Shown here: piece by piece, positions 1 through 64,000 of the stretch
How positions within the stretch are numbered: position 1 is the stretch's first letter
Layout of the letters: every line of letters begins with the position of its first letter
IMG/VR virus record: IMGVR_UViG_3300030376_005178
Origin: an uncultured virus (IMG/VR IMGVR_UViG_3300030376_005178)
Lineage: Duplodnaviria; Heunggongvirae; Uroviricota; Caudoviricetes
Reading direction: 5' to 3' (one strand)
Length of the DNA stretch: 64,000 bases
The notes under the pieces: generated by a model
Told to the model about the DNA's origin: nothing
Databases searched by the model: none
Seen by the model: only the letters and a program-made list of their open reading frames with translations
Translations under genes and position numbers: made by a program

Positions 1-3000
1 AGTAGGAGCAGTGAAGTTTGCTGTGTACTTAGCAACTCCATACTCTACTCTAAAGTCATCTACCCAACCTGTAACAGCATTTGTTGTACCGTCAAAGTCA
101 GCACCAATTACTAAACCTTTAGATGAACCATAATCTGTAGTATCTGAAGTCTTAATACCTCTCTGAGTACCATCAACGAATAGTCTTGTGTCTGTACCAT
201 CTCTTGCGATAGCATAGTGCTTCCAAGCACCAGTAGCAATACCAGCACCAGATCCAGTGATAGCAGTTGTGTTACCAACTCTTAGGTCAACTTCACCAGC
301 AGCACGGTAAGCAAGACTTAAACCAGCAGTGTCAGATCCATTTGTTCTTAAGTCAAATAGAGTAGCACTAGAGAGTCCAGTTGTATTTGAGTATGCCCAG
401 AATTCAACTGTGAAGTCTGTGTTAGTACCAAATCCAAGATCTCCGCTAGAAGGAACACTGATAGAATCATTAGTACCATCTAACTTAAGTGATGCAGTAC
501 CAAACTTCTTAACAGAGGTGTCTAGTTGAGCACCATCATTAAATGTTACTGTCTTAGCAGTTCTGGAATTAAGAACTTCAAATCCAGTTTGCTTACCAGT
601 TACCTCTAAGTAAGTACCATCATAGTTAGAAACAACAGCAGTACCTAATCCAGTAGTACCATCAGTATCGTAAAGAGTAACAGTGTTACCAGTACCAACT
701 GTGGTAATACCAGTCAATCTTAATCTTGTCTTACCTGCAGAGTGGATACCAGCAGTTCCTGATACACCCTTAATCGCTTCAGAAGCAAAATAGGTGAATG
801 CGTTTAGGTACTCTACACGAGCACCGTTGGTCATTACAACACCCTGACTGTTAGGAACAATGAATGTAACCTCATTGAACAGCATCGCTGCCTCAATCGA
901 TCCTGAGGCAATCTGAGAACCATCTATATAAGCACCACCACCAGCAATGTATGATGATGGGTTAGAATCTGCAGAACCATAACCATATGGATCTGTAGCA
1001 GTTATATTACTACCTTTATTGAATACAGTTACACGCTGAACATATGGAGATCTGCTAGTAATAGCAATACCAGGTTGGAATTTGAATGCAAATCCTTCAT
1101 TCTCTGATGTATTAAAGTAGATATCAGCAATAGTTAAGTCTTCAACAACTGATCTATCGTTTAATAAGAATGCGTCCTTCTGTCTATAGTTGGCATCAAA
1201 TGGTATAACCTTAGTTGCACGAAGACCATTACCCTTAACAGTTACTCCCTTAGGAACTACTATTGGTAATTGCTCTGCATATACACCACCACCAATATTA
1301 ATTGTCTCATTTACTCCCCATGTCTCTGCTTTCTTACCAACATTAACTTCAAATGTAGTAGAGTTTATGATCCTAATAGAAGTTGTTACTCCAGAAATAG
1401 GGTCAGTTGCACGAGGATAACCATTAGTAGATGAGTATCCATCATAAGCACACTTGAAGAAGAATTTATTATCTACAAGTTTAACAGTATCACCCTCAGA
1501 TAATCCGTGAGGACCATTACAAATTACACCAAAATTACCACTGTGAGCATCATAGTATGTACCATTATCAGCTGACAATCCCTGTCCAACCTTAGTACCA
1601 CTCATGATCAGAACAGCACCAGGTGAATATCCACCAGCCCAAGTATGTTCGTAACAATCTGTTAGTTTAGCAATAGCCCACTTAATAGTCTTAAATGGTC
1701 TATCAGCACTACGACCACGAGAAACTTCATGATCGTCAACACCATGAGTATCAACATACCATACATCATCAGCAGGGTTAACAGTAGCAATACCAATCTG
1801 AGCAGGTTCTTTCCATACTAGTTCTCCAGAACCATTAGTACTCAACATATGCTGAGTATTAACACCAACAACTCCAGTAGAGTCATATAGTGAAGTTACA
1901 TAACCAGCACCAACCTTAAGATTTACAATATCTGCATTATTAACATCAATGACACCTGTGAAGGTTGCTGCAGTAGCAACAACGACATCAGTAACTGCTA
2001 ATCCAGTCAAGGATAAACTATCAGCACTTAAGTTAGTAACATGTGCCGTTGTAATAGTAGCATAAGTACCAACTAGAGATGTTACAACACCAGCAGTAAT
2101 CTTACCATCAAGAATATCAGCAGCATCTAAATGTGCTGTACCATCAATGTAAAGATCCTTCCATTCTTGAGTAGGAGCACCAAGGTTATAAGTATCGTCA
2201 TCATCAGGAATGAAACTAGAATCGATGTCAGCATTGAATACAATAGCATCGCTAGTAGAATCACCAAGACCAATTACACCACCTTGGAAAGTAACATTAC
2301 CAACGAAAGTAGATGCACCACCAACTCTGAAATCTCTTTCTACATCTAGACTATCGTTTAAGTCAACAAATCCAGTTACAGTAGCAGCACCAGATACTTG
2401 AATATCAGTAACAATACCAGAACCTATTGTGGCGGTTACAATATCAGCAGTATTAAAATCAACTGTCGTAATGGTCGCTGCAGTACCGACAACATCAGTA
2501 ACAGCAATTCCAGTAAAACTTAAATTATCAGCACTAAGAGTTGTTATATGTGCTGTTGTGATAGTAGCGTAAGTACCTACTAAAGAAGTAATAATACCAG
2601 CAGTAACTTTAGCATCAAGAATATCTGCAGCATCTAAATGTGCAGTACCATCAATGTAAATATCTTGCCATTCTCTATCTTCAGTACCTAGATCGTAAGT
2701 ATCATCAGCAGCAGGGTTAACTATCTGGTTAAATGTCCAAGCATTTCTTGATAGATCCCAATTAATAGTTTTGTCTGTAGTACCTTTAAGAGTTATACCA
2801 CCATCAGAAGCACTAGCATCACTAGGAGATCCAGTAGTAGTTACACCAAGTTCAATGTTTTTATCATTGACTTGCATAATTTGGGACTGAAGGTAAGACA
2901 TATTACCTTCAACATTAAGGTCACCCTTAATGAGAGTATCTCCAGTTACAGTTAAAGCACCACCAACTCTTATATCTCTAGTAACATCAACATCAGTAAT

Positions 3001-5385
3001 AGTTGCATAAGTACCAACTAAAGATGTTACAACACCAGCAGTGATCTTACCGTAAACGGCATCCATGTAATCAAAGTCTGCCTGAGTGTAAGTAACACCG
3101 AAACCAGACAGAGATGTAACAACACCAACTGTAATGTATGCATTAGTTGTAAGACCAACTTCATTGCGAAGATTGGTTATATCAAAGTCAGTTGCTAAAC
3201 CAGCAACAATCTTTGCTTGCTCAATATCAGCATTGATAAAGTCAACACTCTGAATAGTAGCAGCAGTACCAACTTGAACATCAAAGTTTAAGTCATCAAC
3301 ATAGGCAACACCATCAATGTGAATATCTTTCCACTGCTGAGTAGCACTACCAAGATCGTATGTATCGTCATCATCAGGAATAATATTAGAATCTACATCC
3401 GCATTAAATACGACATTATCAGTTATAGAATCACCAAGACCAATTGTACCACCATTGAATGTTACATTACCAGTGAAGGTGGTTGCACCACCGACTCTAA
3501 GGTCATTGGTAATATGTAAATCTTGAGTTGTTGAATAAGTACCAACCCAAGATGTTGAAATACCAGTGGTAATCTTAGCAAAGTTAATATCACCATTTTC
3601 AGAATCAAATACTGTTATCGTTGCATAAGTACCAACTTGAGATGTGATGATACCAGCAGTAATATATGCAGCTTCTATACCAGCACTATTGGTATCAATA
3701 ACTGGAAGAGTTGTAACACCAGTAATGTTGACATCACCATCCACATCGAGGAGGGCTGTTGGCGTGGTGGTCCCGATTCCGACCCAACCTTCCTTGTCAC
3801 CAGAAATCCACTTAACATCACCTGAACCAATTATTAATTGATCATCTTGCTCTGGATATCTAACATCTTGTCCTTTACCAATGATAACATTGTTACTACC
3901 AGTATTATGAGTACCAGCAGAGTTACCAATAGCAATATTGTCGTTACCGAAAACATTGTATAGAGCAAACGCACCAATAGCAATGTTATTGCTCTGGTTA
4001 GTTGATATACCAGCACCCCATAGTGCTTCTCTACCTATACCAATATTCTGCTCGTGATCTTCCTTACCACTATTTGTTGTGATACCTGATCTTATAACTA
4101 AGAATCCATAAGTATCTGTTAATCCAATAGTACCAGTGGATAGGTAGATAGCATCACCAACATCAGATAATAAACCAAAATCATCCTGTCCTTTAACTGT
4201 AAATTGCTGACCAATTAATTTTGCTAAGTGAGCATTAGTACAAGTACCAATATTAAATGATAGGTTACCAGTAACAGCATTGTTAATTGTTCCTAGGTCA
4301 CCTAGTTGGTCAATAGCAATTGCCCAGTCACCACCCTGTAGGTTAGCGAAGTTATCTGTAGAACCATAGACTCTGTAATCGTATGGATCATTTGAAAGTG
4401 AACTAGTGTCAGAGAATGAAATACTACTGACATCACCAGTCTCACCATAAGTGATAATAGACTGTGAACCTAAATCCTGTCCAACCTTGTCACCAATATA
4501 GATGTTATGTGAACCTTCTGCTTCTTGTCCTGCAAAGTTACCAAAGAATATATTAGAATCTGCTTTAGTTACACCACCCTTTTGGAAGGCACTTTGACCA
4601 ATAGCAATGTTTCTCTTAGTTTGAGTTCCTAAACCAGCCTGATTACCAGCCCAGTTACCAATGAACATACCCTGACGATCAGTACCGTCAGTTTCTAATT
4701 TACCTGCTTCTCTACCAATTCTTATTAATTGCGTTCTGAAATCGTAGTTATTCTCAATAGTTGAGATACCACTGATTGTTAAATTTCTAGTTGTAGTAGC
4801 ATGACTTACATTGATCTGCTCAAACTGTGCAGATGTAGAATTGAAATCATTAAATGTAGCACCAACACCAGCAAGAGCACTGATAAGACCAACTCTGTTT
4901 TGTAGATAAGGGGTGTCAAATACTCCAGTAACATTAAGAGTGGGTGCAGTTGCAACACCAGTTATATTCCAATTTCTTGCGTTTACTTCATCGTATGTTA
5001 AATCGCCTGTAACATCTAAATTACCAGCAACAGATAGATTTCCTGATACAGTGGCTGCAGCACCTACTAGAAGGTCTGTAGCTACACTCCAGGTGTCAAT
5101 CTTACCTGATGGGTTAAGAATAACTGCTTTAGATGCAGTTGGTTTACCGAAGTCAGCAGGGTTATCTGGTAACATATCGGTGTAATACTCACCACCGATT
5201 GCTATAGGAGCATTTGTATTACCGTCTGGATGACCAATATATAATTTCTTGTAAGACTTACCAGCACCTACATTTGTAATATCATAGGTGTATACTAATT
5301 CACCAAACGATACACCAGTTCCAACTGGTGCTGCGGTAGGAGGTGAAGTTCCTTTAGTCCTTTTTAAAAGAATCGTTGCTGACAT
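1..5385 (-). CDS. Large tail fibre / virion fibre protein (>1795 aa, runs off the left edge; absent from the ORF track)
   Basis: ATG at 5385 overlaps the upstream stop (TAATG). It reads MSATILLKRTKGTSPPTAAPVGTGVSFGELVYTYD...KKLYIGHPDG, an Mtd_N-like fibre N-terminus. The same frame at position 1 reads GWVDDFRVEYGVAKYTANFTAPT (LamG/concanavalin-like end). Both ends and sampled internal stretches translated by hand; not every codon checked. Confidence 0.85.
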   Translation of the reverse strand, partial: MSATILLKRTKGTSPPTAAPVGTGVSFGELVYTYDITNVGAGKSYKKLYIGHPDGNTNAPIAIGGEYYTDMLPDNPADFGKPTASKAVILNPSGKIDTWSVATDLLVGAAATVSGNLSVAGNLDVTGDLTYDEVNARNWNITGVATAPTLNVTGVFDTPYLQNRVGLISALAGVGATFNDFNSTSAQFEQINVSHATTTRNLTISGISTIENNYDFRTQLIRIGREAGKLETDGTDRQGMFIGNWAGNQAGLGTQTKRNIAIGQSAFQKGGVTKADSNIFFGNFAGQEAEGSHNIYIGDKVGQDLGSQSIITYGETGDVSSISFSDTSSLSNDPYDYRVYGSTDNFANLQGGDWAIAIDQLGDLGTINNAVTGNLSFNIGTCTNAHLAKLIGQQFTVKGQDDFGLLSDVGDAIYLSTGTIGLTDTYGFLVIRSGITTNSGKEDHEQNIGIGREALWGAGISTNQSNNIAIGAFALYNVFGNDNIAIGNSAGTHNTGSNNVIIGKGQDVRYPEQDDQLIIGSGDVKWISGDKEGWVGIGTTTPTALLDVDGDVNITGVTTLPVIDTNSAGIEAAYITAGIITSQVGTYATITVFDSENGDINFAKITTGISTSWVGTYSTTQDLHITNDLRVGGATTFTGNVTFNGGTIGLGDSITDNVVFNADVDSNIIPDDDDTYDLGSATQQWKDIHIDGVAYVDDLNFDVQVGTAATIQSVDFINADIEQAKIVAGLATDFDITNLRNEVGLTTNAYITVGVVTSLSGFGVTYTQADFDYMDAVYGKITAGVVTSLVGTYATITDVDVTRDIRVGGALTVTGDTLIKGDLNVEGNMSYLQSQIMQVNDKNIELGVTTTGSPSDASASDGGITLKGTTDKTINWDLSRNAWTFNQIVNPAADDTYDLGTEDREWQDIYIDGTAHLDAADILDAKVTAGIITSLVGTYATITTAHITTLSADNLSFTGIAVTDVVGTAATITTVDFNTADIVTATIGSGIVTDIQVSGAATVTGFVDLNDSLDVERDFRVGGASTFVGNVTFQGGVIGLGDSTSDAIVFNADIDSSFIPDDDDTYNLGAPTQEWKDLYIDGTAHLDAADILDGKITAGVVTSLVGTYATITTAHVTNLSADSLSLTGLAVTDVVVATAATFTGVIDVNNADIVNLKVGAGYVTSLYDSTGVVGVNTQHMLSTNGSGELVWKEPAQIGIATVNPADDVWYVDTHGVDDHEVSRGRSADRPFKTIKWAIAKLTDCYEHTWAGGYSPGAVLIMSGTKVGQGLSADNGTYYDAHSGNFGVICNGPHGLSEGDTVKLVDNKFFFKCAYDGYSSTNGYPRATDPISGVTTSIRIINSTTFEVNVGKKAETWGVNETINIGGGVYAEQLPIVVPKGVTVKGNGLRATKVIPFDANYRQKDAFLLNDRSVVEDLTIADIYFNTSENEGFAFKFQPGIAITSRSPYVQRVTVFNKGSNITATDPYGYGSADSNPSSYIAGGGAYIDGSQIASGSIEAAMLFNEVTFIVPNSQGVVMTNGARVEYLNAFTYFASEAIKGVSGTAGIHSAGKTRLRLTGITTVGTGNTVTLYDTDGTTGLGTAVVSNYDGTYLEVTGKQTGFEVLNSRTAKTVTFNDGAQLDTSVKKFGTASLKLDGTNDSISVPSSGDLGFGTNTDFTVEFWAYSNTTGLSSATLFDLRTNGSDTAGLSLAYRAAGEVDLRVGNTTAITGSGAGIATGAWKHYAIARDGTDTRLFVDGTQRGIKTSDTTDYGSSKGLVIGADFDGTTNAVTGWVDDFRVEYGVAKYTANFTAPT
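2019..3500 (-). repeat. Internal coding duplications within the fibre gene
   Basis: ~150-bp near-duplicates at ~2019-2167 and ~2527-2675 (both contain gcagcatctaaatgtgc..gtaccatcaatgtaaa). Further partial copies at ~3001-3050 and ~3310-3500, the latter similar to ~2140-2330. Confidence 0.75.
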
Positions 5386-5600
5386 TAGTATTCCCCTCCA
5401 TCAACTGTAGTGGATGGTAAAGTAGTTTGTGTTATAAATTTTGCGGATGCTGAGTCGTAGACCAGAAAACTACCATTGGTTAAGGCATTCGCATTAACAT
5501 CTGAAAGTAAAACTAGTTTACCTCCTCCTCCACCGCCTCCTAATGAGCCGCTGGCAATAACCTTAACTTGGCTACCAGTACCAATTCGTAAAGATGGCAT
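5385..5600 (-). CDS. Small virion/fibre-associated protein
   Basis: 71 aa with a Gly run, LxxLxDV motif and C-terminal DGGEY typical of cyanophage fibre accessory proteins; coupled to both neighbours. Confidence 0.65.
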   Translation of the reverse strand: MPSLRIGTGSQVKVIASGSLGGGGGGGKLVLLSDVNANALTNGSFLVYDSASAKFITQTTLPSTTVDGGEY

Positions 5601-5935
5601 TACCTTGTTACCCCTGCTCTAACATTGACCATTCCTTCAACGACTTTTACCTTACTTGTGCCGTCATCCAAAACAACATCATAAAGGTAACGACCAGGTT
5701 TAATATCGGTTGTTATAGTTGATGCCATAGAGATCTGAATTTCTCCTTCTAAGGCACTAGATACAGTCGATGCAAAAGAAACAGCAGTGCTGCTTCCTGC
5801 CCATTTACGCAGTTGTGAAGTTACCGTGAAACCTGCTAGATTTAGGGTAGTATTATTATCATTATCACCAAGGGCAAATAAATGCTCAAAATCAGTACCC
5901 GATTCAATCTGCAAATTAGCGACATATACTGCCAT
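5600..5935 (-). CDS. Conserved cyanophage virion structural protein
   Basis: 111 aa, ...IKPGRYLYDVVL...KVVEGMVNV pattern; late-promoter-like CTAAATA just upstream. Confidence 0.7.
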   Translation of the reverse strand: MAVYVANLQIESGTDFEHLFALGDNDNNTTLNLAGFTVTSQLRKWAGSSTAVSFASTVSSALEGEIQISMASTITTDIKPGRYLYDVVLDDGTSKVKVVEGMVNVRAGVTR

Positions 5936-5955
5936 CTTGTATGCTGACTATTATC

Positions 5956-6132
5956 CTATAAGGTATTTAGTTTCTTTATCTCTACTACAATCTCTGTAAG
6001 TGCATCAATTTTATTATGGAGTCTATCTATATCATTTCTTAATATCTCAAGATCGGACATTGAAGCAGGATTTGCTTCACAATCATCACTTCCGTAATGA
6101 TATCTTAGGAACTCACTAGGTCCGTTTCTCAT
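5956..6132 (-). CDS. Small hypothetical protein (58 aa, coiled-coil C-terminus; below the track cutoff)
   Basis: MRNGPSEFLRYHYGSDDCEANPASMSDLEILRNDIDRLHNKIDALTEIVVEIKKLNTL*; ATGA overlap with 6129..6326. Confidence 0.6.
   Translation of the reverse strand: MRNGPSEFLRYHYGSDDCEANPASMSDLEILRNDIDRLHNKIDALTEIVVEIKKLNTL
5964..5970 (-). promoter_or_regulatory. Late-promoter-like CTAAATA
   Basis: Variant of the T4 late promoter TATAAATA, ~30 nt upstream of the ATG at 5935. Confidence 0.5.
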
Positions 6133-6326
6133 AATTTAGATGTAATTTTTGCAAGCATCTCCTTTATCTCAGAGATCTCTTTCTTCATATTATTTAGTTC
6201 TTCTTTTTCCAATTCTTTTTTTGATTTTTGTTTCATATAAGCAGAATAACCAGAGCTATCATTGTTGATGATAGCTCCAGTTTTCTCGTCTCGATATAAA
6301 TTTGGATGTCCTTCTACCTGAATCAT
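6129..6326 (-). CDS. Conserved cyanophage hypothetical protein
   Basis: MIQVEGHPNLYRDEKTGAIIN... followed by a coiled coil; ATGA-coupled to the 2432-aa gene. Confidence 0.75.
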   Translation of the reverse strand: MIQVEGHPNLYRDEKTGAIINNDSSGYSAYMKQKSKKELEKEELNNMKKEISEIKEMLAKITSKL

Positions 6327-9300
6327 GCTAATGCCAGTGCTCTAATGTTCTTAAGAACTGGAACCTCCGCTTGGTTAGTTCCGTTCATCACAACCTTAAT
6401 GACGAATCCACTGAATGGCTCTAGATCATTAATAGTGTATTGATATTCCTTAAAGGCATCACCAGGAGTGACAAGCTTGTCAGGACGACCATCATTTTTA
6501 GAAATGTCAATTGGAGTATCTCCAAATCCATCTCCAGTAGTATCGACACTATTCTTATACCCTGGGAAGAGTACAAACTTTTGATCGACTTCACTACTAT
6601 CTGGTCTAATCAAACTATACAAGACTCTAAAGTCAGTAGATGCTGGTCTGAAAGCATCAAAAAGAACTTTTAATGAAGTTGCTGGTTGCTTGATGTTAAT
6701 CACCCTAGAAACATAGTAGGATGTATGAGCATCTCCATATAGAACATTAACCCTTGAATCGGTAGCATAGCTATCGTCGTCAATTGGTTTATTAATTCTA
6801 TTTGAAGAGAACTTCATTGCCATTGTGTCTAAGCAAATCATAGGAGAACTATGGAAGTTTCCACCATTGCTTATAGCAACTCTAGCAGTTAAAGATCTAT
6901 TTCTAAACAGATTTGTTAACCTAGCATTTTCATTAACCTCTGATGCAACAATCCTAGTATCAGGAAGTTTCGTTGGTTGATTAAGAACATAATTCTCAAA
7001 TCCTTTATCAATAAAGGATGATTCTGCTCCATCAATACTAGTTCCACTTACGGTTCTGACACTTAAATTGACAGTATCGGATGGACCTGGTGCTGTAATA
7101 TCAAATAGTGGAGTAATAAGATCATACTGCATATTTTTAGATGCATGTGCGTGATCTCCACCAACATAAGTGTCATTACTAAAGGAGAGTTGAGGTTGTG
7201 ATAGACCTGAAATGTCAGTAGTTCTACCTTCACGATCAATCTTAATTAGGAAGTCATCCATATTTCTCTGTAATGGAGAAACATCATGTTCCTTATTGAT
7301 CTTACTTAAACCAATTCCACCAGATTCATATTTCTGAATGATGGATCCTTCAGCATGATTGATAGACTGAGTATTATCTACTCCTCTAACAATACCACTT
7401 AGAGTGTTAATACCAACAGTTGTGTAGGAAATAACCTCATTATTAATCTTAGCATAACCTGTATTAGCAGCACTAACAAGTACTCCTTCAAATACATTAA
7501 ATCCAGTACTATCTCCAACAGCAATACTACTGCTAGTAGAGTTGACTACAGTTGAAGTAACTGTAGGCGAAGTATCTGGTGCAGCACCACTAATTGCTAC
7601 CTTATTACCAGTACCATACATTCCATGATTGAAGTAAGATACTCTTGCATATTCTCCAGTGTTGACACTACCAGTTTCGTCATATCTAGTAACATTAATA
7701 CCAGATGCTGCTTTGATAGTTCCAGCTTCGTGGAAGTAATTAACTCCTTGACCAACGGTAAACTCTTCTGCCTGAACATTTGTTAGATAAAGTGTATCTA
7801 AACCAACAAGAGAACTAATACCAATTCTGCATCCAGAACCAGAACCACTCATGTCAGCAGTTACAACACCAACAATGTCACCAACTTGATATCCTTGACC
7901 TTCTTCTAGAACAGTACATGCTGTTATTGGTGAAGCACCAGTACCAACAGTTACACCTAGTTTTAGTCCAGAACCCTGTCCAGTAATAGCAAATGTGCCA
8001 ACTGAAGCAGCAGGAGTTCCATAATTTGTTCCATTAGTGTTAATTCCAACTCCAAGTGGACCTGTTTTCTTAACTGGACCTCCTTGACTTTCGATATAAC
8101 CATAACGATAAGTAGCAGAATCTGTTACTTTTCTTCCAGGAGCAAATACAGTACCTATAAAACCAGGAGTGGTCGTTGTTGTGATTCCAAGTGAAGCTTT
8201 CTTAGGAAGAGCATGAATTGGATTCTTATTCAACGCAGGTAATATACCATTATTAGGTCTAATCGGTGGGTTTTGGAATGTAACCACAGCAGCATCTGAA
8301 GTAAATTCTGCTCTATAAAGTTTAAAGCATAAATCTTCAAATTGGCATGGAGTCCATGTAGAGGCATTTTGTGACCTAAACATAGATCCTACTGAGAATT
8401 GGTTACTATAAACCTTTCCTGCAGCACTAGGTAGTGACTGAGCATTAAGTGCAGTCTGTCCCATCTCTGCTGTAAAGACCTCGTAAGTATTCGTAGGTGC
8501 AGCACATATTAAAGCATATTCTGTTGACGGTTCCAGATATATTGGACTGGAGAACTTGACATTAGTTGGAACTGAAGCATCTAGGGACAAGTTAATGTCA
8601 TTTGATGTTAAAGTTACCCTAGCATCAGGAGAAACTAATCTCTTAGTAGGGAATCCTAAGTTCATCTCCCTCAGTTCAACAAACACAGGAACTGTTGGAT
8701 CAGCCATGGTAGCAAAGAATATGTCAACCGAAGTTACATATGCACCATATTGATCAACTGTAAATGATTGTGCCAATGGGTCATCATTGTCATCAGCCTG
8801 TGGAGGAGCAGGTACAGGAACAGGTACGGGCTGTATAATTGTACGCTCTTCTACCACAGTAACAGTGTTGTCAATAACAGTTGTGTTATTGATAATAACT
8901 GGGGGTGGTGGTGGAGGTGGTGGGGGCGGTCTACGGTTTACAAAGGTAAGACTTACATCTCTCTGTATTGTCGTCGTTTCTAGAGTCGTAACTCTAACAT
9001 CGGTCTGTACAAGTCGTGTAGTTCCAACTGCTGTATAAGTCGCAGTAGCAGAAGATATAGCACTACTACCTCTCAATCCTGCAGCATTAATAGAACTAGA
9101 TGATACTTTAAATTCTCTTTCACCAGTCCTTACCCTAGCAAGTGGTGTAGGTGAAGCAAATGGATCTCTAATCCATACACAAGCAGTAAGATCACCATAA
9201 TCATCTGCCCACAATTGGAGAGATTGTATTGTTGCTTGAGCACCACTAGTTTCACCAGATATAACAGTTCCTACAGGAAGATATCCAAAGAAATCACCCT

Positions 9301-12300
9301 GAGGTGCAGCAGCTAAAGCAGTTGTGTCTATATTAAGTGTGGTAGAACCTTGAGAATACGCTGTAGGTAATGTCTCATTCCTATCTAATGGATTAACTTC
9401 ATAGGAAGTTACTGGAGAAGCAAACGGACCTGTTTTATGGTCTGGTCTACAAATCCTCATTCTGTAAGTTTCGCCATTAACTAAAGCACTGATAGTTTCA
9501 CCAACAGTAAATGCACCAACAACATTTTCTATCCCTATAATCTTAGGGATAACATCAACATTTCCAAGTTCATCAAAGAATGTGAAGAATCTTGCATTTG
9601 GTCTTAATCCAGTTACCTTATATTCAATATTTCTAGATCTAATAAACGGATCAAATTCTTCACTAGCAATATAAGTGTTTCTTGATTCAATATCATCTCT
9701 TTCTACACCAGATACAAATTCATTTGTACTTGCTGATAATTCGTCTTGTCCAAATCCACCATCAATAGTTTGAGCACTAACTCTTGTATCATAAGAAGTT
9801 CTTCTAATAACTTGAGTTGTAAGTGTTTCAGTTCTTTCGGTATTGATCCAGTTATCACTAGTTGGACTTAATTTTAAATCCCCAGTATAACTATAAACTA
9901 AGAATGGATTAAGGTTCTCTACCCTAGTAGCAAAATTCTGCTCAACAAAAACTCTCTCATCATATTTGAGAGTAACCATTCTACCTGTCTTCTGAGCATT
10001 CTCATCCAACAAAGCAAAATCTTGAGAGAAATCTAATGATTCAGGAGGTTGCTGTGTAGATGGTAAAACTGACATGTCAATAGAACTCAAGTCAGTCAGA
10101 GGTTTCATATGTCCTCTATCAAAATCAACATCTACTGGAGATGCTATATCAATAAATGCTTTACTCTTAAGACCGTCAGCAAAGAAACCACTCTTAAATC
10201 TATCTAAACCATCAGCATCTTTAACTTGTAAAGTTTCAACCTTTTGCTCTAATAATGATAATGTAGTAACATTCTCTATATGTTCAAGTCTATCTTCTAT
10301 CCGACCAATATCACGCATTGTATAGCGACGATTATCGATCAAAAATACCCTAGCACTTGTAGTAGCATACAAATAAGGAGGCCAAACAATAGTCGCTAGT
10401 GTCATTGCACTAGGATCATCAGCAGGTGGTTTAGGATTATTTGATGGAATTCCTTTATCAACTATTATGTTACCACTTGTTTTAAGGATAACCTTATCCA
10501 TCCTTCCAAAATAATGCTTATACTTAAATCTAGAACTTTCATTTGGAGTTACAATTCTAGAGTTAGTAGCAATAGTGTCTCTATTTGATGGATAGAATGG
10601 AGATACAGATGCACTGCCAGGAACAAATGTAGCAACTCTAGGTCTAAAATCAAGTGTATCAGATGCTCTAATAGAAGACTTTCCTATAGATGGAATGTCT
10701 TTACTAAATCTTTCTGCATCATAACTATTGACAGTAAATACATCTCCAACATCTGAAGATGGAATTTCATATCTATCAAGAACAATTAAAAGTCTTTGAG
10801 ATGGAATATAGTTCTCATTAACTCTAACTAATCTTGAGTAATCATAATATTGATCTTTTTGTCCTTTATCTAAAGTAAATGAATCGGTTACATCCTTATA
10901 ATTTCCAACAACTGCTGATTGTAAAGTAGCAGAACTATTAGACTCTTGGAATAAAAGAGTTTCTAAAAGCTGGAATCTATCAGTTGTTTTATATACAATA
11001 CTAATACTACTTGAACCTTGATTAATCTCTACAATTCTTGCAACAGCATTTGTATTCTCACCTACTATAGATTCCCCGACAATAGCATTTGTAAAAATGG
11101 GGTCAGTAGATGTAAATATTAACTTGTCATAAGTTGGTTTTAATTTATTTTGGGATTCATAAACTGCTACTATATTTGCAACATCAGGATAATTCAAACA
11201 AATCTCTTCATCTTGAATTCGTATACCATATAGACCACTAATTGTTAATCCATCATCTAAAGTCTGTCCTGCAGTTCCACCAGATCCTGTTTTGGATGAA
11301 TATATAATTTCTACTTCTTGACTTCTCTTATATTCCTTAGTTTTATTCTTAATGTTACTCTTAGCAACTGTTACATTAACTTTAATGTTGCTTTGAGAAA
11401 ACGCTAATCCTTTAATGGTTAATACGCTATCAGTAACTGTTACTTGATCTTGTCCTATAGAAGCAACAACACCAGTACTATATTGTACTTGATATCTTTC
11501 TTGATCGAATGATACAAAATTACAATCTGGAACACTAAGAGAACTGCTATTAACAACTAAAGTTCCATTACCATCAGTAGATTCTCCAGTTACTTGATCA
11601 GAAATTATAAGTTGTGCATCACTAAAATCAATATCAGATATATGATTTTTAGGAAGTTTTAAATATAATCCTGCATTTTCTTCATTAGTTAACTGTTGTT
11701 CACCTTTAAATATTGGACCTGTATATGTGCTGCCTGGAAGGGATCCAGTAAACAAGTTAGGATTAGTTGTCAAAGCAGCTAATCTCATACTTCCACCATC
11801 ATTAGCAACATAAGATACTACATTACGATTGGGTAAAGATTGACCAGATCTTCTATAGATTACAACATCACCTGGTTTAAATCTTTCAAATGTTCTACCA
11901 GTACAAGTTACATCACCGTTAGTAGCAATCTCAACAGGATCACTTTCCTTTAAACCATAAGGTACTGCTTCATTTAATTTTTTCTTAGCATAGAATGTAT
12001 TAGCCTGTTGAACATTTTCAACATTATTCATATTATAAGTAATAACCTTATCAACAACTCTTGATAAGTTTAAATTACTTCTGAATTTAATTTTCTCTCC
12101 AGCTTGGAATTTACCAGATACTTGAGTTAAAGTAACTGTACTAGATCCAGCACCTGCAGCAACTGTATATCCTGTAGCACCACTTTCCGTACCTTCAACA
12201 TATGCAGATTGAATTACCTCATCATTAGAAACATTATCATTTACAAATAATTTTGTATATAATTGGACATCATAAAGATAAGCATCAAACTCTGTTGAAT

Positions 12301-13621
12301 TATCAACATATTTTGAATCAACTAAACCAAAATTATAAACCTTTGCATCACCTATTTTTTCACTACTAATACCACTTTGAAGATCTAAAGTATTTCTAAA
12401 AGTTGTAACGCCACTAACACCATTTAATCTAAGTCTATTACCCATTCTAAAGGTAAATGACTCTTGTATTGCGTCAGAAGTAGATCTTGGCTTTTCAACA
12501 TCAAGGGTTTCTCCCATAGTGTTGAATTCATAACCTTTAACATATGCAGTACCAGGAGAAACCCTTACACATGCAAGATCATCATTTGGTATATTACCTT
12601 CTCTTGTAGATTCAGTAGCATAGTAAATACCCTCACTACCCATTCTATCATTTAAACTATCAAGAACATTAATAAAGAATGGTGATGTTGTATAATCACC
12701 AGACTCATCGGCAGTTCTCTTTGCCATATAGTCTCTAATTATATTATATTGAGTATCTCTATCAATTTGCTTTTCAACAATACCTGCTCTTACTCTAATA
12801 AGTTCAATAAAATCGGTATCATTAAAATCAGATTCTACTTTCTTAGAAAGAACAAGTTCTATCTTTAATCTATCTGCGCCTGGAGCAGCATAGTTAGAAA
12901 ATCCTTTTGCGTTATCATATAATGCTACATCCTCTTTAGCATTAACTGCAGTTTCAACTACCTGCAATCCAACTCTATAAAATGGTTTATTATCATACTG
13001 ATCCAAAATAAGAGTTTGTTGATTAACTCTTACAAAATGCCCTCTAACAAAATATACACCACTTTGAATAGAAATAGCAGATCCAGATAGACTAGCATCT
13101 AATTGAATAGTTGATGCAAATGTAGAACCAGTATTTAATGTTGTATTTCCATAAGTAAGGGGTTCTTCCAATAAAAGTAATTCTGAGTTTTGGAAGAAGT
13201 CAAAAGATCCGCTAGGACCAGGAGAAAGATATTTTACATATATTGTTGGATCTGATGATATAGATTTAGAAGCTGTGATATAATTAATAATCTTCGCAGT
13301 AATACCCGAAGTTTGTCCTTTAATTCTTTTTCCTACAAGTTGCTCTATATAAACTTCTACATCAGTTCCTAAATGTGTAGCATCTAATCTAACAGCAAAA
13401 TAATTTCCATCATAAGTTACACCACCAGGGACTACTACAGACCCCTCTTTGAACATATGACTACCAAATTGCTCAACCTGATTCTGCATAATAGACTGCA
13501 GACTGGTAAGCTCACGAGCTTGAACAGGGAATCCTGGTTTAAACAGAACTCTATGGTAGTTGTCCGTTTTGTCAAAATCGTCGTAATACGGACTTATATT
13601 CAGGTTAGTCTGTTGTGGCAT
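6323..13621 (-). CDS. DUF4815 / VrlC-like large virion structural protein
   Basis: N-terminus MPQQTNLNISPYYDDFD...RVLFKPGFPVQARELT, internal RRYTMRDIG and DPLAQSF motifs; position after gp8 as in cyanomyoviruses. Confidence 0.85.
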   Translation of the reverse strand: MPQQTNLNISPYYDDFDKTDNYHRVLFKPGFPVQARELTSLQSIMQNQVEQFGSHMFKEGSVVVPGGVTYDGNYFAVRLDATHLGTDVEVYIEQLVGKRIKGQTSGITAKIINYITASKSISSDPTIYVKYLSPGPSGSFDFFQNSELLLLEEPLTYGNTTLNTGSTFASTIQLDASLSGSAISIQSGVYFVRGHFVRVNQQTLILDQYDNKPFYRVGLQVVETAVNAKEDVALYDNAKGFSNYAAPGADRLKIELVLSKKVESDFNDTDFIELIRVRAGIVEKQIDRDTQYNIIRDYMAKRTADESGDYTTSPFFINVLDSLNDRMGSEGIYYATESTREGNIPNDDLACVRVSPGTAYVKGYEFNTMGETLDVEKPRSTSDAIQESFTFRMGNRLRLNGVSGVTTFRNTLDLQSGISSEKIGDAKVYNFGLVDSKYVDNSTEFDAYLYDVQLYTKLFVNDNVSNDEVIQSAYVEGTESGATGYTVAAGAGSSTVTLTQVSGKFQAGEKIKFRSNLNLSRVVDKVITYNMNNVENVQQANTFYAKKKLNEAVPYGLKESDPVEIATNGDVTCTGRTFERFKPGDVVIYRRSGQSLPNRNVVSYVANDGGSMRLAALTTNPNLFTGSLPGSTYTGPIFKGEQQLTNEENAGLYLKLPKNHISDIDFSDAQLIISDQVTGESTDGNGTLVVNSSSLSVPDCNFVSFDQERYQVQYSTGVVASIGQDQVTVTDSVLTIKGLAFSQSNIKVNVTVAKSNIKNKTKEYKRSQEVEIIYSSKTGSGGTAGQTLDDGLTISGLYGIRIQDEEICLNYPDVANIVAVYESQNKLKPTYDKLIFTSTDPIFTNAIVGESIVGENTNAVARIVEINQGSSSISIVYKTTDRFQLLETLLFQESNSSATLQSAVVGNYKDVTDSFTLDKGQKDQYYDYSRLVRVNENYIPSQRLLIVLDRYEIPSSDVGDVFTVNSYDAERFSKDIPSIGKSSIRASDTLDFRPRVATFVPGSASVSPFYPSNRDTIATNSRIVTPNESSRFKYKHYFGRMDKVILKTSGNIIVDKGIPSNNPKPPADDPSAMTLATIVWPPYLYATTSARVFLIDNRRYTMRDIGRIEDRLEHIENVTTLSLLEQKVETLQVKDADGLDRFKSGFFADGLKSKAFIDIASPVDVDFDRGHMKPLTDLSSIDMSVLPSTQQPPESLDFSQDFALLDENAQKTGRMVTLKYDERVFVEQNFATRVENLNPFLVYSYTGDLKLSPTSDNWINTERTETLTTQVIRRTSYDTRVSAQTIDGGFGQDELSASTNEFVSGVERDDIESRNTYIASEEFDPFIRSRNIEYKVTGLRPNARFFTFFDELGNVDVIPKIIGIENVVGAFTVGETISALVNGETYRMRICRPDHKTGPFASPVTSYEVNPLDRNETLPTAYSQGSTTLNIDTTALAAAPQGDFFGYLPVGTVISGETSGAQATIQSLQLWADDYGDLTACVWIRDPFASPTPLARVRTGEREFKVSSSSINAAGLRGSSAISSATATYTAVGTTRLVQTDVRVTTLETTTIQRDVSLTFVNRRPPPPPPPPPPVIINNTTVIDNTVTVVEERTIIQPVPVPVPAPPQADDNDDPLAQSFTVDQYGAYVTSVDIFFATMADPTVPVFVELREMNLGFPTKRLVSPDARVTLTSNDINLSLDASVPTNVKFSSPIYLEPSTEYALICAAPTNTYEVFTAEMGQTALNAQSLPSAAGKVYSNQFSVGSMFRSQNASTWTPCQFEDLCFKLYRAEFTSDAAVVTFQNPPIRPNNGILPALNKNPIHALPKKASLGITTTTTPGFIGTVFAPGRKVTDSATYRYGYIESQGGPVKKTGPLGVGINTNGTNYGTPAASVGTFAITGQGSGLKLGVTVGTGASPITACTVLEEGQGYQVGDIVGVVTADMSGSGSGCRIGISSLVGLDTLYLTNVQAEEFTVGQGVNYFHEAGTIKAASGINVTRYDETGSVNTGEYARVSYFNHGMYGTGNKVAISGAAPDTSPTVTSTVVNSTSSSIAVGDSTGFNVFEGVLVSAANTGYAKINNEVISYTTVGINTLSGIVRGVDNTQSINHAEGSIIQKYESGGIGLSKINKEHDVSPLQRNMDDFLIKIDREGRTTDISGLSQPQLSFSNDTYVGGDHAHASKNMQYDLITPLFDITAPGPSDTVNLSVRTVSGTSIDGAESSFIDKGFENYVLNQPTKLPDTRIVASEVNENARLTNLFRNRSLTARVAISNGGNFHSSPMICLDTMAMKFSSNRINKPIDDDSYATDSRVNVLYGDAHTSYYVSRVINIKQPATSLKVLFDAFRPASTDFRVLYSLIRPDSSEVDQKFVLFPGYKNSVDTTGDGFGDTPIDISKNDGRPDKLVTPGDAFKEYQYTINDLEPFSGFVIKVVMNGTNQAEVPVLKNIRALALA

Positions 13622-13625
13622 CTTT

Positions 13626-15197
13626 TTAGAATTCTAATACGATTTTGATGTCTTCTTTTTGTCTCAAGTTTCTTGTAATAGAAGGTCTATTATCAAGGTA
13701 AATGATCTCTCCACTGCGTTTATTTATCTCCGCATCAGCAAGTCCATTTGTAAACTGAACACCCAGGTCTACTACTTTACCTGCAGGAGTCGTTGTAGAT
13801 ATGCCACTAAAGGTTTGGTCTACATTGACACTGAAAGAAGTACTAGTAACTGCATTAGCAGTTGACTGGAAATTTAAGACAGGAGTTTGAGTCGCTACTT
13901 CGTTACTGTCAGTTTGGTCAAAGGTTCCTTGATTGTAAGACAAACTACGATCTTGGAAGTACTTAATTACCTTGGTATCTATATCATAAGAAGCAACATA
14001 ACCTCTAGCAGTACCAACTCCAGAGATATTCTGCTCAATTTGTGTTCCAATACCAAGAGTTTGTGAGGTATCCCCAGTAAACTTAAGTGATTTCAATGAT
14101 GAAAACTCAGAAGTTTGGAGGTAATTTGTTCCTGCTGCACCCACAGCAGTTGGATTCCTCATTAATCCAACCTGTGCAAATTTAGTATCAGAAGCAAAAT
14201 CATAAGATGATGCGTCAAATCTAGTATAAATTAGAACCTTATCAGTTCCAAGTTCTTTATATGCATTAAAACCATGCCCTAACGACGGGGGAATGATTGG
14301 AGTAAGTTTAGCGAATTTAGTAGCAGAACCATTGATAGAAGAAAGATCAACCCTACCATAACTGTATCCTGACCCTCCATTTGTTACTTGGGCAGATATG
14401 ATCTGTCCATTAGTGTTAGTCAAAATCCTAACTTTACCACCTGTACCATCTCCAAGAATATCAACCTCAATAGGACTTGACAAGAAACTATATCCTGCAC
14501 CTGCCTCATCAATTGATACTACTTTAATCTGGTTATTGTTTGAACTAGAATCACCATTATCTCTAACAACTTTAATATCGTTGCTGCTTGTTGTTTCCCA
14601 TTCATTAGGAACAGCAATATATTCAGTTGAGTCAAATTTCACGATATCCGCAGGAGGAACCGTGAACATATATTTCCAAAGATAAGTGTCACCACTTACA
14701 CCAGCAGCAGATGGTTCAAGATCAGTAAAAGTAGGTTCATCTAGAGATGCACTTGCGATTGTATTAATACCAGCAGAACCATTATTGATACAAACATAGA
14801 CTCTATAGTCTTTGTTCATAATATAGTAATTTGCTGAATAAAGTCTACTTGAGTTAGATACTAAAGAACGATTATTCACACTATAATCGTGACGGTACAT
14901 GTCGTATGATGTACCCTTAGTCCAAGTAACTTTTCTAATTAACCTCCTAACATCACCTGGGAAGATTTTTCTTCCAAACAACATAGTATCATATACATGG
15001 TTATTATAATTGATACTATCAGTAGGTGAAGGTGGTTGAATAGTCGTACTATTCCAAGTGTCAGTTCTTCCAAATCCTGCTATAGTAGGATTTGCCAGTC
15101 CTAGGAAAGCATAGTAAGAGTTATTTCCGCTAGTAACATCATCCATGAAGTTATTAGCGTTGATAATCCTAAACTGGTCGGTTATAATTGCTGCCAT
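13626..15197 (-). CDS. gp8: Baseplate wedge subunit gp8
   Basis: MAAIITDQFRI..., YDMYRHDYS, DxYLWKYMFT, C-terminal GEIIYLDNR...QKEDIKIVLEF; synteny gp25-gp6-gp7-gp8. Confidence 0.9.
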   Translation of the reverse strand: MAAIITDQFRIINANNFMDDVTSGNNSYYAFLGLANPTIAGFGRTDTWNSTTIQPPSPTDSINYNNHVYDTMLFGRKIFPGDVRRLIRKVTWTKGTSYDMYRHDYSVNNRSLVSNSSRLYSANYYIMNKDYRVYVCINNGSAGINTIASASLDEPTFTDLEPSAAGVSGDTYLWKYMFTVPPADIVKFDSTEYIAVPNEWETTSSNDIKVVRDNGDSSSNNNQIKVVSIDEAGAGYSFLSSPIEVDILGDGTGGKVRILTNTNGQIISAQVTNGGSGYSYGRVDLSSINGSATKFAKLTPIIPPSLGHGFNAYKELGTDKVLIYTRFDASSYDFASDTKFAQVGLMRNPTAVGAAGTNYLQTSEFSSLKSLKFTGDTSQTLGIGTQIEQNISGVGTARGYVASYDIDTKVIKYFQDRSLSYNQGTFDQTDSNEVATQTPVLNFQSTANAVTSTSFSVNVDQTFSGISTTTPAGKVVDLGVQFTNGLADAEINKRSGEIIYLDNRPSITRNLRQKEDIKIVLEF

Positions 15198-15231
15198 TGC
15201 AATGTTCTAGTGTGAGGTCTTACTATTTTGG

Positions 15232-15239
15232 TATTTATA
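15232..15239 (-). promoter_or_regulatory. T4-type late promoter TATAAATA
   Basis: Exact consensus overlapping the gp7 stop codon, 35 nt upstream of gp8. Confidence 0.75.
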
Positions 15240-18200
15240 ATCTTTTCTCAAGAGCTCCAGTGTTACGGAGTCCGATATTAGTACGCTTGGCGGTTGGCCA
15301 TTCGTCTAAATCAGGATTATAATTCAATCCCTTAACTTCAATGTTAAGTGGGTATCCAACATCTCTAATAGCAGAAGAGAAGCGTCCCCATGTAATTCTT
15401 GCTGCAGGATGCAATGTTGATCCCACACCAACTAGTCCACTAACATCAGTTCCAGAATGGATATTACATGTAATAACACCTGTTCTAGCACTTCCGTCCC
15501 ATGACAATGCTGATGCATAGTATATATTATCAACTTCAAAGGTACTGATTCCAATAACATCAGAATCATGTGTATCAGTACTGGTTATGACTCCAGCAGC
15601 AGGTGAAACACCTGACCCATAAAGTTTGAATGGATATCCTTCTTTAAATTCTTTAACGAAGGATGAATTGTTGGAATTAATCAAATCATTTGTATCTAAC
15701 TGGAATACGATACCAAGATCAGTACCAATACCAGCAGAAGTAGTAATACCAGTAACTAAACCAGTATATCCTTGTACATCAGTAACTAAAGGATCTATGT
15801 CATTCCATATTTCCCAATTAATACCTGCTTGTGCCGTAGTTCCAAATCCAACACTAGATGCATGTACAAATAAACCAAAGTCATCTGTTAAACCATTATC
15901 AATATCCCTAAAGCGTTCTGTATGGTCAACATATAAGAATGTATCGGTAGAAGCAATAGATGTAAGAACATTTGCTACTGGAGTAATCTGAGCTTCATAT
16001 TGATCTCTTGATTTAGGAACTAATCCACCACCAAATACAATATCTGCTTTTTGTTTAGCCCATCTTAATGGTTTATAATCATTGTTATTAACTCCACCAC
16101 CTTGATAGAATGGTGTTTCAACAACAGATGCAGTTGCAATCCTCTGAATAATTCTAGGATCCCTTTGTGAGAAATTGGTAGTATCTTTAACTACCCTATT
16201 CAATTCTATCTCTGCACTCTTGAACAATTCAACAGTATCACCTTCTTTAACGGTTTCGTTAACATCAAATAAAGCACTATCTGCTCCAACTGTTCCTCTA
16301 TAGAAGAATATAAAGACATCATCTTCTGTTGTAGGTGCTGTTTCAAAACTAATTGAAGTACCACCACCAAATTCATAATGTTTGATTGGTTCTTGAAGAA
16401 CACCATTGACAAAGATCATAAGAACAGGATTAAGATCAATTTCTCTAGAATCCATATCATTATTATCAATTTCAAAACTAATCAATTGATTTTGATAATA
16501 TAATGGGAATCTAGTTCTTGCTCCATCTTGGAATGGTTTGATATTGTCAATATAGTCTAATTGACCAAACTGCCAAGCAGATATATCATCATTAAAGATA
16601 TCAAGAACTTCAACTTCAAACGGAATGTATAGATCACCAGCATCGGGATCTGTAGATAATCCAACTAGATTAAACTTATCACCTTTCTTAAATCCATAAC
16701 CATTCTTACTAAAGTCCCATTTAGAAACTTCAAATAATTCAAATTCTGGAGATGATGAATAACCAACATAATTTGTAGTTAATCCAATTACATCAACTGT
16801 AATAGTACATCCAACACCAGATACTGTTGTACTTCCAAGTCCTTCTCTGTAATTACCAACAATTGCCAAATCTGCTCCTGTTGGTTCTGGTGGAGATATT
16901 CTACTTCCTGAAGTGTATCCTGCTCCAGCATGATCAACACTAAAGATTAAGGAACCACCAGCACCAACAATTGCGGTAATAGTAGCACCTGTTCCAACTG
17001 CATCACTAACACCAATAGAAACAGTTCCAAGATTTGTAGTATAACCAGAACCAAATGTTAGGTTGTTCCAAGGAGCTGCAGTACCGCCAGAGTTATAAGA
17101 GTGTGGAATTGTACTTGGACCTGCATTAACTCTAAATGTTCTAGCAGATACGATTCCAGTAATGTCTAAAGGTTCGTCATAATCAGGATAGATGTTAGTT
17201 GTTAAACCAACTCTTACTATACCACCACCCGTATAAGGATGTGCTAGTGTAGATACACCAACGAATGTGGTAAAGGATGTAGTAGTTCCTACAGACCTTA
17301 CAGTATAATAGTAACCTTGAACACCGCTAGGATAAGTCTTAGATCCATATGTGCATGTAACTCCGATACCTGCTAACTTGAAGTTCTCAGGTTTTACTAA
17401 TCCATGATTAGCAGCAGTAAATTGTAGAACACCTGTACCAGGATTATATACTGCGTTTGTTGGAGTTAGAGCAGCACCAGACCAAGAATCAATATAAAGT
17501 GAACTTGCTGCGGCACTTACAAAGGAATGAGCGTAATTGCCACCATACTGGATTGCACCAGTAGTAGCATTGAGGAATCTATGAGTATGGTTACCGCCAG
17601 AGACTACTGCGTTAGTTGCCTCATATCCTGCACCAATGTCATAACGATGCTCTGATGTATCAGTTGAAACACCAACTTGAAGTGTAATATATCCAGTCTG
17701 TTTCTTAATACCACCTGTTGTTGCACTATCAAAGGTATGTGCAAATTGATCATTAGGACCAGTTGCACCAACATCTACCGCAAATGTATTAACAGTAGTA
17801 CTTGCTATGGATACCCACTTATCATGAATAGGATCTGATACACGAGGATATGCGTGAGCAATTCTATAAGCATCTCTAGCACACTTCAGTGATATCGCTC
17901 CAGTATCAAACTTAACTCTATCACTGTTCATGAATCCATGACCAGCAACAGTAACTGTCATGATACCTGCTACAGGATCATATACTGCGTCAGTTGCTGT
18001 ATGTGAACTAGATCCAACAGAGTGGATACCGATTGCTTGATCATATGCTCTATCACGCTTCTGATCCATGCTACCAACACCAGCAGCTTGGAAGGTATGC
18101 CCGTAAGCACCACCGCCATGAATCTGTGATCTCTTAATAGCACCAGTTACACCAGAAGCAAATATATGATCTGAAGTATCAGGAGAACTCATACTATTAA

Positions 18201-21200
18201 CCCTAAAGGTATTAGTAGTTACATTAGATACCTTGATCCACTTACCACTGTAAGGATCTGTCTCTCTAGGATATGCATGAGTTGTGCTGTAGTCATCCTT
18301 AGCACATGTGAAGGAAACTGCACCAGTATCAAATAGAACCCAATCTCCATTGGCAAGACCGTGATTAGCAGATCTAACTGTCATGATACCTGCAGCACCA
18401 TCATATTGCGTACCAGATTCAGCAGTTAATCCTTCATGCGGTACAAAATGATGAGTTGAGATATTTGTGGACGGTTGTGACGCTAAAACTTGGAAAGCAA
18501 TTGAATTTGCGGTAGTAGAAGCGATAGAGACCGCAGTTGTAAATCCAGGATCGCTCGATCTTGGATAATAATGGAGACTTTGGTATGTGTCTAATCCACA
18601 CCTAAATGACATAGATTCAGGTGAAATTTGGATAGATTGACCAGTCATGAAACCATGATCACCTATAGTAGCTGTTACAATGCCAGCAGTGGGGTCGTAG
18701 ATCGCCGAGGAGATGCTATAAGGTGCTATAGGTGACTTACCTACATTTACAGTAAATGAAGTGGTTCCTATGCCTGTTATTGATAACCACTTACCACTGA
18801 CAGGATCGGATGATCTTGGATAGGTCTTCGTAGAAGTACCGCCATCCATGTCGCACTTGAAGGAAATAGAGTCATTATCGAACTTGATAAAGTCGCCATC
18901 ATGAATAAGTCTGCCGCCAGGTACAACTGTAACGGTCATTATTCCAGCATTTGCGTCATAAACTGCACCATTTACAGTTTGAGTATCAATTGTAGTGCGT
19001 GGATACGCATGAGATGAAATATAACTGTCATTAGCACAACGGAAAATGAGTGATCCAGTCGCTAACTTAATTGAAGTTTGTGCTGCTAATGCATGTTGAC
19101 CAATGTTAAGATCAAGGAATCCAGTACTAGGTGTATAAGTTGCAGTAGTAACACTGTAATTAACAGTAGGTGATGTACCTACATTGAATCTAACATTTGT
19201 TGCTGTAGTAGAAGCAACAGAAATAGCAGTATCATAATAAGGGTCAGTTACTCTAGGATATGAATGCTCAGTTACCATTCCGTCCATAGAACACGCAAAG
19301 TTAAGAGAAGAATCTTTAAACTTAGCTGATGTTCCAGTCATAAGGTTATGATCTGGAATTACCAAATCCAAAATACCTGTAGAAGGAGTATATGTGGCAT
19401 CAGTTGGTGTATAACCAACATTAGTAGTAATACCAACAAATACATCAAATGTATTTTGCGTTACCTCACGAACTTCTAAGAACTTGTCATTTACAGGATC
19501 AGAAGCACGAGGATAAGTATGATTGCTGTATTGTCCATCCATCTCACAAGTAAATGTGAGAGCACCTGTAGCAATACCAATTAAATTAGGATTGGTGAAG
19601 TTATGATCACCATCTGTAATAAATGTACCTATGCCACTTGCGTAGTCATAAACAAAGGAAGTAATTCCTATTGTGCTACCATATCCAAGACCAGATTTAC
19701 CAACATTGATAGTAATACTATCTGCAGTAGTTGTAGCAGTACCAATCTTATTATGGAAAGGATCAGTTACTCTAGGATATGCGTGATTAGTCGCAAAATT
19801 ATCTTTATCACAACTCATAGTAACTGACTCTGTGGCAAGTCCTACAAGATTGTTGTTAGCATATACTAGACCGACAGCAGTAGATCCGATGGATAATGTC
19901 ATCGCACCTGTTAATGCATTGTAACTAACATCAGACACATCTGCATAGACTAAAGTTGAAATACCAACATTTAAACTAAACGCAGTAGTTGAAGTAGTTG
20001 TTATACCAGTTGTTACACCGCTAATTGGGTCAGTGCTACGAGGATAAGTATGTTGAGTGGCATGATTATCTCTAGAGCAAGTATATGTAAGTGAATTTGC
20101 GTCAAGAGTAATAGTATCACCAGTAGTCATACCATGAGCAGTACCGAATGATAATGTTAATACACCAGTACTTGCGTCATAAGTAGATCCATTTGGACTC
20201 TTCTCATTACCTGATTCTGCACCACTTTGGACATTGACCGCATTAGTTGCAGTACCACCAGCCCAAGTATGAACATAATCACCACCCATAATTAGAGCAT
20301 TGGAAGTAGCACTTCTGAATATGTGCTTATAACCAATACAATCTAATTGCATACCTTCCAGTTTAACTGGATTTTCAATTCTAAGATTATGAGGTCCAAC
20401 TGTAGTAACCTCCATAATTCCAGTTACATTGTCATAGAATGCAGTTTGAACTCCAACCGCAAATCCTGCAGTGGGAACACCTACAATACTTTCAATAACA
20501 CCATATGCATTAACTACAGGTTTAACTCTTGCACCTCTGAATGGAGCATATCCTCTACCTGGTGTAGAAGCAACAGATACTATAATTCCACCTCTAGGTA
20601 ACTGGTTTTCATTAATATCCCCAACATCTATTATTGGCGTAGTATATCCAACAGAACTAATACCAGTAAATTGAACACTACTAATACCAGCATTTTCAAT
20701 AATCTTAAAGTTTGAATTTACATTATTTTCACTAAATGGTGCTTGGAAAATATTATTGATGAATAATACACCATTACCACCAGTAGTACCAATACCAGTA
20801 ACAGCAGATCCAACAGATGCTAAACTATAAGTGGTTTCTAAACCATCAAAACTTTCGGAGATATCATCAAATAATTGGTTCTTGGAATAATCCTGTCTGA
20901 GGAAAGTTCTTCCACCAAATGATGCTCTAGCATATGGTAAGTTATTTGGGTTAATAATACCAGTATCACCACCTAACGGTGCTTGTGTGAAATGTATATT
21001 ACTGTCTAATATCTGGAATGATCCTCTAAAGACCCTAGCAGTCTCACCAGCAGCATGTGGAGTAGCAGCAGTACCAACTGCTCCTCTTTCCACTTCTACA
21101 AGTGTCCAAGTACCAATACCAACAGCAGGACCAATAGTAGTCGTACCAAATCCAACAGTTCTTACTATTGAGTATTCATCTTCTAGTTTGATAAGATCAC

Positions 21201-24200
21201 CAGACTGTATAGATGAAATACCACTCAATACGAATGCAGTTACAAAACCAGCAACAGGAACATCCAGATCATAAGAAATAGAAGTATAAGATAGTGGTTT
21301 CTGTACAAGACCGCTAATAGAAACCATAGACTTAGAATCTCTCTTTCTCATAGAGAATCTATGCTTATTACCAGTACCAGTGCTATCGAGGAAAGTTACT
21401 GCAGCACCTGATATTGCATCATTCTTAGTTAATGCAATTTTATACTGTTGGTTATTATCCTTAATAGCATAAACAGTTTCAGGAAGATATCCAGTTACAC
21501 CAGCACCAGTTTGATATACTAAAGCAGAACCAGCAATACCAACAAGGTTAGAATCTGGTTTATATGTTAACTGCTCATAAGTTGAGAAGAAATGCTTCTG
21601 ACTAAATGTACCTGTTTCTCTGTTAAGAATACTAGGATCTTCAATATTAGTCTCTTGAGCATAAATTGGATCTCCTTTATAAGTAAGTTCAAACGATTTC
21701 TTATCTCTGTTATTAATTCCAAGATATATTGCTTGTGCTATGTTCTCATAAACTTCTCCATAATTAATTTCACCAATACCAGCAATAGTACCGTTAGGAT
21801 CTAAATCCTTATAAAGAATTTCATTATAAGCAGTAAGTTTAACATCACCAGCAACGGATGGATGGAATTCTATGTTAATATGCCCATCTGCTCTATAAGT
21901 AGATCCAAATGTACCAACACCTAATGTAGAACCAATAGCAGCTACAGGATATTCAGTAATGAAATTCTCCTGATTGTATGGGTCAGTTAAAGTATAAAGT
22001 TGATGTATTGATTGTGTAGCACCATAAGCAACATGAACTGTTGTTTTAACTGATAAGTCTCTTATGCTTGCAATTCCACAAATAGTAGCAATACCTGCTT
22101 TTGTTTGACTTGTTACTTCTATACGACCAGATCTTTCTGTACCATCTGGAGTGAATGGAATCTTAAATCTATAATCTGTAGATGGTCCAACAACAGAAGG
22201 ATCAACTGCAATTATCTTAGATTTAATATTAACTACTCTTTGCTTACCATTTTCAAAATCAAACTTAAGTATTCCACTTTCTATCTTAGAAGTAAAGGTT
22301 CCAATAAAGTTAGGACCAGAAAGACCACTTAAATTTTGTCTTGAGTTAAATGCCGATAATTCTGTAAGATAAGTATCAACACCATTATGCATAACAGCAT
22401 ATTCAAAATAATCAACTTGAGGAGTTGCAGTAGATCCTGCGCCTGGTGTATCAATACAAAGGAATTGTACAATAGCAGCATCAGTTGTTAATGTAGAAAC
22501 GCCAATAATATTAGTTGTGCTACTAACCCCAAGCGTAGAAGCTGCACCAGCTTGAGCAACTCTACCTTCTAATCTGATATTACTAAATGCGGTTGTACCT
22601 ACCCCAATTGAATCTGAGAAATTCTGTTGCCAAGATTTAATCTCATAATCAGTATCAAATGGTTCATTAGGTCTAGCAAGTAACAAAGTACTGGAACTTG
22701 CAGGATCTTGGGTTGTGTCAAAGACAACATATCCCGTGCTAAGACCAACCTGATCATAATTCTTCATTTCTTGCTTCTGGAACAAGTAAGTCTCTTCATC
22801 AAGAGTTACTGAAATGAATTCATTTAATTGATACTGATTTTTCCTAGGATCTTCAGCATGATGTACAGATTGAGTAAACCATCTTTGGAAGTATCTTCCT
22901 GCAGGATATTGAGCAACAATTCTATAATCGCTCAAATCATTAGACTCATTAGAAACAAATTGAGGACTAATATCGTCAATATTCAAAACTCGGTTAGTTT
23001 TGTTTAAAATAAAGTCAGCAAGTCTTGTTGTTCTAAATTCTACAAATTTTGATATATTACCAACAGATAAGAAATCTCTAGCTAGATCATAAGGATATAT
23101 TGCATCCACCCTCATAGGATCTCCAATAAAGTCAAGAACAAGTCCACCAGCATCTTCTGCAGGTTGATTAGTCTCTCCAGGAGTTCCTTCCGCTATTATT
23201 TCAGTATTAGCGAAATTCTTCATCCCAGAAGGATGAACTATGTCATTAACATAAGTAATTAACTCTTCATATGTCTTAGGACTCTCAATCGCATAAGACA
23301 TGTTCTGATAGTAATCATTGTCAGCTATGACTTGATTGGTATCATTAACCAATCCAATATTATCTCTCCAACCAACTAAAGTCTTAACAGAAGAAGAAAT
23401 CTCAAAATTACCATCAAATTCAGTTACTCCAGTAATTCTACAGATTGAACCACTTAATTTTCCGATTAAGAAATCACCAATATTAAGAGGTTCTGCACCA
23501 CTAACAATAATGTTAGCACTGTTTACATTGATAAAGTCTAACTGAACATCCGCAAATGGATCATCATTTCTCTTGAATGGTTCATTTTGAATGAAATCAG
23601 AATATCCCTTAACAACCTCAAATTCTGCAATATTAGATGATTGTGTTATTTGACCAAATCCAAATGTTACAGTTACACCTGCACCAGGATTAGTAGAAAT
23701 GCCATTTAGATCAAATGTTACTTGTCTTGGGTTTACAGCATCATTATATGCGGTAACTCTGAATGGAGTAAACTTATAATCGCCAGAGTTATAACCTTCT
23801 CCACTGGTATAAGTAATACCTTCAACAAAGCAAGAATCTCCTATAGCTAAAGGTTCATTAACATAACCCAAAACTGGAGTTGAAATCTTACATGTTAAAA
23901 TACCACCCTGAGCATCTGCTTCTAAAATAGTAAGACCATTACTATTTCTAAGAGGAGCAACACCAAAATCATTATTTGATAGTCCTGCAGGAGGTACAGA
24001 AACAATTGCACTTGTAACAGCAGAATCACTTAATTCACAAGTAATAAGACCACTATCTACAATTTCACCAGTTCCTTTATCATATAAAACAAGTGCAGGA
24101 GGTGTTATATAGAATTTACCACCAAATTTAACTTTAACTTCTTTAATAGTTGAGAAACTATCAATATCAAGAACTCTTGGTATAAATGCATCTGGTTTTA

Positions 24201-27200
24201 GTGTATTATCAGATGGATATCCAAATACATCATCTGGTACAGTTACTTCTGCTAATTTGTTGATATTTTCAGATGTTGGTAATAATGTAGCGTTAATTCC
24301 AGAACCACCAATGCTAGAAATACCTGGAAGTGAATCATAGTTAAATCCACCACTGGTAATCTTTACTGTCGAGATACCACCAGAAGCAGCAGAAGATTTA
24401 GTAGTATATTGAATTACATCACAATCACCCCTCTTGTATTGTAAAGATTCTGGAGTAAATCGTAAATTGATCTCAAATTCAGTATTTCCTATTCCAGTAA
24501 TACCATAAGAACCAGTATATGAACTATCTACATATTTGATCTGAGAATTGTTAATTGGACTGTCATCTGCAGTAGATAATCCACTAGGACCAAATATATT
24601 GTAGAATATAATTTTAGGAGATATTGGTGAGTGCTTTAATGTTACAGTTGGGTGATATTTGTTATCAGCAGTAGGAAGTGTAGATCCAATACCAACAGTT
24701 GCAAATGTAGTAACTCCTACAACCTCAAATCCTTCACTTGTACCCGATCCAACAAATTCATTAAAGAAATTGCTATCATAATAGAATTTAAGATCATATC
24801 CAGTTAAAGTCGGATCACTTAGATCAAAAACAAGATCATTATTGGCATAAGGTCTTAATTTTGGATTAATTGGATTAATCGATTGACCAGCACCACCTTG
24901 AGAGGATATATCTACAACATTAGGAGTTCCAGTAGATTCTTTATAAGTATCTGCTAATTGAAGTGTATTATCATCTATTTTGACAATAAAGTACTCTCTT
25001 TGTTCTACTCCATCTGGAAGACTGGTTCCATAGTATAAAACTCTATCTCCATTAACCAATCCATGATCATTTGAGGTAATTCTATTAGTAATGGTGTTTA
25101 TTCCAGATACCGCAATATCAAGAGGATTAGTTACAAGATAATCATCAATAACCTTCAATTTAGTAAATGTTGTAGTACCTATACCAGTAGCAAGACCAGG
25201 CTTAACGATTAAATCAATAATATCATCATCTCTTAATCCATGAGCATCCGTAGTCTGAATTGTTGCAGCAGTTCTTTGTACAGTACCAGTAACTTGTTTT
25301 TCTGGTTTGTAAGTGAAAGAATAATCCCAAATTTGAGTAGCAGGAACACTAGTGAAATAAATCGGGGTACTAGTCTTAGTTGTCTTAATACCGATGGTAT
25401 CTTTGCTTTTCTTTACTGCAAAAATGTCTGTTGACCCAAGATTGAAGGTACTAGAAGATCCTTCTGTTACTTTACATGGTATAGCAGCACCAGAAGTACC
25501 AACAGCAAATTCAACGGTATCATTAGTATTAAGTCCATGATCTTCGAGATAAATCTCTCCAGTAAGGACAGAAAGGAATGTAGTAACTCCCAAATACTGT
25601 TTTTCTAGAGAAACAGATGCTCCTGTAAAAGTGCCAATACCAATTGATTGTTTTGGATTGAAATATATCGTTCTATCTTGTTTAGATTCAAATATAGGGG
25701 TTGTTATAGGAACTTCAATTTGATTAGTGAAATATGACAATCCAAGTCCAACTATTCCAGAAGTAGAAACTCCAAGACTTCTACGAATTCTTAATGCACT
25801 ATCATCTCTAAAGATATTAAGAATCTGAGCAGTTTCTGATCCAATACCAACAGTTGTACCAACACCAACTGGATTTGGAAGAACTGAAGAGAATCCAACT
25901 GTAGCACCAACAGAAATAGTAGGTGGAATATATTGTACTCTAATATCAGTCACTAAACCGACAAATCCATCTTCTAATAGAGTAGTTGAATATTCTACTA
26001 GACTAACATTATGAGATGCATCCAATTTATCAATACTAGTTGATAATCCTGCAATTTGAACATAATTGTTCAATTTTAATGTATGATATGGCTCAATATG
26101 CCCAATAACCTTATTTCGCTCCCATGTAAAGACTACATCTTCATATTTTTGAGCATTTGTTGTAATTTTAGTAATATCTTGTCCTAAAATTGTATCTACA
26201 ACTGCAGATGCACCACTACCACCTGTTCCATCATTCTCAAAGTTAATAACAGCACCTACAGTATATCCTGTACCTGGTGAAGTTATTCTGATATTATCAA
26301 TAGATCCAGAAAGGATTCTATCAGGATATGCAATATTAGGTAACTTCTTATAAGGTTGATATACGAAATCATATGATGCTCCATCCCCAAACATGCTATA
26401 TGGGAATGTATTTCTTACTAATTTTGAATTTTCAAAATCATAGTTAGTTTGTTTTATCTTTTCACCAGCAACCGTATTAACTTTTAATGCAAATCCCCTA
26501 TAAGTATCGCCAAGATAGTAAGGGAACTGCGGTACTAGTAAATTATCAACAGAAGCAAAATATGCATATACACCTTCTTCAAAATCAGGTGTTTTACAGA
26601 ATCTACCATTATGTTCATCTAAATCGCCACTTGAATCATAATAATAATCTTCAATAAAGAATCCTGCTTCATATTCGGTCAAAGATGGTCTATTAGGAAC
26701 TCTAGTAGCATCTAACTTGTAAGAAGATACCATTCTTCTAGAAGAAGACTGAATATTATCTGCATCATCTAATCCATAAGGACCATAAATTGGATTTCCA
26801 TCATATGCCCATCCAATAATAGGAGAATGACCAGTACCATCATCATTGAATGCATTTCTAACAGTTGCACCATATGCAACACTTTCAATTGCTAATCCAT
26901 CTTCAACAGGGACAAGATAATCGCCATTTATTGTACCACTAGTGCTATATTTGTTAGCAACTAATTGTCTAACCCTAGTAGAGAAAGTAGCAGAATTACC
27001 AGGTGCATTAACACCAACTGATGTTGTAGAAGAAGCATATCCAACACCTGATGATAAAACTACAACACTATCAATCTCATTACCCTTCATAACTGCACGG
27101 AGTTTTGCTCCATTTGCAGTACCGACACCACTTACCGTTAATTCTGGAGGACCATCATAATTAGTTCCTCTTGCTTGTACAAATGCATCTACAATTCTTC

Positions 27201-30200
27201 CATTAACAATAATTAATCCAATTTGTCCAAATGCACCATAATTTACATCAACTGAAGGTGCTTTTTCAAAATTGATAATATTAGAACCATAATCTTGACC
27301 TCTATCATAAAGAATAGTATCTACAACCTTACCACGAACAATAGGGTTCGATTCTAGGGTCTGAGGAGTATTAGCATCTGTAATAATATTGATATCAACC
27401 GTTACAGGAGGATAGAAGAAATCTTGATACCCAGTTCCAGAGCCATCAAATCTAATATACTCTTTATTCAGATAATTTGTCTTATCTGGAGTTCTTGTAG
27501 TAGCAATACCAGAGTAACATAATCTAAAACGATCATCATCAATCTTTAATACTTGATATTGTGAATTTGTAGTTAATCCAGTAATTACTGTACCTCCAGT
27601 ACTGGAGATTCCATAATGAACTACTTCTCCATCATTAAATCCATGATCATCAAATTCTACAAAATCTCTAAAGGTACTAACTCCTGTAGGTGCAACAGAT
27701 ATTCTTCTATTGGTATATCCAGATCCACCATCAAGTATATTAACTCTAGAAATACGGCGTTTGTTATAATAATCATTAAATTGATGAATACCAGTATTTA
27801 AATCAGCAGAAGTTGATCCAAACCCAACAGTATTAACACCAGCAACTGAATCAGATTTTGATCTATAAAGTTTGAATATTGTTGCACTCGTAATACCAAC
27901 ATAATAAGATTGACCTTCGACTAAACAAGTATCAATACCAGCAGAAGTTACAGTATGAAGACCAATTACATTATTATTATTTGAACTATAAAGTACCCTA
28001 TCACCTGTCTTATAAAAATGCTCTTTATCCATTATAAATCTGTCACTCATCCAATCAATGTTACCACCGTTGTAGAATGACTTCGCATTAAATGTAAATT
28101 GCCTATATGTTAACTCTGTTATTGGTTGAGCAATTGCTCCAGATCCATTTCCTCCATGAATGTCTACAGATACAACATTCTTGATCTCATAATCAATAGG
28201 ATCTATTAAAACATCAGTAATAGTTCCACCAATAGATAATCTACCAACAGCAGTGTTAATTCCAGTAGAACTATCCTCAATTGTTATTGAAGGTGGATTA
28301 AGAACATCATAATTAGTACCAGGATTAACAATATCTAAATTCTTTAACGGACCATAGTAAATATATTTGTCTGACTTATAATTGGTAATTTCAACACCAT
28401 TAATCAACATTCCAGTGTTACCATCAAGGGTTACTTCGGAAGTTGTTTTTTGCTGTACACCAACAGTTAAATCTTGATCAAGAATGAATCTTTTAAGAGC
28501 TCTTGCAGGGAAAATAGATCTTCTAGCTTGTTCTATACGAACAAAATCATGAATTCCTGTAGGAACATTAGGAGGAACAAATTCAACAGATATACCAGAA
28601 GGAATAAAGGATCTGGATGGATATAACTTAATTTTATTCTTTTGTGTAAGTACTTCAACAAAATAAGAATCTTTTGTCAGTCCACCAATAGGAACAGTTC
28701 CACCGCTAGGCACATAAGCAATTTCTTCACCTGTTCTAAAGGGAACATCTTGTCCAAATGATATAATAGTAAATTTATCAGTTAAAGTATTATACCCTTG
28801 ATAACTACCACCAGATACGGATGGATTTGTTAAAGTTGCACGAATTTTATCAGTATCAATAGGATATGATGGAATAGAGTTAGAAGCTACAAATGCTTCC
28901 TTTTTAGTACTTTCAGAATACTTAGCATCTAGCACATAAGTGTTAGTAACATCAGATAAAATCTGATTTTGACCACCTACAATAGGAACTGTAGTACTAG
29001 TCGCTTTTTCTTGAAGTCTTCTTATATCATACTGATATCCAGGAGTAGTTGAGAAGACACCTGATATATTGATAGAATTATTTGATGTATTAACATAACT
29101 AACAGTTAAAGGTGACGCTGCTACTGTTTCAGTATTTCTTATAAGCAATTCAATCTTATCACCAGCATTAAGTCTGGATTTATCAATAATTCCAGATAAA
29201 GTAAAGGTAGATCCTGTTAAATCTTCAATCTCGAATCTACTACTAGTGTTATAAACAAAAGAATTGAAGAATATTTCATCCCACTTTTTATTATTTGGTG
29301 GATTCTTAACAAATCTTCCAAGGTTCTTAACTTTAATACGAGAAGTTGGTGTTAAACCATATAAATCCTGAATACTATCAAATTCACTTAAAACACCAGT
29401 TATTCTCATTGTAACTGGTTTTGTGGTAATATTATCCTCGTATCCATATACCAAAGTAGGTGTATAGATCTCAGTAGCTGATGGTATATCAATACCAACA
29501 GTAGATACACCAATAAACTGGTTTACAGTCTTTTCAGTATAATCTAATTTCTGAAAATAAGTGTTTGTGGACAATCCAACTTCAAAAGTACCAGTTTGAC
29601 CAAAACCAATAGTAGAATCAACAGTAAGAACAGTTGCACCAAGTCCAACTCCACCAATTACCTGAGTTTTACCTGGAACAACAAATGTACCATCAATTAA
29701 TGCTCTATCATCATATCCAATAAAGACTGAAATACGATAATAATCATCTCTAATCTGTACAACCTCAGAAACAGGGCCACTTGCAGCATTAACTAAACTA
29801 TTACCTGCTTCATTATCTTGATATAGTGTCTGACCTACTAATTTTAAAGGATCTCCACTAACTACCCTTACAGCAAAGGATTGCCTTCTCAAATAATTGG
29901 CATAAGAGGGTTTTATGAGGTATTTTTCAAGATCATTGATTTTTGGTTCTAAACCAAACAATGCTTTGAATAAAATCTTGAAAGATTCGTCAGTACCCTT
30001 AGATTCGTATAAACTTCTTGCTTCCTTAAGAAAATTATTAACATCTAATGTAGGACTTAAAGCAACACCTTCTAAACCTGGAGCAAACTGCTGTTTTATG
30101 TTATCATAAAACTCCTGAAGGAATAAAACACTTAAATTCTGTATACTAGATCCAGAATCATGAGATGCAGCAATTGTTTGTGTCCATTTTAAATTTTTTG

Positions 30201-30618
30201 GATCATTGATTGCATGATATGAACTAATACCACTAAAACCTCTTACACAACCAGTAAAACTATTTTCAGTTATTCCAGTATAGGTTATAATCTCATCATC
30301 AATCTTTAGTAGACCCCATTCTTGAGGAAATCCCTTAGTATTAGTAGAAACTGTGATAGTATCATCAGTCTCATTAATACTAGAAGCAATCGATACCGAA
30401 CCAGATATAACATCCTTAGTTAAATTGTCAATTTTAATATATTTGTCAATATTTTCACCAATATCGATAGGTCCACCTTGATGCTCCTGAGAAATATAAT
30501 ATTGCTTTAGAAAATCCTCCAAAAGAGGGTTTTCAGTTACCGCAAACTCTGGAGCTTGATCAGTAACTACTTGGTATGTCTTAACTCTGGAGGATAAGGG
30601 GCTATAAGTTTCTATCAT
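15235..30618 (-). CDS. gp7: Baseplate wedge initiator gp7-like giant protein (5127 aa)
   Basis: Lies between gp6 and gp8; YESKGTDESFKILF, HSPIIGWAYDGNPIYGPYG and VHPSGMKNF motifs typical of cyanophage gp7. Confidence 0.85.
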   Translation of the reverse strand: MIETYSPLSSRVKTYQVVTDQAPEFAVTENPLLEDFLKQYYISQEHQGGPIDIGENIDKYIKIDNLTKDVISGSVSIASSINETDDTITVSTNTKGFPQEWGLLKIDDEIITYTGITENSFTGCVRGFSGISSYHAINDPKNLKWTQTIAASHDSGSSIQNLSVLFLQEFYDNIKQQFAPGLEGVALSPTLDVNNFLKEARSLYESKGTDESFKILFKALFGLEPKINDLEKYLIKPSYANYLRRQSFAVRVVSGDPLKLVGQTLYQDNEAGNSLVNAASGPVSEVVQIRDDYYRISVFIGYDDRALIDGTFVVPGKTQVIGGVGLGATVLTVDSTIGFGQTGTFEVGLSTNTYFQKLDYTEKTVNQFIGVSTVGIDIPSATEIYTPTLVYGYEDNITTKPVTMRITGVLSEFDSIQDLYGLTPTSRIKVKNLGRFVKNPPNNKKWDEIFFNSFVYNTSSRFEIEDLTGSTFTLSGIIDKSRLNAGDKIELLIRNTETVAASPLTVSYVNTSNNSINISGVFSTTPGYQYDIRRLQEKATSTTVPIVGGQNQILSDVTNTYVLDAKYSESTKKEAFVASNSIPSYPIDTDKIRATLTNPSVSGGSYQGYNTLTDKFTIISFGQDVPFRTGEEIAYVPSGGTVPIGGLTKDSYFVEVLTQKNKIKLYPSRSFIPSGISVEFVPPNVPTGIHDFVRIEQARRSIFPARALKRFILDQDLTVGVQQKTTSEVTLDGNTGMLINGVEITNYKSDKYIYYGPLKNLDIVNPGTNYDVLNPPSITIEDSSTGINTAVGRLSIGGTITDVLIDPIDYEIKNVVSVDIHGGNGSGAIAQPITELTYRQFTFNAKSFYNGGNIDWMSDRFIMDKEHFYKTGDRVLYSSNNNNVIGLHTVTSAGIDTCLVEGQSYYVGITSATIFKLYRSKSDSVAGVNTVGFGSTSADLNTGIHQFNDYYNKRRISRVNILDGGSGYTNRRISVAPTGVSTFRDFVEFDDHGFNDGEVVHYGISSTGGTVITGLTTNSQYQVLKIDDDRFRLCYSGIATTRTPDKTNYLNKEYIRFDGSGTGYQDFFYPPVTVDINIITDANTPQTLESNPIVRGKVVDTILYDRGQDYGSNIINFEKAPSVDVNYGAFGQIGLIIVNGRIVDAFVQARGTNYDGPPELTVSGVGTANGAKLRAVMKGNEIDSVVVLSSGVGYASSTTSVGVNAPGNSATFSTRVRQLVANKYSTSGTINGDYLVPVEDGLAIESVAYGATVRNAFNDDGTGHSPIIGWAYDGNPIYGPYGLDDADNIQSSSRRMVSSYKLDATRVPNRPSLTEYEAGFFIEDYYYDSSGDLDEHNGRFCKTPDFEEGVYAYFASVDNLLVPQFPYYLGDTYRGFALKVNTVAGEKIKQTNYDFENSKLVRNTFPYSMFGDGASYDFVYQPYKKLPNIAYPDRILSGSIDNIRITSPGTGYTVGAVINFENDGTGGSGASAVVDTILGQDITKITTNAQKYEDVVFTWERNKVIGHIEPYHTLKLNNYVQIAGLSTSIDKLDASHNVSLVEYSTTLLEDGFVGLVTDIRVQYIPPTISVGATVGFSSVLPNPVGVGTTVGIGSETAQILNIFRDDSALRIRRSLGVSTSGIVGLGLSYFTNQIEVPITTPIFESKQDRTIYFNPKQSIGIGTFTGASVSLEKQYLGVTTFLSVLTGEIYLEDHGLNTNDTVEFAVGTSGAAIPCKVTEGSSSTFNLGSTDIFAVKKSKDTIGIKTTKTSTPIYFTSVPATQIWDYSFTYKPEKQVTGTVQRTAATIQTTDAHGLRDDDIIDLIVKPGLATGIGTTTFTKLKVIDDYLVTNPLDIAVSGINTITNRITSNDHGLVNGDRVLYYGTSLPDGVEQREYFIVKIDDNTLQLADTYKESTGTPNVVDISSQGGAGQSINPINPKLRPYANNDLVFDLSDPTLTGYDLKFYYDSNFFNEFVGSGTSEGFEVVGVTTFATVGIGSTLPTADNKYHPTVTLKHSPISPKIIFYNIFGPSGLSTADDSPINNSQIKYVDSSYTGSYGITGIGNTEFEINLRFTPESLQYKRGDCDVIQYTTKSSAASGGISTVKITSGGFNYDSLPGISSIGGSGINATLLPTSENINKLAEVTVPDDVFGYPSDNTLKPDAFIPRVLDIDSFSTIKEVKVKFGGKFYITPPALVLYDKGTGEIVDSGLITCELSDSAVTSAIVSVPPAGLSNNDFGVAPLRNSNGLTILEADAQGGILTCKISTPVLGYVNEPLAIGDSCFVEGITYTSGEGYNSGDYKFTPFRVTAYNDAVNPRQVTFDLNGISTNPGAGVTVTFGFGQITQSSNIAEFEVVKGYSDFIQNEPFKRNDDPFADVQLDFINVNSANIIVSGAEPLNIGDFLIGKLSGSICRITGVTEFDGNFEISSSVKTLVGWRDNIGLVNDTNQVIADNDYYQNMSYAIESPKTYEELITYVNDIVHPSGMKNFANTEIIAEGTPGETNQPAEDAGGLVLDFIGDPMRVDAIYPYDLARDFLSVGNISKFVEFRTTRLADFILNKTNRVLNIDDISPQFVSNESNDLSDYRIVAQYPAGRYFQRWFTQSVHHAEDPRKNQYQLNEFISVTLDEETYLFQKQEMKNYDQVGLSTGYVVFDTTQDPASSSTLLLARPNEPFDTDYEIKSWQQNFSDSIGVGTTAFSNIRLEGRVAQAGAASTLGVSSTTNIIGVSTLTTDAAIVQFLCIDTPGAGSTATPQVDYFEYAVMHNGVDTYLTELSAFNSRQNLSGLSGPNFIGTFTSKIESGILKFDFENGKQRVVNIKSKIIAVDPSVVGPSTDYRFKIPFTPDGTERSGRIEVTSQTKAGIATICGIASIRDLSVKTTVHVAYGATQSIHQLYTLTDPYNQENFITEYPVAAIGSTLGVGTFGSTYRADGHINIEFHPSVAGDVKLTAYNEILYKDLDPNGTIAGIGEINYGEVYENIAQAIYLGINNRDKKSFELTYKGDPIYAQETNIEDPSILNRETGTFSQKHFFSTYEQLTYKPDSNLVGIAGSALVYQTGAGVTGYLPETVYAIKDNNQQYKIALTKNDAISGAAVTFLDSTGTGNKHRFSMRKRDSKSMVSISGLVQKPLSYTSISYDLDVPVAGFVTAFVLSGISSIQSGDLIKLEDEYSIVRTVGFGTTTIGPAVGIGTWTLVEVERGAVGTAATPHAAGETARVFRGSFQILDSNIHFTQAPLGGDTGIINPNNLPYARASFGGRTFLRQDYSKNQLFDDISESFDGLETTYSLASVGSAVTGIGTTGGNGVLFINNIFQAPFSENNVNSNFKIIENAGISSVQFTGISSVGYTTPIIDVGDINENQLPRGGIIVSVASTPGRGYAPFRGARVKPVVNAYGVIESIVGVPTAGFAVGVQTAFYDNVTGIMEVTTVGPHNLRIENPVKLEGMQLDCIGYKHIFRSATSNALIMGGDYVHTWAGGTATNAVNVQSGAESGNEKSPNGSTYDASTGVLTLSFGTAHGMTTGDTITLDANSLTYTCSRDNHATQHTYPRSTDPISGVTTGITTTSTTAFSLNVGISTLVYADVSDVSYNALTGAMTLSIGSTAVGLVYANNNLVGLATESVTMSCDKDNFATNHAYPRVTDPFHNKIGTATTTADSITINVGKSGLGYGSTIGITSFVYDYASGIGTFITDGDHNFTNPNLIGIATGALTFTCEMDGQYSNHTYPRASDPVNDKFLEVREVTQNTFDVFVGITTNVGYTPTDATYTPSTGILDLVIPDHNLMTGTSAKFKDSSLNFACSMDGMVTEHSYPRVTDPYYDTAISVASTTATNVRFNVGTSPTVNYSVTTATYTPSTGFLDLNIGQHALAAQTSIKLATGSLIFRCANDSYISSHAYPRTTIDTQTVNGAVYDANAGIMTVTVVPGGRLIHDGDFIKFDNDSISFKCDMDGGTSTKTYPRSSDPVSGKWLSITGIGTTSFTVNVGKSPIAPYSISSAIYDPTAGIVTATIGDHGFMTGQSIQISPESMSFRCGLDTYQSLHYYPRSSDPGFTTAVSIASTTANSIAFQVLASQPSTNISTHHFVPHEGLTAESGTQYDGAAGIMTVRSANHGLANGDWVLFDTGAVSFTCAKDDYSTTHAYPRETDPYSGKWIKVSNVTTNTFRVNSMSSPDTSDHIFASGVTGAIKRSQIHGGGAYGHTFQAAGVGSMDQKRDRAYDQAIGIHSVGSSSHTATDAVYDPVAGIMTVTVAGHGFMNSDRVKFDTGAISLKCARDAYRIAHAYPRVSDPIHDKWVSIASTTVNTFAVDVGATGPNDQFAHTFDSATTGGIKKQTGYITLQVGVSTDTSEHRYDIGAGYEATNAVVSGGNHTHRFLNATTGAIQYGGNYAHSFVSAAASSLYIDSWSGAALTPTNAVYNPGTGVLQFTAANHGLVKPENFKLAGIGVTCTYGSKTYPSGVQGYYYTVRSVGTTTSFTTFVGVSTLAHPYTGGGIVRVGLTTNIYPDYDEPLDITGIVSARTFRVNAGPSTIPHSYNSGGTAAPWNNLTFGSGYTTNLGTVSIGVSDAVGTGATITAIVGAGGSLIFSVDHAGAGYTSGSRISPPEPTGADLAIVGNYREGLGSTTVSGVGCTITVDVIGLTTNYVGYSSSPEFELFEVSKWDFSKNGYGFKKGDKFNLVGLSTDPDAGDLYIPFEVEVLDIFNDDISAWQFGQLDYIDNIKPFQDGARTRFPLYYQNQLISFEIDNNDMDSREIDLNPVLMIFVNGVLQEPIKHYEFGGGTSISFETAPTTEDDVFIFFYRGTVGADSALFDVNETVKEGDTVELFKSAEIELNRVVKDTTNFSQRDPRIIQRIATASVVETPFYQGGGVNNNDYKPLRWAKQKADIVFGGGLVPKSRDQYEAQITPVANVLTSIASTDTFLYVDHTERFRDIDNGLTDDFGLFVHASSVGFGTTAQAGINWEIWNDIDPLVTDVQGYTGLVTGITTSAGIGTDLGIVFQLDTNDLINSNNSSFVKEFKEGYPFKLYGSGVSPAAGVITSTDTHDSDVIGISTFEVDNIYYASALSWDGSARTGVITCNIHSGTDVSGLVGVGSTLHPAARITWGRFSSAIRDVGYPLNIEVKGLNYNPDLDEWPTAKRTNIGLRNTGALEKRL
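17300..20400 (-). repeat. ~10 tandem ~90-110 aa modules marked by C..D.....H.YPRxxDP in gp7
   Basis: YPRSTDP, YPRVTDP (x2), YPRASDP, YPRTTID, YPRSSDP (x2), YPRETDP, YPRVSDP and YPSGVQG in the translation. Confidence 0.8.
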
Positions 30619-30624
30619 CCTTTT

Positions 30625-32544
30625 TTACGACCTAGTGATGGTTCCATTGGAGTAACTTGAAGTGACTTTATATCCAATTCCAGATATTTGTTGTCCAGAA
30701 GATATTGTGTCTCTCACCATATTTATCTTGGTATTTGACATGTCTAATTGTAAGTACAAATCCTTCAATCCAATGATATCATTAGAATCTGGATATGCTT
30801 GAATTTCAATTAAACCACTTCCACGAGAAGCACCAGTAATATTGATCGTATTAATGACAACTTCACCTTTTAGGTAATCCACAGTACCTGCAGATGGAAT
30901 AACAACAGTTGGATCTTCTCCAGAAAGTTGAGTTAACTGAATTACAGCAATATCTCCTGTTTTTAAGTCCGAATGAGGCAAATCAGTGAAATAAACAGTG
31001 TTTACATTACCTTCAATTGTAAATCCAGTACTTTTTATATTTTTTCCACCTTTATCAACACGGAATGCATTACCGAAGCACAATTCATACTGAGAAAAGG
31101 CATTAAAAACGGGTTTTAGATCTCTTCTAAGAGTTAATTTGGTAATATTTGATGTAATTGCATTATTTGTATCATCTATAGCTCTTAAAGCATCAGAATA
31201 TTTAAATCTACCACCAAATGCATTCAAATTAGTCGATTTTCCATATTCAGTCAATGATTCAGTAACTTGTGCCTTCAATCCTTGGTCATCACTAAAGACA
31301 TTTGAATTAAAGTATGCTGTAGTATCAAGTTCAATATAAAGAATCTTAAGATCGACAATTCTTTGGTTAATTCCTGCAATTGAATAACTCTTCAATCTGT
31401 CCAGAATTTGTACTTTACTAAAATCGGACAAATATGTTGCATTTCTTGGTTTTACACTTAAAATAACAGTACCATATTCAGGAGGATCTAATTCTTCACC
31501 ACCAATAACAGAAACTGACTCTGCATCAGGGAAAACACTCTGTACTATAGCTTCATAATCCTTTGCTGTAACCGCCCTGTATTGCGATGAATAGACTCTA
31601 GGAGCAATATACTTAATAGAGTCCAAATCTTCGATCTCACCGCCTCCTTTAGCGGTTTGAATAGTAGTTAGTACAGGAGTTACTGACGCAGGAAGTGGAT
31701 TTCCAGCATCATCTACTGCATCTGCACTAAATGAGAAGAATTTTCCATCATTTCCGTCTTTCCCATCAGTAATAATGTATGTTACTTCAATAATATCACC
31801 ATTATCAAGTTTCTTACCAAATAATCCATCACCAAAGAGCAATTCATACTTCTCATCTTTAACTTCTTGTAGAAGATAGATGTTAGACTTCTCATTAACA
31901 CTGGTTATATTGTCAATCTTTGAATATTCAAGTCCAGATGTTGATCCTGACTTCCTTATAAAGACTCTAATCGAATCAGTATCAACAAAGGAGTTGTCTA
32001 ATATGAATCTTTGGTCTACACTACCATTTACTGTGAAAAATTTCTTTAAAAGTGTACCTTGGTATATTGTAAGATTTCTAAATTGAGCAGTTCTAGGTGG
32101 ATTTGTTAGAATATTACTTCCTTCATCTACTGGAGAAGCAACAACAATATCTTCTGGAAGAGAAAATGTAAAAGAAGTGTTATTTTGAGCTCCAACTGCT
32201 ACTAAACCTTTGCGTAATCTAACACTATTACTATTTCCGTTAAATTTAAAGTCAAAACTTATAATTGCTTGAGCAGATTTACGAGATCTGGGTACATATC
32301 CAATATTTCTTGCTAGAGAAACGACATTTTCCCTTAAAGTTGCTGAATCCAAGAAGGATTCATTAACTACCATATTACTATTAAACGCTGTAATATAGGT
32401 ATTGTACGCTAATATGTCAATTAAGATCGACATATTTGATCCTTCAAAGTCAAAATCAGTAAAATTACTGTTTGCTCGAAGGTAATCTTTGATTTGTGCC
32501 TTAACTTGGTCAAAATCAAGGTTTGTAAACTTGGTTACTGGCAT
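30625..32544 (-). CDS. gp6: Baseplate wedge subunit gp6
   Basis: FTDFDFEGSNMSILIDILAYNTY, SATLRENVVSLARNIGYVPRS and RAVTAKDYE motifs. Confidence 0.93.
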   Translation of the reverse strand: MPVTKFTNLDFDQVKAQIKDYLRANSNFTDFDFEGSNMSILIDILAYNTYITAFNSNMVVNESFLDSATLRENVVSLARNIGYVPRSRKSAQAIISFDFKFNGNSNSVRLRKGLVAVGAQNNTSFTFSLPEDIVVASPVDEGSNILTNPPRTAQFRNLTIYQGTLLKKFFTVNGSVDQRFILDNSFVDTDSIRVFIRKSGSTSGLEYSKIDNITSVNEKSNIYLLQEVKDEKYELLFGDGLFGKKLDNGDIIEVTYIITDGKDGNDGKFFSFSADAVDDAGNPLPASVTPVLTTIQTAKGGGEIEDLDSIKYIAPRVYSSQYRAVTAKDYEAIVQSVFPDAESVSVIGGEELDPPEYGTVILSVKPRNATYLSDFSKVQILDRLKSYSIAGINQRIVDLKILYIELDTTAYFNSNVFSDDQGLKAQVTESLTEYGKSTNLNAFGGRFKYSDALRAIDDTNNAITSNITKLTLRRDLKPVFNAFSQYELCFGNAFRVDKGGKNIKSTGFTIEGNVNTVYFTDLPHSDLKTGDIAVIQLTQLSGEDPTVVIPSAGTVDYLKGEVVINTINITGASRGSGLIEIQAYPDSNDIIGLKDLYLQLDMSNTKINMVRDTISSGQQISGIGYKVTSSYSNGTITRS

Positions 32545-32549
32545 GTTTT

Positions 32550-32942
32550 CTACCTAGTTGCCTCTAAAATGAAACTAAAAGACTGCAAAGGAACGGGCTG
32601 TCCCACAATTTCATAATTTATAGTTAGTTCAAACTCATTATCATCAGGATTTGGTCTTGCATTTACTATAACATTAGCAACTCTTGGCTCATATAAACCA
32701 ATAATTGATTCTACTTCTCTTGCAATGACACCACCAGTCGCTACATCACAGAAACCAAACAAAAGATCACTAACATCTGATCCAATTTGACTATAAAACC
32801 TTTCCGTAGTCTTTGTTTGTACCAGATTTCTCACGGAACGCATGATAGCTCTCTCGTTTTTCAAGACATTTAAGTCTCCTGTAACAGGATTTGGTTGAAA
32901 ATCGAGGGTTATGTCCTTATATCCTCTGGATTTTGTCGCCAT
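32550..32942 (-). CDS. gp25: Baseplate wedge subunit gp25
   Basis: AIMRSVRNLVQT..ER..GS...LLF and YEPRV motifs of the gp25 family; upstream of gp6. Confidence 0.9.
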   Translation of the reverse strand: MATKSRGYKDITLDFQPNPVTGDLNVLKNERAIMRSVRNLVQTKTTERFYSQIGSDVSDLLFGFCDVATGGVIAREVESIIGLYEPRVANVIVNARPNPDDNEFELTINYEIVGQPVPLQSFSFILEATR

Positions 32943-32969
32943 TGGCGAATTTATAATAGGTATCAGGGT

Positions 32970-32977
32970 TATTTATA
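32970..32977 (-). promoter_or_regulatory. T4-type late promoter TATAAATA for gp25-gp6-gp7
   Basis: Exact consensus 28 nt upstream of the gp25 ATG. Confidence 0.8.
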
Positions 32978-32987
32978 CCCTATATTC

Positions 32988-33365
32988 TCAATTCCAACGA
33001 GTGACTACTAATTCGATGCTATTATCATCCATTTCCCACTCCTCTAACACTTGAAATCCATCATTTTTTATCTGATTGTGGATAGTCATCCTTGCATATT
33101 GTTGTGTAATCTTCTCAATAAACCTTTCTGGGGGAATGGGATCTTTCCATGTTTGAATATCTGCTACTAATTCATATTCTGTTCCATTCCAACGGAACCC
33201 TATATCATCCCCTATAGCAACATCAACCTTTACTTTCTCATGGTTATGATCAATAGGGTTAATTAATAAATGATCCTCCTGTACATCGTACTGAAGGATC
33301 TGTAGTGCTTCTAGTAAAGCAGGTTTTTTAGTTATCTTAGTCTTTATCGTACTGAAATGTGACAT
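32988..33365 (-). CDS. ycf35: Ycf35 / DUF1257 family protein (host-like)
   Basis: MSHFSTIKT...IGFRWNGTEYELVAD...ITQQYA...GF...IELVVTRW matches cyanobacterial/plastid Ycf35. Confidence 0.85.
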   Translation of the reverse strand: MSHFSTIKTKITKKPALLEALQILQYDVQEDHLLINPIDHNHEKVKVDVAIGDDIGFRWNGTEYELVADIQTWKDPIPPERFIEKITQQYARMTIHNQIKNDGFQVLEEWEMDDNSIELVVTRWN

Positions 33366-33571
33366 TAGCAGCCTTCTGAATCGTGTACATATTCTTCAAC
33401 TGGTTCAGTCTCATAAAAAGCAGGACTAAATTCCCTAGTTAATACTGTTCCCAGTTCTTCTTCTACGCTTTTAGTAATCTCTAAACATTGATTACCTGTT
33501 ACACCAAATATCTCTGCAGTTACATTACCATCTTGTCTAATGGTGTACTTAACTGTTTCCTGTTTTGCCAT
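33365..33571 (-). CDS. DUF2997 family protein (host-like)
   Basis: TIRQDGNV..E..GVTGNQC...T..VEEELG pattern; adjacent to ycf35 as in cyanobacteria. Confidence 0.8.
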   Translation of the reverse strand: MAKQETVKYTIRQDGNVTAEIFGVTGNQCLEITKSVEEELGTVLTREFSPAFYETEPVEEYVHDSEGC

Positions 33572-33593
33572 AACTAAAAAAGCGAGTGTGTGT

Positions 33594-33600
33594 TATTTAG
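33594..33600 (-). promoter_or_regulatory. Late-promoter-like CTAAATA upstream of DUF2997-ycf35
   Basis: CTAAATA 23 nt upstream of the ATG at 33571. Confidence 0.5.
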
Positions 33601-33746
33601 AACTGTTTAGGATGTGTAATTACATCACCATGTATTTCGCCTATATCATCTATGTGTGCATGATCTATATCAACATGCAGACCCTTTTCATAGAAGTCTG
33701 CAATTCTCTCTAGAGCATTAGCAATGCGAGTTAATTCATCACTCAT
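33597..33746 (-). CDS. Small His/Asp-rich hypothetical protein (49 aa; start revised from 33917)
   Basis: MSDELTRIANALERIAD...HVDIDHAHIDDIGEIHGDVITHPKQF; ATGA overlap with 33743..33961. Confidence 0.65.
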   Translation of the reverse strand: MSDELTRIANALERIADFYEKGLHVDIDHAHIDDIGEIHGDVITHPKQF

Positions 33747-33961
33747 GGTTTTCCTGTTTTTACCTGTGTCTCTAGTATAGCGTCTTTTATAACAGTTTTC
33801 AACTGTCTTAACTTTTTCTTCCCAAGTCCTGCCCTTGTATCGATCTTTACCTTTAACCAGTATACAAATGTAAGTACTAGTAAAAATTGAATCCCTTCTG
33901 CCCAAGACATATTCCATGCCTCATTGAGATCGAGACTCGCCGCCGCCAGGAGGTTAATCAT
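33743..33961 (-). CDS. Small membrane protein
   Basis: Hydrophobic stretch GIQFLLVLTFVYWL followed by a basic tail; coupled to neighbours. Confidence 0.65.
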   Translation of the reverse strand: MINLLAAASLDLNEAWNMSWAEGIQFLLVLTFVYWLKVKIDTRAGLGKKKLRQLKTVIKDAILETQVKTGKP

Positions 33962-34101
33962 CTTCCTTGTCCTCTATAAGGTTTACGAGCCGAGTTTCGG
34001 GCGGTAGGGGAATATTTTGTATTCTTACCGTTCCCTTGTCTAGTTTTCTTTGGAGTCGTCTGGATTGTTGTTCCCGTTGGACTCGTGTACAGTTTCGCCA
34101 T
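33958..34101 (-). CDS. Small basic cyanophage protein (47 aa; start revised from 34170)
   Basis: MAKLY...PKKTRQGNGKNTKYS...RKPYRGQGR, a pattern common in cyanomyoviruses. Confidence 0.7.
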   Translation of the reverse strand: MAKLYTSPTGTTIQTTPKKTRQGNGKNTKYSPTARNSARKPYRGQGR

Positions 34102-34258
34102 TGTAAGTAGTATGAGAAATAATATCGGGAGACGGATAACCCGTCTCATAATAACACTGAGAGAGTTCAATCATTTTATCCATGAACTCCTCTTCAGAGA
34201 GACCTGTGAAGATCTCTCCTTCTTGTATGATTATATTATATAACTCTTGTCTTTTCAT
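34040..34258 (-). CDS. Hypothetical protein
   Basis: 72 aa, LSEEEFMDKMIELSQCYYETGYPSP; overlaps both neighbours in operon fashion. Confidence 0.6.
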   Translation of the reverse strand: MKRQELYNIIIQEGEIFTGLSEEEFMDKMIELSQCYYETGYPSPDIISHTTYNGETVHESNGNNNPDDSKEN

Positions 34259-34991
34259 GCCCTACACGGATACGAGGGTCACACCAGATATCAATTCCAG
34301 CATCGATTGCATCGAGACAGAATGAAACATCCTCTCCGCACATATCCTGTACCTCTCCACTCTCGAAGACTTGCATCTTAGGTGCGAACCAAGGATACTT
34401 CATCTTCTCATGTTCCCATACACCATGCTTGATAAGAACCCATCCAAATCCTGTGTAATCGACAGTAAATGGTTTCTTACGCTTAGACATGGTTTCACCA
34501 GTCTCATGATTCATGACTCCTCCGTTATTACGGAAGTTGTCCTCATCAAGCCAGTGAGCAACGGAAGTGGTTTGACCATCTTCTGTCATATACCAACCAG
34601 CAGCAATCTCCTTGTCCATAAGAACAAGTTGTAGGAACTTCTCTGTATTGAATACAATATCAGAGTCAATCCATAACTGATAGTCATACTTAAGTTTACC
34701 ATCCCAAGGTATCTGGTCTGGTCCTCTTAATACATTAGCACCAAGGCACTTGCATCTAGCAAAGTTTACCATTGATGAGTAGTCTTGTGAGATCTGTATA
34801 CTTACTCCATGTTGAACTAAATCAAATGCGAGTTGTACAAAATTCTTTAAGAACACATATGAGCAACCACGACCAGGCATACAGAAGACGACAGACTTGC
34901 CTCTTACTATTTCCCATGCTTTATCGTAGTCCCATTCTTGTTCAGTTTTCTTAGGCGGGTTCTTTGCCTTAACAGTAAATCCTTTAGCCAT
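34236..34991 (-). CDS. Glycosyltransferase-like (GT-A) conserved cyanophage protein
   Basis: WIDSD (DxD), VDYTGFGWVLI, GEDVSFC and RVGHEK motifs. Confidence 0.75.
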   Translation of the reverse strand: MAKGFTVKAKNPPKKTEQEWDYDKAWEIVRGKSVVFCMPGRGCSYVFLKNFVQLAFDLVQHGVSIQISQDYSSMVNFARCKCLGANVLRGPDQIPWDGKLKYDYQLWIDSDIVFNTEKFLQLVLMDKEIAAGWYMTEDGQTTSVAHWLDEDNFRNNGGVMNHETGETMSKRKKPFTVDYTGFGWVLIKHGVWEHEKMKYPWFAPKMQVFESGEVQDMCGEDVSFCLDAIDAGIDIWCDPRIRVGHEKTRVI

Positions 34992-35013
34992 AATGTTTTA
35001 CTTGGACATCAGT

Positions 35014-35042
35014 ATTATAACAGATTATATATGCACAGTCAA
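35014..35042 (-). promoter_or_regulatory. Sigma70-type promoter
   Basis: TTGACT-17-TATAAT with a TG extension, upstream of 34991; no 8-6-8 palindrome upstream. Confidence 0.7.
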
Positions 35043-35635
35043 CCGTGGAATGTTTCATTATAATATAAATTACCACTTACAGATATCCTTTCAACATCAG
35101 GTGTCTTGAATGGCATTACCATATGTAATAACCCAGATGGAAATATAAACATCTCTCCTACTTTAGGACTAAAGGTTTTCTTCTCTGTACCCCATGTAAA
35201 TGATATACTACCAGGTGCTGCAGCAGTCCCATGTACCTTTTCTTTATACTCAGGTATCTGTAAGTATAAAACAAACGACAAATCCCCCACATGGTTATGC
35301 AGACTCGTCATATCATGTGTCTTATAGTAATTAACCCATACATTATCAAACGCCCATTTCTTTAAATCCTCTTCAGGCATTATAGGCAATTCATTATGTC
35401 TAGCATATCCTAATAAGTATTTCTTTAAGTGTTTTGATACAAAACCTCCGAACCACTTTATATCGTCTCCATTAAAGTGCCATGCATTATCAAATGAGAA
35501 TGGTAACATAGGCGTTGCACTCTCACGCCCCTTGATCTTATTTGCCCGATCTAATATTATCTCTATTATATCGCTATTCAATGTAGTTTTCCACAGGTAT
35601 GGTCCCCATGTATAAGATTCAGTAAGAAGCATCAC
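35039..35635 (-). CDS. Putative 2OG-Fe(II) oxygenase
   Basis: WVN...HNH..DLSFVLYL, FIFPSGLLHMV and RISVSGN motifs. Confidence 0.8.
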   Translation of the reverse strand: MMLLTESYTWGPYLWKTTLNSDIIEIILDRANKIKGRESATPMLPFSFDNAWHFNGDDIKWFGGFVSKHLKKYLLGYARHNELPIMPEEDLKKWAFDNVWVNYYKTHDMTSLHNHVGDLSFVLYLQIPEYKEKVHGTAAAPGSISFTWGTEKKTFSPKVGEMFIFPSGLLHMVMPFKTPDVERISVSGNLYYNETFHG

Positions 35636-35786
35636 TCATATCCTCTTGTTCTACTTTAACTATTCGTAACTCTTCGTGCTTATTTACCCTCTCTTTAATC
35701 TTTTTCATTAACTGATCCTCATCCAGATTGATTAAATCTCCCACTGGATAGTTATGATCATCGTAGACATGGAAAGTTGTGTTCAT
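35619..35786 (-). CDS. Small hypothetical protein (55 aa)
   Basis: MNTTFHVYDDHNYPVGDLINLDEDQLMKK...SDASY*; ATGA overlap with the upstream gene. Confidence 0.6.
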   Translation of the reverse strand: MNTTFHVYDDHNYPVGDLINLDEDQLMKKIKERVNKHEELRIVKVEQEDMSDASY

Positions 35787-35947
35787 TCTTCTTCAATGTA
35801 AAGTCCGTCATCTGTGAGTGATATATTAACCTCTGTGTCTTCGTACCAGTTGAGTTCATTGACATATGACTCAGGAACTGCTATAATGTATTCATTGGTT
35901 ACATTATCGACTCTTATGGGGGTTTTGAATTTATCTGATTTTTTCAC
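35783..35947 (-). CDS. AbrB/MazE-like small DNA-binding protein (54 aa, GTG start)
   Basis: EYIIAVPESYVNELNWYEDTEVNISLTDDGLYIEE fits the swapped-hairpin pattern; first gene after the non-coding region. Confidence 0.6.
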   Translation of the reverse strand: MKKSDKFKTPIRVDNVTNEYIIAVPESYVNELNWYEDTEVNISLTDDGLYIEEE

Positions 35948-36215
35948 AATATGCGTGGACTGACCTATGATTTTATATATCAGAAATTTTTTTTCTAGAT
36001 TGATATCGAAAGGTCGAATTGGGTCGTTTATAGCTTATGAAGTAGGAACCCTATTAAAACACGCATCACGCCACACCACGATAACACATAAGAACAAAAA
36101 GACTGCCGATTAAATGTTATTAATTGCCTGGTGATTGCATCATATTAATTATATCATAATAATGCTAATCATGCAATGCTCGATGTTACATTGTGTCTTA
36201 TAATTGCATCATATA

Positions 36216-36351
36216 AAATGTTAATTAGTGTGCATATGTTAAATGTTAATTAGTGCATGTAATCATCATGAGACAAAATGTTAATTAGTGTGCCTCACAG
36301 TTGTTGACAATTAGTGCATGTAATATGCATGATGCTCAATGATAATTAGTG
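36216..36351. repeat. Five AATTAGTG direct repeats (three extended to AAATGTTAATTAGTG)
   Basis: Cores at 36223, 36248, 36283, 36309 and 36344; spacings 25, 35, 26, 35. Confidence 0.85.
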
Positions 36352-36384
36352 TGTCATGATTGTCTCATAGTTGTTGTTAATGTA

Positions 36385-36414
36385 ATTATAGCATATATGC
36401 TCTCTATCTGTCAA
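36385..36414 (-). promoter_or_regulatory. Consensus sigma70 promoter firing into the AATTAGTG array
   Basis: TTGACA-18-TATAAT with an extended TGn. Confidence 0.75.
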
Positions 36415-36416
36415 TA

Positions 36417-36582
36417 TGTGTGTGTGTCTTATGTTATATTATCTCTCATGTAATCATCATAATACAAAGTGTATATGAAGGGGGTGTATATAAGGGGTCT
36501 TATATGTAAACATCTGTGTGTGTCTTATGTTATAACAATAGGCATAATACTTCGAGTCTTATATGTTACAAACTGTGTGTCC
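36417..36582. repeat. GTCTTAT(AT)GT / TGTGTGTC repeats
   Basis: GTCTTAT at 36426, 36497, 36522 and 36556; TGTGTGTGTCTTATGTTATA occurs twice. Confidence 0.75.
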
Positions 36583-36587
36583 TCTAT

Positions 36588-36616
36588 TTGACATTATGCC
36601 GTGTCCATGTTATGCT
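36588..36616 (+). promoter_or_regulatory. Plus-strand sigma70-like promoter
   Basis: TTGACA-17-TATGCT with a TG extension; opposite to all genes. Confidence 0.5.
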
Positions 36617-36734
36617 CGCTTAGTCAACATCATAATGCCGCAATTAGACCCCTTAGAGTATCATTTAGTGGACACACAGTTAATGACATAAACAACGCAT
36701 ATATGTTTATAAAGGTATTTAAATAAATGCGTAG

Positions 36735-36743
36735 TTTTCCACA
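36735..36743 (+). promoter_or_regulatory. Cyanobacterial-type DnaA-box-like 9-mer TTTTCCACA
   Basis: Exact TTTTCCACA with an inverted partial partner GGGGAAAAC ~15 nt downstream. Confidence 0.4.
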
Positions 36744-36801
36744 ATTTGTATCATTTACGGGGAAAACACTTGTTTATACTTAGTGGTGCAATCTCTCAGA
36801 C

Positions 36802-37074
36802 TCATTGTGTATCAAGGGGTCTGTACTTTTGCGCCTGGTACATACTTAGTAGGGCATCTTCTGTGGAATTGTTGTTATTAACCACTTGGCAATCTTTCCA
36901 CTGGTGAGGATAAACTAGCATAGCAACTTTACAGGTTGGATGTAAACTATGAGCACAAGTTGACTCTTTTTCACTAACACAAAAGGTGATGTAATTGTCA
37001 TCAACAAATTGTACATCACCTATTATATTGTCATACTTAATTGTTAACCCAATTTTGAAGTCTTCTCTCTGCAT
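36802..37074 (-). CDS. Hypothetical early protein
   Basis: 90-aa ORF, last gene of the early cluster. Confidence 0.65.
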   Translation of the reverse strand: MQREDFKIGLTIKYDNIIGDVQFVDDNYITFCVSEKESTCAHSLHPTCKVAMLVYPHQWKDCQVVNNNNSTEDALLSMYQAQKYRPLDTQ

Positions 37075-37238
37075 GATACTAACTGGTGTAAGGTAGATGA
37101 TAACAAATCTTCAACATGTGCAGGTAATGTTGTATCTTTACCGTTCCATATTGTCTGATATTGTAATACAATAGCATGAAGAAAACTCAGTTGATTATGT
37201 GATAAATCCACTGAGTATTGTGATGATTTAGATGTCAT
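37044..37238 (-). CDS. Hypothetical early protein
   Basis: 64-aa ORF in the tightly packed minus-strand cluster. Confidence 0.55.
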   Translation of the reverse strand: MTSKSSQYSVDLSHNQLSFLHAIVLQYQTIWNGKDTTLPAHVEDLLSSTLHQLVSCREKTSKLG

Positions 37239-37253
37239 TTAGTGTACCTAGTC

Positions 37254-37400
37254 TCATTGTGATTGTTTATAATCTAGGGGCGAAATCGGGCGTGACTCGT
37301 TGTTACTAACTGAAGCATGTAATTGCTCAGGAAAGTTATTAAAATACTCTACAATTGCATCATAGTTAGTGATAACAACTGGTTGAGGATTAGTGTGCAT
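37254..37400 (-). CDS. Small hypothetical protein (48 aa)
   Basis: MHTNPQPVVITNYDAIVEYFNNFPEQLH...YKQSQ*. Confidence 0.5.
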   Translation of the reverse strand: MHTNPQPVVITNYDAIVEYFNNFPEQLHASVSNNESRPISPLDYKQSQ

Positions 37401-37443
37401 AAGATGATAATAAAAGGGGTGAATTGTGTTGTATTGAGTAATA

Positions 37444-37470
37444 AGAATAAGGGGGAAATGATCCCCCTAT
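37444..37470 (-). terminator. Intrinsic terminator-like hairpin
   Basis: AGGGGG-atcattt-CCCCCT followed by T-rich TATTCTT, immediately after the stop at 37473. Confidence 0.6.
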
Positions 37471-37472
37471 TG

Positions 37473-37769
37473 TTAACACTCTTCTATAACAAATAACTCA
37501 AAATCAATTACATTTAGATCTTCACTCATTATGTTAATTAGTGAGTGTAATTGCTTTTGTCCGTTACTATAAATGTTGAAATTTACAATGTAGTCAGTAA
37601 CACTAACTGGTTCGACAATTACATCATCTTGTTGATATTTAGAGATGAAATCGTCAAGCAATGTGTTAGCTACTGATGCAAATGCTATTTCACATTTAGC
37701 GACATAACCTTCAAAGAAGTTTATATCTTTTGCCAGTCTTTCAGGCGTTAAAGAAGATTTTCTACCCAT
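37473..37769 (-). CDS. Hypothetical early protein
   Basis: 98-aa ORF followed by a terminator. Confidence 0.65.
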   Translation of the reverse strand: MGRKSSLTPERLAKDINFFEGYVAKCEIAFASVANTLLDDFISKYQQDDVIVEPVSVTDYIVNFNIYSNGQKQLHSLINIMSEDLNVIDFELFVIEEC

Positions 37770-37772
37770 TAA

Positions 37773-37883
37773 TTACTCACCTACAAGTTCATTTAATACT
37801 GCTAATACATCATTTCCAGTTTTAGCATTTTCAAATACTTCTTCTAGGTCAATGTTAGCGAAAGGCACAGATTGAAGAGACAT
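37773..37883 (-). CDS. Small acidic protein (36 aa)
   Basis: MSLQSVPFANIDLEEVFENAKTGNDVLAVLNELVGE*; stop 3 nt before the next ATG. Confidence 0.5.
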   Translation of the reverse strand: MSLQSVPFANIDLEEVFENAKTGNDVLAVLNELVGE

Positions 37884-37958
37884 AATAATAAGAAATGGTA
37901 CAAAAATACCTCCACTATGTTTATAGTCCCGTAGAGGTGATTGGGGGGACTATGTATA

Positions 37959-38306
37959 TCAAACTACTTGTAAGTCTGGTGTATCAAGTATTATCATACC
38001 ATCAATAAAATCAACGGTTTGATTACACTTAGAAAAGAACCATTCAAACTTTCTTTGATATACTTTAGCACCACACATACACTCTTCTAAAATAGCATTT
38101 AGTCGAGATTTTGTGGTTACTGTTTCATATCCACATGATGACAATTTCAATGCCTTAGTGTTATGATCTAAGGTTGCAATATTGTGACCATGTAGTAAAA
38201 CTTGACTGCAATTTGTTGACTCGTTATAAAGAACAGTAGTGTTAGACCCTGCCCAGTTGCCCTTATTGGAAAGAGCGAAGTTCATTTGCTTTTCAAGTTT
38301 TCTCAT
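37959..38306 (-). CDS. Conserved cyanophage early hypothetical protein
   Basis: MRKLEKQMN...LHGHNIA...G.ET.TTKSRLNAIL...VYQRKFEWF; has its own early promoter. Confidence 0.75.
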   Translation of the reverse strand: MRKLEKQMNFALSNKGNWAGSNTTVLYNESTNCSQVLLHGHNIATLDHNTKALKLSSCGYETVTTKSRLNAILEECMCGAKVYQRKFEWFFSKCNQTVDFIDGMIILDTPDLQVV

Positions 38307-38340
38307 AAATCAAAAATGCTTTGGTTTGCTTTACTCTTTA

Positions 38341-38398
38341 ATTATACACGATTTAAGGGGCGTGTATACCACTAATGGGACACTTTGTCCAGTGGCAC
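38341..38398 (-). promoter_or_regulatory. Early promoter with 8-6-8 palindrome
   Basis: -10 TATAAT at 38341-38346; plus-strand GGGACACT-ttgtcc-AGTGGCAC at 38377-38398. Confidence 0.75.
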
Positions 38399-38436
38399 AC
38401 CTAAAATAACATTTAGCGTGTGCTACTTTATAATGG

Positions 38437-38616
38437 TTATTGACACATTGCCTCAAATCTTTGCATGGTAAGTTTCTCTAATGCGTCATTAGTTCCCTTA
38501 CTAAATGAACATAATTCGTTCATCATTTCAACAGTTAGTTTATTACTAACTCTGAATTCTTCCCATACTTCATCAAATAGTGATTCAAGTATGTTTTCAT
38601 TGTGTATACAACTCAT
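38437..38616 (-). CDS. Small hypothetical protein (59 aa)
   Basis: MSCIHNENILESLFDEVWEEF...QRFEAMCQ*. Confidence 0.6.
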   Translation of the reverse strand: MSCIHNENILESLFDEVWEEFRVSNKLTVEMMNELCSFSKGTNDALEKLTMQRFEAMCQ

Positions 38617-38618
38617 AG

Positions 38619-38822
38619 CTAATTACCCTCCCAGTTGTTAATAAATTGATCTAGTAATTGGATGTCTAAATCATCATCATCAAAGTCAATCTTTGCTGCT
38701 GATTGTACACCCCATTCATTCAATTCTATGGTGAATTCTTCCCAATTAGAGCAGAAACATGCCATGTTTTGAAAGTTATCTACATCCTTAATTCTTTGGA
38801 TTAAAGTATTAGTTTTGTTCAT
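38619..38822 (-). CDS. Acidic hypothetical early protein
   Basis: 67 aa with DFDDDDLD; coupled to the upstream gene. Confidence 0.65.
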   Translation of the reverse strand: MNKTNTLIQRIKDVDNFQNMACFCSNWEEFTIELNEWGVQSAAKIDFDDDDLDIQLLDQFINNWEGN

Positions 38823-39070
38823 TAATTGCCCTCCACTAATGATGAGAATTGTGGTAAACCTTTGGTATTGTCAGTAACAATGAAATCAAAGTTATTTACT
38901 CTGTTAAGTATATCATCACCCATGTTAAATGCGGTGACAATTCTTTTAGTTAATGTTTCACCATTAAATGTAAGAATTCTAAGGAATTTGTCTGTTATGT
39001 GTTGACCACTCCATGTTTTTACAGGATAGAAATCAACAACTACAGAACCAGATTGTGATTGAATTTGCAT
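38822..39070 (-). CDS. Hypothetical early protein
   Basis: 82-aa ORF, TAATG coupling. Confidence 0.65.
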   Translation of the reverse strand: MQIQSQSGSVVVDFYPVKTWSGQHITDKFLRILTFNGETLTKRIVTAFNMGDDILNRVNNFDFIVTDNTKGLPQFSSLVEGN

Positions 39071-39102
39071 AATAAAGAATGTGTAATTTGTGCTGTTAAG
39101 TG

Positions 39103-39417
39103 TTAAACTCCTTGTGACATTAGGAGATCTTTTAGATAATCTTCAGCACAATCTTGTGCCTCGTAAATATCATAAAACTGACCTAATTGCACAGAGCAAC
39201 CTGATAAACAACCGTCATAAGTGTAGTCCATTGATTGAACAACAAAACGATCATTTCCATAATGATAGATCGCAAGATGCGGATCTAGATTGTTATCTCT
39301 AGAGTATTTGTCAAACATATTTGAAGAGAATGTTTTAGTATACTCGAAAGATAGATAGTCATCAGTCAAATCTATTGACTGAGAGAAGAGAGATTTAGTT
39401 TTAATTGAATTATTCAT
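39103..39417 (-). CDS. Hypothetical early protein (104 aa; start revised from 39552, probably leaderless)
   Basis: The track's extra N-terminus is the promoter read in frame; ATG 39417 lies at the predicted +1. Confidence 0.65.
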   Translation of the reverse strand: MNNSIKTKSLFSQSIDLTDDYLSFEYTKTFSSNMFDKYSRDNNLDPHLAIYHYGNDRFVVQSMDYTYDGCLSGCSVQLGQFYDIYEAQDCAEDYLKDLLMSQGV

Positions 39418-39423
39418 ATTATT

Positions 39424-39482
39424 AATATAGCATAGATTAGGGTCAAAATCAAGGGATCTTGTGGCAGTTTGTTTACTGTCCA
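39424..39482 (-). promoter_or_regulatory. Early promoter with 8-6-8 palindrome
   Basis: TTGATT-17-TATATT; GTGGCAGT-ttgttt-ACTGTCCA at 39461-39482. Confidence 0.75.
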
Positions 39483-39667
39483 TTTCTATACTCTCCCATA
39501 AGGCATTTGCCGTACCATATCTCAGAGTGTCCGTACTCTTCGGATAAGTCAAGGCATAGACCCCAACACTCGTCTAAAGTCTTGAAAACTGTGTTTTCAT
39601 GTGGTGCAGATGCACACACTACAGCATAAGGTAATGCTGGATTAAAAGTGGTATTTGGATTGAACAT
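39473..39667 (-). CDS. Hypothetical early protein (64 aa; start revised, probably leaderless)
   Basis: MFNPNTTFNPALPYAVVC...CLDLSEEYGHSEIWYG; ATG at the predicted +1. Confidence 0.65.
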   Translation of the reverse strand: MFNPNTTFNPALPYAVVCASAPHENTVFKTLDECWGLCLDLSEEYGHSEIWYGKCLMGEYRNGQ

Positions 39668-39673
39668 ACTATT

Positions 39674-39732
39674 ATTATACACACAAAACCACCCCATTTG
39701 GGGGTTTTATGTGCCAGTTTGTCAACTGTTTG
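39674..39732 (-). promoter_or_regulatory. Early promoter with 8-6-8 palindrome
   Basis: TATAAT at 39674-39679; GTGCCAGT-ttgtca-ACTGTTTG at 39711-39732. Confidence 0.75.
39685..39708 (-). terminator. Terminator-like hairpin inside the promoter spacer
   Basis: AAAACCCCC-aaat-GGGGTGGTTTT on the minus strand. Confidence 0.55.
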
Positions 39733-39877
39733 CTATAGTATCTAAATTATTAATTACTGGTGCTAATTCGTCTAACTCGTTATCACTTAGGTCTATACTC
39801 ATTTGTTCTATACACCAGAGCAATAAGTCTGCTTGATGTTTATCAACTGTTACAGATTGTGCTGAAGTTGTTGTCAT
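39722..39877 (-). CDS. Small hypothetical protein (51 aa)
   Basis: MTTTSAQSVTVDKHQADLLLWCIEQMSIDLSDNELDELAP... Confidence 0.55.
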   Translation of the reverse strand: MTTTSAQSVTVDKHQADLLLWCIEQMSIDLSDNELDELAPVINNLDTIANS

Positions 39878-39911
39878 TGAAGGGGTTGTAATTAGAATGA
39901 GTTAGTGTTAG

Positions 39912-40061
39912 CTATTTAGTGAGGAATTCAAAGATAAAGTAATCTAAACTAACATTGAGTTCTTTACACTTTTCCTCATAATGTGCTAGACTCTCCTTGT
40001 TAGTTTCCAGATCAAAATAGTCGGTCTGGATGATAAACTCTTCAGGTAATTGTTGGTTCAT
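39912..40061 (-). CDS. Small hypothetical protein (49 aa)
   Basis: MNQQLPEEF...YEEKCKELNVSLDYFIFEFLTK*; ATGA overlap. Confidence 0.6.
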   Translation of the reverse strand: MNQQLPEEFIIQTDYFDLETNKESLAHYEEKCKELNVSLDYFIFEFLTK

Positions 40062-40306
40062 TGTTCCCAATAAAGAGCATTAAATTGAGCGATTGATAGA
40101 TAATCAGGGTCATGTAATCGTTCCAACTGTTTTATATCTTCTTCACCATCTTCATCATAACAAATGAATACAAATTCTTCAAGAAAATGTTCAACAGATG
40201 CTATATTCTCTCTTTCAATACATCTTAAAATGTCCCCAATTTGTTCATCATCAAAATTACATTCATCAATGCAAAATGCAATGTTTTGTTCTAACATAGT
40301 CATCAA
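40058..40306 (-). CDS. Acidic hypothetical early protein
   Basis: 82 aa, D/E-rich. Confidence 0.65.
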   Translation of the reverse strand: MMTMLEQNIAFCIDECNFDDEQIGDILRCIERENIASVEHFLEEFVFICYDEDGEEDIKQLERLHDPDYLSIAQFNALYWEQ

Positions 40307-40557
40307 TACTTACCTCCATTGTTGTTAGTGTCAAGGACAGTTTCATTGGTTACATTATCAACTAACTCTTCATATAATTCAGGATCATTTGTATAACTAA
40401 TTTCATCTTTTAATTCATTATCTGTTAGTTTCTCTAGAAATTCAATCATAGTTTGTGATACATAATGAATCAAATCTTTGTGATCCATACTATCAATTAG
40501 TATGTCAACATATGACACAATTAGTTCATCTTTCTGTTGTGAAGTTAATTGTTTCAT
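40303..40557 (-). CDS. Acidic hypothetical early protein
   Basis: MKQLTSQQKDELIVSYVDILIDSMD...; start chosen after the upstream stop at 40560. Confidence 0.65.
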   Translation of the reverse strand: MKQLTSQQKDELIVSYVDILIDSMDHKDLIHYVSQTMIEFLEKLTDNELKDEISYTNDPELYEELVDNVTNETVLDTNNNGGKY

Positions 40558-40559
40558 TG

Positions 40560-40826
40560 TTAGAAACTCCATGTGAATTGTGGTTGCTCAAGTATAATAT
40601 CTCTGATTCTTTCTCTATCTAAACTATCACCTCCACCCCATTGATATGTTACATTAAACCATCTTCCGTTATTACTTTCTGCCTCTTGTATCCTTTTACG
40701 ATATACTTTAAAAGCATCTAATATGTCATCCTTAGTTAAACCTTTTATAGGGTAGATTGTATCATCATGCTCACCATAAAATGACCAGATGTATTCAACG
40801 AAAGAGTTTAAATTAGTAATGCTCAT
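40560..40826 (-). CDS. Conserved cyanophage hypothetical protein
   Basis: FVEYIWSFYG...IYP...GGGDSLDRERIRD pattern. Confidence 0.7.
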   Translation of the reverse strand: MSITNLNSFVEYIWSFYGEHDDTIYPIKGLTKDDILDAFKVYRKRIQEAESNNGRWFNVTYQWGGGDSLDRERIRDIILEQPQFTWSF

Positions 40827-40829
40827 AGA

Positions 40830-40961
40830 TTAATAGTTGTGTAAAGTACGGTAGGGTTTGTAACAAAATTGGACTGCTTTTTCATCCTGTTTGTTATACT
40901 TATCAGAAAGAGATTTGTACTCTTTTGATGTTAAGATTGGTGGTAAATTAGGTCTGTTCAT
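40830..40961 (-). CDS. Small hypothetical protein (43 aa)
   Basis: MNRPNLPPILTSKEYK...KPYRTLHNY*; ATGA overlap. Confidence 0.55.
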   Translation of the reverse strand: MNRPNLPPILTSKEYKSLSDKYNKQDEKAVQFCYKPYRTLHNY

Positions 40962-41326
40962 TGATTAGCAAGAATGAGAAGTTTACCGAGTAAGAGTGAA
41001 TTAAGTCTGCAAGTTTCATCATCTTTGTATTCTTTTTTAATCTCATTGAATACAAGTTCGATCAACTTTTCATACTCGTATGAATCGAATTCAGTTTCAC
41101 CCGTTGGGATTTCCTGAGACCACGCATATTGGATGGATTCAGTTTGTGTTTCAACTGGTTGCATAAGTGCCTCAATTTGTATATTATCAATATACTCGTT
41201 ATCAGGTGCATATTCAACCGATCTTGTGCCACTTTGTTCACTGTCTTTAAACCAAAATCCATCTGCTGTCATTTCCCACCCATCATCTATGCACTCTTGA
41301 TAGGTCATTTCTTTACATTTATCCAT
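40958..41326 (-). CDS. Hypothetical protein, probably with an internal start at 41164
   Basis: 122-aa ORF containing an early promoter and a GAGG RBS before ATG 41164. Confidence 0.55.
   Translation of the reverse strand: MDKCKEMTYQECIDDGWEMTADGFWFKDSEQSGTRSVEYAPDNEYIDNIQIEALMQPVETQTESIQYAWSQEIPTGETEFDSYEYEKLIELVFNEIKKEYKDDETCRLNSLLLGKLLILANQ
41189..41247 (-). promoter_or_regulatory. Early promoter with 8-6-8 palindrome (intragenic)
   Basis: TTGAAT-17-TATATT; GTGCCACT-ttgttc-ACTGTC from 41226. Confidence 0.7.
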
Positions 41327-41675
41327 AGATTACCTCACCATAAATTGCATTTTGAATGATCCAATCTGCCATGTCACTATCACAAACTGTTTGGTCACTA
41401 TCTACAATATAACCGAACACTTGATGTCTATAGCTAATATGTAATTTCACATCTTTCTTACACTCTGCTATACTAATTATGGACGCTTCAATATCATCTT
41501 TAGTCAAAGTATGTGTTAATTCTTGTTCACAATCATGGAAAGTTACGCTAGAATAATCATCAGCAATATCCATTTCATCTGCCCAATAGTTACATCCATA
41601 ACCTGCCATTTCTAATATATTTTCTAACTCTTCATCTGATAATGTGTATTCAATTGTTAATGTTTTAGTCATCAA
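41319..41675 (-). CDS. Acidic hypothetical early protein
   Basis: 118 aa, GCNYWAD...DSDMADWIIQNAIYGEVIYG. Confidence 0.7.
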   Translation of the reverse strand: MMTKTLTIEYTLSDEELENILEMAGYGCNYWADEMDIADDYSSVTFHDCEQELTHTLTKDDIEASIISIAECKKDVKLHISYRHQVFGYIVDSDQTVCDSDMADWIIQNAIYGEVIYG

Positions 41676-42106
41676 TTAATCCTCCAAAAATCATATCCAA
41701 AGTTAGGATCTTCAATCTTATCATAATCAAATCTAATTGCTGAATCCCATGTTGCCTCGTAATCTATTACTAACCATGATGGAATATCACAATCAATTAG
41801 TTCATTATCATCAATAAATTGCTCTACTGATTCATAGTTTCCTTGATACAATTCATCACAACCTTGTACATATTCAATGCCATTATCATCAACCCATCTA
41901 TCAATTACTTCCTTACCATCATCACAGAAAATGTTATTTACTGCATCAAGATAGTCCTCTACATATTCTATTTTGTCTTCACCATAAGTATCAACGAAAT
42001 CAATAAGTTCATCAAGTTCATAACTATATTCTGATAATTCTTCTATCTTTTCAACAACTTCTTTGCTGAAAACTTCTTTGTAATTAGATGTCATTGTTAC
42101 AGGCAT
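41672..42106 (-). CDS. ArdA-like antirestriction (DNA mimic) protein
   Basis: Very acidic; C-terminal YQGNYESVEQF...IPSWLVIDYEATW resembles the ArdA Y.G.y.s..dF...ip.....iDye motif. Confidence 0.55.
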   Translation of the reverse strand: MPVTMTSNYKEVFSKEVVEKIEELSEYSYELDELIDFVDTYGEDKIEYVEDYLDAVNNIFCDDGKEVIDRWVDDNGIEYVQGCDELYQGNYESVEQFIDDNELIDCDIPSWLVIDYEATWDSAIRFDYDKIEDPNFGYDFWRIN

Positions 42107-42108
42107 GG

Positions 42109-42285
42109 TTAAATTTCCTCTCCAAGTTTGTTGAATTGTTTGTTAATTAGTGGTACAATTAATGTGCCGTCTGGTTTTAACATTGATAACATATTGTTGA
42201 ACCATTCATTATTTAAATGATGTTCTTCAAATGTTAATTGATAATCTTTCATGTAAGATTGTGACCATTCGTGATGATATGCCAT
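42109..42285 (-). CDS. Small hypothetical protein (58 aa)
   Basis: MAYHHEWSQSYMKDY...MLKPDGTLIVP...FNKLGEEI*. Confidence 0.6.
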   Translation of the reverse strand: MAYHHEWSQSYMKDYQLTFEEHHLNNEWFNNMLSMLKPDGTLIVPLINKQFNKLGEEI

Positions 42286-42461
42286 TAGATTGCCTCAAAT
42301 TGGTTTACAACAATGTCCTCTAATTCTGATAGTCTATCATCATCAATTAGAGCAAGATAGTCAACTAAAATATCATTTAGTAGATTCTCTCGTTTAACTT
42401 CAGGGTAGTCAGATAACAGACAATCTATTATATCTGACTTGATATTTAATACTCTTGACAT
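42285..42461 (-). CDS. Small hypothetical protein (58 aa)
   Basis: MSRVLNIKSDIIDCLL...QFEAI*; TAATG coupling. Confidence 0.6.
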   Translation of the reverse strand: MSRVLNIKSDIIDCLLSDYPEVKRENLLNDILVDYLALIDDDRLSELEDIVVNQFEAI

Positions 42462-42462
42462 A

Positions 42463-42693
42463 TTATCTTCCTCCCTTAATTGTTAATGAACCTGCATGAT
42501 TAACCTTGTTAACTATACATGATTGATGAATATCTAAGAGTAAACTCATATTTACTCCCTCCCAATCTGTCCACTCTGATACATAATCTTCCATGTCAAA
42601 ATCACCAGTTCCATCTATCTTTTGTGGGCATGATTTGAATTCCATTTTATCATCAACCCAGAAGATTCTACCGAATTCATTAGAATAATACAT
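42463..42693 (-). CDS. Hypothetical early protein
   Basis: 76-aa ORF with a GGAGGA RBS. Confidence 0.7.
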   Translation of the reverse strand: MYYSNEFGRIFWVDDKMEFKSCPQKIDGTGDFDMEDYVSEWTDWEGVNMSLLLDIHQSCIVNKVNHAGSLTIKGGR

Positions 42694-42705
42694 GTTAAAT
42701 CCTCC

Positions 42706-42900
42706 TTAATAGTTTACAATAATGTCCCAGACTTCGATATAGTTTCTCAACCAATCTTTCTGGTAATTTGTTAATTTATCATCAGAATCACCGAATAAAA
42801 TATCATCTGCACTCATTAACTCTAAGTTATGTTTAGTGCAGAAATCTTCCAATACATCTGATAATAAATCAAGTTGATTAAATGCTCTAATTTGTGACAT
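42706..42900 (-). CDS. Hypothetical early protein
   Basis: 64-aa ORF with a GGAGG RBS. Confidence 0.7.
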   Translation of the reverse strand: MSQIRAFNQLDLLSDVLEDFCTKHNLELMSADDILFGDSDDKLTNYQKDWLRNYIEVWDIIVNY

Positions 42901-42901
42901 A

Positions 42902-43318
42902 TTAACCCCTCCTTAAATATAACCAACCACCTGCCCAATCACAGTTCTCATATACATATTCACGCTCTTTTATGATCCTTAAATCATAACGAACATTCTT
43001 AAGTGGTGATTTCCATGATGCAGGTTTGTGAACTTCACCTGTATTCTTATTAACGAAGCAGTGAACACTTGTATCTACATATTCACCATCACGCCATTCT
43101 GCTTGATTAATTTTATAATATTTGCGTCCTTCTCTAATAACAAATATGGTCAACTTCTCTGCACCTGACTTAATTCTCTTTAATCTTTTTTCAGCATACT
43201 CTGATGTGAATGTTTCCAAACTTTTAACAGTATACCTTCTGTATTGAGAATTAAGACGGTTTACGAGTTCGTCTGTCCATTCTGAGACTAACTCTGGAAC
43301 TGTTCTGGTTTGGGTCAT
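42902..43318 (-). CDS. Conserved phage hypothetical protein
   Basis: GRKYYKI...SVHCFV.K.TGEVHKPASWKSP...RYDL pattern; has its own early promoter. Confidence 0.75.
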   Translation of the reverse strand: MTQTRTVPELVSEWTDELVNRLNSQYRRYTVKSLETFTSEYAEKRLKRIKSGAEKLTIFVIREGRKYYKINQAEWRDGEYVDTSVHCFVNKNTGEVHKPASWKSPLKNVRYDLRIIKEREYVYENCDWAGGWLYLRRG

Positions 43319-43345
43319 TAAGTACCTTTATTTGTTTACATACTT

Positions 43346-43403
43346 ATTATAACTCAGCAAATGCCTCTGTCAGTCCATTGTGTACCACTTTGTTCGTTGG
43401 CAC
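43346..43403 (-). promoter_or_regulatory. Early promoter with 8-6-8 palindrome
   Basis: CTGACA-16-TATAAT; GTACCACT-ttgttc-GTTGGCAC at 43382-43403. Confidence 0.7.
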
Positions 43404-44321
43404 ACGCTCATCAATTAGTGTATTATATTCTTTGTGCAGTTCACATCCTATATAATGCCTACCCAAATCCTTTGCTACCATTGCGGTTGTGCCACTTCCC
43501 ATGAACGGATCTAATATAATATCACCCTTTTCTGATCCTGCTGTAATACATGGTATAATTAAATCGGGTGGAAATACTGCAAAATGAGCACCCTTATAAG
43601 GTTTATTTGTTATACTCCAAACTGACCTTTTATTCTTTGTTGGATATGATTTAGTGAGTCCAGTATGAGGATTTAAACCTGTACCTTTATTGTGATATTT
43701 GCCGTTAGTTCTATCTCTAGTTCCCCAATCTTTAGCTGGTTCTTTAATACTTTCATTGTCATAATAGTATTTCTTGTTCTTACTTAAGAGGAATAAGTAT
43801 TCGTGGGATTTTGTACATCTATCTCTTACACTTTCAGGCATTGGATTAGGTTTATGCCATATAATATCTTGCCTTAAGTACCATCCATCTGCCCTCAATG
43901 CAAATGCCAACATCCAAGGAATACCAATTAAATCTTTCTCTTTTATACCCTCTAATTTATTACCTCGTCTTGCACATTTGTCTGGTAAATCTTGTTTAGT
44001 ATTAGACACAGTTTGTTTAACTAATGCTTGACCTTTTCCAGGTCTATAGTTATAATAACTGTCCCCAATGTTTAACCACAATGTACCATCATCAGCAAGA
44101 CAATCCTTGACCTTAGATAATACTTTAACCATCTCTTGAATATATTCTTCAGGTGTTTGTTCTTGCCCTATTTGACAATCTTCCCCACCATAATCACGCA
44201 AACCGTAATAAGGTGGGGAAGTAACACACATCCTAGGTTTATCACATATACCAATGGTAATTTGTGATTTTAAAGTATCAAGAGTTTGGCGACAATCGCC
44301 ATATAAAATAGTATCTTTCAT
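43347..44321 (-). CDS. Amino-DNA methyltransferase, beta class (SPPY suggests N4-cytosine)
   Basis: Catalytic TSPPY near the N-terminus, HFAVFP, SAM-binding DPFMGSGTT near the C-terminus; TGATG coupling gives the start at 44321. Confidence 0.9.
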   Translation of the reverse strand: MKDTILYGDCRQTLDTLKSQITIGICDKPRMCVTSPPYYGLRDYGGEDCQIGQEQTPEEYIQEMVKVLSKVKDCLADDGTLWLNIGDSYYNYRPGKGQALVKQTVSNTKQDLPDKCARRGNKLEGIKEKDLIGIPWMLAFALRADGWYLRQDIIWHKPNPMPESVRDRCTKSHEYLFLLSKNKKYYYDNESIKEPAKDWGTRDRTNGKYHNKGTGLNPHTGLTKSYPTKNKRSVWSITNKPYKGAHFAVFPPDLIIPCITAGSEKGDIILDPFMGSGTTAMVAKDLGRHYIGCELHKEYNTLIDERVPTNKVVHNGLTEAFAEL

Positions 44322-44473
44322 CAATTAAGATTCACTCTTTTAATATCAACATCACCATATTGTTCCTCTACTATTCTTTTAGCAGCATCATAATTTGTTG
44401 CTGGAACTTCAACATCAATCAAACCCATATCGTTACGATAAAATGTAACTGTGGCAGTACGATAAGCAGACAT
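44321..44473 (-). CDS. Small hypothetical protein (50 aa)
   Basis: MSAYRTATVTFYRNDMGLIDVEVPATNYDAAKRIVEEQYG... Confidence 0.6.
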   Translation of the reverse strand: MSAYRTATVTFYRNDMGLIDVEVPATNYDAAKRIVEEQYGDVDIKRVNLN

Positions 44474-44487
44474 AATTAATAATTAGA

Positions 44488-44670
44488 TTAGGTAGATGGT
44501 GGTGTAGTAGATGGAACAGTTGTCATACATTTAATCATTTCAATGTCACAACCTAAGGTGTTTTGTATTCTATTTTTAGCAGCAGTTGGTGTGCTTGCTT
44601 TAACTTCTTCAGTGTAATGTTTCTTACCTGATGGTAACTTTCTATAAGTTACTTGTTGAATAAATGCCAT
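44488..44670 (-). CDS. Small hypothetical protein
   Basis: 60 aa directly after the helicase. Confidence 0.6.
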   Translation of the reverse strand: MAFIQQVTYRKLPSGKKHYTEEVKASTPTAAKNRIQNTLGCDIEMIKCMTTVPSTTPPST

Positions 44671-44671
44671 T

Positions 44672-45907
44672 TTAATAAGCGAATGAGTGTGCAGTTAGAC
44701 CATCTTCAAAGATCAATTCTATTAACTTTTGAAGACGATTACGAGTAGCAACAGATGATTTACTGTTGATAGGTACAGTTACAACACCATGTTTCTTATG
44801 GTATTGTTTAACATTACCTGCTTCAATCGTATCATTATGTATATTGTTATAATCATATTTATGAAGACGGATAACCCTTCCAATCGTTTGTGCCATCTCA
44901 ATAATAGGTAGATTTCTTAATAAAATAGTATGAGTTAATCCTGGAACATTGATACCTTCAGATAATATTGAATAATGAAATAATACAAACTTTCTATTAT
45001 CATCATCACCCCATTCTTTCAAAGTATCAAAGAATACTTGACGATTAACTTTAGTTTTATTAATATATGCACCATGCTTACTTGTAATGTGCATTATATC
45101 ATAACCCTGCTTTTTTAGGGATGATATAATATTACTTTTAGTCAGCATATTCCATAATATTGTAGTATTAGGGGCAGCAACTAAGATCTTAGGTGATAGC
45201 TCTGACTTGATATTCTTGATGATATTTAATATCACCTTCTTATCAATTTCAGGTGCATTATATTTTGTTCTAGTCTCATTTGTCTCATGTATATCAATTA
45301 GAGGTGCTAATATTGTGCCATTCTTAACAAGTTCAGGTGCAGGTACACTAATTAAAGTATTACCATAAACCTCTGAATTGTTCATGCCTCGTTCATTATT
45401 ACCTCGTGAATATTTGGGTGTAGCAGTAAAGAAATAACTACTATTTGACTTTACTGTTGATATACCTACAAAATGATTTTTAGATGTAGAGTTATGTGCT
45501 TCATCACAATATAGTACATCAATGTTAACCATTGAATCACATATTTTATGCAATGAATGATAAGTAGTGAAGATTAATTTATCATATTGTGGATGACGAC
45601 TCACCCAATTTGTGATAAACTCAGGTTTAGTTTCTCTATCATACTTAGTTTCACCACTATGTACATGCAACACCTTAACTTGAGGAACTTCAGTAATAAA
45701 TTCATCACATAATTGTTGTGCTAATAATATTCTAGGTGCAACAATTACAGCAGTTAATGGTGTATGTGCTGGTACATTAATTCTACTCTTTAAATCCTCA
45801 ATCATAATTGCAGTTTTGCCACCACCAGTAGGGACATAAATGCACCCCTTATTTGATAGTTTCATTGCTTCAATAGCACGAGACTGATGTGATCTAAGTT
45901 TTTTCAA
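44672..45907 (-). CDS. Superfamily 2 (ResIII/DEAD-like) helicase/ATPase; probable TTG start at 45907
   Basis: LRSHQ (Q motif), PTGGGKT, DEAH, TAT, LSEGINVP and QTIGRVIR. The track start at 45964 lies inside the upstream structured RNA. Confidence 0.88.
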   Translation of the reverse strand: MKKLRSHQSRAIEAMKLSNKGCIYVPTGGGKTAIMIEDLKSRINVPAHTPLTAVIVAPRILLAQQLCDEFITEVPQVKVLHVHSGETKYDRETKPEFITNWVSRHPQYDKLIFTTYHSLHKICDSMVNIDVLYCDEAHNSTSKNHFVGISTVKSNSSYFFTATPKYSRGNNERGMNNSEVYGNTLISVPAPELVKNGTILAPLIDIHETNETRTKYNAPEIDKKVILNIIKNIKSELSPKILVAAPNTTILWNMLTKSNIISSLKKQGYDIMHITSKHGAYINKTKVNRQVFFDTLKEWGDDDNRKFVLFHYSILSEGINVPGLTHTILLRNLPIIEMAQTIGRVIRLHKYDYNNIHNDTIEAGNVKQYHKKHGVVTVPINSKSSVATRNRLQKLIELIFEDGLTAHSFAY

Positions 45908-45930
45908 TAGTAGATTATATGTAAAGAATG

Positions 45931-46090
45931 TGTCGAGGGAACGGGGCATCAACATAGGTTTCACCTATATGCCCAAATTTACCTACTGGGAATCGCTTAC
46001 ACCTGAACCCCTACTACATCAATTACTGCAGAGGCATTATCCATGACTGCAGGTGATGTTTCGGGCAGTAGAACCGCTTATCCCTCAACA
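45931..46090 (-). ncRNA. Candidate ~160-nt structured RNA (ncRNA or helicase 5' leader)
   Basis: 5' and 3' ends pair over 10 bp (one G-U on the minus strand); internal helices; begins at the predicted +1 of the promoter at 46096. Confidence 0.7.
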
Positions 46091-46095
46091 TATTC

Positions 46096-46153
46096 ATTAT
46101 AGCAATAAAAAACCCCCTGAAAGGGGGTGAGGTGTCAGTTTATTGACCGTCAC
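46096..46153 (-). promoter_or_regulatory. Early promoter with 8-6-8 palindrome
   Basis: TGcTATAAT at 46096-46101; GTGTCAGT-ttattg-ACCGTCAC at 46132-46153. Confidence 0.75.
46107..46128 (-). terminator. Intrinsic terminator after the basic protein gene
   Basis: CCCCC-tttca-GGGGG followed by TTTTTT. Confidence 0.75.
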
Positions 46154-46452
46154 ACATTGAAGTGTGACTTATAAGATTTGGTAGCATACTGATAGAAACT
46201 AGAAAGAGATTTGTTAGCTAATTGTAAACCTTTTTTGCAATCATCCAAGAATAATGTAAACTCATAGTTATGAATTTTAACTCTTGACTGATAGTCTCTC
46301 ACATAATGGTTGAGAGTTAAAACTGTTTTAGCAGGTCTCTTTAATTTCTTCGGTGTTACCTTAGTAACAGACTTTGTAGAAGTTGTTGTTACTTTGCGAG
46401 TGCGTCTTTTGCGTGGAGTAGTTGTTCTCTTTGCAGTAGCAGCAGTTGGCAT
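46150..46452 (-). CDS. Arg/Lys-rich basic protein, possible RNA-binding protein
   Basis: N-terminal AKRTTTPRKRRTRK...PKKLKRPAK; lies between the large RNA and a terminator. Confidence 0.7.
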   Translation of the reverse strand: MPTAATAKRTTTPRKRRTRKVTTTSTKSVTKVTPKKLKRPAKTVLTLNHYVRDYQSRVKIHNYEFTLFLDDCKKGLQLANKSLSSFYQYATKSYKSHFNV

Positions 46453-46474
46453 AATGTAGGTTAATGTAAACTAT

Positions 46475-46954
46475 AGGGATGTTAGTTCTTTCTTCGGTAG
46501 CGAACCGAGAGGCACATCCATCTCCTCGTTTTTGTGTGTAGGACTTACAGGGCGTAATTTCTCTGCTGAACAGAGACAACCATAGACCCTTGCCTAAATG
46601 ATGTGGGACTTACAACTTCAAAACTGTCTTTTCAGATGTCTAGGACATCAGCAGTACAAGAGGTCTCCAAACATAAAGAGCAGTTTTCCACAGAATGAAT
46701 CAAAGATCATCTGATTGTTGCTCACCCCTGCCTTGCGTTTGCCCAGATAAGGTGAGTGGGGCAGAGAGTAATTTCGTGCTTTCTCTTCTTAGAAGCAGTT
46801 CACGAATCTTTAGACCTCCACGCTGTTTAATCAGGATTCTAACCTGACCCCACATAGGTGAGAGAAAACAAAACTGAGGGGACAGTTGCATTACCTTGAC
46901 ATCATGTGACTGCTTCTAAGTCAGTCTAGTCAGGAACCTCGTTTGTTTTCCCAT
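46475..46954 (-). ncRNA. Candidate ~480-nt large structured RNA
   Basis: At least nine nested helices plus a perfect 12-nt loop-loop complement; first helix starts within 2 nt of the predicted +1; no convincing ORF. Confidence 0.72.
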
Positions 46955-46960
46955 ACATGT

Positions 46961-47018
46961 ATTATAGGGCATCAAGGTCGTTGTGCAACTTTCTCTGTGA
47001 CACTTTCTCAACTGGTTC
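46961..47018 (-). promoter_or_regulatory. Early promoter with 8-6-8 palindrome driving the large RNA
   Basis: TTGCAC-16-TATAAT; GTGACACT-ttctca-ACTGGTTC at 46997-47018. Confidence 0.75.
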
Positions 47019-47357
47019 TTCATAGAATATCTTATTATTATATCCTATCATCAAATGTTTCCATGATTTGTTATCACCATGCTCTAGAATTTGATAGACT
47101 TCTTCTATACTTTCAGCACCTTGATTTGTTGTCCATCTTCTACTATACCATGAATTACCAATATCAAATGTATATCCTTTTGCTAATAGTTCATCAATAA
47201 ATGGATCATCATGGTTAATTATAACTCTAGACCTAAATTTAGGGTCTTGATTATTCTTTCTAACATAAACTGTCTTGCCACCATCAGGCGACTCATAAAT
47301 GTTGGTGTCTTGTTTAACACCTCTATTCATAACATTAGCAAATAGTTTATCTAACAT
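46962..47357 (-). CDS. Hypothetical protein
   Basis: 131 aa with an IYESPDGGKTVYVR motif. Confidence 0.7.
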   Translation of the reverse strand: MLDKLFANVMNRGVKQDTNIYESPDGGKTVYVRKNNQDPKFRSRVIINHDDPFIDELLAKGYTFDIGNSWYSRRWTTNQGAESIEEVYQILEHGDNKSWKHLMIGYNNKIFYEEPVEKVSQRKLHNDLDAL

Positions 47358-47623
47358 TAGTAAAACCTCGGTTGATTTACTTCTACTTCAATAGTATTAA
47401 ATAATCTATTAAGTGAGTTGGCATATGATCTATAACCACTACCAACATATAGTTGACCTGCTACTACTGAAATAGTTGCTATACCCCAAAAGATATAATA
47501 AAATCTGGATTTAACCTGATTTCGTTTTTTCTCAGGTCTCCAGTCAGGAATTGGTGCAGTCATTTGTCTCCATTGATATTTTATTATTATAGCATACATT
47601 AATAAGATCAACAACCACATCAC
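47357..47623 (-). CDS. Small membrane protein
   Basis: FYYIFWGIATISVVAGQLYVG transmembrane segment; start uncertain. Confidence 0.65.
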   Translation of the reverse strand: MMWLLILLMYAIIIKYQWRQMTAPIPDWRPEKKRNQVKSRFYYIFWGIATISVVAGQLYVGSGYRSYANSLNRLFNTIEVEVNQPRFY

Positions 47624-47870
47624 AGGTATCAGGATAATCTAATTTATCTTTAAAATGATCTTGTACTGTGAACCCAATATCATCCAATGCTTCACCATAA
47701 CATTGTTTTATATTATTAATAATATCTTCAATCTGTTTAAATGCAACATCATCCATTACAAACTTATGTTTATCAGGATGTAACTTAACCTCATTAATTA
47801 AATGATCTAATTGTTCCATTTGGAATAAATCCAATCCAATGTTAATCTTATTCATCAAATTCACATCCAT
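47544..47870 (-). CDS. Hypothetical protein
   Basis: 108-aa ORF within the operon; start uncertain. Confidence 0.55.
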   Translation of the reverse strand: MDVNLMNKINIGLDLFQMEQLDHLINEVKLHPDKHKFVMDDVAFKQIEDIINNIKQCYGEALDDIGFTVQDHFKDKLDYPDTCDVVVDLINVCYNNKISMETNDCTNS

Positions 47871-48087
47871 CAGTTATATAAAACATATCATATATTTTAG
47901 CTAATGCACCATTAATAAACTCTTGTTTATTATTTTCACTATTAAATATGTGAACACTTTTAAATTTAGTATCCCAATCCTCTTTCTTATTTGATAATAA
48001 CTTAAGAGATTCAAATATCATATCCCACTCTTCATCTGTAAAATATTCTCTAAGATATAAATGTTTAGCATTTTTAAGATACTGCAT
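47848..48087 (-). CDS. Hypothetical protein
   Basis: 79 aa, LREYFTDEEWDMIF. Confidence 0.6.
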   Translation of the reverse strand: MQYLKNAKHLYLREYFTDEEWDMIFESLKLLSNKKEDWDTKFKSVHIFNSENNKQEFINGALAKIYDMFYITDGCEFDE

Positions 48088-48799
48088 TGTAATTAATATT
48101 ATAAATGTGAAACATCATAGAATGATAACCACTATTATATTTCTTACCACTACCTTTCATTTGTAAATGGAATAGTTTCCTACCATCTGCAATTCTAAAC
48201 TCAAGAGTTGTATCATTGAGTGTCCATCTGCCTCCTTTAACCTGTTTCTCTATAGTTTCTACTGGAACCATTCTAATTATTTCAGATCCTTTAGTATGAA
48301 ATATCATAGTATCAACTGCATCACCATTATATCCTTGCTTAACAATAACATCAAAAATTGCACACTTGTTTCTATTCATCCATGTTACAAAAGAACTGCA
48401 AATTTTCTTCTCTATATTATTTTTATAGACCCTATTCTGCTTTATCTCCATAGCAGATAGAGTTAACTCAGGATGTCTCTCTTCTACAATAGATTTTAAT
48501 TCTTTATTATAATATCCAAAGAACATATCAAGGAACTGTTTATTATTTCCTTTAATCTTAAAGTGTTCAATGAAACCTTGAGTAGATAATAATGCTACTT
48601 GAGTATGATTCTTTGACATACTCTTACAAGAATATTTCCTCTTGTTGCCATTAATTTCATATATATCTACTTTAGTTTGAGATCCACCATCAACTACATG
48701 CTCACCACCAAATAATTTAGTAAATGTTGCAGCAATGTGATGCTCGAACTCATGTCCTTTTTTCTTGGCATTTTTACCAGCAGTCACAGCAGCAGTCAT
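48074..48799 (-). CDS. PD-(D/E)XK restriction-endonuclease-like nuclease (start revised from 48823)
   Basis: GHEFE helix, TKVDI, YSCKS and LQMKG, as in type II REase-like proteins; the -10 box overlaps the track's ATG. Confidence 0.6.
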   Translation of the reverse strand: MTAAVTAGKNAKKKGHEFEHHIAATFTKLFGGEHVVDGGSQTKVDIYEINGNKRKYSCKSMSKNHTQVALLSTQGFIEHFKIKGNNKQFLDMFFGYYNKELKSIVEERHPELTLSAMEIKQNRVYKNNIEKKICSSFVTWMNRNKCAIFDVIVKQGYNGDAVDTMIFHTKGSEIIRMVPVETIEKQVKGGRWTLNDTTLEFRIADGRKLFHLQMKGSGKKYNSGYHSMMFHIYNINYNAVS

Positions 48800-48821
48800 A
48801 TCGGATCGTTTAGGTATCTTC

Positions 48822-48879
48822 ATTATAGTTTATTATTATATTAGATGTAGGGTAGAGTGGACAGTTCCTTAATTGACTC
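48822..48879 (-). promoter_or_regulatory. Early promoter with degenerate 8-6-8 palindrome
   Basis: TATAAT at 48822-48827; TGGACAGT-tcctta-ATTGACTC at 48858-48879, the same 36-nt offset as other copies. Confidence 0.6.
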
Positions 48880-50334
48880 AAGAAATTGCTTATGGTCTAC
48901 ATATTCAAACTGTTTCTTAGAGTTCTCAATAAATTCATGCTGATCTTTAGCATCTTTCAATAAGTCTCCACTATTCTTTCTTGATAAAGCATAATCTTTA
49001 ATTGCATCTTTATTAAACATATGAATACCATTCATTACTTGTATATAATTATCATGTCCCCAATAGTCTAACATATCATCATTTCTAAAGAGATCTAAGA
49101 ACTCATGTTTACATTTTTGTTCCATAGTTCTAACCCATTTAGTTTTATTATTAGTCATATGTCTCCAAAATGGTGAATCATCTCTATTTGTACAATAATG
49201 TAAATTAAGGAATTGAGAATAGTCAAAGAATATTCTATTTTGTACCATATTAAATCTATCTCTATTATAATCTAAGTTCTTTAATGTAGAATTAATACTA
49301 ACAAATGTCTCAACCATAAATGTTAAGTATTGATGTGTTAATGCTTCTAATGGTTCAATAAAACCACCTGATAAACCCACTGCTACACAGTTACCAATCC
49401 ATGCCTCCTTCCAATGTCCAGTCTTCCATTTAATTATTCTATCTGACTCTAATTGTACACCATGATTATCATTTAACCATCTATTATAATCTTCCTTTGC
49501 TTCATCATCAGATGTAAATTGTGAAGAATATAGATAACCAGTACCAAATCTTTCTTGAGTAGGTATCTGCCAAATCCAACCATTTTGTGTTGCTTCAGAT
49601 AAAGTATATGTTGGTATCTTACCAGTATTGTTATTAACTAATTGAGGTATTGCACTATCAATAGGTAGATGTTGTGATAAATCTACCCACTCTGGATTTA
49701 ATTCATTTAATAATATAGATTTAAACCCACTAGCATCAACAAATAAGTCTGCATGATAATTACCAGTATTCTTACCTGTAACACTCTGAATATTCTTACC
49801 ATCAGATGTTACTCTTGATATTACATCAGGTATTAATGTTACTCTATCCTTTAAATAATCAAATAAGAAATTACATAGTTTATCAGTTGTTATATGAAAA
49901 GCATAATGATAACCTGTTAATTTATTAGGTATTAATGTATTAGCTTTATTCCAATTAACACCACCATTATATGTGTTATTTAATAATGAATGAAAGGCAC
50001 TATAATTATCTGATAGATCATCATTCTGTTGTTCACTACTATCACATGTTACTTGACCAAATCCATGATAATATTCTTCATTAGGAATCCAATTCTTAAA
50101 TAATACTCCTAACTTAATCGTTGCATCTAATTCTCTAATAGCATCCTCAGTTGTGTATCCTAAAGTATCATTGAACACATCAATAAAACTAGGTGTTGTT
50201 CCCTCACCTACACCAATACTTTGATTATCAGGATCATATATGAGAGATATATTAACACTATCACCCCAGTAATTCTGCATAATTGCAGCAGTAACTAACC
50301 CAGATGTTCCACCACCAACTATAACTATTTTCAT
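48841..50334 (-). CDS. Flavin-dependent tryptophan-halogenase-family protein
   Basis: GGGTSG FAD motif, IGVGEGT, ATIKLG (catalytic Lys region), FVDASGF, GWIWQIP and FIEPLE; ATGA coupling gives the start at 50334. Confidence 0.9.
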   Translation of the reverse strand: MKIVIVGGGTSGLVTAAIMQNYWGDSVNISLIYDPDNQSIGVGEGTTPSFIDVFNDTLGYTTEDAIRELDATIKLGVLFKNWIPNEEYYHGFGQVTCDSSEQQNDDLSDNYSAFHSLLNNTYNGGVNWNKANTLIPNKLTGYHYAFHITTDKLCNFLFDYLKDRVTLIPDVISRVTSDGKNIQSVTGKNTGNYHADLFVDASGFKSILLNELNPEWVDLSQHLPIDSAIPQLVNNNTGKIPTYTLSEATQNGWIWQIPTQERFGTGYLYSSQFTSDDEAKEDYNRWLNDNHGVQLESDRIIKWKTGHWKEAWIGNCVAVGLSGGFIEPLEALTHQYLTFMVETFVSINSTLKNLDYNRDRFNMVQNRIFFDYSQFLNLHYCTNRDDSPFWRHMTNNKTKWVRTMEQKCKHEFLDLFRNDDMLDYWGHDNYIQVMNGIHMFNKDAIKDYALSRKNSGDLLKDAKDQHEFIENSKKQFEYVDHKQFLESIKELSTLPYI

Positions 50335-51686
50335 ACACATTTATAACCAATAACACCAAAATCTTCAGGTGGGTCAATGTTACCTAAAGTCTTAAAATAT
50401 TTAACATAAGGAGCACCTAATCCGATAGAATATTCATAAAACATATTAGAATTATTCATCCAATCATACGGTAATATAGTTTCACCTGTAGCATTTTGAT
50501 TATGATGTGCTATTCTATAATCATCATCACTAAATGAATCACTTAATATACTATCTAAAAACTTTTTACCTGCAAATACACCTGGATGAGAGAAACAAGG
50601 ACTATTTAAGTATTCTATTGCTGCATCTTTTGTATTCTGCCAGAACTTAGTATCATATCTTGATCCATATTGATATGAAAAACATATGAATGATTGTAGT
50701 GTTTGAATAATATAATTACTGTAGGTTAATTGTAACATATGATCGTGTTCTTCTCTTTCTCGTGCATTATCATTGAACAAATATCTACATATTTGTTCTG
50801 AAATAAAGAATGAAGATTCTGCACTTGATCCAGGACTTCCTGGTTCGATATTAATTAACGCTGTACCATTCCGAATATATCTTTTATTATCTGGATGAAT
50901 TACATAGTTAGATATTTTTGGTGTCCATGTGTGTGAGTATATTTTATACTGATCAAAATCCTCATCAGGAAATACTAATTTAAAATCCTCTCTAACATCC
51001 TCTTCTGTTGATATATTACTATCATACAAATAAACCCATCTTTGCATATTACCATAAGGTAAACCAACAATATGTCCATACTTAGCAGCATATTCTATAG
51101 TATAATTCCATTCACCTTTTGTTGGTTTCTCTACAATTACAGCACTATTTGTAAATGTAACACTAGGATTCATGTAGTCATCTTCCCATCCTAATGGATT
51201 CTTCTCAGTACAATCAATAACATAATCATATTCATCTCCATTAATAAGGCATTTTTCCCCACTTACTTCAAATGAATCAATTTTCTGCTCAATTACAGAT
51301 ACACCTTCCCCAAATATTGATCCACCGTCTTTAATAAATTCTTGTCTAAACTTTTCAATATTAAATGTATTACTACATCCTTGAACCATAAAGTTCTTAT
51401 CTCTTCTCGTACCCCACCCAACATATTTGTATCCACAACTATCCACACCATCACAATACTTTTCTAACCATCTCTTAGTAAAGTATATCTCTCTTTCTAA
51501 TACTTCCTGAAATGCTACACCTGCACCACTTAACATAAATGGGTGTACTTTATCAGGATCATGTATCAATGTATATTCATCATCACCAAAATCATCTATA
51601 CCATCATATCTTTTATTATTAATTAACAGTGCCAACTGCATGAATCCCTCCATAGTTGCACCAACAATAGCTATCTTTCTACTCAT
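50331..51686 (-). CDS. Divergent halogenase-fold protein
   Basis: Same overall layout (IAIVG, YVIDCT, INIEP, YDTKFW) but GxGxxG and WxWxIP are degenerate. Confidence 0.65.
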   Translation of the reverse strand: MSRKIAIVGATMEGFMQLALLINNKRYDGIDDFGDDEYTLIHDPDKVHPFMLSGAGVAFQEVLEREIYFTKRWLEKYCDGVDSCGYKYVGWGTRRDKNFMVQGCSNTFNIEKFRQEFIKDGGSIFGEGVSVIEQKIDSFEVSGEKCLINGDEYDYVIDCTEKNPLGWEDDYMNPSVTFTNSAVIVEKPTKGEWNYTIEYAAKYGHIVGLPYGNMQRWVYLYDSNISTEEDVREDFKLVFPDEDFDQYKIYSHTWTPKISNYVIHPDNKRYIRNGTALINIEPGSPGSSAESSFFISEQICRYLFNDNAREREEHDHMLQLTYSNYIIQTLQSFICFSYQYGSRYDTKFWQNTKDAAIEYLNSPCFSHPGVFAGKKFLDSILSDSFSDDDYRIAHHNQNATGETILPYDWMNNSNMFYEYSIGLGAPYVKYFKTLGNIDPPEDFGVIGYKCV

Positions 51687-51705
51687 TGTATTAAATTAAG
51701 TGTGG

Positions 51706-52311
51706 TTATTTAGTAAAAAAGTTAATGTTTATTAGCATCCTTCTTTCACTATCAGTTGGTGACCCTGCATGATAATGATTTGAAGGAAATAATATTAATC
51801 TACCTTTCTTTGGACTAACAGAATCAATCGGTTCCCATTTATGATTGAATCTATCAATCTCTACCTTATCATTTATATCACATTCATTGAACAAATATGT
51901 ATCACCAGTTGAATCAGTAGGATAATATATTGCACTAACACCACCAGTATTAGTAGCATCTGTATGTGGTGGATAATGTTTAATATCTTCTGCTCTTGGT
52001 GTCTGTAGTATTGCTCTTAATCTTACAGGATGATATCCAGGAATTATATCATCTACAACTTTAGATAATAAACCTATAGTAACATGATATAATGCAGTAT
52101 CAAATATTTGACCATTATTATAAATGTCACAAATAAATTGTGAATAACCACCACTCTTAGTATCATTAGATGAGTGTGGATAATCCATAGAATCCTGCCA
52201 GTTCCAAGGTATTTCTGGACTGGACATTAAACTCTCAAGTACATCTTGATATGTAGGAGAGATTATATCATCAAATACTTGAAATTCAATGGTCATCTTT
52301 AAACAAATCAA
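51706..52311 (-). CDS. 2OG-Fe(II) oxygenase
   Basis: PHTD, AIYY, PKKGRLILF...YHAG and R..ININF motifs. Confidence 0.8.
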   Translation of the reverse strand: MICLKMTIEFQVFDDIISPTYQDVLESLMSSPEIPWNWQDSMDYPHSSNDTKSGGYSQFICDIYNNGQIFDTALYHVTIGLLSKVVDDIIPGYHPVRLRAILQTPRAEDIKHYPPHTDATNTGGVSAIYYPTDSTGDTYLFNECDINDKVEIDRFNHKWEPIDSVSPKKGRLILFPSNHYHAGSPTDSERRMLININFFTK

Positions 52312-52552
52312 GAGGGATTACTTTATCATTTATAATATAATCATTAAGTATATCAGGATCTTCAAAGTTCTCCTCTACATTATCAAGAAATCCTTTCAAA
52401 TCTCTTATTAATTCCCAACAGGCATGTTGTTCTAACTCCTCTTCAGGTGATAGATTCTCCCTCATTCTACCTAACTCAGCATAATACTCATACTTGAGAT
52501 AGATATACTCTCTGACTTTAATAAAGTCTTTGAATGTTGCTACGGTTGCCAT
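52286..52552 (-). CDS. Hypothetical protein
   Basis: 88-aa ORF overlapping both neighbours. Confidence 0.6.
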   Translation of the reverse strand: MATVATFKDFIKVREYIYLKYEYYAELGRMRENLSPEEELEQHACWELIRDLKGFLDNVEENFEDPDILNDYIINDKVIPLDLFKDDH

Positions 52553-53724
52553 GTTTTAGTCACTGTAATGTTTGCTTTTCTAAAGTCATCATCAACAAAC
52601 TTTAGTGCTGTACCACTATATGATACCACATATCCCTCTGGTTGTGAAGCAACACCATCAACAAATGTCTGAATCTCCTTAACTTTATTCAACTGACTTA
52701 TTACCATCTTTTTAGCACTACGAATTGATATGTAAGATGCAACAGTAAAATATATCTCTGTCTCATACTTAGCAATAAATGCTAAACCTGCGTTCTTCAT
52801 GTGCATATATCTTTTCTTACCCTTTTCTGACTTCTTACTATCAATTTCCTCATCCATTTTAACAGAATAGAAATTAGCAAAATCATATGCTACTCTCTTA
52901 GTATCAACAATTCCCTGTCCTTTACGAATTCTTTGGTTAAAGAATTGTTTGAACAATAATGCCATTACAAATTTAGATGAACCATATTCATGGATAATAT
53001 CTAAGAACTCAGATGATCTCTTTAATGATCCCTTTGCTCTATTAATTAATGCAGTGTACTTAGCAGATTCTTGAACATTAAACTTAGTAACACCTGCTTC
53101 ATCAGCAAAGTTAGCATTAGCTATGAATATATTCTCATCAGTATGAATAGTATGTAATTGCCAATTAGGATTAAATACTGCCTTCATATCTTGAAGAGTC
53201 TCACCAAAATATATTGTATGAAATACTATACCTAACTTTGCTTCCATAACAGTAATGCCTTTAAGTGAATCAACAGGCACAGCATATGTAATAGCATTAG
53301 GTTGGAAGGTGACCACTTGTTTGCCACCTATCTTAGCAAATTTCTTATCTTCTTCAGTGAATAACAAATCTCCTTGAAACACCCCAACTATACCAGTTTG
53401 AGATAGATATTTCAAACAAGTCTTTAATTTCCTTCTTAATATCTCTGCTTGATAGTAACGATCTATATCTGTATCATCATAACATACTTTAGGATTAACT
53501 TTATTAAATACTGATTTAGTACCAACAAAGAATCTCTGATTAACTGGATCTCTACCACATATAATAGCAGGTGCTCCATCCCACTTAGTTGAGATGGTTA
53601 GTTCACTCTTCTTACCTGTGAGCATATTTCCGAAATTTTCCAAAAATACAACAGTCTCCATTCCACCAGCAGAACCAGCGTTGAGAATGTTATCTTCGAG
53701 ATGCTCAAGGTGTGTGTTCTTCAT
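52540..53724 (-). CDS. Conserved cyanophage protein (DUF6267-like) with ligase-type nucleotidyltransferase motifs; start revised from 53817
   Basis: MKNTHLEHLED start at the predicted +1; TKWDG, QGDLLF, PEGYVV and LKFVD. Confidence 0.7.
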   Translation of the reverse strand: MKNTHLEHLEDNILNAGSAGGMETVVFLENFGNMLTGKKSELTISTKWDGAPAIICGRDPVNQRFFVGTKSVFNKVNPKVCYDDTDIDRYYQAEILRRKLKTCLKYLSQTGIVGVFQGDLLFTEEDKKFAKIGGKQVVTFQPNAITYAVPVDSLKGITVMEAKLGIVFHTIYFGETLQDMKAVFNPNWQLHTIHTDENIFIANANFADEAGVTKFNVQESAKYTALINRAKGSLKRSSEFLDIIHEYGSSKFVMALLFKQFFNQRIRKGQGIVDTKRVAYDFANFYSVKMDEEIDSKKSEKGKKRYMHMKNAGLAFIAKYETEIYFTVASYISIRSAKKMVISQLNKVKEIQTFVDGVASQPEGYVVSYSGTALKFVDDDFRKANITVTKTWQP

Positions 53725-53730
53725 ACTACC

Positions 53731-53787
53731 ATTATAGTACCCTGTGGGACTTAATGGGGCATGACTGGACACTTTATGAGGTGGTTT
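53731..53787 (-). promoter_or_regulatory. Early promoter with degenerate 8-6-8 palindrome
   Basis: TATAAT at 53731-53736; TGGACACT-ttatga-GGTGGTTT from 53766. Confidence 0.65.
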
Positions 53788-53789
53788 CA

Positions 53790-54389
53790 TTAACGAAACG
53801 GTGGTCCGCACAACCATACTACTAGACTCCTTCTAATACCTTTAGTAACTGGTGTAACTTGATGTAATGAATAACTAGGAAATGCTATAACTAATCCTTT
53901 CTTCTTTGGTAAAGTATTTAATTTACCAGAATTGATTTGAAAATCTCCACCTTCATATTCATCAGCACCAGATAATTGTAAGGTAAGACTTAATTTCCTT
54001 TGAGGATGATCAGATCCTACCACACCACTATCAATGTGCCATCCATAGAATGATTTATCACTATTATATCTTGTATATTGCAAATCTTCACTAAACCCTG
54101 AAATATCAAATCTCCAGTGCATCCCATTAAGACACCTAGAGATATTTCCTAATCTTTGATATATCCATTCTGTGTCATTATTTAATGTTATCCAAGAATT
54201 TAATGACTTACGAATAGCTGAATTCTGTTTTTGATCTTTTTGATTAGCACCTACTGTTGAATCTTTAGCATCATACTGTTCACCAAGACGAATAATTTCA
54301 TCACACTCATCAGTAGTGAATCCCTCTTCCCAAGTGCCATAGTCAGTCTCATCAAATGTAGGATGAGGTAATAAATGATAAGTTGCCAT
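53790..54389 (-). CDS. 2OG-Fe(II) oxygenase, prolyl-hydroxylase (PKHD/P4Hc) type
   Basis: YGWHID, RKLSLTLQLS, YEGGDF and HQVTPVTKGIRRSLVVW. Confidence 0.85.
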   Translation of the reverse strand: MATYHLLPHPTFDETDYGTWEEGFTTDECDEIIRLGEQYDAKDSTVGANQKDQKQNSAIRKSLNSWITLNNDTEWIYQRLGNISRCLNGMHWRFDISGFSEDLQYTRYNSDKSFYGWHIDSGVVGSDHPQRKLSLTLQLSGADEYEGGDFQINSGKLNTLPKKKGLVIAFPSYSLHQVTPVTKGIRRSLVVWLCGPPFR

Positions 54390-54396
54390 TACAAAA

Positions 54397-56166
54397 TTAA
54401 TAAATTACTCGAATGTCTCCTCCATTTGGGATGACAGTATATTTAGTACCTGCCACTGCACGACCAGCAGATCCACCACCAGGATTGGATTTACCCCAGT
54501 CACCACCAGCAACTCCAGGTTGACCAGGAGTTCCAGGAGTACCAGATTGACCGCTACCTCCAGGTGTGCCAGGTTGCCCAGGTTGCCCGTCACCACCTGG
54601 AGTTCCAGGAGTTCCACTACCACCACCTGATCCATCACCACCTGGAGTTCCAGGAGATCCAGGAGTTCCAGGAGATCCTGCACCAGCACTACCACATGAT
54701 CCACTACCTCCAGGAGATCCAGCACCACCAGGAGATCCAGGAGTTCCTGATCCTCCTCCAGATCCACCTTGACCACTACCTCCAGGAGTTCCTGATCCAC
54801 CTGGCGTTCCAGGAGTTCCAGGAGTTCCAGCACCACCAGGTGTTCCAGGTGTGCCAGGCGTACCACCAGATGATGTCAACGCATCAGTGAGGTTATTCCA
54901 TCCTCTTCCAGATGAACCAGAACCAGCGAATCCCTTGAATCCTTTAAATCCATTATAACCCCCTTGTCCACCTGATCCACCTGAACCACCGCCTCCACCT
55001 GATCCTCCAGAACCGCCAGATCCACCTGATCCACCGCCTCCACCTGATCCTCCAGAACCACCTGATCCACCGCCACCACCTGAACCTCCACTACAACCAT
55101 TCCTCATCTGAACAGAGTATTGTTGGTTAGTTCTAGTATTAACAGTATTTCTTGTCTCCTGTGCAGTTGTTTGACAACTTGGATACCTACTCCACCATTC
55201 TCTTCTTCTACTACAGCTCTGACTATAAGTAGTCGTTGTTTGCTGTGATGTACCAGCAACTCTTTGCCATTTATATTGTGTCCATGTCTGCTGACCTGGA
55301 GATCCTGGAGAACCAGGAGATCCGTCAGATCCAGGAGATCCACTACCACCTGATGAACCACCTCCACCTGGAGATCCAGAGGAACCACTACCACCTGGAG
55401 ATCCATCAGATCCAGGAGATCCATCAGCAGTAGGAGCATTTCCATCTGATCCATCTGATCCATCTACTCCATCATATCCACCTCCTCCACCACCCCATAT
55501 CTTAGAGGCATTACCTTCACACTCAACATATACTACACGACTAGCAGGTGCAGAAGGATTACTAACACTTATAGCATGACCACCAGGTTGTCCAGATGAT
55601 ACTCCTTTAGCACCACCTGCCCCCATGATTCCCATACCAGCAGGAGAATTAGCAACATATATGCTAAGGTTAGATGATGACGAACTACCAATAGATATAG
55701 CAGGAGTAGCAACACTAGGAGATATAACCCTACCCTTAACTTTAAGATACTTTGTTATATTTTTATTTAAATTTGAATTCCAGTTTACACTAGCAGTAGG
55801 TGTTGTTGGTCCTGTAAGAGTACCAGCATCAAACTGTGTCTCTGTTTTAGTTGGATCTTGTTCTAGAACATATTCTTTGATAACATCTTTAACATCATTA
55901 GGTGAAATAGCACCACTGGTAGGTATGTGTGCATTCTCAGTAGCATCTAAGATATATGGTAGATGAGTAGTAGATGTTGTAGGTACTGAACTATAGTCAT
56001 ATGGGGCATCAAGATTGGTTACTCTATGCCACTCTGATGCACCAATAGATGAATCAGTCTTACCTATCGCTGCTCTAATACTACCAAATGATATTTCACT
56101 ATTATTTGGTATATTAGCAGTTTTTAATAACTTCTGAGTAGTATTTGACCAATCAGGTGCTGCCAT
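54397..56166 (-). CDS. gp38-like Gly-rich tail-fibre adhesin with expanded G-X-Y repeats
   Basis: GAGG..G...GGHAI, IWGGGGGG and C-terminal GGSAGRAV..G.I resemble T-even gp38; long GTP/GSP/GGS triplet tracts. Confidence 0.65.
   Translation of the reverse strand: MAAPDWSNTTQKLLKTANIPNNSEISFGSIRAAIGKTDSSIGASEWHRVTNLDAPYDYSSVPTTSTTHLPYILDATENAHIPTSGAISPNDVKDVIKEYVLEQDPTKTETQFDAGTLTGPTTPTASVNWNSNLNKNITKYLKVKGRVISPSVATPAISIGSSSSSNLSIYVANSPAGMGIMGAGGAKGVSSGQPGGHAISVSNPSAPASRVVYVECEGNASKIWGGGGGGYDGVDGSDGSDGNAPTADGSPGSDGSPGGSGSSGSPGGGGSSGGSGSPGSDGSPGSPGSPGQQTWTQYKWQRVAGTSQQTTTTYSQSCSRRREWWSRYPSCQTTAQETRNTVNTRTNQQYSVQMRNGCSGGSGGGGGSGGSGGSGGGGGSGGSGGSGGSGGGGGSGGSGGQGGYNGFKGFKGFAGSGSSGRGWNNLTDALTSSGGTPGTPGTPGGAGTPGTPGTPGGSGTPGGSGQGGSGGGSGTPGSPGGAGSPGGSGSCGSAGAGSPGTPGSPGTPGGDGSGGGSGTPGTPGGDGQPGQPGTPGGSGQSGTPGTPGQPGVAGGDWGKSNPGGGSAGRAVAGTKYTVIPNGGDIRVIY
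54490..55495 (-). repeat. 9-nt codon-triplet repeats encoding Gly-X-Y tracts
   Basis: ccaggagtt / ccaggagat / ccacctgat units on the plus strand, interrupted by a non-repetitive ~65-aa insert at ~55095-55290. Confidence 0.85.
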
Positions 56167-56176
56167 GCTTAATTAC

Positions 56177-58756
56177 CTATGATAGTGTTCCTAGGGATAT
56201 TGAACCAACCCCTACTACATTTAGTATGGCAGTAGTGCCATTGATTATAAACTCAACACCAGTAGTTGCACTACCAACATGAGATATCCATGTCCCTGCT
56301 GAATCTTTATGCTGGAACTGATTAGTTGGAAGATGATAACATACATTAGCAGTACCCCAACCAACTGGTTCCTCTACTGGTTTAGCAGGAACAATACTAG
56401 GACTTGTATCTCTATGATTAGCATCATTAACAATTGGTCCCTTCCACCCTCTTACACCAATATAGTCATCAATAAATTTACCATAAGTTTCTGTTCTTAA
56501 TCCAATAAAGTTGCCATCACCCTGACCCATAGCAACACGAACCTTCATCTCTGCCCTATCAAACCACATATTACCAATATGTTCACCATCACTATGGAAA
56601 TATGCAATAGGACTACCACCCTGAGTAGTATTTGCTATTGGTAGACATAAAGCACCACCAGCATATCTCATATCAAGAGCACCACCAGGTTGGTCTGTAT
56701 TAAATCCTACAGATATTGTTGTAGTACCTACACCAACAGTTCCACCCATACCTAGGTGTCCACCATTTAAAGCTATACTTCTATAAATCTCTACCTTTTC
56801 TTCACCATTAGAACTAGGAGCAGCAACAGTAGTACCAATACCAATACTACCACACTCAAATATTGATGTTACATTCTCTAATGCACCAGCAGTAGTTCTA
56901 TCATAACCAACATAGAACTTAGCATCATCTGATCTATCACCTGATGTAGATCCTATACCAATACCAGAAGAGTTATTATCAATAAACAATTCAGCAGTTG
57001 GTGAGTATATCTCAAGACCTTCAGTAATTACAGGTGTAGCAGTATTAATACCAACATACTTACCAAATATTCTTGTATCCTGTCCAGAAGTAACAAGTAT
57101 ATTTGCAAATGTACTTACACCTGTAGGAGAGTAGAATGATACTGAAGAGGTAATACCTGATGCACCATCAATTTTAATCTTTCCTGTAGTAATAGTACCA
57201 ACACCAGTAACATTAAGAGAACCACCAACATCTAAGCTAGTGCAATTTGCTTGCCCTAATGTTGAAATACCAGCGAAATTAGAATTAGTTCCTCTTATAT
57301 CATTACCAATAATATCACCAGCATGAACAGCACCAGTAGCGATAATTGATGAAACACCAATAATCTTACCTGCCATAGTAATACCACTACCAATTATAAG
57401 ACCACCACCATTTTCTATCTTAACTGAAGAACCAGCAACTGTAGCACCAACAACCAAACTACTACCAATAGTCTGTCCTCCACCAATATTTGAACTATCA
57501 AGAGCATCTATTTCTTGTGCAGTTACATTACCACTAATATTGAAATCAGCACCACCTGTCACAGTTCCTGTAAATGTTGATATACCTGCAACAGATAAAC
57601 CTGCACCAACATTCAATACATTAATATTCTGAGTTGAACCAAGTTCAACACTACCAACCAAACTACCACCAATAGATATACTTCCACCAAGAATTAAATC
57701 TCCATCATGTACCCTAACAGTACCAATAAATCCTGCTGATTCTCCTGATGCAGCAACTGTAGCACCTACACCTAGGAACTCTTTAATATTAAGATCCTGT
57801 CCTATTGTACTAACACCTGTTCCTTTTATAATAGATTCAGAAGTACCATTAACAGTAACCTCATCTACTCTAATAGAAGGATCTCCAAGTAAACTGTATG
57901 CAGTTTGAGCACCAACAGCAGTAGAAGCAGTACCAGCAAATGTGGTAGCAGTTATTATTCCACCATTAGCAACAATACCACCAGCAATTTGAAGTGTACT
58001 AAAGCTAGTGATACCAGTAAATGTACCACCAACACCAGCAATATAATTAACAGCAATATTTGGAGTATCAGTTAAACCAGCAGCAACATTTGATTTCGCT
58101 GCATCTGTGACAGTACCAATAAACTGTGGTGCTGTTACGCTTGAAGTTGCAGTGACAGTAGAGAATGTACCAACATCAGCATTAACATTACCTTGACCTT
58201 GACCAGTTGTATTTGTAACCGTTAAATTCTTTGTTACGACTCCTTCAAATGTACCAACACCTGCTACAGGATCCATGTAGATTTCATAACCTACACCAAA
58301 TCCAGCATTATCTCTTGTAAGTGTTGTTCCTATACCAACAGTTTTAACTGAATATATTGTATTACCTGCACCTGGGTTAACCCACACTGAAGCAGGGATA
58401 CCCGTTAATTCTGATCCATCTCCTACAAATTTCTGTGCTGTAATAATACCAGCAAGACTTATTGTCGCTCCTTCACTACCTACACCAACTTGAAATGCCT
58501 CCTCAGGAATTGTAGTTCCGATACCAACTGACGAACCACTAGCTACATTAACAACATTGAAAAATGTAGTAACACCAGTGACTTTAACATTATTAAATTC
58601 TGCTACATCACTAACTATTACATTACCTCGGACATCGAGTTGTTGTCTGGGAATGGTACTTCCGATACCGACCAGACCATTATTGGAGATGAGATCATCG
58701 GTATCTACCTGGATCCCATCCCTAAAATTGATGACGGTTTTATAATTGCTAGGCAT
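56177..58756 (-). CDS. Tail fibre-like protein
   Basis: MPSNYKTVINFRDGIQVDTDDLI, repeated VGIGT motifs, G/T/V-rich. Confidence 0.75.
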   Translation of the reverse strand: MPSNYKTVINFRDGIQVDTDDLISNNGLVGIGSTIPRQQLDVRGNVIVSDVAEFNNVKVTGVTTFFNVVNVASGSSVGIGTTIPEEAFQVGVGSEGATISLAGIITAQKFVGDGSELTGIPASVWVNPGAGNTIYSVKTVGIGTTLTRDNAGFGVGYEIYMDPVAGVGTFEGVVTKNLTVTNTTGQGQGNVNADVGTFSTVTATSSVTAPQFIGTVTDAAKSNVAAGLTDTPNIAVNYIAGVGGTFTGITSFSTLQIAGGIVANGGIITATTFAGTASTAVGAQTAYSLLGDPSIRVDEVTVNGTSESIIKGTGVSTIGQDLNIKEFLGVGATVAASGESAGFIGTVRVHDGDLILGGSISIGGSLVGSVELGSTQNINVLNVGAGLSVAGISTFTGTVTGGADFNISGNVTAQEIDALDSSNIGGGQTIGSSLVVGATVAGSSVKIENGGGLIIGSGITMAGKIIGVSSIIATGAVHAGDIIGNDIRGTNSNFAGISTLGQANCTSLDVGGSLNVTGVGTITTGKIKIDGASGITSSVSFYSPTGVSTFANILVTSGQDTRIFGKYVGINTATPVITEGLEIYSPTAELFIDNNSSGIGIGSTSGDRSDDAKFYVGYDRTTAGALENVTSIFECGSIGIGTTVAAPSSNGEEKVEIYRSIALNGGHLGMGGTVGVGTTTISVGFNTDQPGGALDMRYAGGALCLPIANTTQGGSPIAYFHSDGEHIGNMWFDRAEMKVRVAMGQGDGNFIGLRTETYGKFIDDYIGVRGWKGPIVNDANHRDTSPSIVPAKPVEEPVGWGTANVCYHLPTNQFQHKDSAGTWISHVGSATTGVEFIINGTTAILNVVGVGSISLGTLS

Positions 58757-58784
58757 TATCTTATAGGAGACAAGACGCTTTTAC

Positions 58785-61700
58785 TTATTTATCTTTGATG
58801 TCATCGACCTGTTGTGACAAGTCTTTGACTGCCTCAATTAGTAGAGGAATCAGTTTATTATAGTGGACACCCTTAGTGCCGTCAGGTTTAGTTGATACTG
58901 CTTCAGGAAGAACCTTTTCAACATCTTGAGCAATGACACCAATGTCATGTCCTTGATAGTTCTTGTTACCTTCCTTCCAGTCATATTCAGTACCACGAAT
59001 ACCCATTAGTTTTTCTAATGAACTATCCAAGATATTGATATTCTCTTTTAATGTAGCATCAGATGATTGACCATAGAATGCGATAATATCATCGAGACAA
59101 TGTAATGGTCCTTTAAAGGTAGCACCAGAACCACTATGATAGAAGTCACCACTCATTGTAGTGAATCCAGTGAAGTTAACAGTATCATTAAAGTTAACTT
59201 CTGCAGAATATGATGTATCAGTTGCAATAGCAACAGAGTATCCAGGAGCAGCATTAAGAATTAAATCACCTGCACCAAACTTGGTAGTAATCTCAGTATT
59301 ATTAGTTCCAACACCAACTTTAATGTTGTTGATATTTGCACCAGATGGGAACTGACCAGTAAATGTTATATCACCTGCTAGTTCAATACTACCACTAGAT
59401 ACAACCTTACCAGTAAAGTTAACATCATTAGTAAATGTAACAGGACCATCAAATTGTGATAAGATATTCTGCTGAATACCACCCTCTACATTTATTCTTT
59501 GCTTAACTGTAACTTCATCAAATACAACTGAGTTGGCAGAAGGATCTTCACCAGTAATTGTTGGAATAGGAATACCATATGAGGATTCTTTACCACTTGC
59601 TGATGAAATACGCTTGTTACCAATATAGAAGTCACCTCTATTATTCAATCCAGTGTAAACAACAGAACCACCACCTCTTTCTTGTGCTTGTGCAAGATAC
59701 TCCTCAGTATCAGTCAGAGTTCTATTCTGTACCTGTGGTAGTGATGTTGAATAGTTACCTGGACCATAACCAAGGTATTCAAATGTGTGACCTGATGCTC
59801 TAAGGATAGATGGTCGTCTAGTCTCTATACCAAATACTTTGATCTTCTTAATCATAGAATCAATAGTATGTGCTTTAGGAACTGTTCCTAATTGTCCTCT
59901 GAGTACAGTAAATGCATTATTACCAGATCCACTTAACCCACTAGCAGATATTCTTAGAATTTCCTCATCTATTTCAACATAATCACCAATTAAGAATCTA
60001 TGAGCAGTACCAACACCAGTGTGTTGAACAGGAATAGATGTATCTGTATTGGTTATATTAGTCTGTAATCCAACATTATCTCCATCATATAAGTTAAAGT
60101 ATCTTGAACCAATAGCTTCTTCAATACTAACTGATTGATTATGATCTGAGAAAGCATGAGGTAATATTCTATATCCTGCAACAAATACAGGATCACTTAC
60201 AGTCTTAGCACTAAATGAAGTTACACCAATACGAGTCTGACTGTAGTAGTCACCAACCTTAAGATTGCTAGAATTTCTAATAGTGAACTGTTCACCTTGT
60301 CTAATCGCATGAGCACCAGATGTAACAAATGTAGTAACACCTGTAGTAGCATCAAACTCTGTAGATGCAATAGCAACAGAAGGTCCAACTCTAAAGATAT
60401 ATTGATCTGAAGTAACTGTTGGATCTAATGTTGATATACCAATAGTAACTTGATCTTTAGCACCAACCTTAGTGATTATATAATATCCACCATCAGTTTT
60501 TCCAGTACCAGTTACTTGGAGTACATCATTAACAGAATTAATAATACCTGTAGTTGGAACACCAATAGATGCACCAGCAAAATTCTCAGGGAATAATGTT
60601 TCACCACCAACATATCCTGATCCAGGATTCTGTAGTGCAAATGTAGTAATAGCAGTAGAACCTACACCAACAGTAATATGTGCAGTTGCACCATTCCAAT
60701 TTTGTGATCCATCTAACAATCTTACATTATACTTATCAGTAACAGCAAATCCTGTTCCACTACTCATCCAAGATCCATTTTCATATTCAACAAATCCATT
60801 TAACTCATGCTGAGTTGTTAATTGAACTGTTGCTACACCAGCAGAAACAGCAGTAACACTAGAGACAGCAATTCCAACACCAATGTTCTTAGTAAACTTA
60901 TCAATAGATTCTCTTGTTAATGAATTAAGAAGACTATTAGTTTCTACTTTACCAAGTGGATCTCTTCTTGCAAAAGATACAGCAGGTGGTGGATTCTTCC
61001 TAATATTATCTCTATCTAACTGTGGATAGAAATCAGTAATCTGCTGACTGTATTCTTGATCTGTAAATTCTGTTGGTGGTGCATAGTCAGATGCAGTAAG
61101 TTCTAATAGATATACACCATCACTTTCATCTTTAACCCAATTAGATAATGCTCTTGACCTATAAATGTCAAAGTTACCACCATTATCATTAATACTAAAC
61201 CTAGGTAAGAATAAATCTCGGTTATGATTACCTTCAATATATGAACCAGTATTTCTCTTAACACCAGCAGTATCAGTATTACTGAACTGATACTCCATAT
61301 TATTAACTACATTACTTACTGTAAAGTAACCGTTGTATCCTTTATTTGCTAATCCAACATTATTATTAGAATCAAGGATATTTTGAGTTAATACAACATC
61401 ACCTACCTTAACACCATGAGGTAGTTCACATCTTACAGTTACAGTATCACCTACTTCACTACAAGTTGCGATAAATGAATACTTTCTCTTAAAGTTAGTA
61501 TCAGTAGCATTAATACTTGTAGCATTTATATCAGCAGTTTTTGCATAACCAGTTTCACCTGTATTTTGAATAATAAATCCATCTACAGGATTTCTTGAGT
61601 TATTTGCTTGCTTAGGTATTACATAACGAACCTTGTATAGCTTATTCTCAATACCTCTACGATCTTCATACCTCTTAAAGTATGCAGGATCAGTTTCATC

Positions 61701-64000
61701 TATAGTATTAATATTAGTATTATTAACAATTTCATTATAAAGAGTACTATTTGTTTCACTTAATACATACCAGTTATTCTGGTTGGCATCCCATTGTACT
61801 GGATGACCAATATTACTTGGAGATTTATCACTTACTCTACTTTCAATCCTTAAATTACTACCACCATACATGGCAATAGGAATATTATTAATTGCATTAG
61901 AGAATGTTTTTGCTACCTTAATAGAGGTGCTACTAACTTTAATAGCATAGTAAACTGTATTTGGTGCTAGGTTCTCAGGTAGATCACCATCATCACTAAA
62001 CACACGAATAGTTTCACCATTTATAAGACCAATATCATTAACTGCTAACTCAAAATTACCATTAGGTACACTTGCAGGACTAAACTTAGTTCCTCTATGT
62101 GAATTGATACCAACATTAGAAGTCTGTACACCAGCAGTTACATTTTCTGGCATATAAATTGGAGAACTGAATTCAGTACCACCAATAGAAAGATATAATT
62201 TCTCATTTAAATTAGCACCAATTCTATATCCTTGGGTTAATCCAAGTGGTGATACATCTTCCCTAGTAAATCCAGAAAGGTATAGATGTGATGATATACC
62301 AGTTTGTTGTGTCTTGTTAACATCTAACTGGAACCAAGTAATATTATCTAAGTCTTCTGCATATGTTGGAACATATTCAGGTGCAACAAAGTGTGTGATA
62401 TATCCTTGGTCATCTCTTGGGAAAGCAGAGTTTCTAAATCCATCTGCAACTAAAGCATACTGACCAAAGTTGGAGTTAGAGTTAGTAATAGATGCGTCAG
62501 CACCACTCTCACCTCTTAAGTGACCATTAAATCCAATAGCGAATACAGAAACAATCTGAAGTTGTGCATTATTGGTTATGGCAACATGATCCTGCTCCCA
62601 TCCTTTACGGTATACTGCTCCACTATCCAAATGATAAACAGTAGTTGGGTCAGTAGAACTAGATTCTGCACTTAATGTTGCACCTTTAACAAGATTGTAT
62701 GATATTGATTCATATAAACGAGTTTCTTTATTATACTTTACAAATGCTCTATCATCTTTCTGCAATGAAATACCAGTAAACTGAGCAACAACCATTGAAC
62801 GGAAACCAGTTGCCTTGCTACCATCAGCTTTCATTCCTTGCATACCATAAACTGATCTCATTGAACAGTTAAAGATATAAGGTGATGCACCCTTGACAGT
62901 ATCAGATTCAATAGTTACTCTAGCTGTAGTAATATTGGTAGGTTTAGCAGGTAAATTATTAGGGAAATCTGCTATAAGATAAGTAAATTGTGTACTTGAT
63001 ATAACACTCTGAACTACAGTAGAAATATTATATTCATTTACATTAACTCCACTAATCTTAATAGGAGTACCAGCAGTAAGATCATGTGGTAACTGAGTCT
63101 GTACTGTTACCTGTGATGTAGGTGTCAATCCATCACCAGATATGATTGTTGATATTACTAATGGGTCAGTACCAAGAGCACCAACGATTTCATATTCTTC
63201 TCTAACCTTATCAAAGTCACCCTCTAAGTTTGGCCATTCGTAGTTAACTGCACGACCTGTTGGTTCCTGATAAGCATAACTTAGCTTATAGTAGTACATG
63301 CTAAGGTCAGTCTTCTCATATCCCTTAACATCGTTAATACCGTCAGCATACTCAAAGCATGTCAACTTATGGTGAGAGAATGTTGGTTTAGATTGATTAG
63401 CTTCAGTAAATTGTTGGTGATCAGTATATACTAACTTTTGCTCGTTTCCATCAAAGAATGAGAACTGCCAGAAATAACAGTTACCAGTAATTCTGAATAT
63501 AGCAGTTTCTGGAACTCCAGTATCTGTTGGGTTAGGAACATACTTTGGTCTTATCTTTGTCTTTCTGAGGTCCATACCCACGATGGATGTACCACGAGGT
63601 ACTATAACTCCACCATTTACTGAGTTGAACTTATAAAGAACATTATTTTCTACTAATAAATCAAATTCACTAGTCAAACTAAGACTAAATGTTGTTGTAG
63701 CAAGAGTCTCAGCACCTGAAGGAGAAACTGATACTGCCCTAGTAGCATCTGAAGGATCTACTTTTAATGCAAATCCAGGTCTATTGTCAATTAAATGCTC
63801 ACCTGGATATATTAGAATAGTTGTCTTATCACTTTCGTCGTTATCAATACCTGACTGATAGGAGAATCTAGCAGATTCTAACAGTGCTCGCTGTATCGTT
63901 TTAAAGGGTTTTGTTAAAGAGTTACCCTGATTAGTAATACTATCGGTGGAATCCAAGTCATTTGGATTAACATAGAGAATCCTACCCTCAGTATTCTTTA
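58785..64000 (-). CDS. Large tail fibre protein with C-terminal peptidase S74 intramolecular chaperone (5' end outside the window)
   Basis: Frame stays open to the edge (KNTEGRILYVNPNDLDSTDS); C-terminal SD..LKENI...GVIAQDVEKVLPEAV...YNKLIPLLIEAVK. Confidence 0.88.
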   Translation of the reverse strand, partial: KNTEGRILYVNPNDLDSTDSITNQGNSLTKPFKTIQRALLESARFSYQSGIDNDESDKTTILIYPGEHLIDNRPGFALKVDPSDATRAVSVSPSGAETLATTTFSLSLTSEFDLLVENNVLYKFNSVNGGVIVPRGTSIVGMDLRKTKIRPKYVPNPTDTGVPETAIFRITGNCYFWQFSFFDGNEQKLVYTDHQQFTEANQSKPTFSHHKLTCFEYADGINDVKGYEKTDLSMYYYKLSYAYQEPTGRAVNYEWPNLEGDFDKVREEYEIVGALGTDPLVISTIISGDGLTPTSQVTVQTQLPHDLTAGTPIKISGVNVNEYNISTVVQSVISSTQFTYLIADFPNNLPAKPTNITTARVTIESDTVKGASPYIFNCSMRSVYGMQGMKADGSKATGFRSMVVAQFTGISLQKDDRAFVKYNKETRLYESISYNLVKGATLSAESSSTDPTTVYHLDSGAVYRKGWEQDHVAITNNAQLQIVSVFAIGFNGHLRGESGADASITNSNSNFGQYALVADGFRNSAFPRDDQGYITHFVAPEYVPTYAEDLDNITWFQLDVNKTQQTGISSHLYLSGFTREDVSPLGLTQGYRIGANLNEKLYLSIGGTEFSSPIYMPENVTAGVQTSNVGINSHRGTKFSPASVPNGNFELAVNDIGLINGETIRVFSDDGDLPENLAPNTVYYAIKVSSTSIKVAKTFSNAINNIPIAMYGGSNLRIESRVSDKSPSNIGHPVQWDANQNNWYVLSETNSTLYNEIVNNTNINTIDETDPAYFKRYEDRRGIENKLYKVRYVIPKQANNSRNPVDGFIIQNTGETGYAKTADINATSINATDTNFKRKYSFIATCSEVGDTVTVRCELPHGVKVGDVVLTQNILDSNNNVGLANKGYNGYFTVSNVVNNMEYQFSNTDTAGVKRNTGSYIEGNHNRDLFLPRFSINDNGGNFDIYRSRALSNWVKDESDGVYLLELTASDYAPPTEFTDQEYSQQITDFYPQLDRDNIRKNPPPAVSFARRDPLGKVETNSLLNSLTRESIDKFTKNIGVGIAVSSVTAVSAGVATVQLTTQHELNGFVEYENGSWMSSGTGFAVTDKYNVRLLDGSQNWNGATAHITVGVGSTAITTFALQNPGSGYVGGETLFPENFAGASIGVPTTGIINSVNDVLQVTGTGKTDGGYYIITKVGAKDQVTIGISTLDPTVTSDQYIFRVGPSVAIASTEFDATTGVTTFVTSGAHAIRQGEQFTIRNSSNLKVGDYYSQTRIGVTSFSAKTVSDPVFVAGYRILPHAFSDHNQSVSIEEAIGSRYFNLYDGDNVGLQTNITNTDTSIPVQHTGVGTAHRFLIGDYVEIDEEILRISASGLSGSGNNAFTVLRGQLGTVPKAHTIDSMIKKIKVFGIETRRPSILRASGHTFEYLGYGPGNYSTSLPQVQNRTLTDTEEYLAQAQERGGGSVVYTGLNNRGDFYIGNKRISSASGKESSYGIPIPTITGEDPSANSVVFDEVTVKQRINVEGGIQQNILSQFDGPVTFTNDVNFTGKVVSSGSIELAGDITFTGQFPSGANINNIKVGVGTNNTEITTKFGAGDLILNAAPGYSVAIATDTSYSAEVNFNDTVNFTGFTTMSGDFYHSGSGATFKGPLHCLDDIIAFYGQSSDATLKENINILDSSLEKLMGIRGTEYDWKEGNKNYQGHDIGVIAQDVEKVLPEAVSTKPDGTKGVHYNKLIPLLIEAVKDLSQQVDDIKDK
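58786..58792 (-). promoter_or_regulatory. Late-promoter-like ATAAATA
   Basis: Overlaps the upstream stop, 30 nt before ATG 58756; same arrangement as at gp7/gp8. Confidence 0.55.

Follow-up and report, generated by a model that had tools for sequence, protein, structure and literature searches.

Organization of the locus

The window, meaning the whole 64-kb stretch of DNA that was analysed, comes from a T4-like cyanomyovirus. The minus strand carried, in order, a promoter, ~480 nt free of genes, an open reading frame (ORF) for a basic 100-aa protein, a terminator, a second promoter, ~155 nt free of genes, an SF2 helicase, two small genes, and a DNA methylase. This order of genes and promoters had been proposed in an earlier note on the same DNA, and the sequence, domain and terminator scans bore it out. 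The following features were assigned:

47357-46962, minus strand: ORF131 (sequence reading)
46961..46966, minus strand: -10 box TATAAT of the long-leader promoter, overlapping the ORF131 stop codon (sequence reading)
46961-46453, minus strand: first gene-free stretch
46150..46452, minus strand: 100-aa Lys/Arg/Thr-rich ORF (homologues, profile match)
46096..46128, minus strand: terminator-promoter cassette with a G+C hairpin, a T run and TGcTATAAT (scan and sequence)
46128-46112, minus strand: intrinsic terminator hairpin and T run (terminator scan)
46104-46096, minus strand: extended -10 box TGcTATAAT (sequence reading)
46095 to ~45908, minus strand: second gene-free stretch
44672..45907, minus strand: SF2 helicase (Pfam ResIII, DEAD, Helicase_C)
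between helicase and methylase, minus strand: two ORFs of 60 and 50 aa
44324-43347, minus strand: N6_N4 DNA methylase (domain match)

The G+C content was 0.41 at positions 46001-47000, compared to 0.29-0.33 in both flanks. Mechanically listed ORFs within the gap matched no Pfam or PHROG family and gave one sub-threshold Pfam match only. The hairpin at 46128 was the sole minus-strand terminator returned by the scan of positions 43000-49000, which placed none between the RNA modules described below and their downstream genes. The 33-nt terminator-promoter piece had a 100% identical copy at another site in P-SSM2 and P-SSM5. A consensus promoter scan was uninformative (39 sites, with 31.4 ± 5.3 expected); lacking a good -35, the two real -10 boxes both escaped it.

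Judging by its relatives, the 100-aa ORF is a real conserved gene, with 121 homologues at E ≤ 0.001, a match to phrog_27005 (E 5e-5), and the conserved core KLKRPAK-VLTLNHY-RD-SR-KIHNYE; it matched no Pfam domain. The AlphaFold2 model placed a helix at residues 47-98 (mean pLDDT 74) and contained no known RNA-binding fold. The protein is predicted to combine a disordered Lys/Arg/Thr-rich N-terminus with one long helix, a shape too plain to serve as a query for related folds. The helicase matched PF04851 (ResIII; 66.1 bits, 4.7e-18), PF00270 (DEAD; 45.3 bits, 1e-11), and PF00271 (Helicase_C; 28.0 bits, 2.7e-6), all three above the cut-offs, and thus has the ResIII/DEAD ATPase core and the Helicase_C domain of the SF2 class. 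It also matched phrog_16 'DNA helicase' (3.3e-63) and, weakly, XPB/RAD25 (E 1.5e-4), and its closest kin appear to be DNA-repair helicases. The listed start, GTG 45964, falls within conserved RNA. Since relatives align from approximately residue 1-4 of the shorter form, the gene probably starts at TTG 45907.

Structured RNA in the gene-free stretches

The energies of single-sequence folds were no better than those of shuffled sequences (z of -1.04 and -0.45), and evidence for structure was therefore taken from covariation instead. The loci were collected through exact-word anchors, so that divergent copies and their contexts are under-sampled. The two stretches contained the following elements:

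46857..46952, minus strand: module A, 96 nt, 15-bp closing helix P1 with P2 and P3 (strong covariation)
46756..46853, minus strand: module G, GUGGGG/CCCCAC closing pairs (read by eye)
46597..46756, minus strand: module B, ~155 nt, UGGG...CCCA closing and UGUAAGU internal loop (blastn)
46539..46596, minus strand: module C1, portable hairpin of ~57 nt (36 distinct variants)
46471..46528, minus strand: module C2, GGAUGU/ACAUCC outer stem, covarying inner stem, and hexamer (covariation)
46476-46471, minus strand: palindromic hexamer CUAUAG after C2
45933..46088, minus strand: DE RNA, the small RNA of the earlier note (covariance model R1, covariation)

The earlier note had read the first stretch as one large RNA of ~480 nt. 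Structured RNA indeed occupies this gap; instead of a single fold, it is made up of five modules strung together (A, G, B, C1 and C2), each conserved on its own, which jointly form the 5′ leader of the 100-aa gene.

Module A begins directly 3′ of the -10 box. In the alignment of 48 sequences, 97.1% of cells were paired, and 13 of the 26 pairs changed on both sides; the covariation score was reached by none of 500 shuffles. The 47 distinct variants were 93-171 nt long, with inserts of 0-78 nt in the P3 loop of relatives, and the 3′ motif was present in 45 IMG/VR stretches. TATAAT, matched at five or more of its six positions, preceded the conserved GRAAACAAA by 3-10 nt in 52 of 55 distinct contexts. 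The conserved unpaired stretch of the module is GGUAAUGC. In S-SSM4, module A adjoins tRNA-Val, near tail and baseplate genes.

The part of G at 46852-46806 was 98% identical in two loci (L035 and L171), and the part at 46805-46761 had no match, which makes the 3′ half unique to this phage. Module G holds a T-arm-like hairpin, CAGG-UUAGAAU-CCUG, and a similar piece, GGUUC...GAUUCC, was seen in DE, both by eye only; ARAGORN found no tRNA or tmRNA gene in the window. Module B had a near-full-length blastn match in 13 loci and a partial or fragment match in four more. RNAalifold predicted 37 pairs from nine sequences of B; two-sided changes were seen at only 5 of them, and the predicted structure is therefore weakly supported.

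The inner stem of C1 switches from CUCUG/CAGAG to CUCAA/UUGAG and from AGGGU/GCCCU to AGGAU/GUCCU. In relatives, C1 was also nested within the P3 loop of A and within that of DE, and metatranscriptome contigs joined it directly to the 3′ part of DE. A K-turn considered for the GGCA/UGUAAGUCC internal loop was rejected by eye, as the strand polarity misfits.

For C2, 98.8% of cells were paired in 46 sequences, and all three hexamer positions covaried as a palindrome. The hexamer was found in all 44 C2 contexts, as six types, and forms the exact border between the constant C2 and variable cargo. An ATG followed 15-22 nt past the hexamer in 43 of the 44 contexts, and 18 nt separate CUAUAG from the ATG of the 100-aa gene. 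The 43 distinct ORFs opened by these ATGs fell by eye into approximately ten unrelated N-terminal groups; six of them resembled the 100-aa protein. We note that C2 keeps a fixed distance ahead of the start codon in genes that have no Shine-Dalgarno sequence. A mini-ORF from an AUG in C2, stopped in this window and open in some loci, was rejected as coding because the changes preserve base pairs and not amino acids, and because of the stop here.

The second stretch holds DE, which also begins directly 3′ of a -10 box. Its helices P1, P1b, P2, P3 and P4 are arranged around a three-way junction, with an invariant 20-nt strand between P3 and P2, a 51-nt insert in the P3 loop at this locus, and the pentaloop UGAAA on P4. 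Covariance model R1 scored 119.7 bits (E 6e-35) at DE, its only match in the window. Across 33 sequences, paired cells made up 96.6%, with two-sided changes at 18 of the 32 pairs. A -10 box lay upstream in 58 of 100 DE contexts, 43 of them TGn-extended, and no sigma-70 -10 box lay directly upstream in the other 42. The invariant 22-mer GGUGAAACC occurred exactly in at least 121 IMG/VR stretches and in none of 185,579 bacterial and archaeal species genomes. A host origin of DE was considered on the basis of a 15-mer that matched at least 120 times across unrelated taxa. On 100 of those loci the DE model gave 16-20 bits, compared to 65-150 bits for real copies, and the matches were therefore judged to be chance. 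A pseudoknot between the P3 loop and the UAAAUUUG joining strand, considered by eye, could form with the commonest loop and was dropped, being lost in other variants.

The covariation counts of DE, A and C2 were far above both controls. Covariation, whose absence the earlier note had named as refuting its reading, is strong in these three modules and weak in B. Moreover, conserved G-U pairs are valid on the sense strand only, e.g., U23-G74 in 29 of 32 DE rows, and all 501 module matches, together with all 116 neighbouring-protein matches, lay on the strand of the anchor module. A, DE, C1 and C2 are conserved sense-strand RNA structures. Both A and DE start with a helix a few bases past the -10 box, as the earlier note had predicted, and their covariation supports its view that the non-coding stretches behind early-type promoters are functional as structured RNA.

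No Rfam 15 family reached the gathering score anywhere in the 64-kb window, a result that takes in the Yfr and IMES RNAs as well as known riboswitches and small ribozymes. At E ≤ 10, the region 45800-47200 gave only MEG8_1 on the opposite strand, with 14.1 bits against a cut-off of 70, so that neither RNA matched a known family in the search that the earlier note had named as a check. We found no description of these RNAs in the literature, and the catalogue of structured-RNA candidates in PMC10690425 may list them. Several uncatalogued RNA structures are exact or near-exact over hundreds of marine viral contigs.

DE is a compact junction of several helices whose joining strands are invariant and whose peripheral hairpin varies, a shape shared with many riboswitches and small ribozymes. 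This shape, together with its location in 5′ leaders, would suit a riboswitch or ribozyme. In such a case DE, and perhaps A, would sense a ligand or self-cleave, and so control or process the downstream message. We consider this very unlikely. No riboswitch or ribozyme model of Rfam matched even at E ≤ 10, and no expression platform was apparent; the sequence downstream of DE varies widely between other modules and diverse genes. In addition, a close relative has the same helicase without DE.

Linkage of the parts in relatives

The earlier note had tentatively proposed that both RNAs, the helicase and the 100-aa protein act together as one candidate ribonucleoprotein system; on such a reading, either RNA would have the next encoded protein as its dedicated partner. 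The note had named linkage in homologous loci as a check, and linkage was low. A helicase started within 80-700 nt after DE in 6 of 49 loci, the 100-aa gene preceded DE in 3 of 70, and DE was present in 4 of the 17 loci of 100-aa gene relatives. The first count was made on DE-anchored loci, as the single-protein scan with the helicase returned only three loci, too few for the reverse count. In two loci (L031 and L055), the 100-aa gene and DE are retained with no helicase behind DE; another (L198) has a 78% identical helicase behind a promoter and a short leader without DE. Module A is present and DE absent in P-SSM7 and S-SSM4. P-SSM2, a cultured phage with Prochlorococcus NATL1A as a host, carries A, C1, C2 and DE at 55.8-56.9 kb.

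Two observations speak for cooperation of the four parts. ORF131, A, C2, the 100-aa gene, the terminator-promoter piece, DE and the helicase recur together in one close relative (IMGVR_UViG_3300020305_000147, counted as L073, L153, L185 and L199), and the tail of the 100-aa protein is basic and disordered. Against it stand the low linkage, the approximately ten other gene groups served by C2, the affinity of the helicase to DNA-repair helicases, and the lack of a known RNA-binding fold in the 100-aa model. The parts occur independently in relatives, an outcome that the earlier note had itself named as refuting its reading; the four-part system therefore fails on its own terms, and we regard it as barely credible. 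The 100-aa protein and the helicase are, with high probability, ordinary cargo genes of the cassettes and not partners of the RNAs.

Among the loci, module order differed, modules nested in each other's terminal loops, and they adjoined unrelated genes. The modules thus recombine freely, in varied orders and nestings, ahead of many unrelated genes.

This mobility raises the question of a selfish or recombination role, in which the modules would persist as DNA through gene-cassette shuffling, their RNA having no function. The promoter-early stem-loop (PeSL) cassettes of T4-type coliphages, which consist of a promoter and a stem-loop, are described as driving such modular shuffling (Arbiol et al. 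2010, PMC2839356). Presence and absence vary between close relatives, the modules nest, and their spread over genomes is patchy. The 33-nt piece recurs unchanged at the other P-SSM2 site, and the palindromic hexamer sits exactly where constant C2 meets variable cargo. Nevertheless, compensatory changes keep the RNA helices, including the sense-only G-U pairs, the orientation is always sense, the unpaired bases are strongly conserved, and the three genomes or records in which DE was matched had one match apiece. A mainly selfish or recombination-promoting role is highly improbable. A role in DNA shuffling and a role as RNA are not mutually exclusive.

Modules in metatranscriptomes

In RNA libraries of three studies, contigs with modules had word depths of hundreds to thousands, compared to < 60 for flanking genes. 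The contig depth summed over four metatranscriptome runs was far higher over modules than over genes, a comparison confounded by relatives that share modules. The depths are sums over relatives, in runs picked by module words, and refer to contigs only, with possible DNA carry-over; for these reasons we rejected the depth peaks as a measure of abundance. Stretches that no contig covers carry no information. The excess over the modules could reflect stable processed RNAs.

Such RNAs would be expected if A, DE and perhaps B were cut from the leader, accumulated early, and acted in trans by binding or sequestering a host factor or RNA. An RNase, the ribosome and RNA polymerase are candidates for the host factor. 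Each module has paired 5′ and 3′ ends, like an independent domain, and the unpaired sequence is extremely conserved, as in the DE 22-mer. The depth contrast and the position of module A ahead of a tRNA gene in S-SSM4 point the same way. However, the contrast carries the confounding described above, the modules are delimited by neither a terminator nor a known processing site, and C2 is tied to start codons. We consider a role in trans unlikely.

Proposed role of the modules

The arrangement in relatives argues strongly for modular cyanophage leader RNAs that are independent of the 100-aa protein and the helicase. Overall, the locus is probably best explained by the leaders of two early units, built from portable, independently folding modules. 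The first unit would run from its promoter through A, G, B, C1, C2, CUAUAG and an 18-nt spacer, which has no Shine-Dalgarno sequence, to the ATG of the 100-aa gene and the terminator. The second would consist of the extended -10 promoter, DE, and then the helicase.

In both units the modules would act in cis on the message, and here we propose, tentatively, a mechanism of stability and translation. A and DE appear to start at +1 with a long helix that would bury the 5′ end, and would therefore probably shield the early mRNA from host RNases that depend on the 5′ end. C2 probably sets up translation initiation, or else shields the coding part after upstream cleavage. The conserved unpaired stretches of DE and A exceed the needs of a simple protective hairpin, which suggests that a particular ligand or partner is involved. 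The cis-leader model leaves the palindromic hexamer after C2 unaccounted for.

A bolder proposal, which we regard as distinctly unlikely, takes A and DE as two new phage-only classes of early RNA, whose invariant unpaired strands would capture a conserved host machine, for instance the 5′-end-dependent RNases or the ribosome. C2 and its covarying palindromic hexamer would be a new translation-initiation device for genes that have no Shine-Dalgarno sequence, with RNA-RNA homodimerisation taking place 15-22 nt ahead of the start codon. All of these would add up to a leader toolkit that cyanophages could recombine ahead of any early gene.

A large share of the main photosynthetic bacteria of the ocean is killed by T4-like cyanophages, whose early expression is poorly known. 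The role of the modules would show how early genes of these phages are switched on and protected in hosts where Shine-Dalgarno pairing is little used, and the modules could become a source of small RNA parts that are portable. The four-part ribonucleoprotein reading, which was attractive and wrong, is also corrected by this result.

Comparison with known systems

Stabilising stem-loops at the 5′ terminus occur on bacterial and phage mRNAs, and the known ones are simple hairpins. For some T4 genes, a leader hairpin helps to form the translation initiation region. A and DE resemble these elements in having a helix at or beside +1, as does C2 in its position near the start codon. In contrast to the 5′ stabilisers, A and DE join several helices and contain unpaired strands that are invariant, and C2 adds the palindromic hexamer.

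The coremin motif (xrRNA-C) of plant RNA viruses, which stalls exoribonucleases, comprises two hairpins separated by a conserved spacer of 10 nt, the first having a stem of 3-4 bp and a YGAD tetraloop (Dilweg et al. 2019, PMC6546385). Like the modules, it is a small structured element of an untranslated region, proposed to shield downstream RNA. When compared by eye with the description of coremin cited here, the modules contained no such unit.

The 33-nt piece at 46128-46096, in which a terminator hairpin and a strong -10 promoter form a compact cassette between early genes, is PeSL-like. As far as the cited account describes PeSLs, this piece alone combines the promoter and the terminating stem-loop, and the RNA modules do not. 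The modules also recall PeSLs in lying at the seams of gene blocks that vary from one relative to another. In terms of copy number, PeSLs are numerous within a genome, lie in its hyperplastic regions, and mediate recombination and the formation of mini-circles; a self-similarity search of the region against the window found no second copy of any module or of the piece, the identical copies of the latter lying elsewhere in P-SSM2 and P-SSM5. Unlike PeSLs, which the cited account presents as promoter and terminator only, the promoters here are followed by 100-500 nt of transcribed, covarying RNA.

The closest precedents are the manA (RF01745), wcaG (RF01761), glnA (RF01739) and PhotoRC-II (RF01717) motifs of T4-like cyanophages, found mostly in marine sequence and within putative 5′ UTRs, several of which may cluster in one genome region (Weinberg et al. 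2010, PMC2864571; PMC9964418). As in those motifs, the modules are conserved structured RNAs in putative 5′ UTRs of T4-like cyanophage genes. The modules differ in that they do not match the four Rfam models even at E ≤ 10 and, relative to the motifs as described in these sources, in that they nest in loops and serve many unrelated early genes. Leader RNA motifs of T4-like cyanophages were thus already known; what is new here, set against these sources, is a family of modular, nested early-gene leader RNAs outside Rfam 15.

Layout of the region

DNA similarity to Prochlorococcus and Synechococcus myoviruses identified the source of the region as a T4-like cyanomyovirus. The similarity extended to 340 phage records, headed by P-SSM7, P-TIM68, P-SSM2 and single-cell 'Marine virus AG-345' records, and the neighbouring genes (N6_N4 DNA methylase, tryptophan halogenase, DUF7717) were usual for such phages. 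The layout claimed in the earlier note is real, judging from the gene order read on the minus strand, from the mechanically called ORFs in the gap, which matched no protein family, and from the G+C content, which was 0.41 in 46001-47000 vs 0.29-0.33 nearby.

Layout of the region in reading order
47357-46962, minus strand, ORF131
46966-46961, minus strand, TATAAT
46961-46453, minus strand, gene-free stretch
46452-46150, minus strand, 100-aa Lys/Arg/Thr-rich ORF
46128-46112, minus strand, intrinsic terminator
46104-46096, minus strand, TGcTATAAT
from there down to ~45908, minus strand, second gene-free stretch
thereafter, minus strand, SF2 helicase, ORFs of 60 and 50 aa, methylase

The same early minus-strand block holds a 499-aa tryptophan-halogenase-family gene (48841-50340, minus strand; PF04820, E 7.6e-85). 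The 50-aa ORF before the methylase (44321-44473, minus strand) gave a sub-threshold DpnD/PcfM-like match (16.7 bits; cut-off 25).

The non-coding stretches as module mosaics

Neither gene-free stretch had a fold energy better than that of its shuffles (first, z -1.04, 15 of 100 shuffles as good; second, z -0.45, 67 of 200). The Rfam search proposed in the earlier note was run on the window; Rfam 15 matched no family over the whole length, and at E <= 10 the sole match in 45800-47200 was a meaningless lncRNA on the opposite strand. ARAGORN found 0 tRNA or tmRNA in the window. In blastn comparisons with relatives, the non-coding DNA divided into blocks of differing order and position, each 80-100% identical in phages with a helicase gene just 65-78% identical. 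No phage record covered at least 80% of either gap.

Modules of the non-coding stretches
46952-46857, minus strand, A
46853-46756, minus strand, G
46756-46597, minus strand, B
46596-46539, minus strand, C1
46528-46471, minus strand, C2
46128-46096, minus strand, TP (terminator-promoter piece)
46088-45933, minus strand, DE

The surroundings of the modules differed among relatives. In S-SSM4 and S-SSM6b, A was flanked by a small gene and tRNA-Val in the neighbourhood of tail and baseplate genes; in P-SSM7 it lay downstream of the dam gene, and DE was absent. P-SSM2 carried C1 and C2 upstream of gene 070 and DE downstream of it.

Modules A, B, G and C1

The 3' motif of A occurred in 45 IMG/VR stretches, and all loci together yielded 47 distinct variants of 93-171 nt. 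Aligned with the window copy (48 rows), these had 97.1% of cells paired and 13 of 26 pairs changed on both sides, with a covariation score reached by 0 of 500 shuffles. All length variation fell in the loop of helix P3, which holds unrelated hairpins. C1 (36 distinct variants, two of its stems showing compensatory switches) is this hairpin in several loci and lies inside the P3 loop of DE in others; the C1-DE junction was also present in metatranscriptome contigs. B was conserved near full length in 13 loci, with low covariation (5 of 37 predicted pairs; nine sequences folded). B, C1 and other insert hairpins had a common closing motif, 5' NNGGCA ... UGUAAGUCCNN 3', in which NN covary as judged by eye. 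G had just two relatives, both partial. We also observed in G a hairpin, CAGG-UUAGAAU-CCUG (46831-46849, minus strand), resembling, apart from one loop change, the T-arm of a tRNA; ARAGORN called no tRNA there.

The DE RNA

At least 121 IMG/VR stretches contained an invariant 22-mer of DE; as an exact word this 22-mer was absent from 185,579 prokaryote species (one genome per species), and 15-mer matches in that collection were rejected as DE copies, being chance matches. The structure (P1, P1b, P2, P3 and P4) was derived by eye. From 113 fully flanked copies we aligned 33 distinct short-loop forms, setting aside the remaining 80, which had longer inserts in P3 or were duplicates. In these 33 sequences, 96.6% of cells were paired, vs 85.7% in shuffles and 28-58% with partners slid; both sides had changed in 18 of 32 pairs, and 0 of 500 shuffles reached the covariation score. 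Conserved U-G pairs were compatible with the sense strand alone.

R1, a covariance model from this alignment, found a single copy in the window (46088-45917, minus strand; 119.7 bits, E 6e-35), whose P3 loop holds 51 inserted nt and whose paired core ends at 45933. Elsewhere, P-SSM2 and two IMG/VR genomes each yielded one R1 match; P-SSM7 and S-SSM4 yielded none. The invariant DE strand resembles a T-arm interrupted by 10 nt (GGUUC...GAUUCC); ARAGORN reported no tRNA. Many relatives (loci L013, L021, L031, L055, L067, L068) carried, directly 3' of DE, another conserved module with covariation (CUGCUGCAACCCCCUUUGGUAGUUUCAGGGUUGG and its variants), which the window lacks.

C2 and its palindromic hexamer

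In the C2 alignment (46 rows; one N-containing variant left out), 98.8% of cells were paired and the inner stem covaried. The hexamer directly 3' of the hairpin was a perfect palindrome in 44 of 44 distinct contexts and of six types, with CTAG, TATA, CATG or ACGT at the centre.

Hexamer types
GCUAGC, 18 contexts
CCUAGG, 7 contexts
CUAUAG, 7 contexts
CCAUGG, 6 contexts
CACGUG, 5 contexts
GCAUGC, 1 context

The type tended to track the downstream gene family. An ATG followed the hexamer by 15-22 nt in 43 of the 44 contexts, opening 43 distinct ORFs of roughly ten unrelated N-terminal groups (by eye); six of the 43 ORFs resemble the 100-aa protein. In the window, CUAUAG (46476-46471, minus strand) precedes the ATG of the 100-aa gene by 18 nt, without a Shine-Dalgarno sequence. 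Self-folding is impossible for a palindrome of six bases, so the hexamer may serve RNA-RNA self-pairing between two molecules or be a symmetric DNA site. Relatives of the 144-aa (MPVTMTSNYKEVF...) and 58-aa (MAYHHEWSQSY...) genes at 41672-42285 (minus strand) lay directly behind a C2 leader in L198, L056 and L169; in the window, both sit in a tight gene string without one.

Transcription and the helicase start

A TATAAT matching in at least five of six positions ended 3-10 nt upstream of A in 52 of 55 contexts, and likewise upstream of DE in 58 of 100, 43 of these with TGn. Across the collected loci, 501 of 501 module matches and 116 of 116 protein matches lay on the strand of the anchor, and the single minus-strand terminator in 43000-49000 follows the 100-aa gene. 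Because of these upstream -10 boxes, the uniform strand and the lack of an intervening terminator, the modules are, as read from the sequence, transcribed as 5' leaders of sense messages. Where the sigma-70 -10 box was missing, many DE copies had just upstream, ahead of UGUGAGGGA, a G-rich element (GGGGG...AAAGUGU) together with a short box resembling a palindrome (L017, L021, L059, L082 and others).

The listed helicase start, GTG 45964, falls within DE; TTG 45907 agrees with relatives and is the probable start. A second perfect TATAAT (45919-45914, minus strand), just 3' of DE, ends 6 nt before this TTG, so a transcript with almost no leader might be a further source of the helicase.

The modules were present in contigs of four marine metatranscriptome runs from three studies. 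Summed word depth over the 3' part of DE was 394-4137 in three of the runs and 23 in the other, with the helicase below 60, a contrast that is no measure of abundance because depth was summed over many relatives sharing the conserved modules, the runs were chosen by the module words themselves, contigs cannot show RNA ends, and DNA carry-over is possible.

The proteins and the linkage of the parts

The 100-aa protein belongs to a real family (121 homologues, no Pfam domain). Its predicted structure comprised a disordered basic tail (1-45) and one long helix (47-98), with a mean pLDDT of 74 and no recognised RNA-binding fold. The N-terminal motif MPTA-TAK..TTPRKRRTRK also heads proteins with different-looking C-terminal parts (L063, L168, L178), and the basic tail may thus itself be a swappable piece. 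The helicase matched phrog_16 'DNA helicase' and, weakly, archaeal XPB/RAD25.

The earlier note had proposed that a large RNA, the Arg-rich protein, a small RNA and the helicase form one RNP system, and had named independent occurrence of the parts in relatives as a finding that would refute it. Forty-nine DE loci extended 1500 nt or more downstream; in six of them a helicase N-terminus began 80-700 nt beyond DE, and in 12 some helicase match lay no farther than 2.5 kb away. In 3 of 70 DE loci (those with at least 700 nt upstream), a relative of the 100-aa gene ended at most 500 nt upstream of DE. Conversely, R1 found DE in 4 of 17 loci of 100-aa protein relatives, and blastn found no module in 10 of 14 confirmed loci of such relatives. 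L198, with a helicase 78% identical, had a terminator, TATAAT, a short leader and the helicase, with DE absent; L031 and L055 had the 100-aa gene and DE, with no helicase after DE. The full arrangement recurred in one close relative contig alone (L073, L153, L185 and L199 are the same contig). These low counts and the three loci show the parts to be independent in relatives, and the proposal of one linked system is therefore refuted on the earlier note's own terms.

Probable portable leaders and known systems

The modules are most likely portable leader cassettes. A or DE would form the 5'-terminal domain, with a helix from +1; B and C1 would be optional inserts; C2 and its palindrome would stand at a fixed distance upstream of a start codon without a Shine-Dalgarno sequence; and recombination would put the modules before many early genes. 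We infer cis roles in 5'-end protection and translation set-up. Given the invariance of the unpaired strands and the presence of the palindrome, a more specific mode of action is conceivable, through a host factor, through dimerisation or through a ligand.

Literature searches, with the candidate catalogue PMC10690425 outside the comparison, found no description of these RNAs. No coremin-type elements (PMC6546385) were seen by eye in the modules. The nearest kind is the Rfam-listed cyanophage RNAs manA, wcaG, glnA and PhotoRC-II (PMC2864571, PMC9964418), whose models do not match here. The TP piece resembles a PeSL cassette (PMC2839356).

What the first reader, a model, noticed from the sequence alone, without database searches (positions are those of the whole stretch)
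46475..46954. ~480-nt ornate RNA with a kissing-loop pseudoknot
Helices read by eye: 5' stem 46937-46952/46862-46879 enclosing a nested UGAC/GUCA hairpin with loop UUAGAAGCA; domain-closing 46849-46855/46601-46607; UCAGG/CCUGA hairpin ~46831-46847; 46812-46818/46660-46666; 46801-46806/46773-46778 with loop containing UGCUUCUAA; 46751-46756/46721-46726; hairpins 46635-46649, 46549-46590 and 46477-46519. The two loops lie in a perfect 12-nt complement (46909-46920 vs 46788-46799). GUAAGUCCYACA occurs twice (within 46602-46614 and 46537-46549). I see no tmRNA, RNase P or group I/II intron hallmarks. Size and complexity recall large phage-associated RNAs such as ROOL and GOLLD, but I cannot assign it. 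A 12-codon ORF starts at +1 (MGKQTRFLTRLT).
Basis: partly seen in the sequence, partly recalled or inferred. Interest (0 to 1): 0.85.

Follow-up and report, generated by a model that had tools for sequence, protein, structure and literature searches.

The report
Modular early leader RNA of cyanophage
The flagged gap in this ocean cyanobacterial virus does encode a folded RNA, but it is a string of five separately folding, interchangeable modules at the start of an early message and not one big knot-locked RNA. It belongs to a widespread family absent from the RNA catalogue, and its job is untested.

Summary
Window 46471-46954 (minus strand) is non-coding, richer in G+C than its flanks, and starts just after a sigma-70-type promoter. 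It matches nothing in Rfam. Related marine T4-like cyanophage contigs show that it is built of five self-closed modules (A, X, B, C1, C2). These occur in many combinations and can nest inside one another.

Compensatory changes support the helices of A, C1, C2 and X. B is too conserved to test. The last module, C2, is single-copy per genome. It carries an invariant GAGGAG and is followed by a six-base palindrome that varies in sequence but is always a palindrome. C2 sits 21-28 nt before the start codon of at least 17 unrelated gene families.

His three long-range helices are not supported. The 12-nt loop-loop complement exists, but each partner occurs without the other in relatives. A second leader of the same toolkit (module E) heads the next gene.

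Best reading (0.45): a modular 5' leader that stabilises and loads the first early message. Main rival: a trans-acting, possibly dimeric early RNA. Other windows of this scan have already met this family.

The parts
46983..46988 (-). -35-like hexamer TTGCAC, 16 nt before the -10 box
   Evidence: Read. It is weak (3 of 6 to TTGACA), so the scan did not list it. Relatives have TTGACA-N17-TATAAT at the same place (L430, L018, L092).
46961..46966 (-). -10 box TATAAT. It overlaps the TAA stop of the upstream 131-aa ORF. The inferred transcription start is about 46954.
   Evidence: A TA[TC][AT]AT hexamer sits a few nt before module A in 26 of 30 unique upstream contexts. The start site is inferred, not mapped.
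46857..46952 (-). Module A, a long irregular hairpin. P1 is 46937-46952/46862-46879, P2 is 46929-46934/46894-46900, P3 is 46922-46926/46908-46912. The apical loop ACUUAGAAG lies at 46913-46921 and the tail is CUCACC.
   Evidence: In alignment A5 (20 sequences), 93.7% of cells pair and 11 of 27 pairs change on both sides; 0 of 500 shuffles reach the score. In relatives the apical loop holds 7 different inserts of 40-82 nt, one of them module C1.
46756..46853 (-). Module X. The closing stem is GUGGGG/CCCCAC (46848-46853/46756-46761). It holds a T-loop-like hairpin UCAGG-UUAGAAU-CCUGA (46831-46847), the stem GGAG/CUCU, and the variable hairpin X2 (46771-46808).
   Evidence: Eight unique homologues were found. 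The closing stem differs and stays complementary in 6 forms. The A/G:U/C pair of the GGAG/CUCU stem reads A-U, G-U or G-C. The X2 hairpin is 96-100% identical in L249, L250, L252 and L253 inside another scaffold, with a U-A to C-G change in L253. All of this was read by eye from printed sequences.
46788..46799 (-). The 12 nt ACUGCUUCUAAG, complementary to 46909-46920 (CUUAGAAGCAGU) in module A
   Evidence: The complement is perfect, and 16 of 1000 shuffles do as well. It is not conserved. Part of it lies in the local stem CUUC/GAAG.
46602..46745 (-). Module B, from UGGGCAAACGCAAGG to GUUGUAAGUCCCACA, with two internal hairpins including 46635-46649
   Evidence: Eleven unique homologues average 90% column identity. 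Only 2 of 40 RNAalifold pairs show compensatory change. One hairpin is replaced outright in L005. The fold is plausible but hardly tested.
46537..46596 (-). Module C1. P0 is UAGG/CCUA, P1 is AGGG/CCCU and P2 is UCUCUG/CAGAGA. It has a conserved internal loop UCUAUGGUUG / AAUUACG and the tail GUAAGUCCUACA.
   Evidence: In alignment A3 (37 sequences), 95.1% of cells pair and 7 of 15 pairs change on both sides; 0 of 500 shuffles reach the score.
46520..46536 (-). A CA-rich, G-poor linker followed by the invariant Shine-Dalgarno-like GAGGAG (46522-46527)
   Evidence: The linker composition over 108 unique loci is C 0.32, A 0.40, U 0.23, G 0.05. GAGGAG was part of the search word, so its invariance is forced by ascertainment.
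46477..46519 (-). Module C2. The outer stem is GGAUGU/ACAUCC. The inner hairpin is UCGG-UUCGCUA-CCGA. The 3' strand AGAAAGAACUA is conserved.
   Evidence: In alignment A4 (93 sequences), the inner stem is 100% paired and 3 of 4 pairs change on both sides. The outer stem never varies. Model R1 finds 1 copy in the window, 1 in P-SSM2, 1 in P-SSM5, and 0 in S-SSM4 and P-SSM7.
46471..46476 (-). Palindrome CUAUAG directly after C2
   Evidence: In 117 of 119 unique loci a perfect 6-nt palindrome stands here: GCTAGC 56, CACGTG 22, CTATAG 16, CCTAGG 14, CCATGG 8, TCTAGA 1. The other 2 loci have 7-mers that are palindromic around a centre base. A second copy lies within 400 nt upstream in 1 of 117 loci, against about 9.8 expected by chance.
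46150..46452 (-). First gene of the unit: a 100-aa basic protein (phrog_27005, function unknown). Its ATG lies 24 nt after ACAUCC.
   Evidence: The ACATCC-to-ATG distance is 21-28 nt in 84 of 101 unique loci. The downstream proteins fall into 17 clusters.
46107..46127 (-). Intrinsic-terminator-like hairpin CCCCCUUUCAGGGGG followed by a U run, ending the unit. A TATAAT box follows at 46096-46101.
   Evidence: The same kind of hairpin, with a -35-like hexamer in its loop and a -10 box, stands before module A in L010, L039, L041, L050, L074 and L225.
45953..46088 (-). Module E, a second G+C-rich leader (GC 0.44) of the same toolkit. It heads the helicase gene at 44672-45964.
   Evidence: E has homologues in 76 fetched loci, often in front of C2 (for example L008). 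Its last hairpin, AUAGGUGAAACCUAU, abuts an in-frame AUG.

Best explanation
The stretch is the 5' leader of an early transcription unit: promoter, leader, 100-aa ORF, terminator. It lies in a variable region of a T4-like cyanomyovirus.

The leader is assembled from a shared toolkit of self-closed RNA modules joined by CA-rich, G-poor linkers. Recombination among co-infecting phages swaps, nests and deletes the modules.

The obligatory last module, C2, acts in cis on the message that follows. A stable helix, an exposed strong Shine-Dalgarno-like GAGGAG and a U-rich tract are held at a fixed 21-28 nt from the start codon. I infer that this shields the 5' end from 5'-end-dependent decay by the host's RNase E and RNase J. 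It would also hold a 30S subunit near an otherwise SD-less start, in the manner of a STAB-SD or 5' stabiliser.

Shown: the fold and its strand, the modularity, the promoter geometry, the fixed spacing, and RNA-library contigs that bridge C2 and the ORF.

Inferred: transcription start and end, stabilisation, ribosome loading, and any role of the upstream modules.
For: - **Promoter.** A -10 box stands before module A in 26 of 30 contexts, several with TTGACA-N17.
- **Position of C2.** It is always the last module. It lies 21-28 nt before an ATG in 84 of 101 unique loci, and these belong to 17 downstream protein clusters. There is no terminator between C2 and the ORF; one follows the ORF.
- **Minimal forms.** In L027 and L085 the promoter runs straight into C2 and the gene.
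- **Second leader.** Module E heads the next gene in the same window.
- **Co-transcription.** Metatranscriptome contigs bridge C2 and the ORF: X2 records 10 and 11, X5 record 17.
- **RNA rather than DNA or protein.** The modules show covariation with G-U pairs. There is no synonymous variation and no conserved frame.
- **Linkers.** They are CA-rich and G-poor.
- **Established knowledge (recalled).** STAB-SD of cryIIIA stabilises mRNA through 30S binding. Cyanobacteria have RNase E and RNase J. Picocyanobacterial genes mostly lack SD sequences.
Against: - C2 is single-copy per genome and absent from S-SSM4 and P-SSM7. A general expression aid would be expected many times over.
- C2 is far more conserved than a simple stabiliser needs to be. 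Outside the inner stem it is almost invariant in 93 sequences.
- This reading does not explain the always-palindromic hexamer.
- Module A also stands alone, once 150 nt before a tRNA gene.
- Summed contig depth in RNA libraries is higher on C1 and B (up to about 315 and 281 in X1) than on C2 (34-56) or the ORF (0-7). This hints at separately accumulating pieces, but contig depth is a poor measure.
- No transcript ends have been mapped and no experiment exists.
Confidence: 0.45

Rival explanations
1. It is a stand-alone early non-coding RNA that acts in trans, for example as a decoy or scaffold for a host or phage protein. It pairs with a second copy of itself through the 3' palindrome. The downstream gene is only a neighbour or a read-through passenger.
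For: - It is single-copy per genome.
- Its sequence is conserved beyond that of the flanking genes, while both neighbours vary: 38 upstream and 17 downstream protein clusters.
- The internal loops are conserved, and C1 and X2 share UCUA.../AAUUAC.
- The hexamer changes sequence yet is palindromic in 117 of 119 loci. The other 2 are palindromic around a centre base. There is no cis partner.
- RNAcofold puts the palindromes in an intermolecular duplex stacked on the C2 stem in 2 of 8 representatives (GCUAGC and CCUAGG). The overall gain across all 8 is 4.5-8.0 kcal/mol.
- The modules are over-represented relative to the ORFs in four metatranscriptome runs from three studies.
Against: - There is no terminator after the palindrome, and RNA-library contigs run on into the ORF.
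- The fixed distance to the start codon in 17 gene families is unexplained.
- A 6-bp duplex is weak at cellular concentrations.
- No partner is known.
Confidence: 0.3
2. The conserved blocks serve mainly at the DNA level as seams for homologous recombination. They would be mobile regulatory cassettes like the PeSLs of coliphage relatives, moving early genes between phages. The RNA folds would be secondary.
For: - The element sits in variable regions with different genes on both sides.
- Module borders are break points of metatranscriptome contigs.
- Near-identical modules occur in otherwise divergent contigs, for example 51 nt of X2 at 100% identity.
- PeSL-like terminator-promoter hairpins flank the units.
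- PMC2839356 (search listing and abstract start) and PMC4122927 (one passage read).
Against: - Compensatory changes that keep base pairs, including strand-specific G-U pairs, show selection on an RNA fold.
- Seams need homology, not structure.
- Nesting of modules exactly in hairpin loops respects the RNA architecture.
Confidence: 0.12
3. It is a structured pre-primer or origin transcript. On this reading, a single-copy promoter-driven RNA ending at a T-rich, easily melted stretch would start DNA replication, as ColE1 RNA II or the R-loop origins of T4 do.
For: - It is single-copy.
- It has its own promoter.
- A T-rich tract follows C2.
- Helicase genes lie next to it here and in L039.
Against: - There is no GC-skew turn at the site.
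- Leader length varies from about 60 to 550 nt.
- C2 is absent from two complete relatives.
- An ORF starts 21-28 nt later.
- Nothing here was tested directly.
Confidence: 0.04

Closest known systems
PeSLs (promoter-early stem-loops), the mobile regulatory cassettes of T4-type phages (Arbiol et al. 2010, PMC2839356; Comeau et al. 2014, PMC4122927)
   Same: Sigma-70-type early promoters are joined to a stem-loop. They sit in hyperplastic regions, flank variable small ORFs and mark recombination joints. Such hairpin-plus-promoter units flank this element (46107-46127 plus TATAAT; L010, L039).
   Different: PeSLs are short terminator-promoter composites defined at the DNA level. Here 60-500 nt of transcribed, covarying, multi-module RNA follow the promoter. 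In the one paper searched for the terms (PMC4122927), 'cyano', 'P-SSM2' and 'S-PM2' occur 0 times.
Cyanophage cis-regulatory RNA motifs manA, wcaG, PhotoRC-II and glnA (Weinberg et al. 2010, PMC2864571)
   Same: These are structured RNAs in 5' UTRs of T4-like cyanophage genes. They were found by comparative genomics in marine metagenomes.
   Different: No match to any of their Rfam models. Those are single compact motifs tied to particular gene classes. This one is a combinatorial set of modules before unrelated genes.
ROOL and GOLLD large phage-associated RNAs
   Same: They are large, phage-borne, of unknown function and sometimes near tRNA genes.
   Different: No cmscan match at E up to 10. 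Those are single large conserved folds. This element is beads on a string whose parts occur alone.
STAB-SD and 5' stabiliser elements of Gram-positive mRNAs (cryIIIA, aprE, ermC; recalled, not read here)
   Same: A strong Shine-Dalgarno-like sequence and a stem lie in the 5' UTR, too far from the start codon to serve it directly.
   Different: There is no homology. The element has extra conserved structure and a palindrome. The effect on stability is untested.
Retroviral dimerisation initiation site (HIV-1 DIS; recalled)
   Same: A six-base self-complementary sequence differs between lineages but stays a palindrome.
   Different: In DIS the palindrome lies in a hairpin loop. Here it is a linear tail after a stem. 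Dimerisation has not been shown.
Coremin / xrRNA-C exonuclease-resistant motif of plant viruses (PMC6546385, PMC10520033)
   Same: Two small helices are separated by a conserved A-rich spacer. C2 carries AACUA, the essential core of the coremin spacer. Earlier notes of this scan report coremin-like modules in other cyanophages.
   Different: The inner loop NUCGCNN does not fit YGAD or YGNNAD. The spacer is 13 nt, not 10. No 3' hairpin follows. Instead the strand pairs back to the 5' side.

Membership tests
Any Rfam 15 family (including ROOL, GOLLD, tmRNA, RNase P, group I/II introns, manA, wcaG, PhotoRC, glnA, Yfr1/2) | Covariance-model score at or above the family's gathering threshold | tested here: not met
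   There were 0 matches in the whole window at gathering. At E up to 10, four matches appeared in 46300-47100: two in the element (+ strand) and two just outside or at its 5' edge. All are eukaryotic snoRNA or lncRNA models at 13-17 bits against cut-offs of 37-70. There were 0 matches at E up to 0.1 in 20 related loci. That these named families are in Rfam is recalled.
tRNA / tmRNA | Cloverleaf or tRNA-like domain plus tag reading frame | tested here: not met
   ARAGORN finds 0 genes in the window. The T-loop-like hairpins of X (UUAGAAU; UUCGAUU in L249) are a resemblance only.
PeSL mobile regulatory cassette | Sigma-70-like early promoter | tested here: met
   TATAAT lies at 46961-46966 with TTGCAC 16 nt upstream. 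A -10 box is present in 26 of 30 contexts.
PeSL mobile regulatory cassette | G+C-rich stem-loop (terminator) joined to the promoter | tested here: inconclusive
   This is present at 46107-46127 plus TATAAT 46096-46101, and before module A in L010, L039, L041, L050, L074 and L225. It is absent before module A in this window.
PeSL mobile regulatory cassette | Short composite without further transcribed structure | tested here: not met
   About 480 nt of covarying RNA modules follow the promoter.
Coremin / xrRNA-C | 5' hairpin of 3-5 bp with loop YGAD (or YGNNAD) | tested here: not met
   The C2 inner loop is NUCGCNN. A pattern scan of the window and loci gave 28 scattered hits, none in the element and none recurrent in leaders. 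The rule is taken from PMC6546385 (abstract, section 9) and PMC10520033 (abstract).
Coremin / xrRNA-C | 10-nt spacer with essential AACUA, directly followed by a second hairpin | tested here: not met
   AACUA occurs once (q475, in C2) after a 13-nt stretch. It is followed by the 3' strand of the outer stem, not by a hairpin.
STAB-SD-type 5' stabiliser | SD-like sequence in the 5' UTR, not placed to serve the start codon | tested here: met
   GAGGAG at 46522-46527 lies about 70 nt before the ATG at 46452. Its invariance is forced by the search word.
STAB-SD-type 5' stabiliser | 30S binding that lengthens mRNA half-life | not testable with these tools
   This needs toeprinting and decay assays.
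Palindromic RNA dimerisation site (DIS-like) | Self-complementary hexamer kept through sequence change | tested here: met
   117 of 119 loci hold one of 6 different perfect palindromes. The other 2 loci hold 7-mers that are palindromic around a centre base.
Palindromic RNA dimerisation site (DIS-like) | Physical dimer formation | not testable with these tools
   There is only an RNAcofold estimate of -4.5 to -8.0 kcal/mol.
Protein-coding gene | A reading frame kept open in homologues, with substitutions of period three | tested here: not met
   A, B and C1 have no frame open in all sequences. In C2 the best frame is open in 77 of 93 sequences over 69 nt. Variable columns of B fall 15/18/14 by position mod 3. 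L108 has a stop in the C2 mini-frame.

The most novel reading that the evidence does not exclude
Marine T4-like cyanophages carry an RNA construction kit. It consists of self-folding modules with conserved internal loops that recombination shuffles and nests like domains of a protein. The composite early RNAs would join in pairs, or in larger assemblies, through a lineage-specific 3' palindrome, and in this phage perhaps also through the 12-nt A-loop/X2 complement. They would act in trans during host take-over, for instance as decoys for host nucleases or defence sensors.
Probability: 0.2. Interest if true: 0.85.

Novelty: new variant of a known kind. Interest (0 to 1): 0.62.

Why it matters
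T4-like cyanophages kill a large share of the ocean's main primary producers, yet their early, variable genome regions are almost wholly unannotated.

A widespread, strongly conserved RNA family lies at the very start of early transcripts. It is also missing from Rfam.

This would give a direct handle on how these phages express or protect their first messages. Their hosts lack Hfq, mostly lack SD-led initiation, and are known to raise RNase E during infection.

The domain-like shuffling and nesting of RNA modules is itself unusual. It offers a natural experiment in modular RNA evolution. The ever-palindromic hexamer is a crisp, testable prediction of RNA-RNA pairing.

Tried and rejected
- **Whole-region thermodynamics.** Neither strand stands out (z = -1.11 and -0.81), so thermodynamics alone neither supports nor refutes the element.
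- **Own genome.** None is held for this window.
- **Bacterial genomes.** All 120 were chance matches without the C2 3' half. Presence in hosts is therefore neither shown nor excluded.
- **A-loop 15-mer scan.** It returned mostly chance matches.
- **Diverged C2 copies.** Model R1 run over 96 further loci found only 4 near-identical copies. The outer stem therefore stays untested. Two copies have a C-A mismatch at its last pair.
- **Palindrome pairing in cis.** No consistent partner appears in MFE folds of 8 representatives, and no second copy lies upstream.
- **Small peptide in C2.** This was rejected.
- **Coremin / xrRNA-C.** This was rejected for this element.
- **Replication origin.** There is no skew signal.
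- **Yfr1-like CUCACAC linkers.** They were noted by eye only and rest on a recalled motif; not pursued.
- **Depth in RNA-library contigs.** Parts of the window without cover, and the relative depths, are no evidence of level or absence.
- **Literature.** Searches found no description of this RNA. The sequence-string search hit only unrelated mouse primers. Supplements of Weinberg et al. 2010, which list motif instances in cyanophages, were not opened and could hold an unnamed candidate that overlaps this family.

Full report
**Where it lies.** The flagged stretch is the gap between two minus-strand ORFs, 46962-47357 (131 aa) and 46150-46452 (100 aa). All larger ORFs of the window are on the minus strand. 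G+C reaches 0.43-0.45 across 46400-46999, against 0.25-0.33 on either side.

BLAST against phage records gives only partial matches. All are in T4-like cyanomyoviruses (P-SSM2, P-SSM5, P-SSM7, S-SSM4, S-SSM6b) and single-cell marine viruses, and in the four isolates inspected the matches lie in unannotated intergenic DNA. The surrounding genes include a tryptophan halogenase, a ResIII/DEAD helicase, an N6/N4 DNA methylase and many small unknown ORFs. This is a variable region of the kind found in such phages.

**Is it a known RNA or a gene?** Rfam gives nothing at gathering thresholds in the whole window. At E up to 10 it gives only chance-level eukaryotic models. It gives nothing in 20 related loci. 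ARAGORN finds no tRNA or tmRNA.

No reading frame is kept in homologues, and substitutions show no period of three. Folding energy of the whole stretch is not better than shuffles on either strand.

**Modularity.** Pattern scans of IMG/VR with words from the element and local BLAST show that the stretch is a mosaic. I count q1 at window 46961, so window = 46962 - q. The pieces are:
- A (q10-105)
- X (q109-206)
- B (q217-360)
- C1 (q366-425)
- C2 (q435-485)

Among 146 loci with hits the pieces occur as C2 alone (51), C1-C2 (20), A-C2, A-C1-C2, A-B-C2, B-C2, B-C1-C2 and C1-B-C2. In some loci C1 sits inside the apical loop of A (sequences). These counts are biased, because the loci were fished with C2 and A words.

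Module A carries seven different inserts of 40-82 nt at the same loop position, always between AC and AGAAG. X is itself a scaffold with four kinds of apical insert. The order found here, A-X-B-C1-C2, was seen nowhere else. The middle of X (q121-201) had no relative in the first scans. Later scans found it in 4 and 8 contigs.

**Structure.**
- *C2* (93 distinct sequences): 99.8% of cells pair. The inner stem is 100% paired, and 3 of its 4 pairs change on both sides. The outer stem never varies. Half of it lay in the search word, so it is untested.
- *C1* (37 sequences): 95.1% of cells pair, and 7 of 15 pairs change on both sides.
- *A* (20 sequences): 93.7% of cells pair, and 11 of 27 pairs change on both sides. 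Most unpaired cells come from a one-column offset of one subtype in the MAFFT alignment.

In all three, 0 of 500 shuffles reach the observed covariation score, and slid controls fall to 26-61% paired.

Many kept pairs are G-U, which would be C-A on the other strand. The RNA is therefore the minus strand.

- *B* (11 sequences): 90% identical, and only 2 of 40 predicted pairs covary.
- *X*: the closing stem appears in six complementary versions, and one pair of the inner stem reads A-U, G-U and G-C (read by eye).

C1 and X2 share an asymmetric internal loop (5' UCUAWR, 3' AAUUAC). B and C1 share the frame GGCAA...GUAAGUCCYACA.

His local hairpins hold, with one register correction in A. His three long-range helices are perfect 6-7 bp complements in this window, but every shuffle had an inverted repeat of at least 7 nt. 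The comparative data speak against each one:
- GUGGGG closes X locally in relatives that have no B.
- GGAGG pairs locally in those same relatives, while B's GGAGACCUCU is invariant in B copies that have no X.
- The CUCACC strand is missing in front of 6 of 11 B copies.

**The kissing loop.** The 12-nt complement is real, and 16 of 1000 shuffles reach 12 nt. It cannot be tested by covariation, because only this window has both partners.
- The two complete genomes with the A loop have no partner.
- The four contigs with the X2 hairpin have no A loop, but they are fragments.
- The A loop itself varies (UUAG, UCAG, ACAG) and is an insertion site.
- Part of the X2 side forms a small local stem that covaries with L296, CUUC/GAAG against CCCC/GGGG (two sequence types only).

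I treat the contact as possible in this phage but not as a feature of the family.

**Transcription unit.** TATAAT (46961-46966) overlaps the stop codon of the upstream ORF, and TTGCAC lies 16 nt before it. A -10 box stands a few nt before module A in 26 of 30 unique contexts. Several have a full TTGACA-N17-TATAAT, or a terminator hairpin whose loop holds the -35 hexamer, as in PeSLs.

There is no terminator between C2 and the ORF. A strong one follows the ORF at 46107-46127. Next come another TATAAT and a second G+C-rich leader, module E (45953-46088), before the helicase. E has relatives in 76 fetched loci, often in front of C2.

**C2 and what follows it.** Model R1 finds one C2 in the 64-kb window, one each in P-SSM2 and P-SSM5, and none in S-SSM4 or P-SSM7. 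Upstream neighbours fall into 38 protein clusters and downstream neighbours into 17. Yet the distance from ACAUCC to the ATG is 21-28 nt in 84 of 101 unique loci. The downstream proteins are mostly unknown. One cluster is annotated as an anti-restriction protein, one is DUF6267 and one is a helicase.

Directly after ACAUCC stands a hexamer that is a perfect palindrome in 117 of 119 unique loci, in six different versions. The other two loci have 7-mers that are palindromic around a centre base. No second copy lies upstream. Selection therefore keeps self-complementarity and not a particular sequence. That argues against a protein-binding site and for pairing between two molecules. RNAcofold places the palindromes in an intermolecular duplex stacked on the C2 stem in 2 of 8 representatives.

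The mini-frame that starts at the C2 AUG is not conserved in length or residues, and it has a stop in L108. The flanking 18 nt show no synonymous change in 93 sequences.

**Expression.** Fourteen listed runs recorded as RNA hold part of the stretch; across all 20 holders the studies number 14. Contigs of four metatranscriptome runs from three studies were laid on the window.
- They cover C2, C1, B and A and break at module borders.
- Some bridge C2 into the ORF (X2 records 10 and 11, X5 record 17).
- Summed depth is far higher on the modules than on the ORFs.

Contigs cannot show ends, strand or level. DNA carry-over is possible, and the modules are shared by many phages. This shows presence in RNA libraries and is a weak hint of abundance.

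**Reading.** I commit to a modular 5' leader whose last module acts in cis on the first early message, through stabilisation and ribosome loading (0.45). Single copy number, the extreme conservation and the palindrome fit a trans-acting, perhaps dimeric RNA better (0.30). The two readings are not exclusive. DNA-level seams (0.12) probably explain how the modules spread, but not why their pairs are kept.

**Earlier notes of this scan.** On other cyanophage windows, earlier notes describe the same or a sister family: e1-6004909, e1-5750246, e1-6086211 and e1-6187792. They also describe coremin-like modules (e1-6060025 and others). I tested the coremin rule here and it is not met (PMC6546385 abstract and section 9, PMC10520033 abstract).

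**Literature.** No paper describing this RNA was found. Doron et al. 2016 could not be read.

Noticed in passing
window 45953-46127: A PeSL-like unit lies right after the 100-aa ORF. It comprises the terminator hairpin CCCCCUUUCAGGGGG with a U run, a TATAAT box at 46096-46101, and a second G+C-rich structured leader (module E) that runs up to the helicase start. E has relatives in 76 fetched loci and carries a variable insert in its middle.
   Followed up: partly
window 48841-50340 (-): A 499-aa tryptophan-halogenase-family gene (PF04820, E 7.6e-85) lies in the phage's variable region. It is possibly an auxiliary metabolic gene.
   Followed up: no
window 15235-30618, 6323-13621, 58785-63956 (-): Three giant ORFs of 5127, 2432 and 1723 aa. 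They were not analysed.
   Followed up: no
window 35787-36801 and 279-5384: Long stretches lack an ORF of 55 aa or more on the gene strand (1015 nt; 3555 nt and 1368 nt). They were not examined for RNAs or for genes on the other strand.
   Followed up: no
L249, L250, L252, L253 (about 690-780 in each locus): A different scaffold carries the same X2 hairpin. It starts with GAUGG-UUCGAUU-CCAUC, a hairpin with a canonical-looking tRNA T-loop sequence, which covaries to GGUGG/CCACC in L253. It stands before an unrelated gene.
   Followed up: partly
L097, L006, L005 linkers; window 46750-46760 and 46857-46862: Several module linkers read CUCCCUCACAC or CUCACC. This recalls the conserved single-stranded ACUCCUCACAC of the cyanobacterial sRNA Yfr1 (motif recalled from memory). 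Whether the phage RNA mimics or sponges Yfr1 was not tested.
   Followed up: no
IMGVR_UViG_3300006332_000008 (L017, L018): One 25.7-kb contig carries two C2-bearing leaders about 7.6 kb apart, one B-C2 and one A(C1)-C2. Single copy is therefore the rule but not absolute.
   Followed up: no
L002 (S-SSM4 1270-1585): Module A stands alone, about 150 nt upstream of a tRNA-Val gene, without C2.
   Followed up: no
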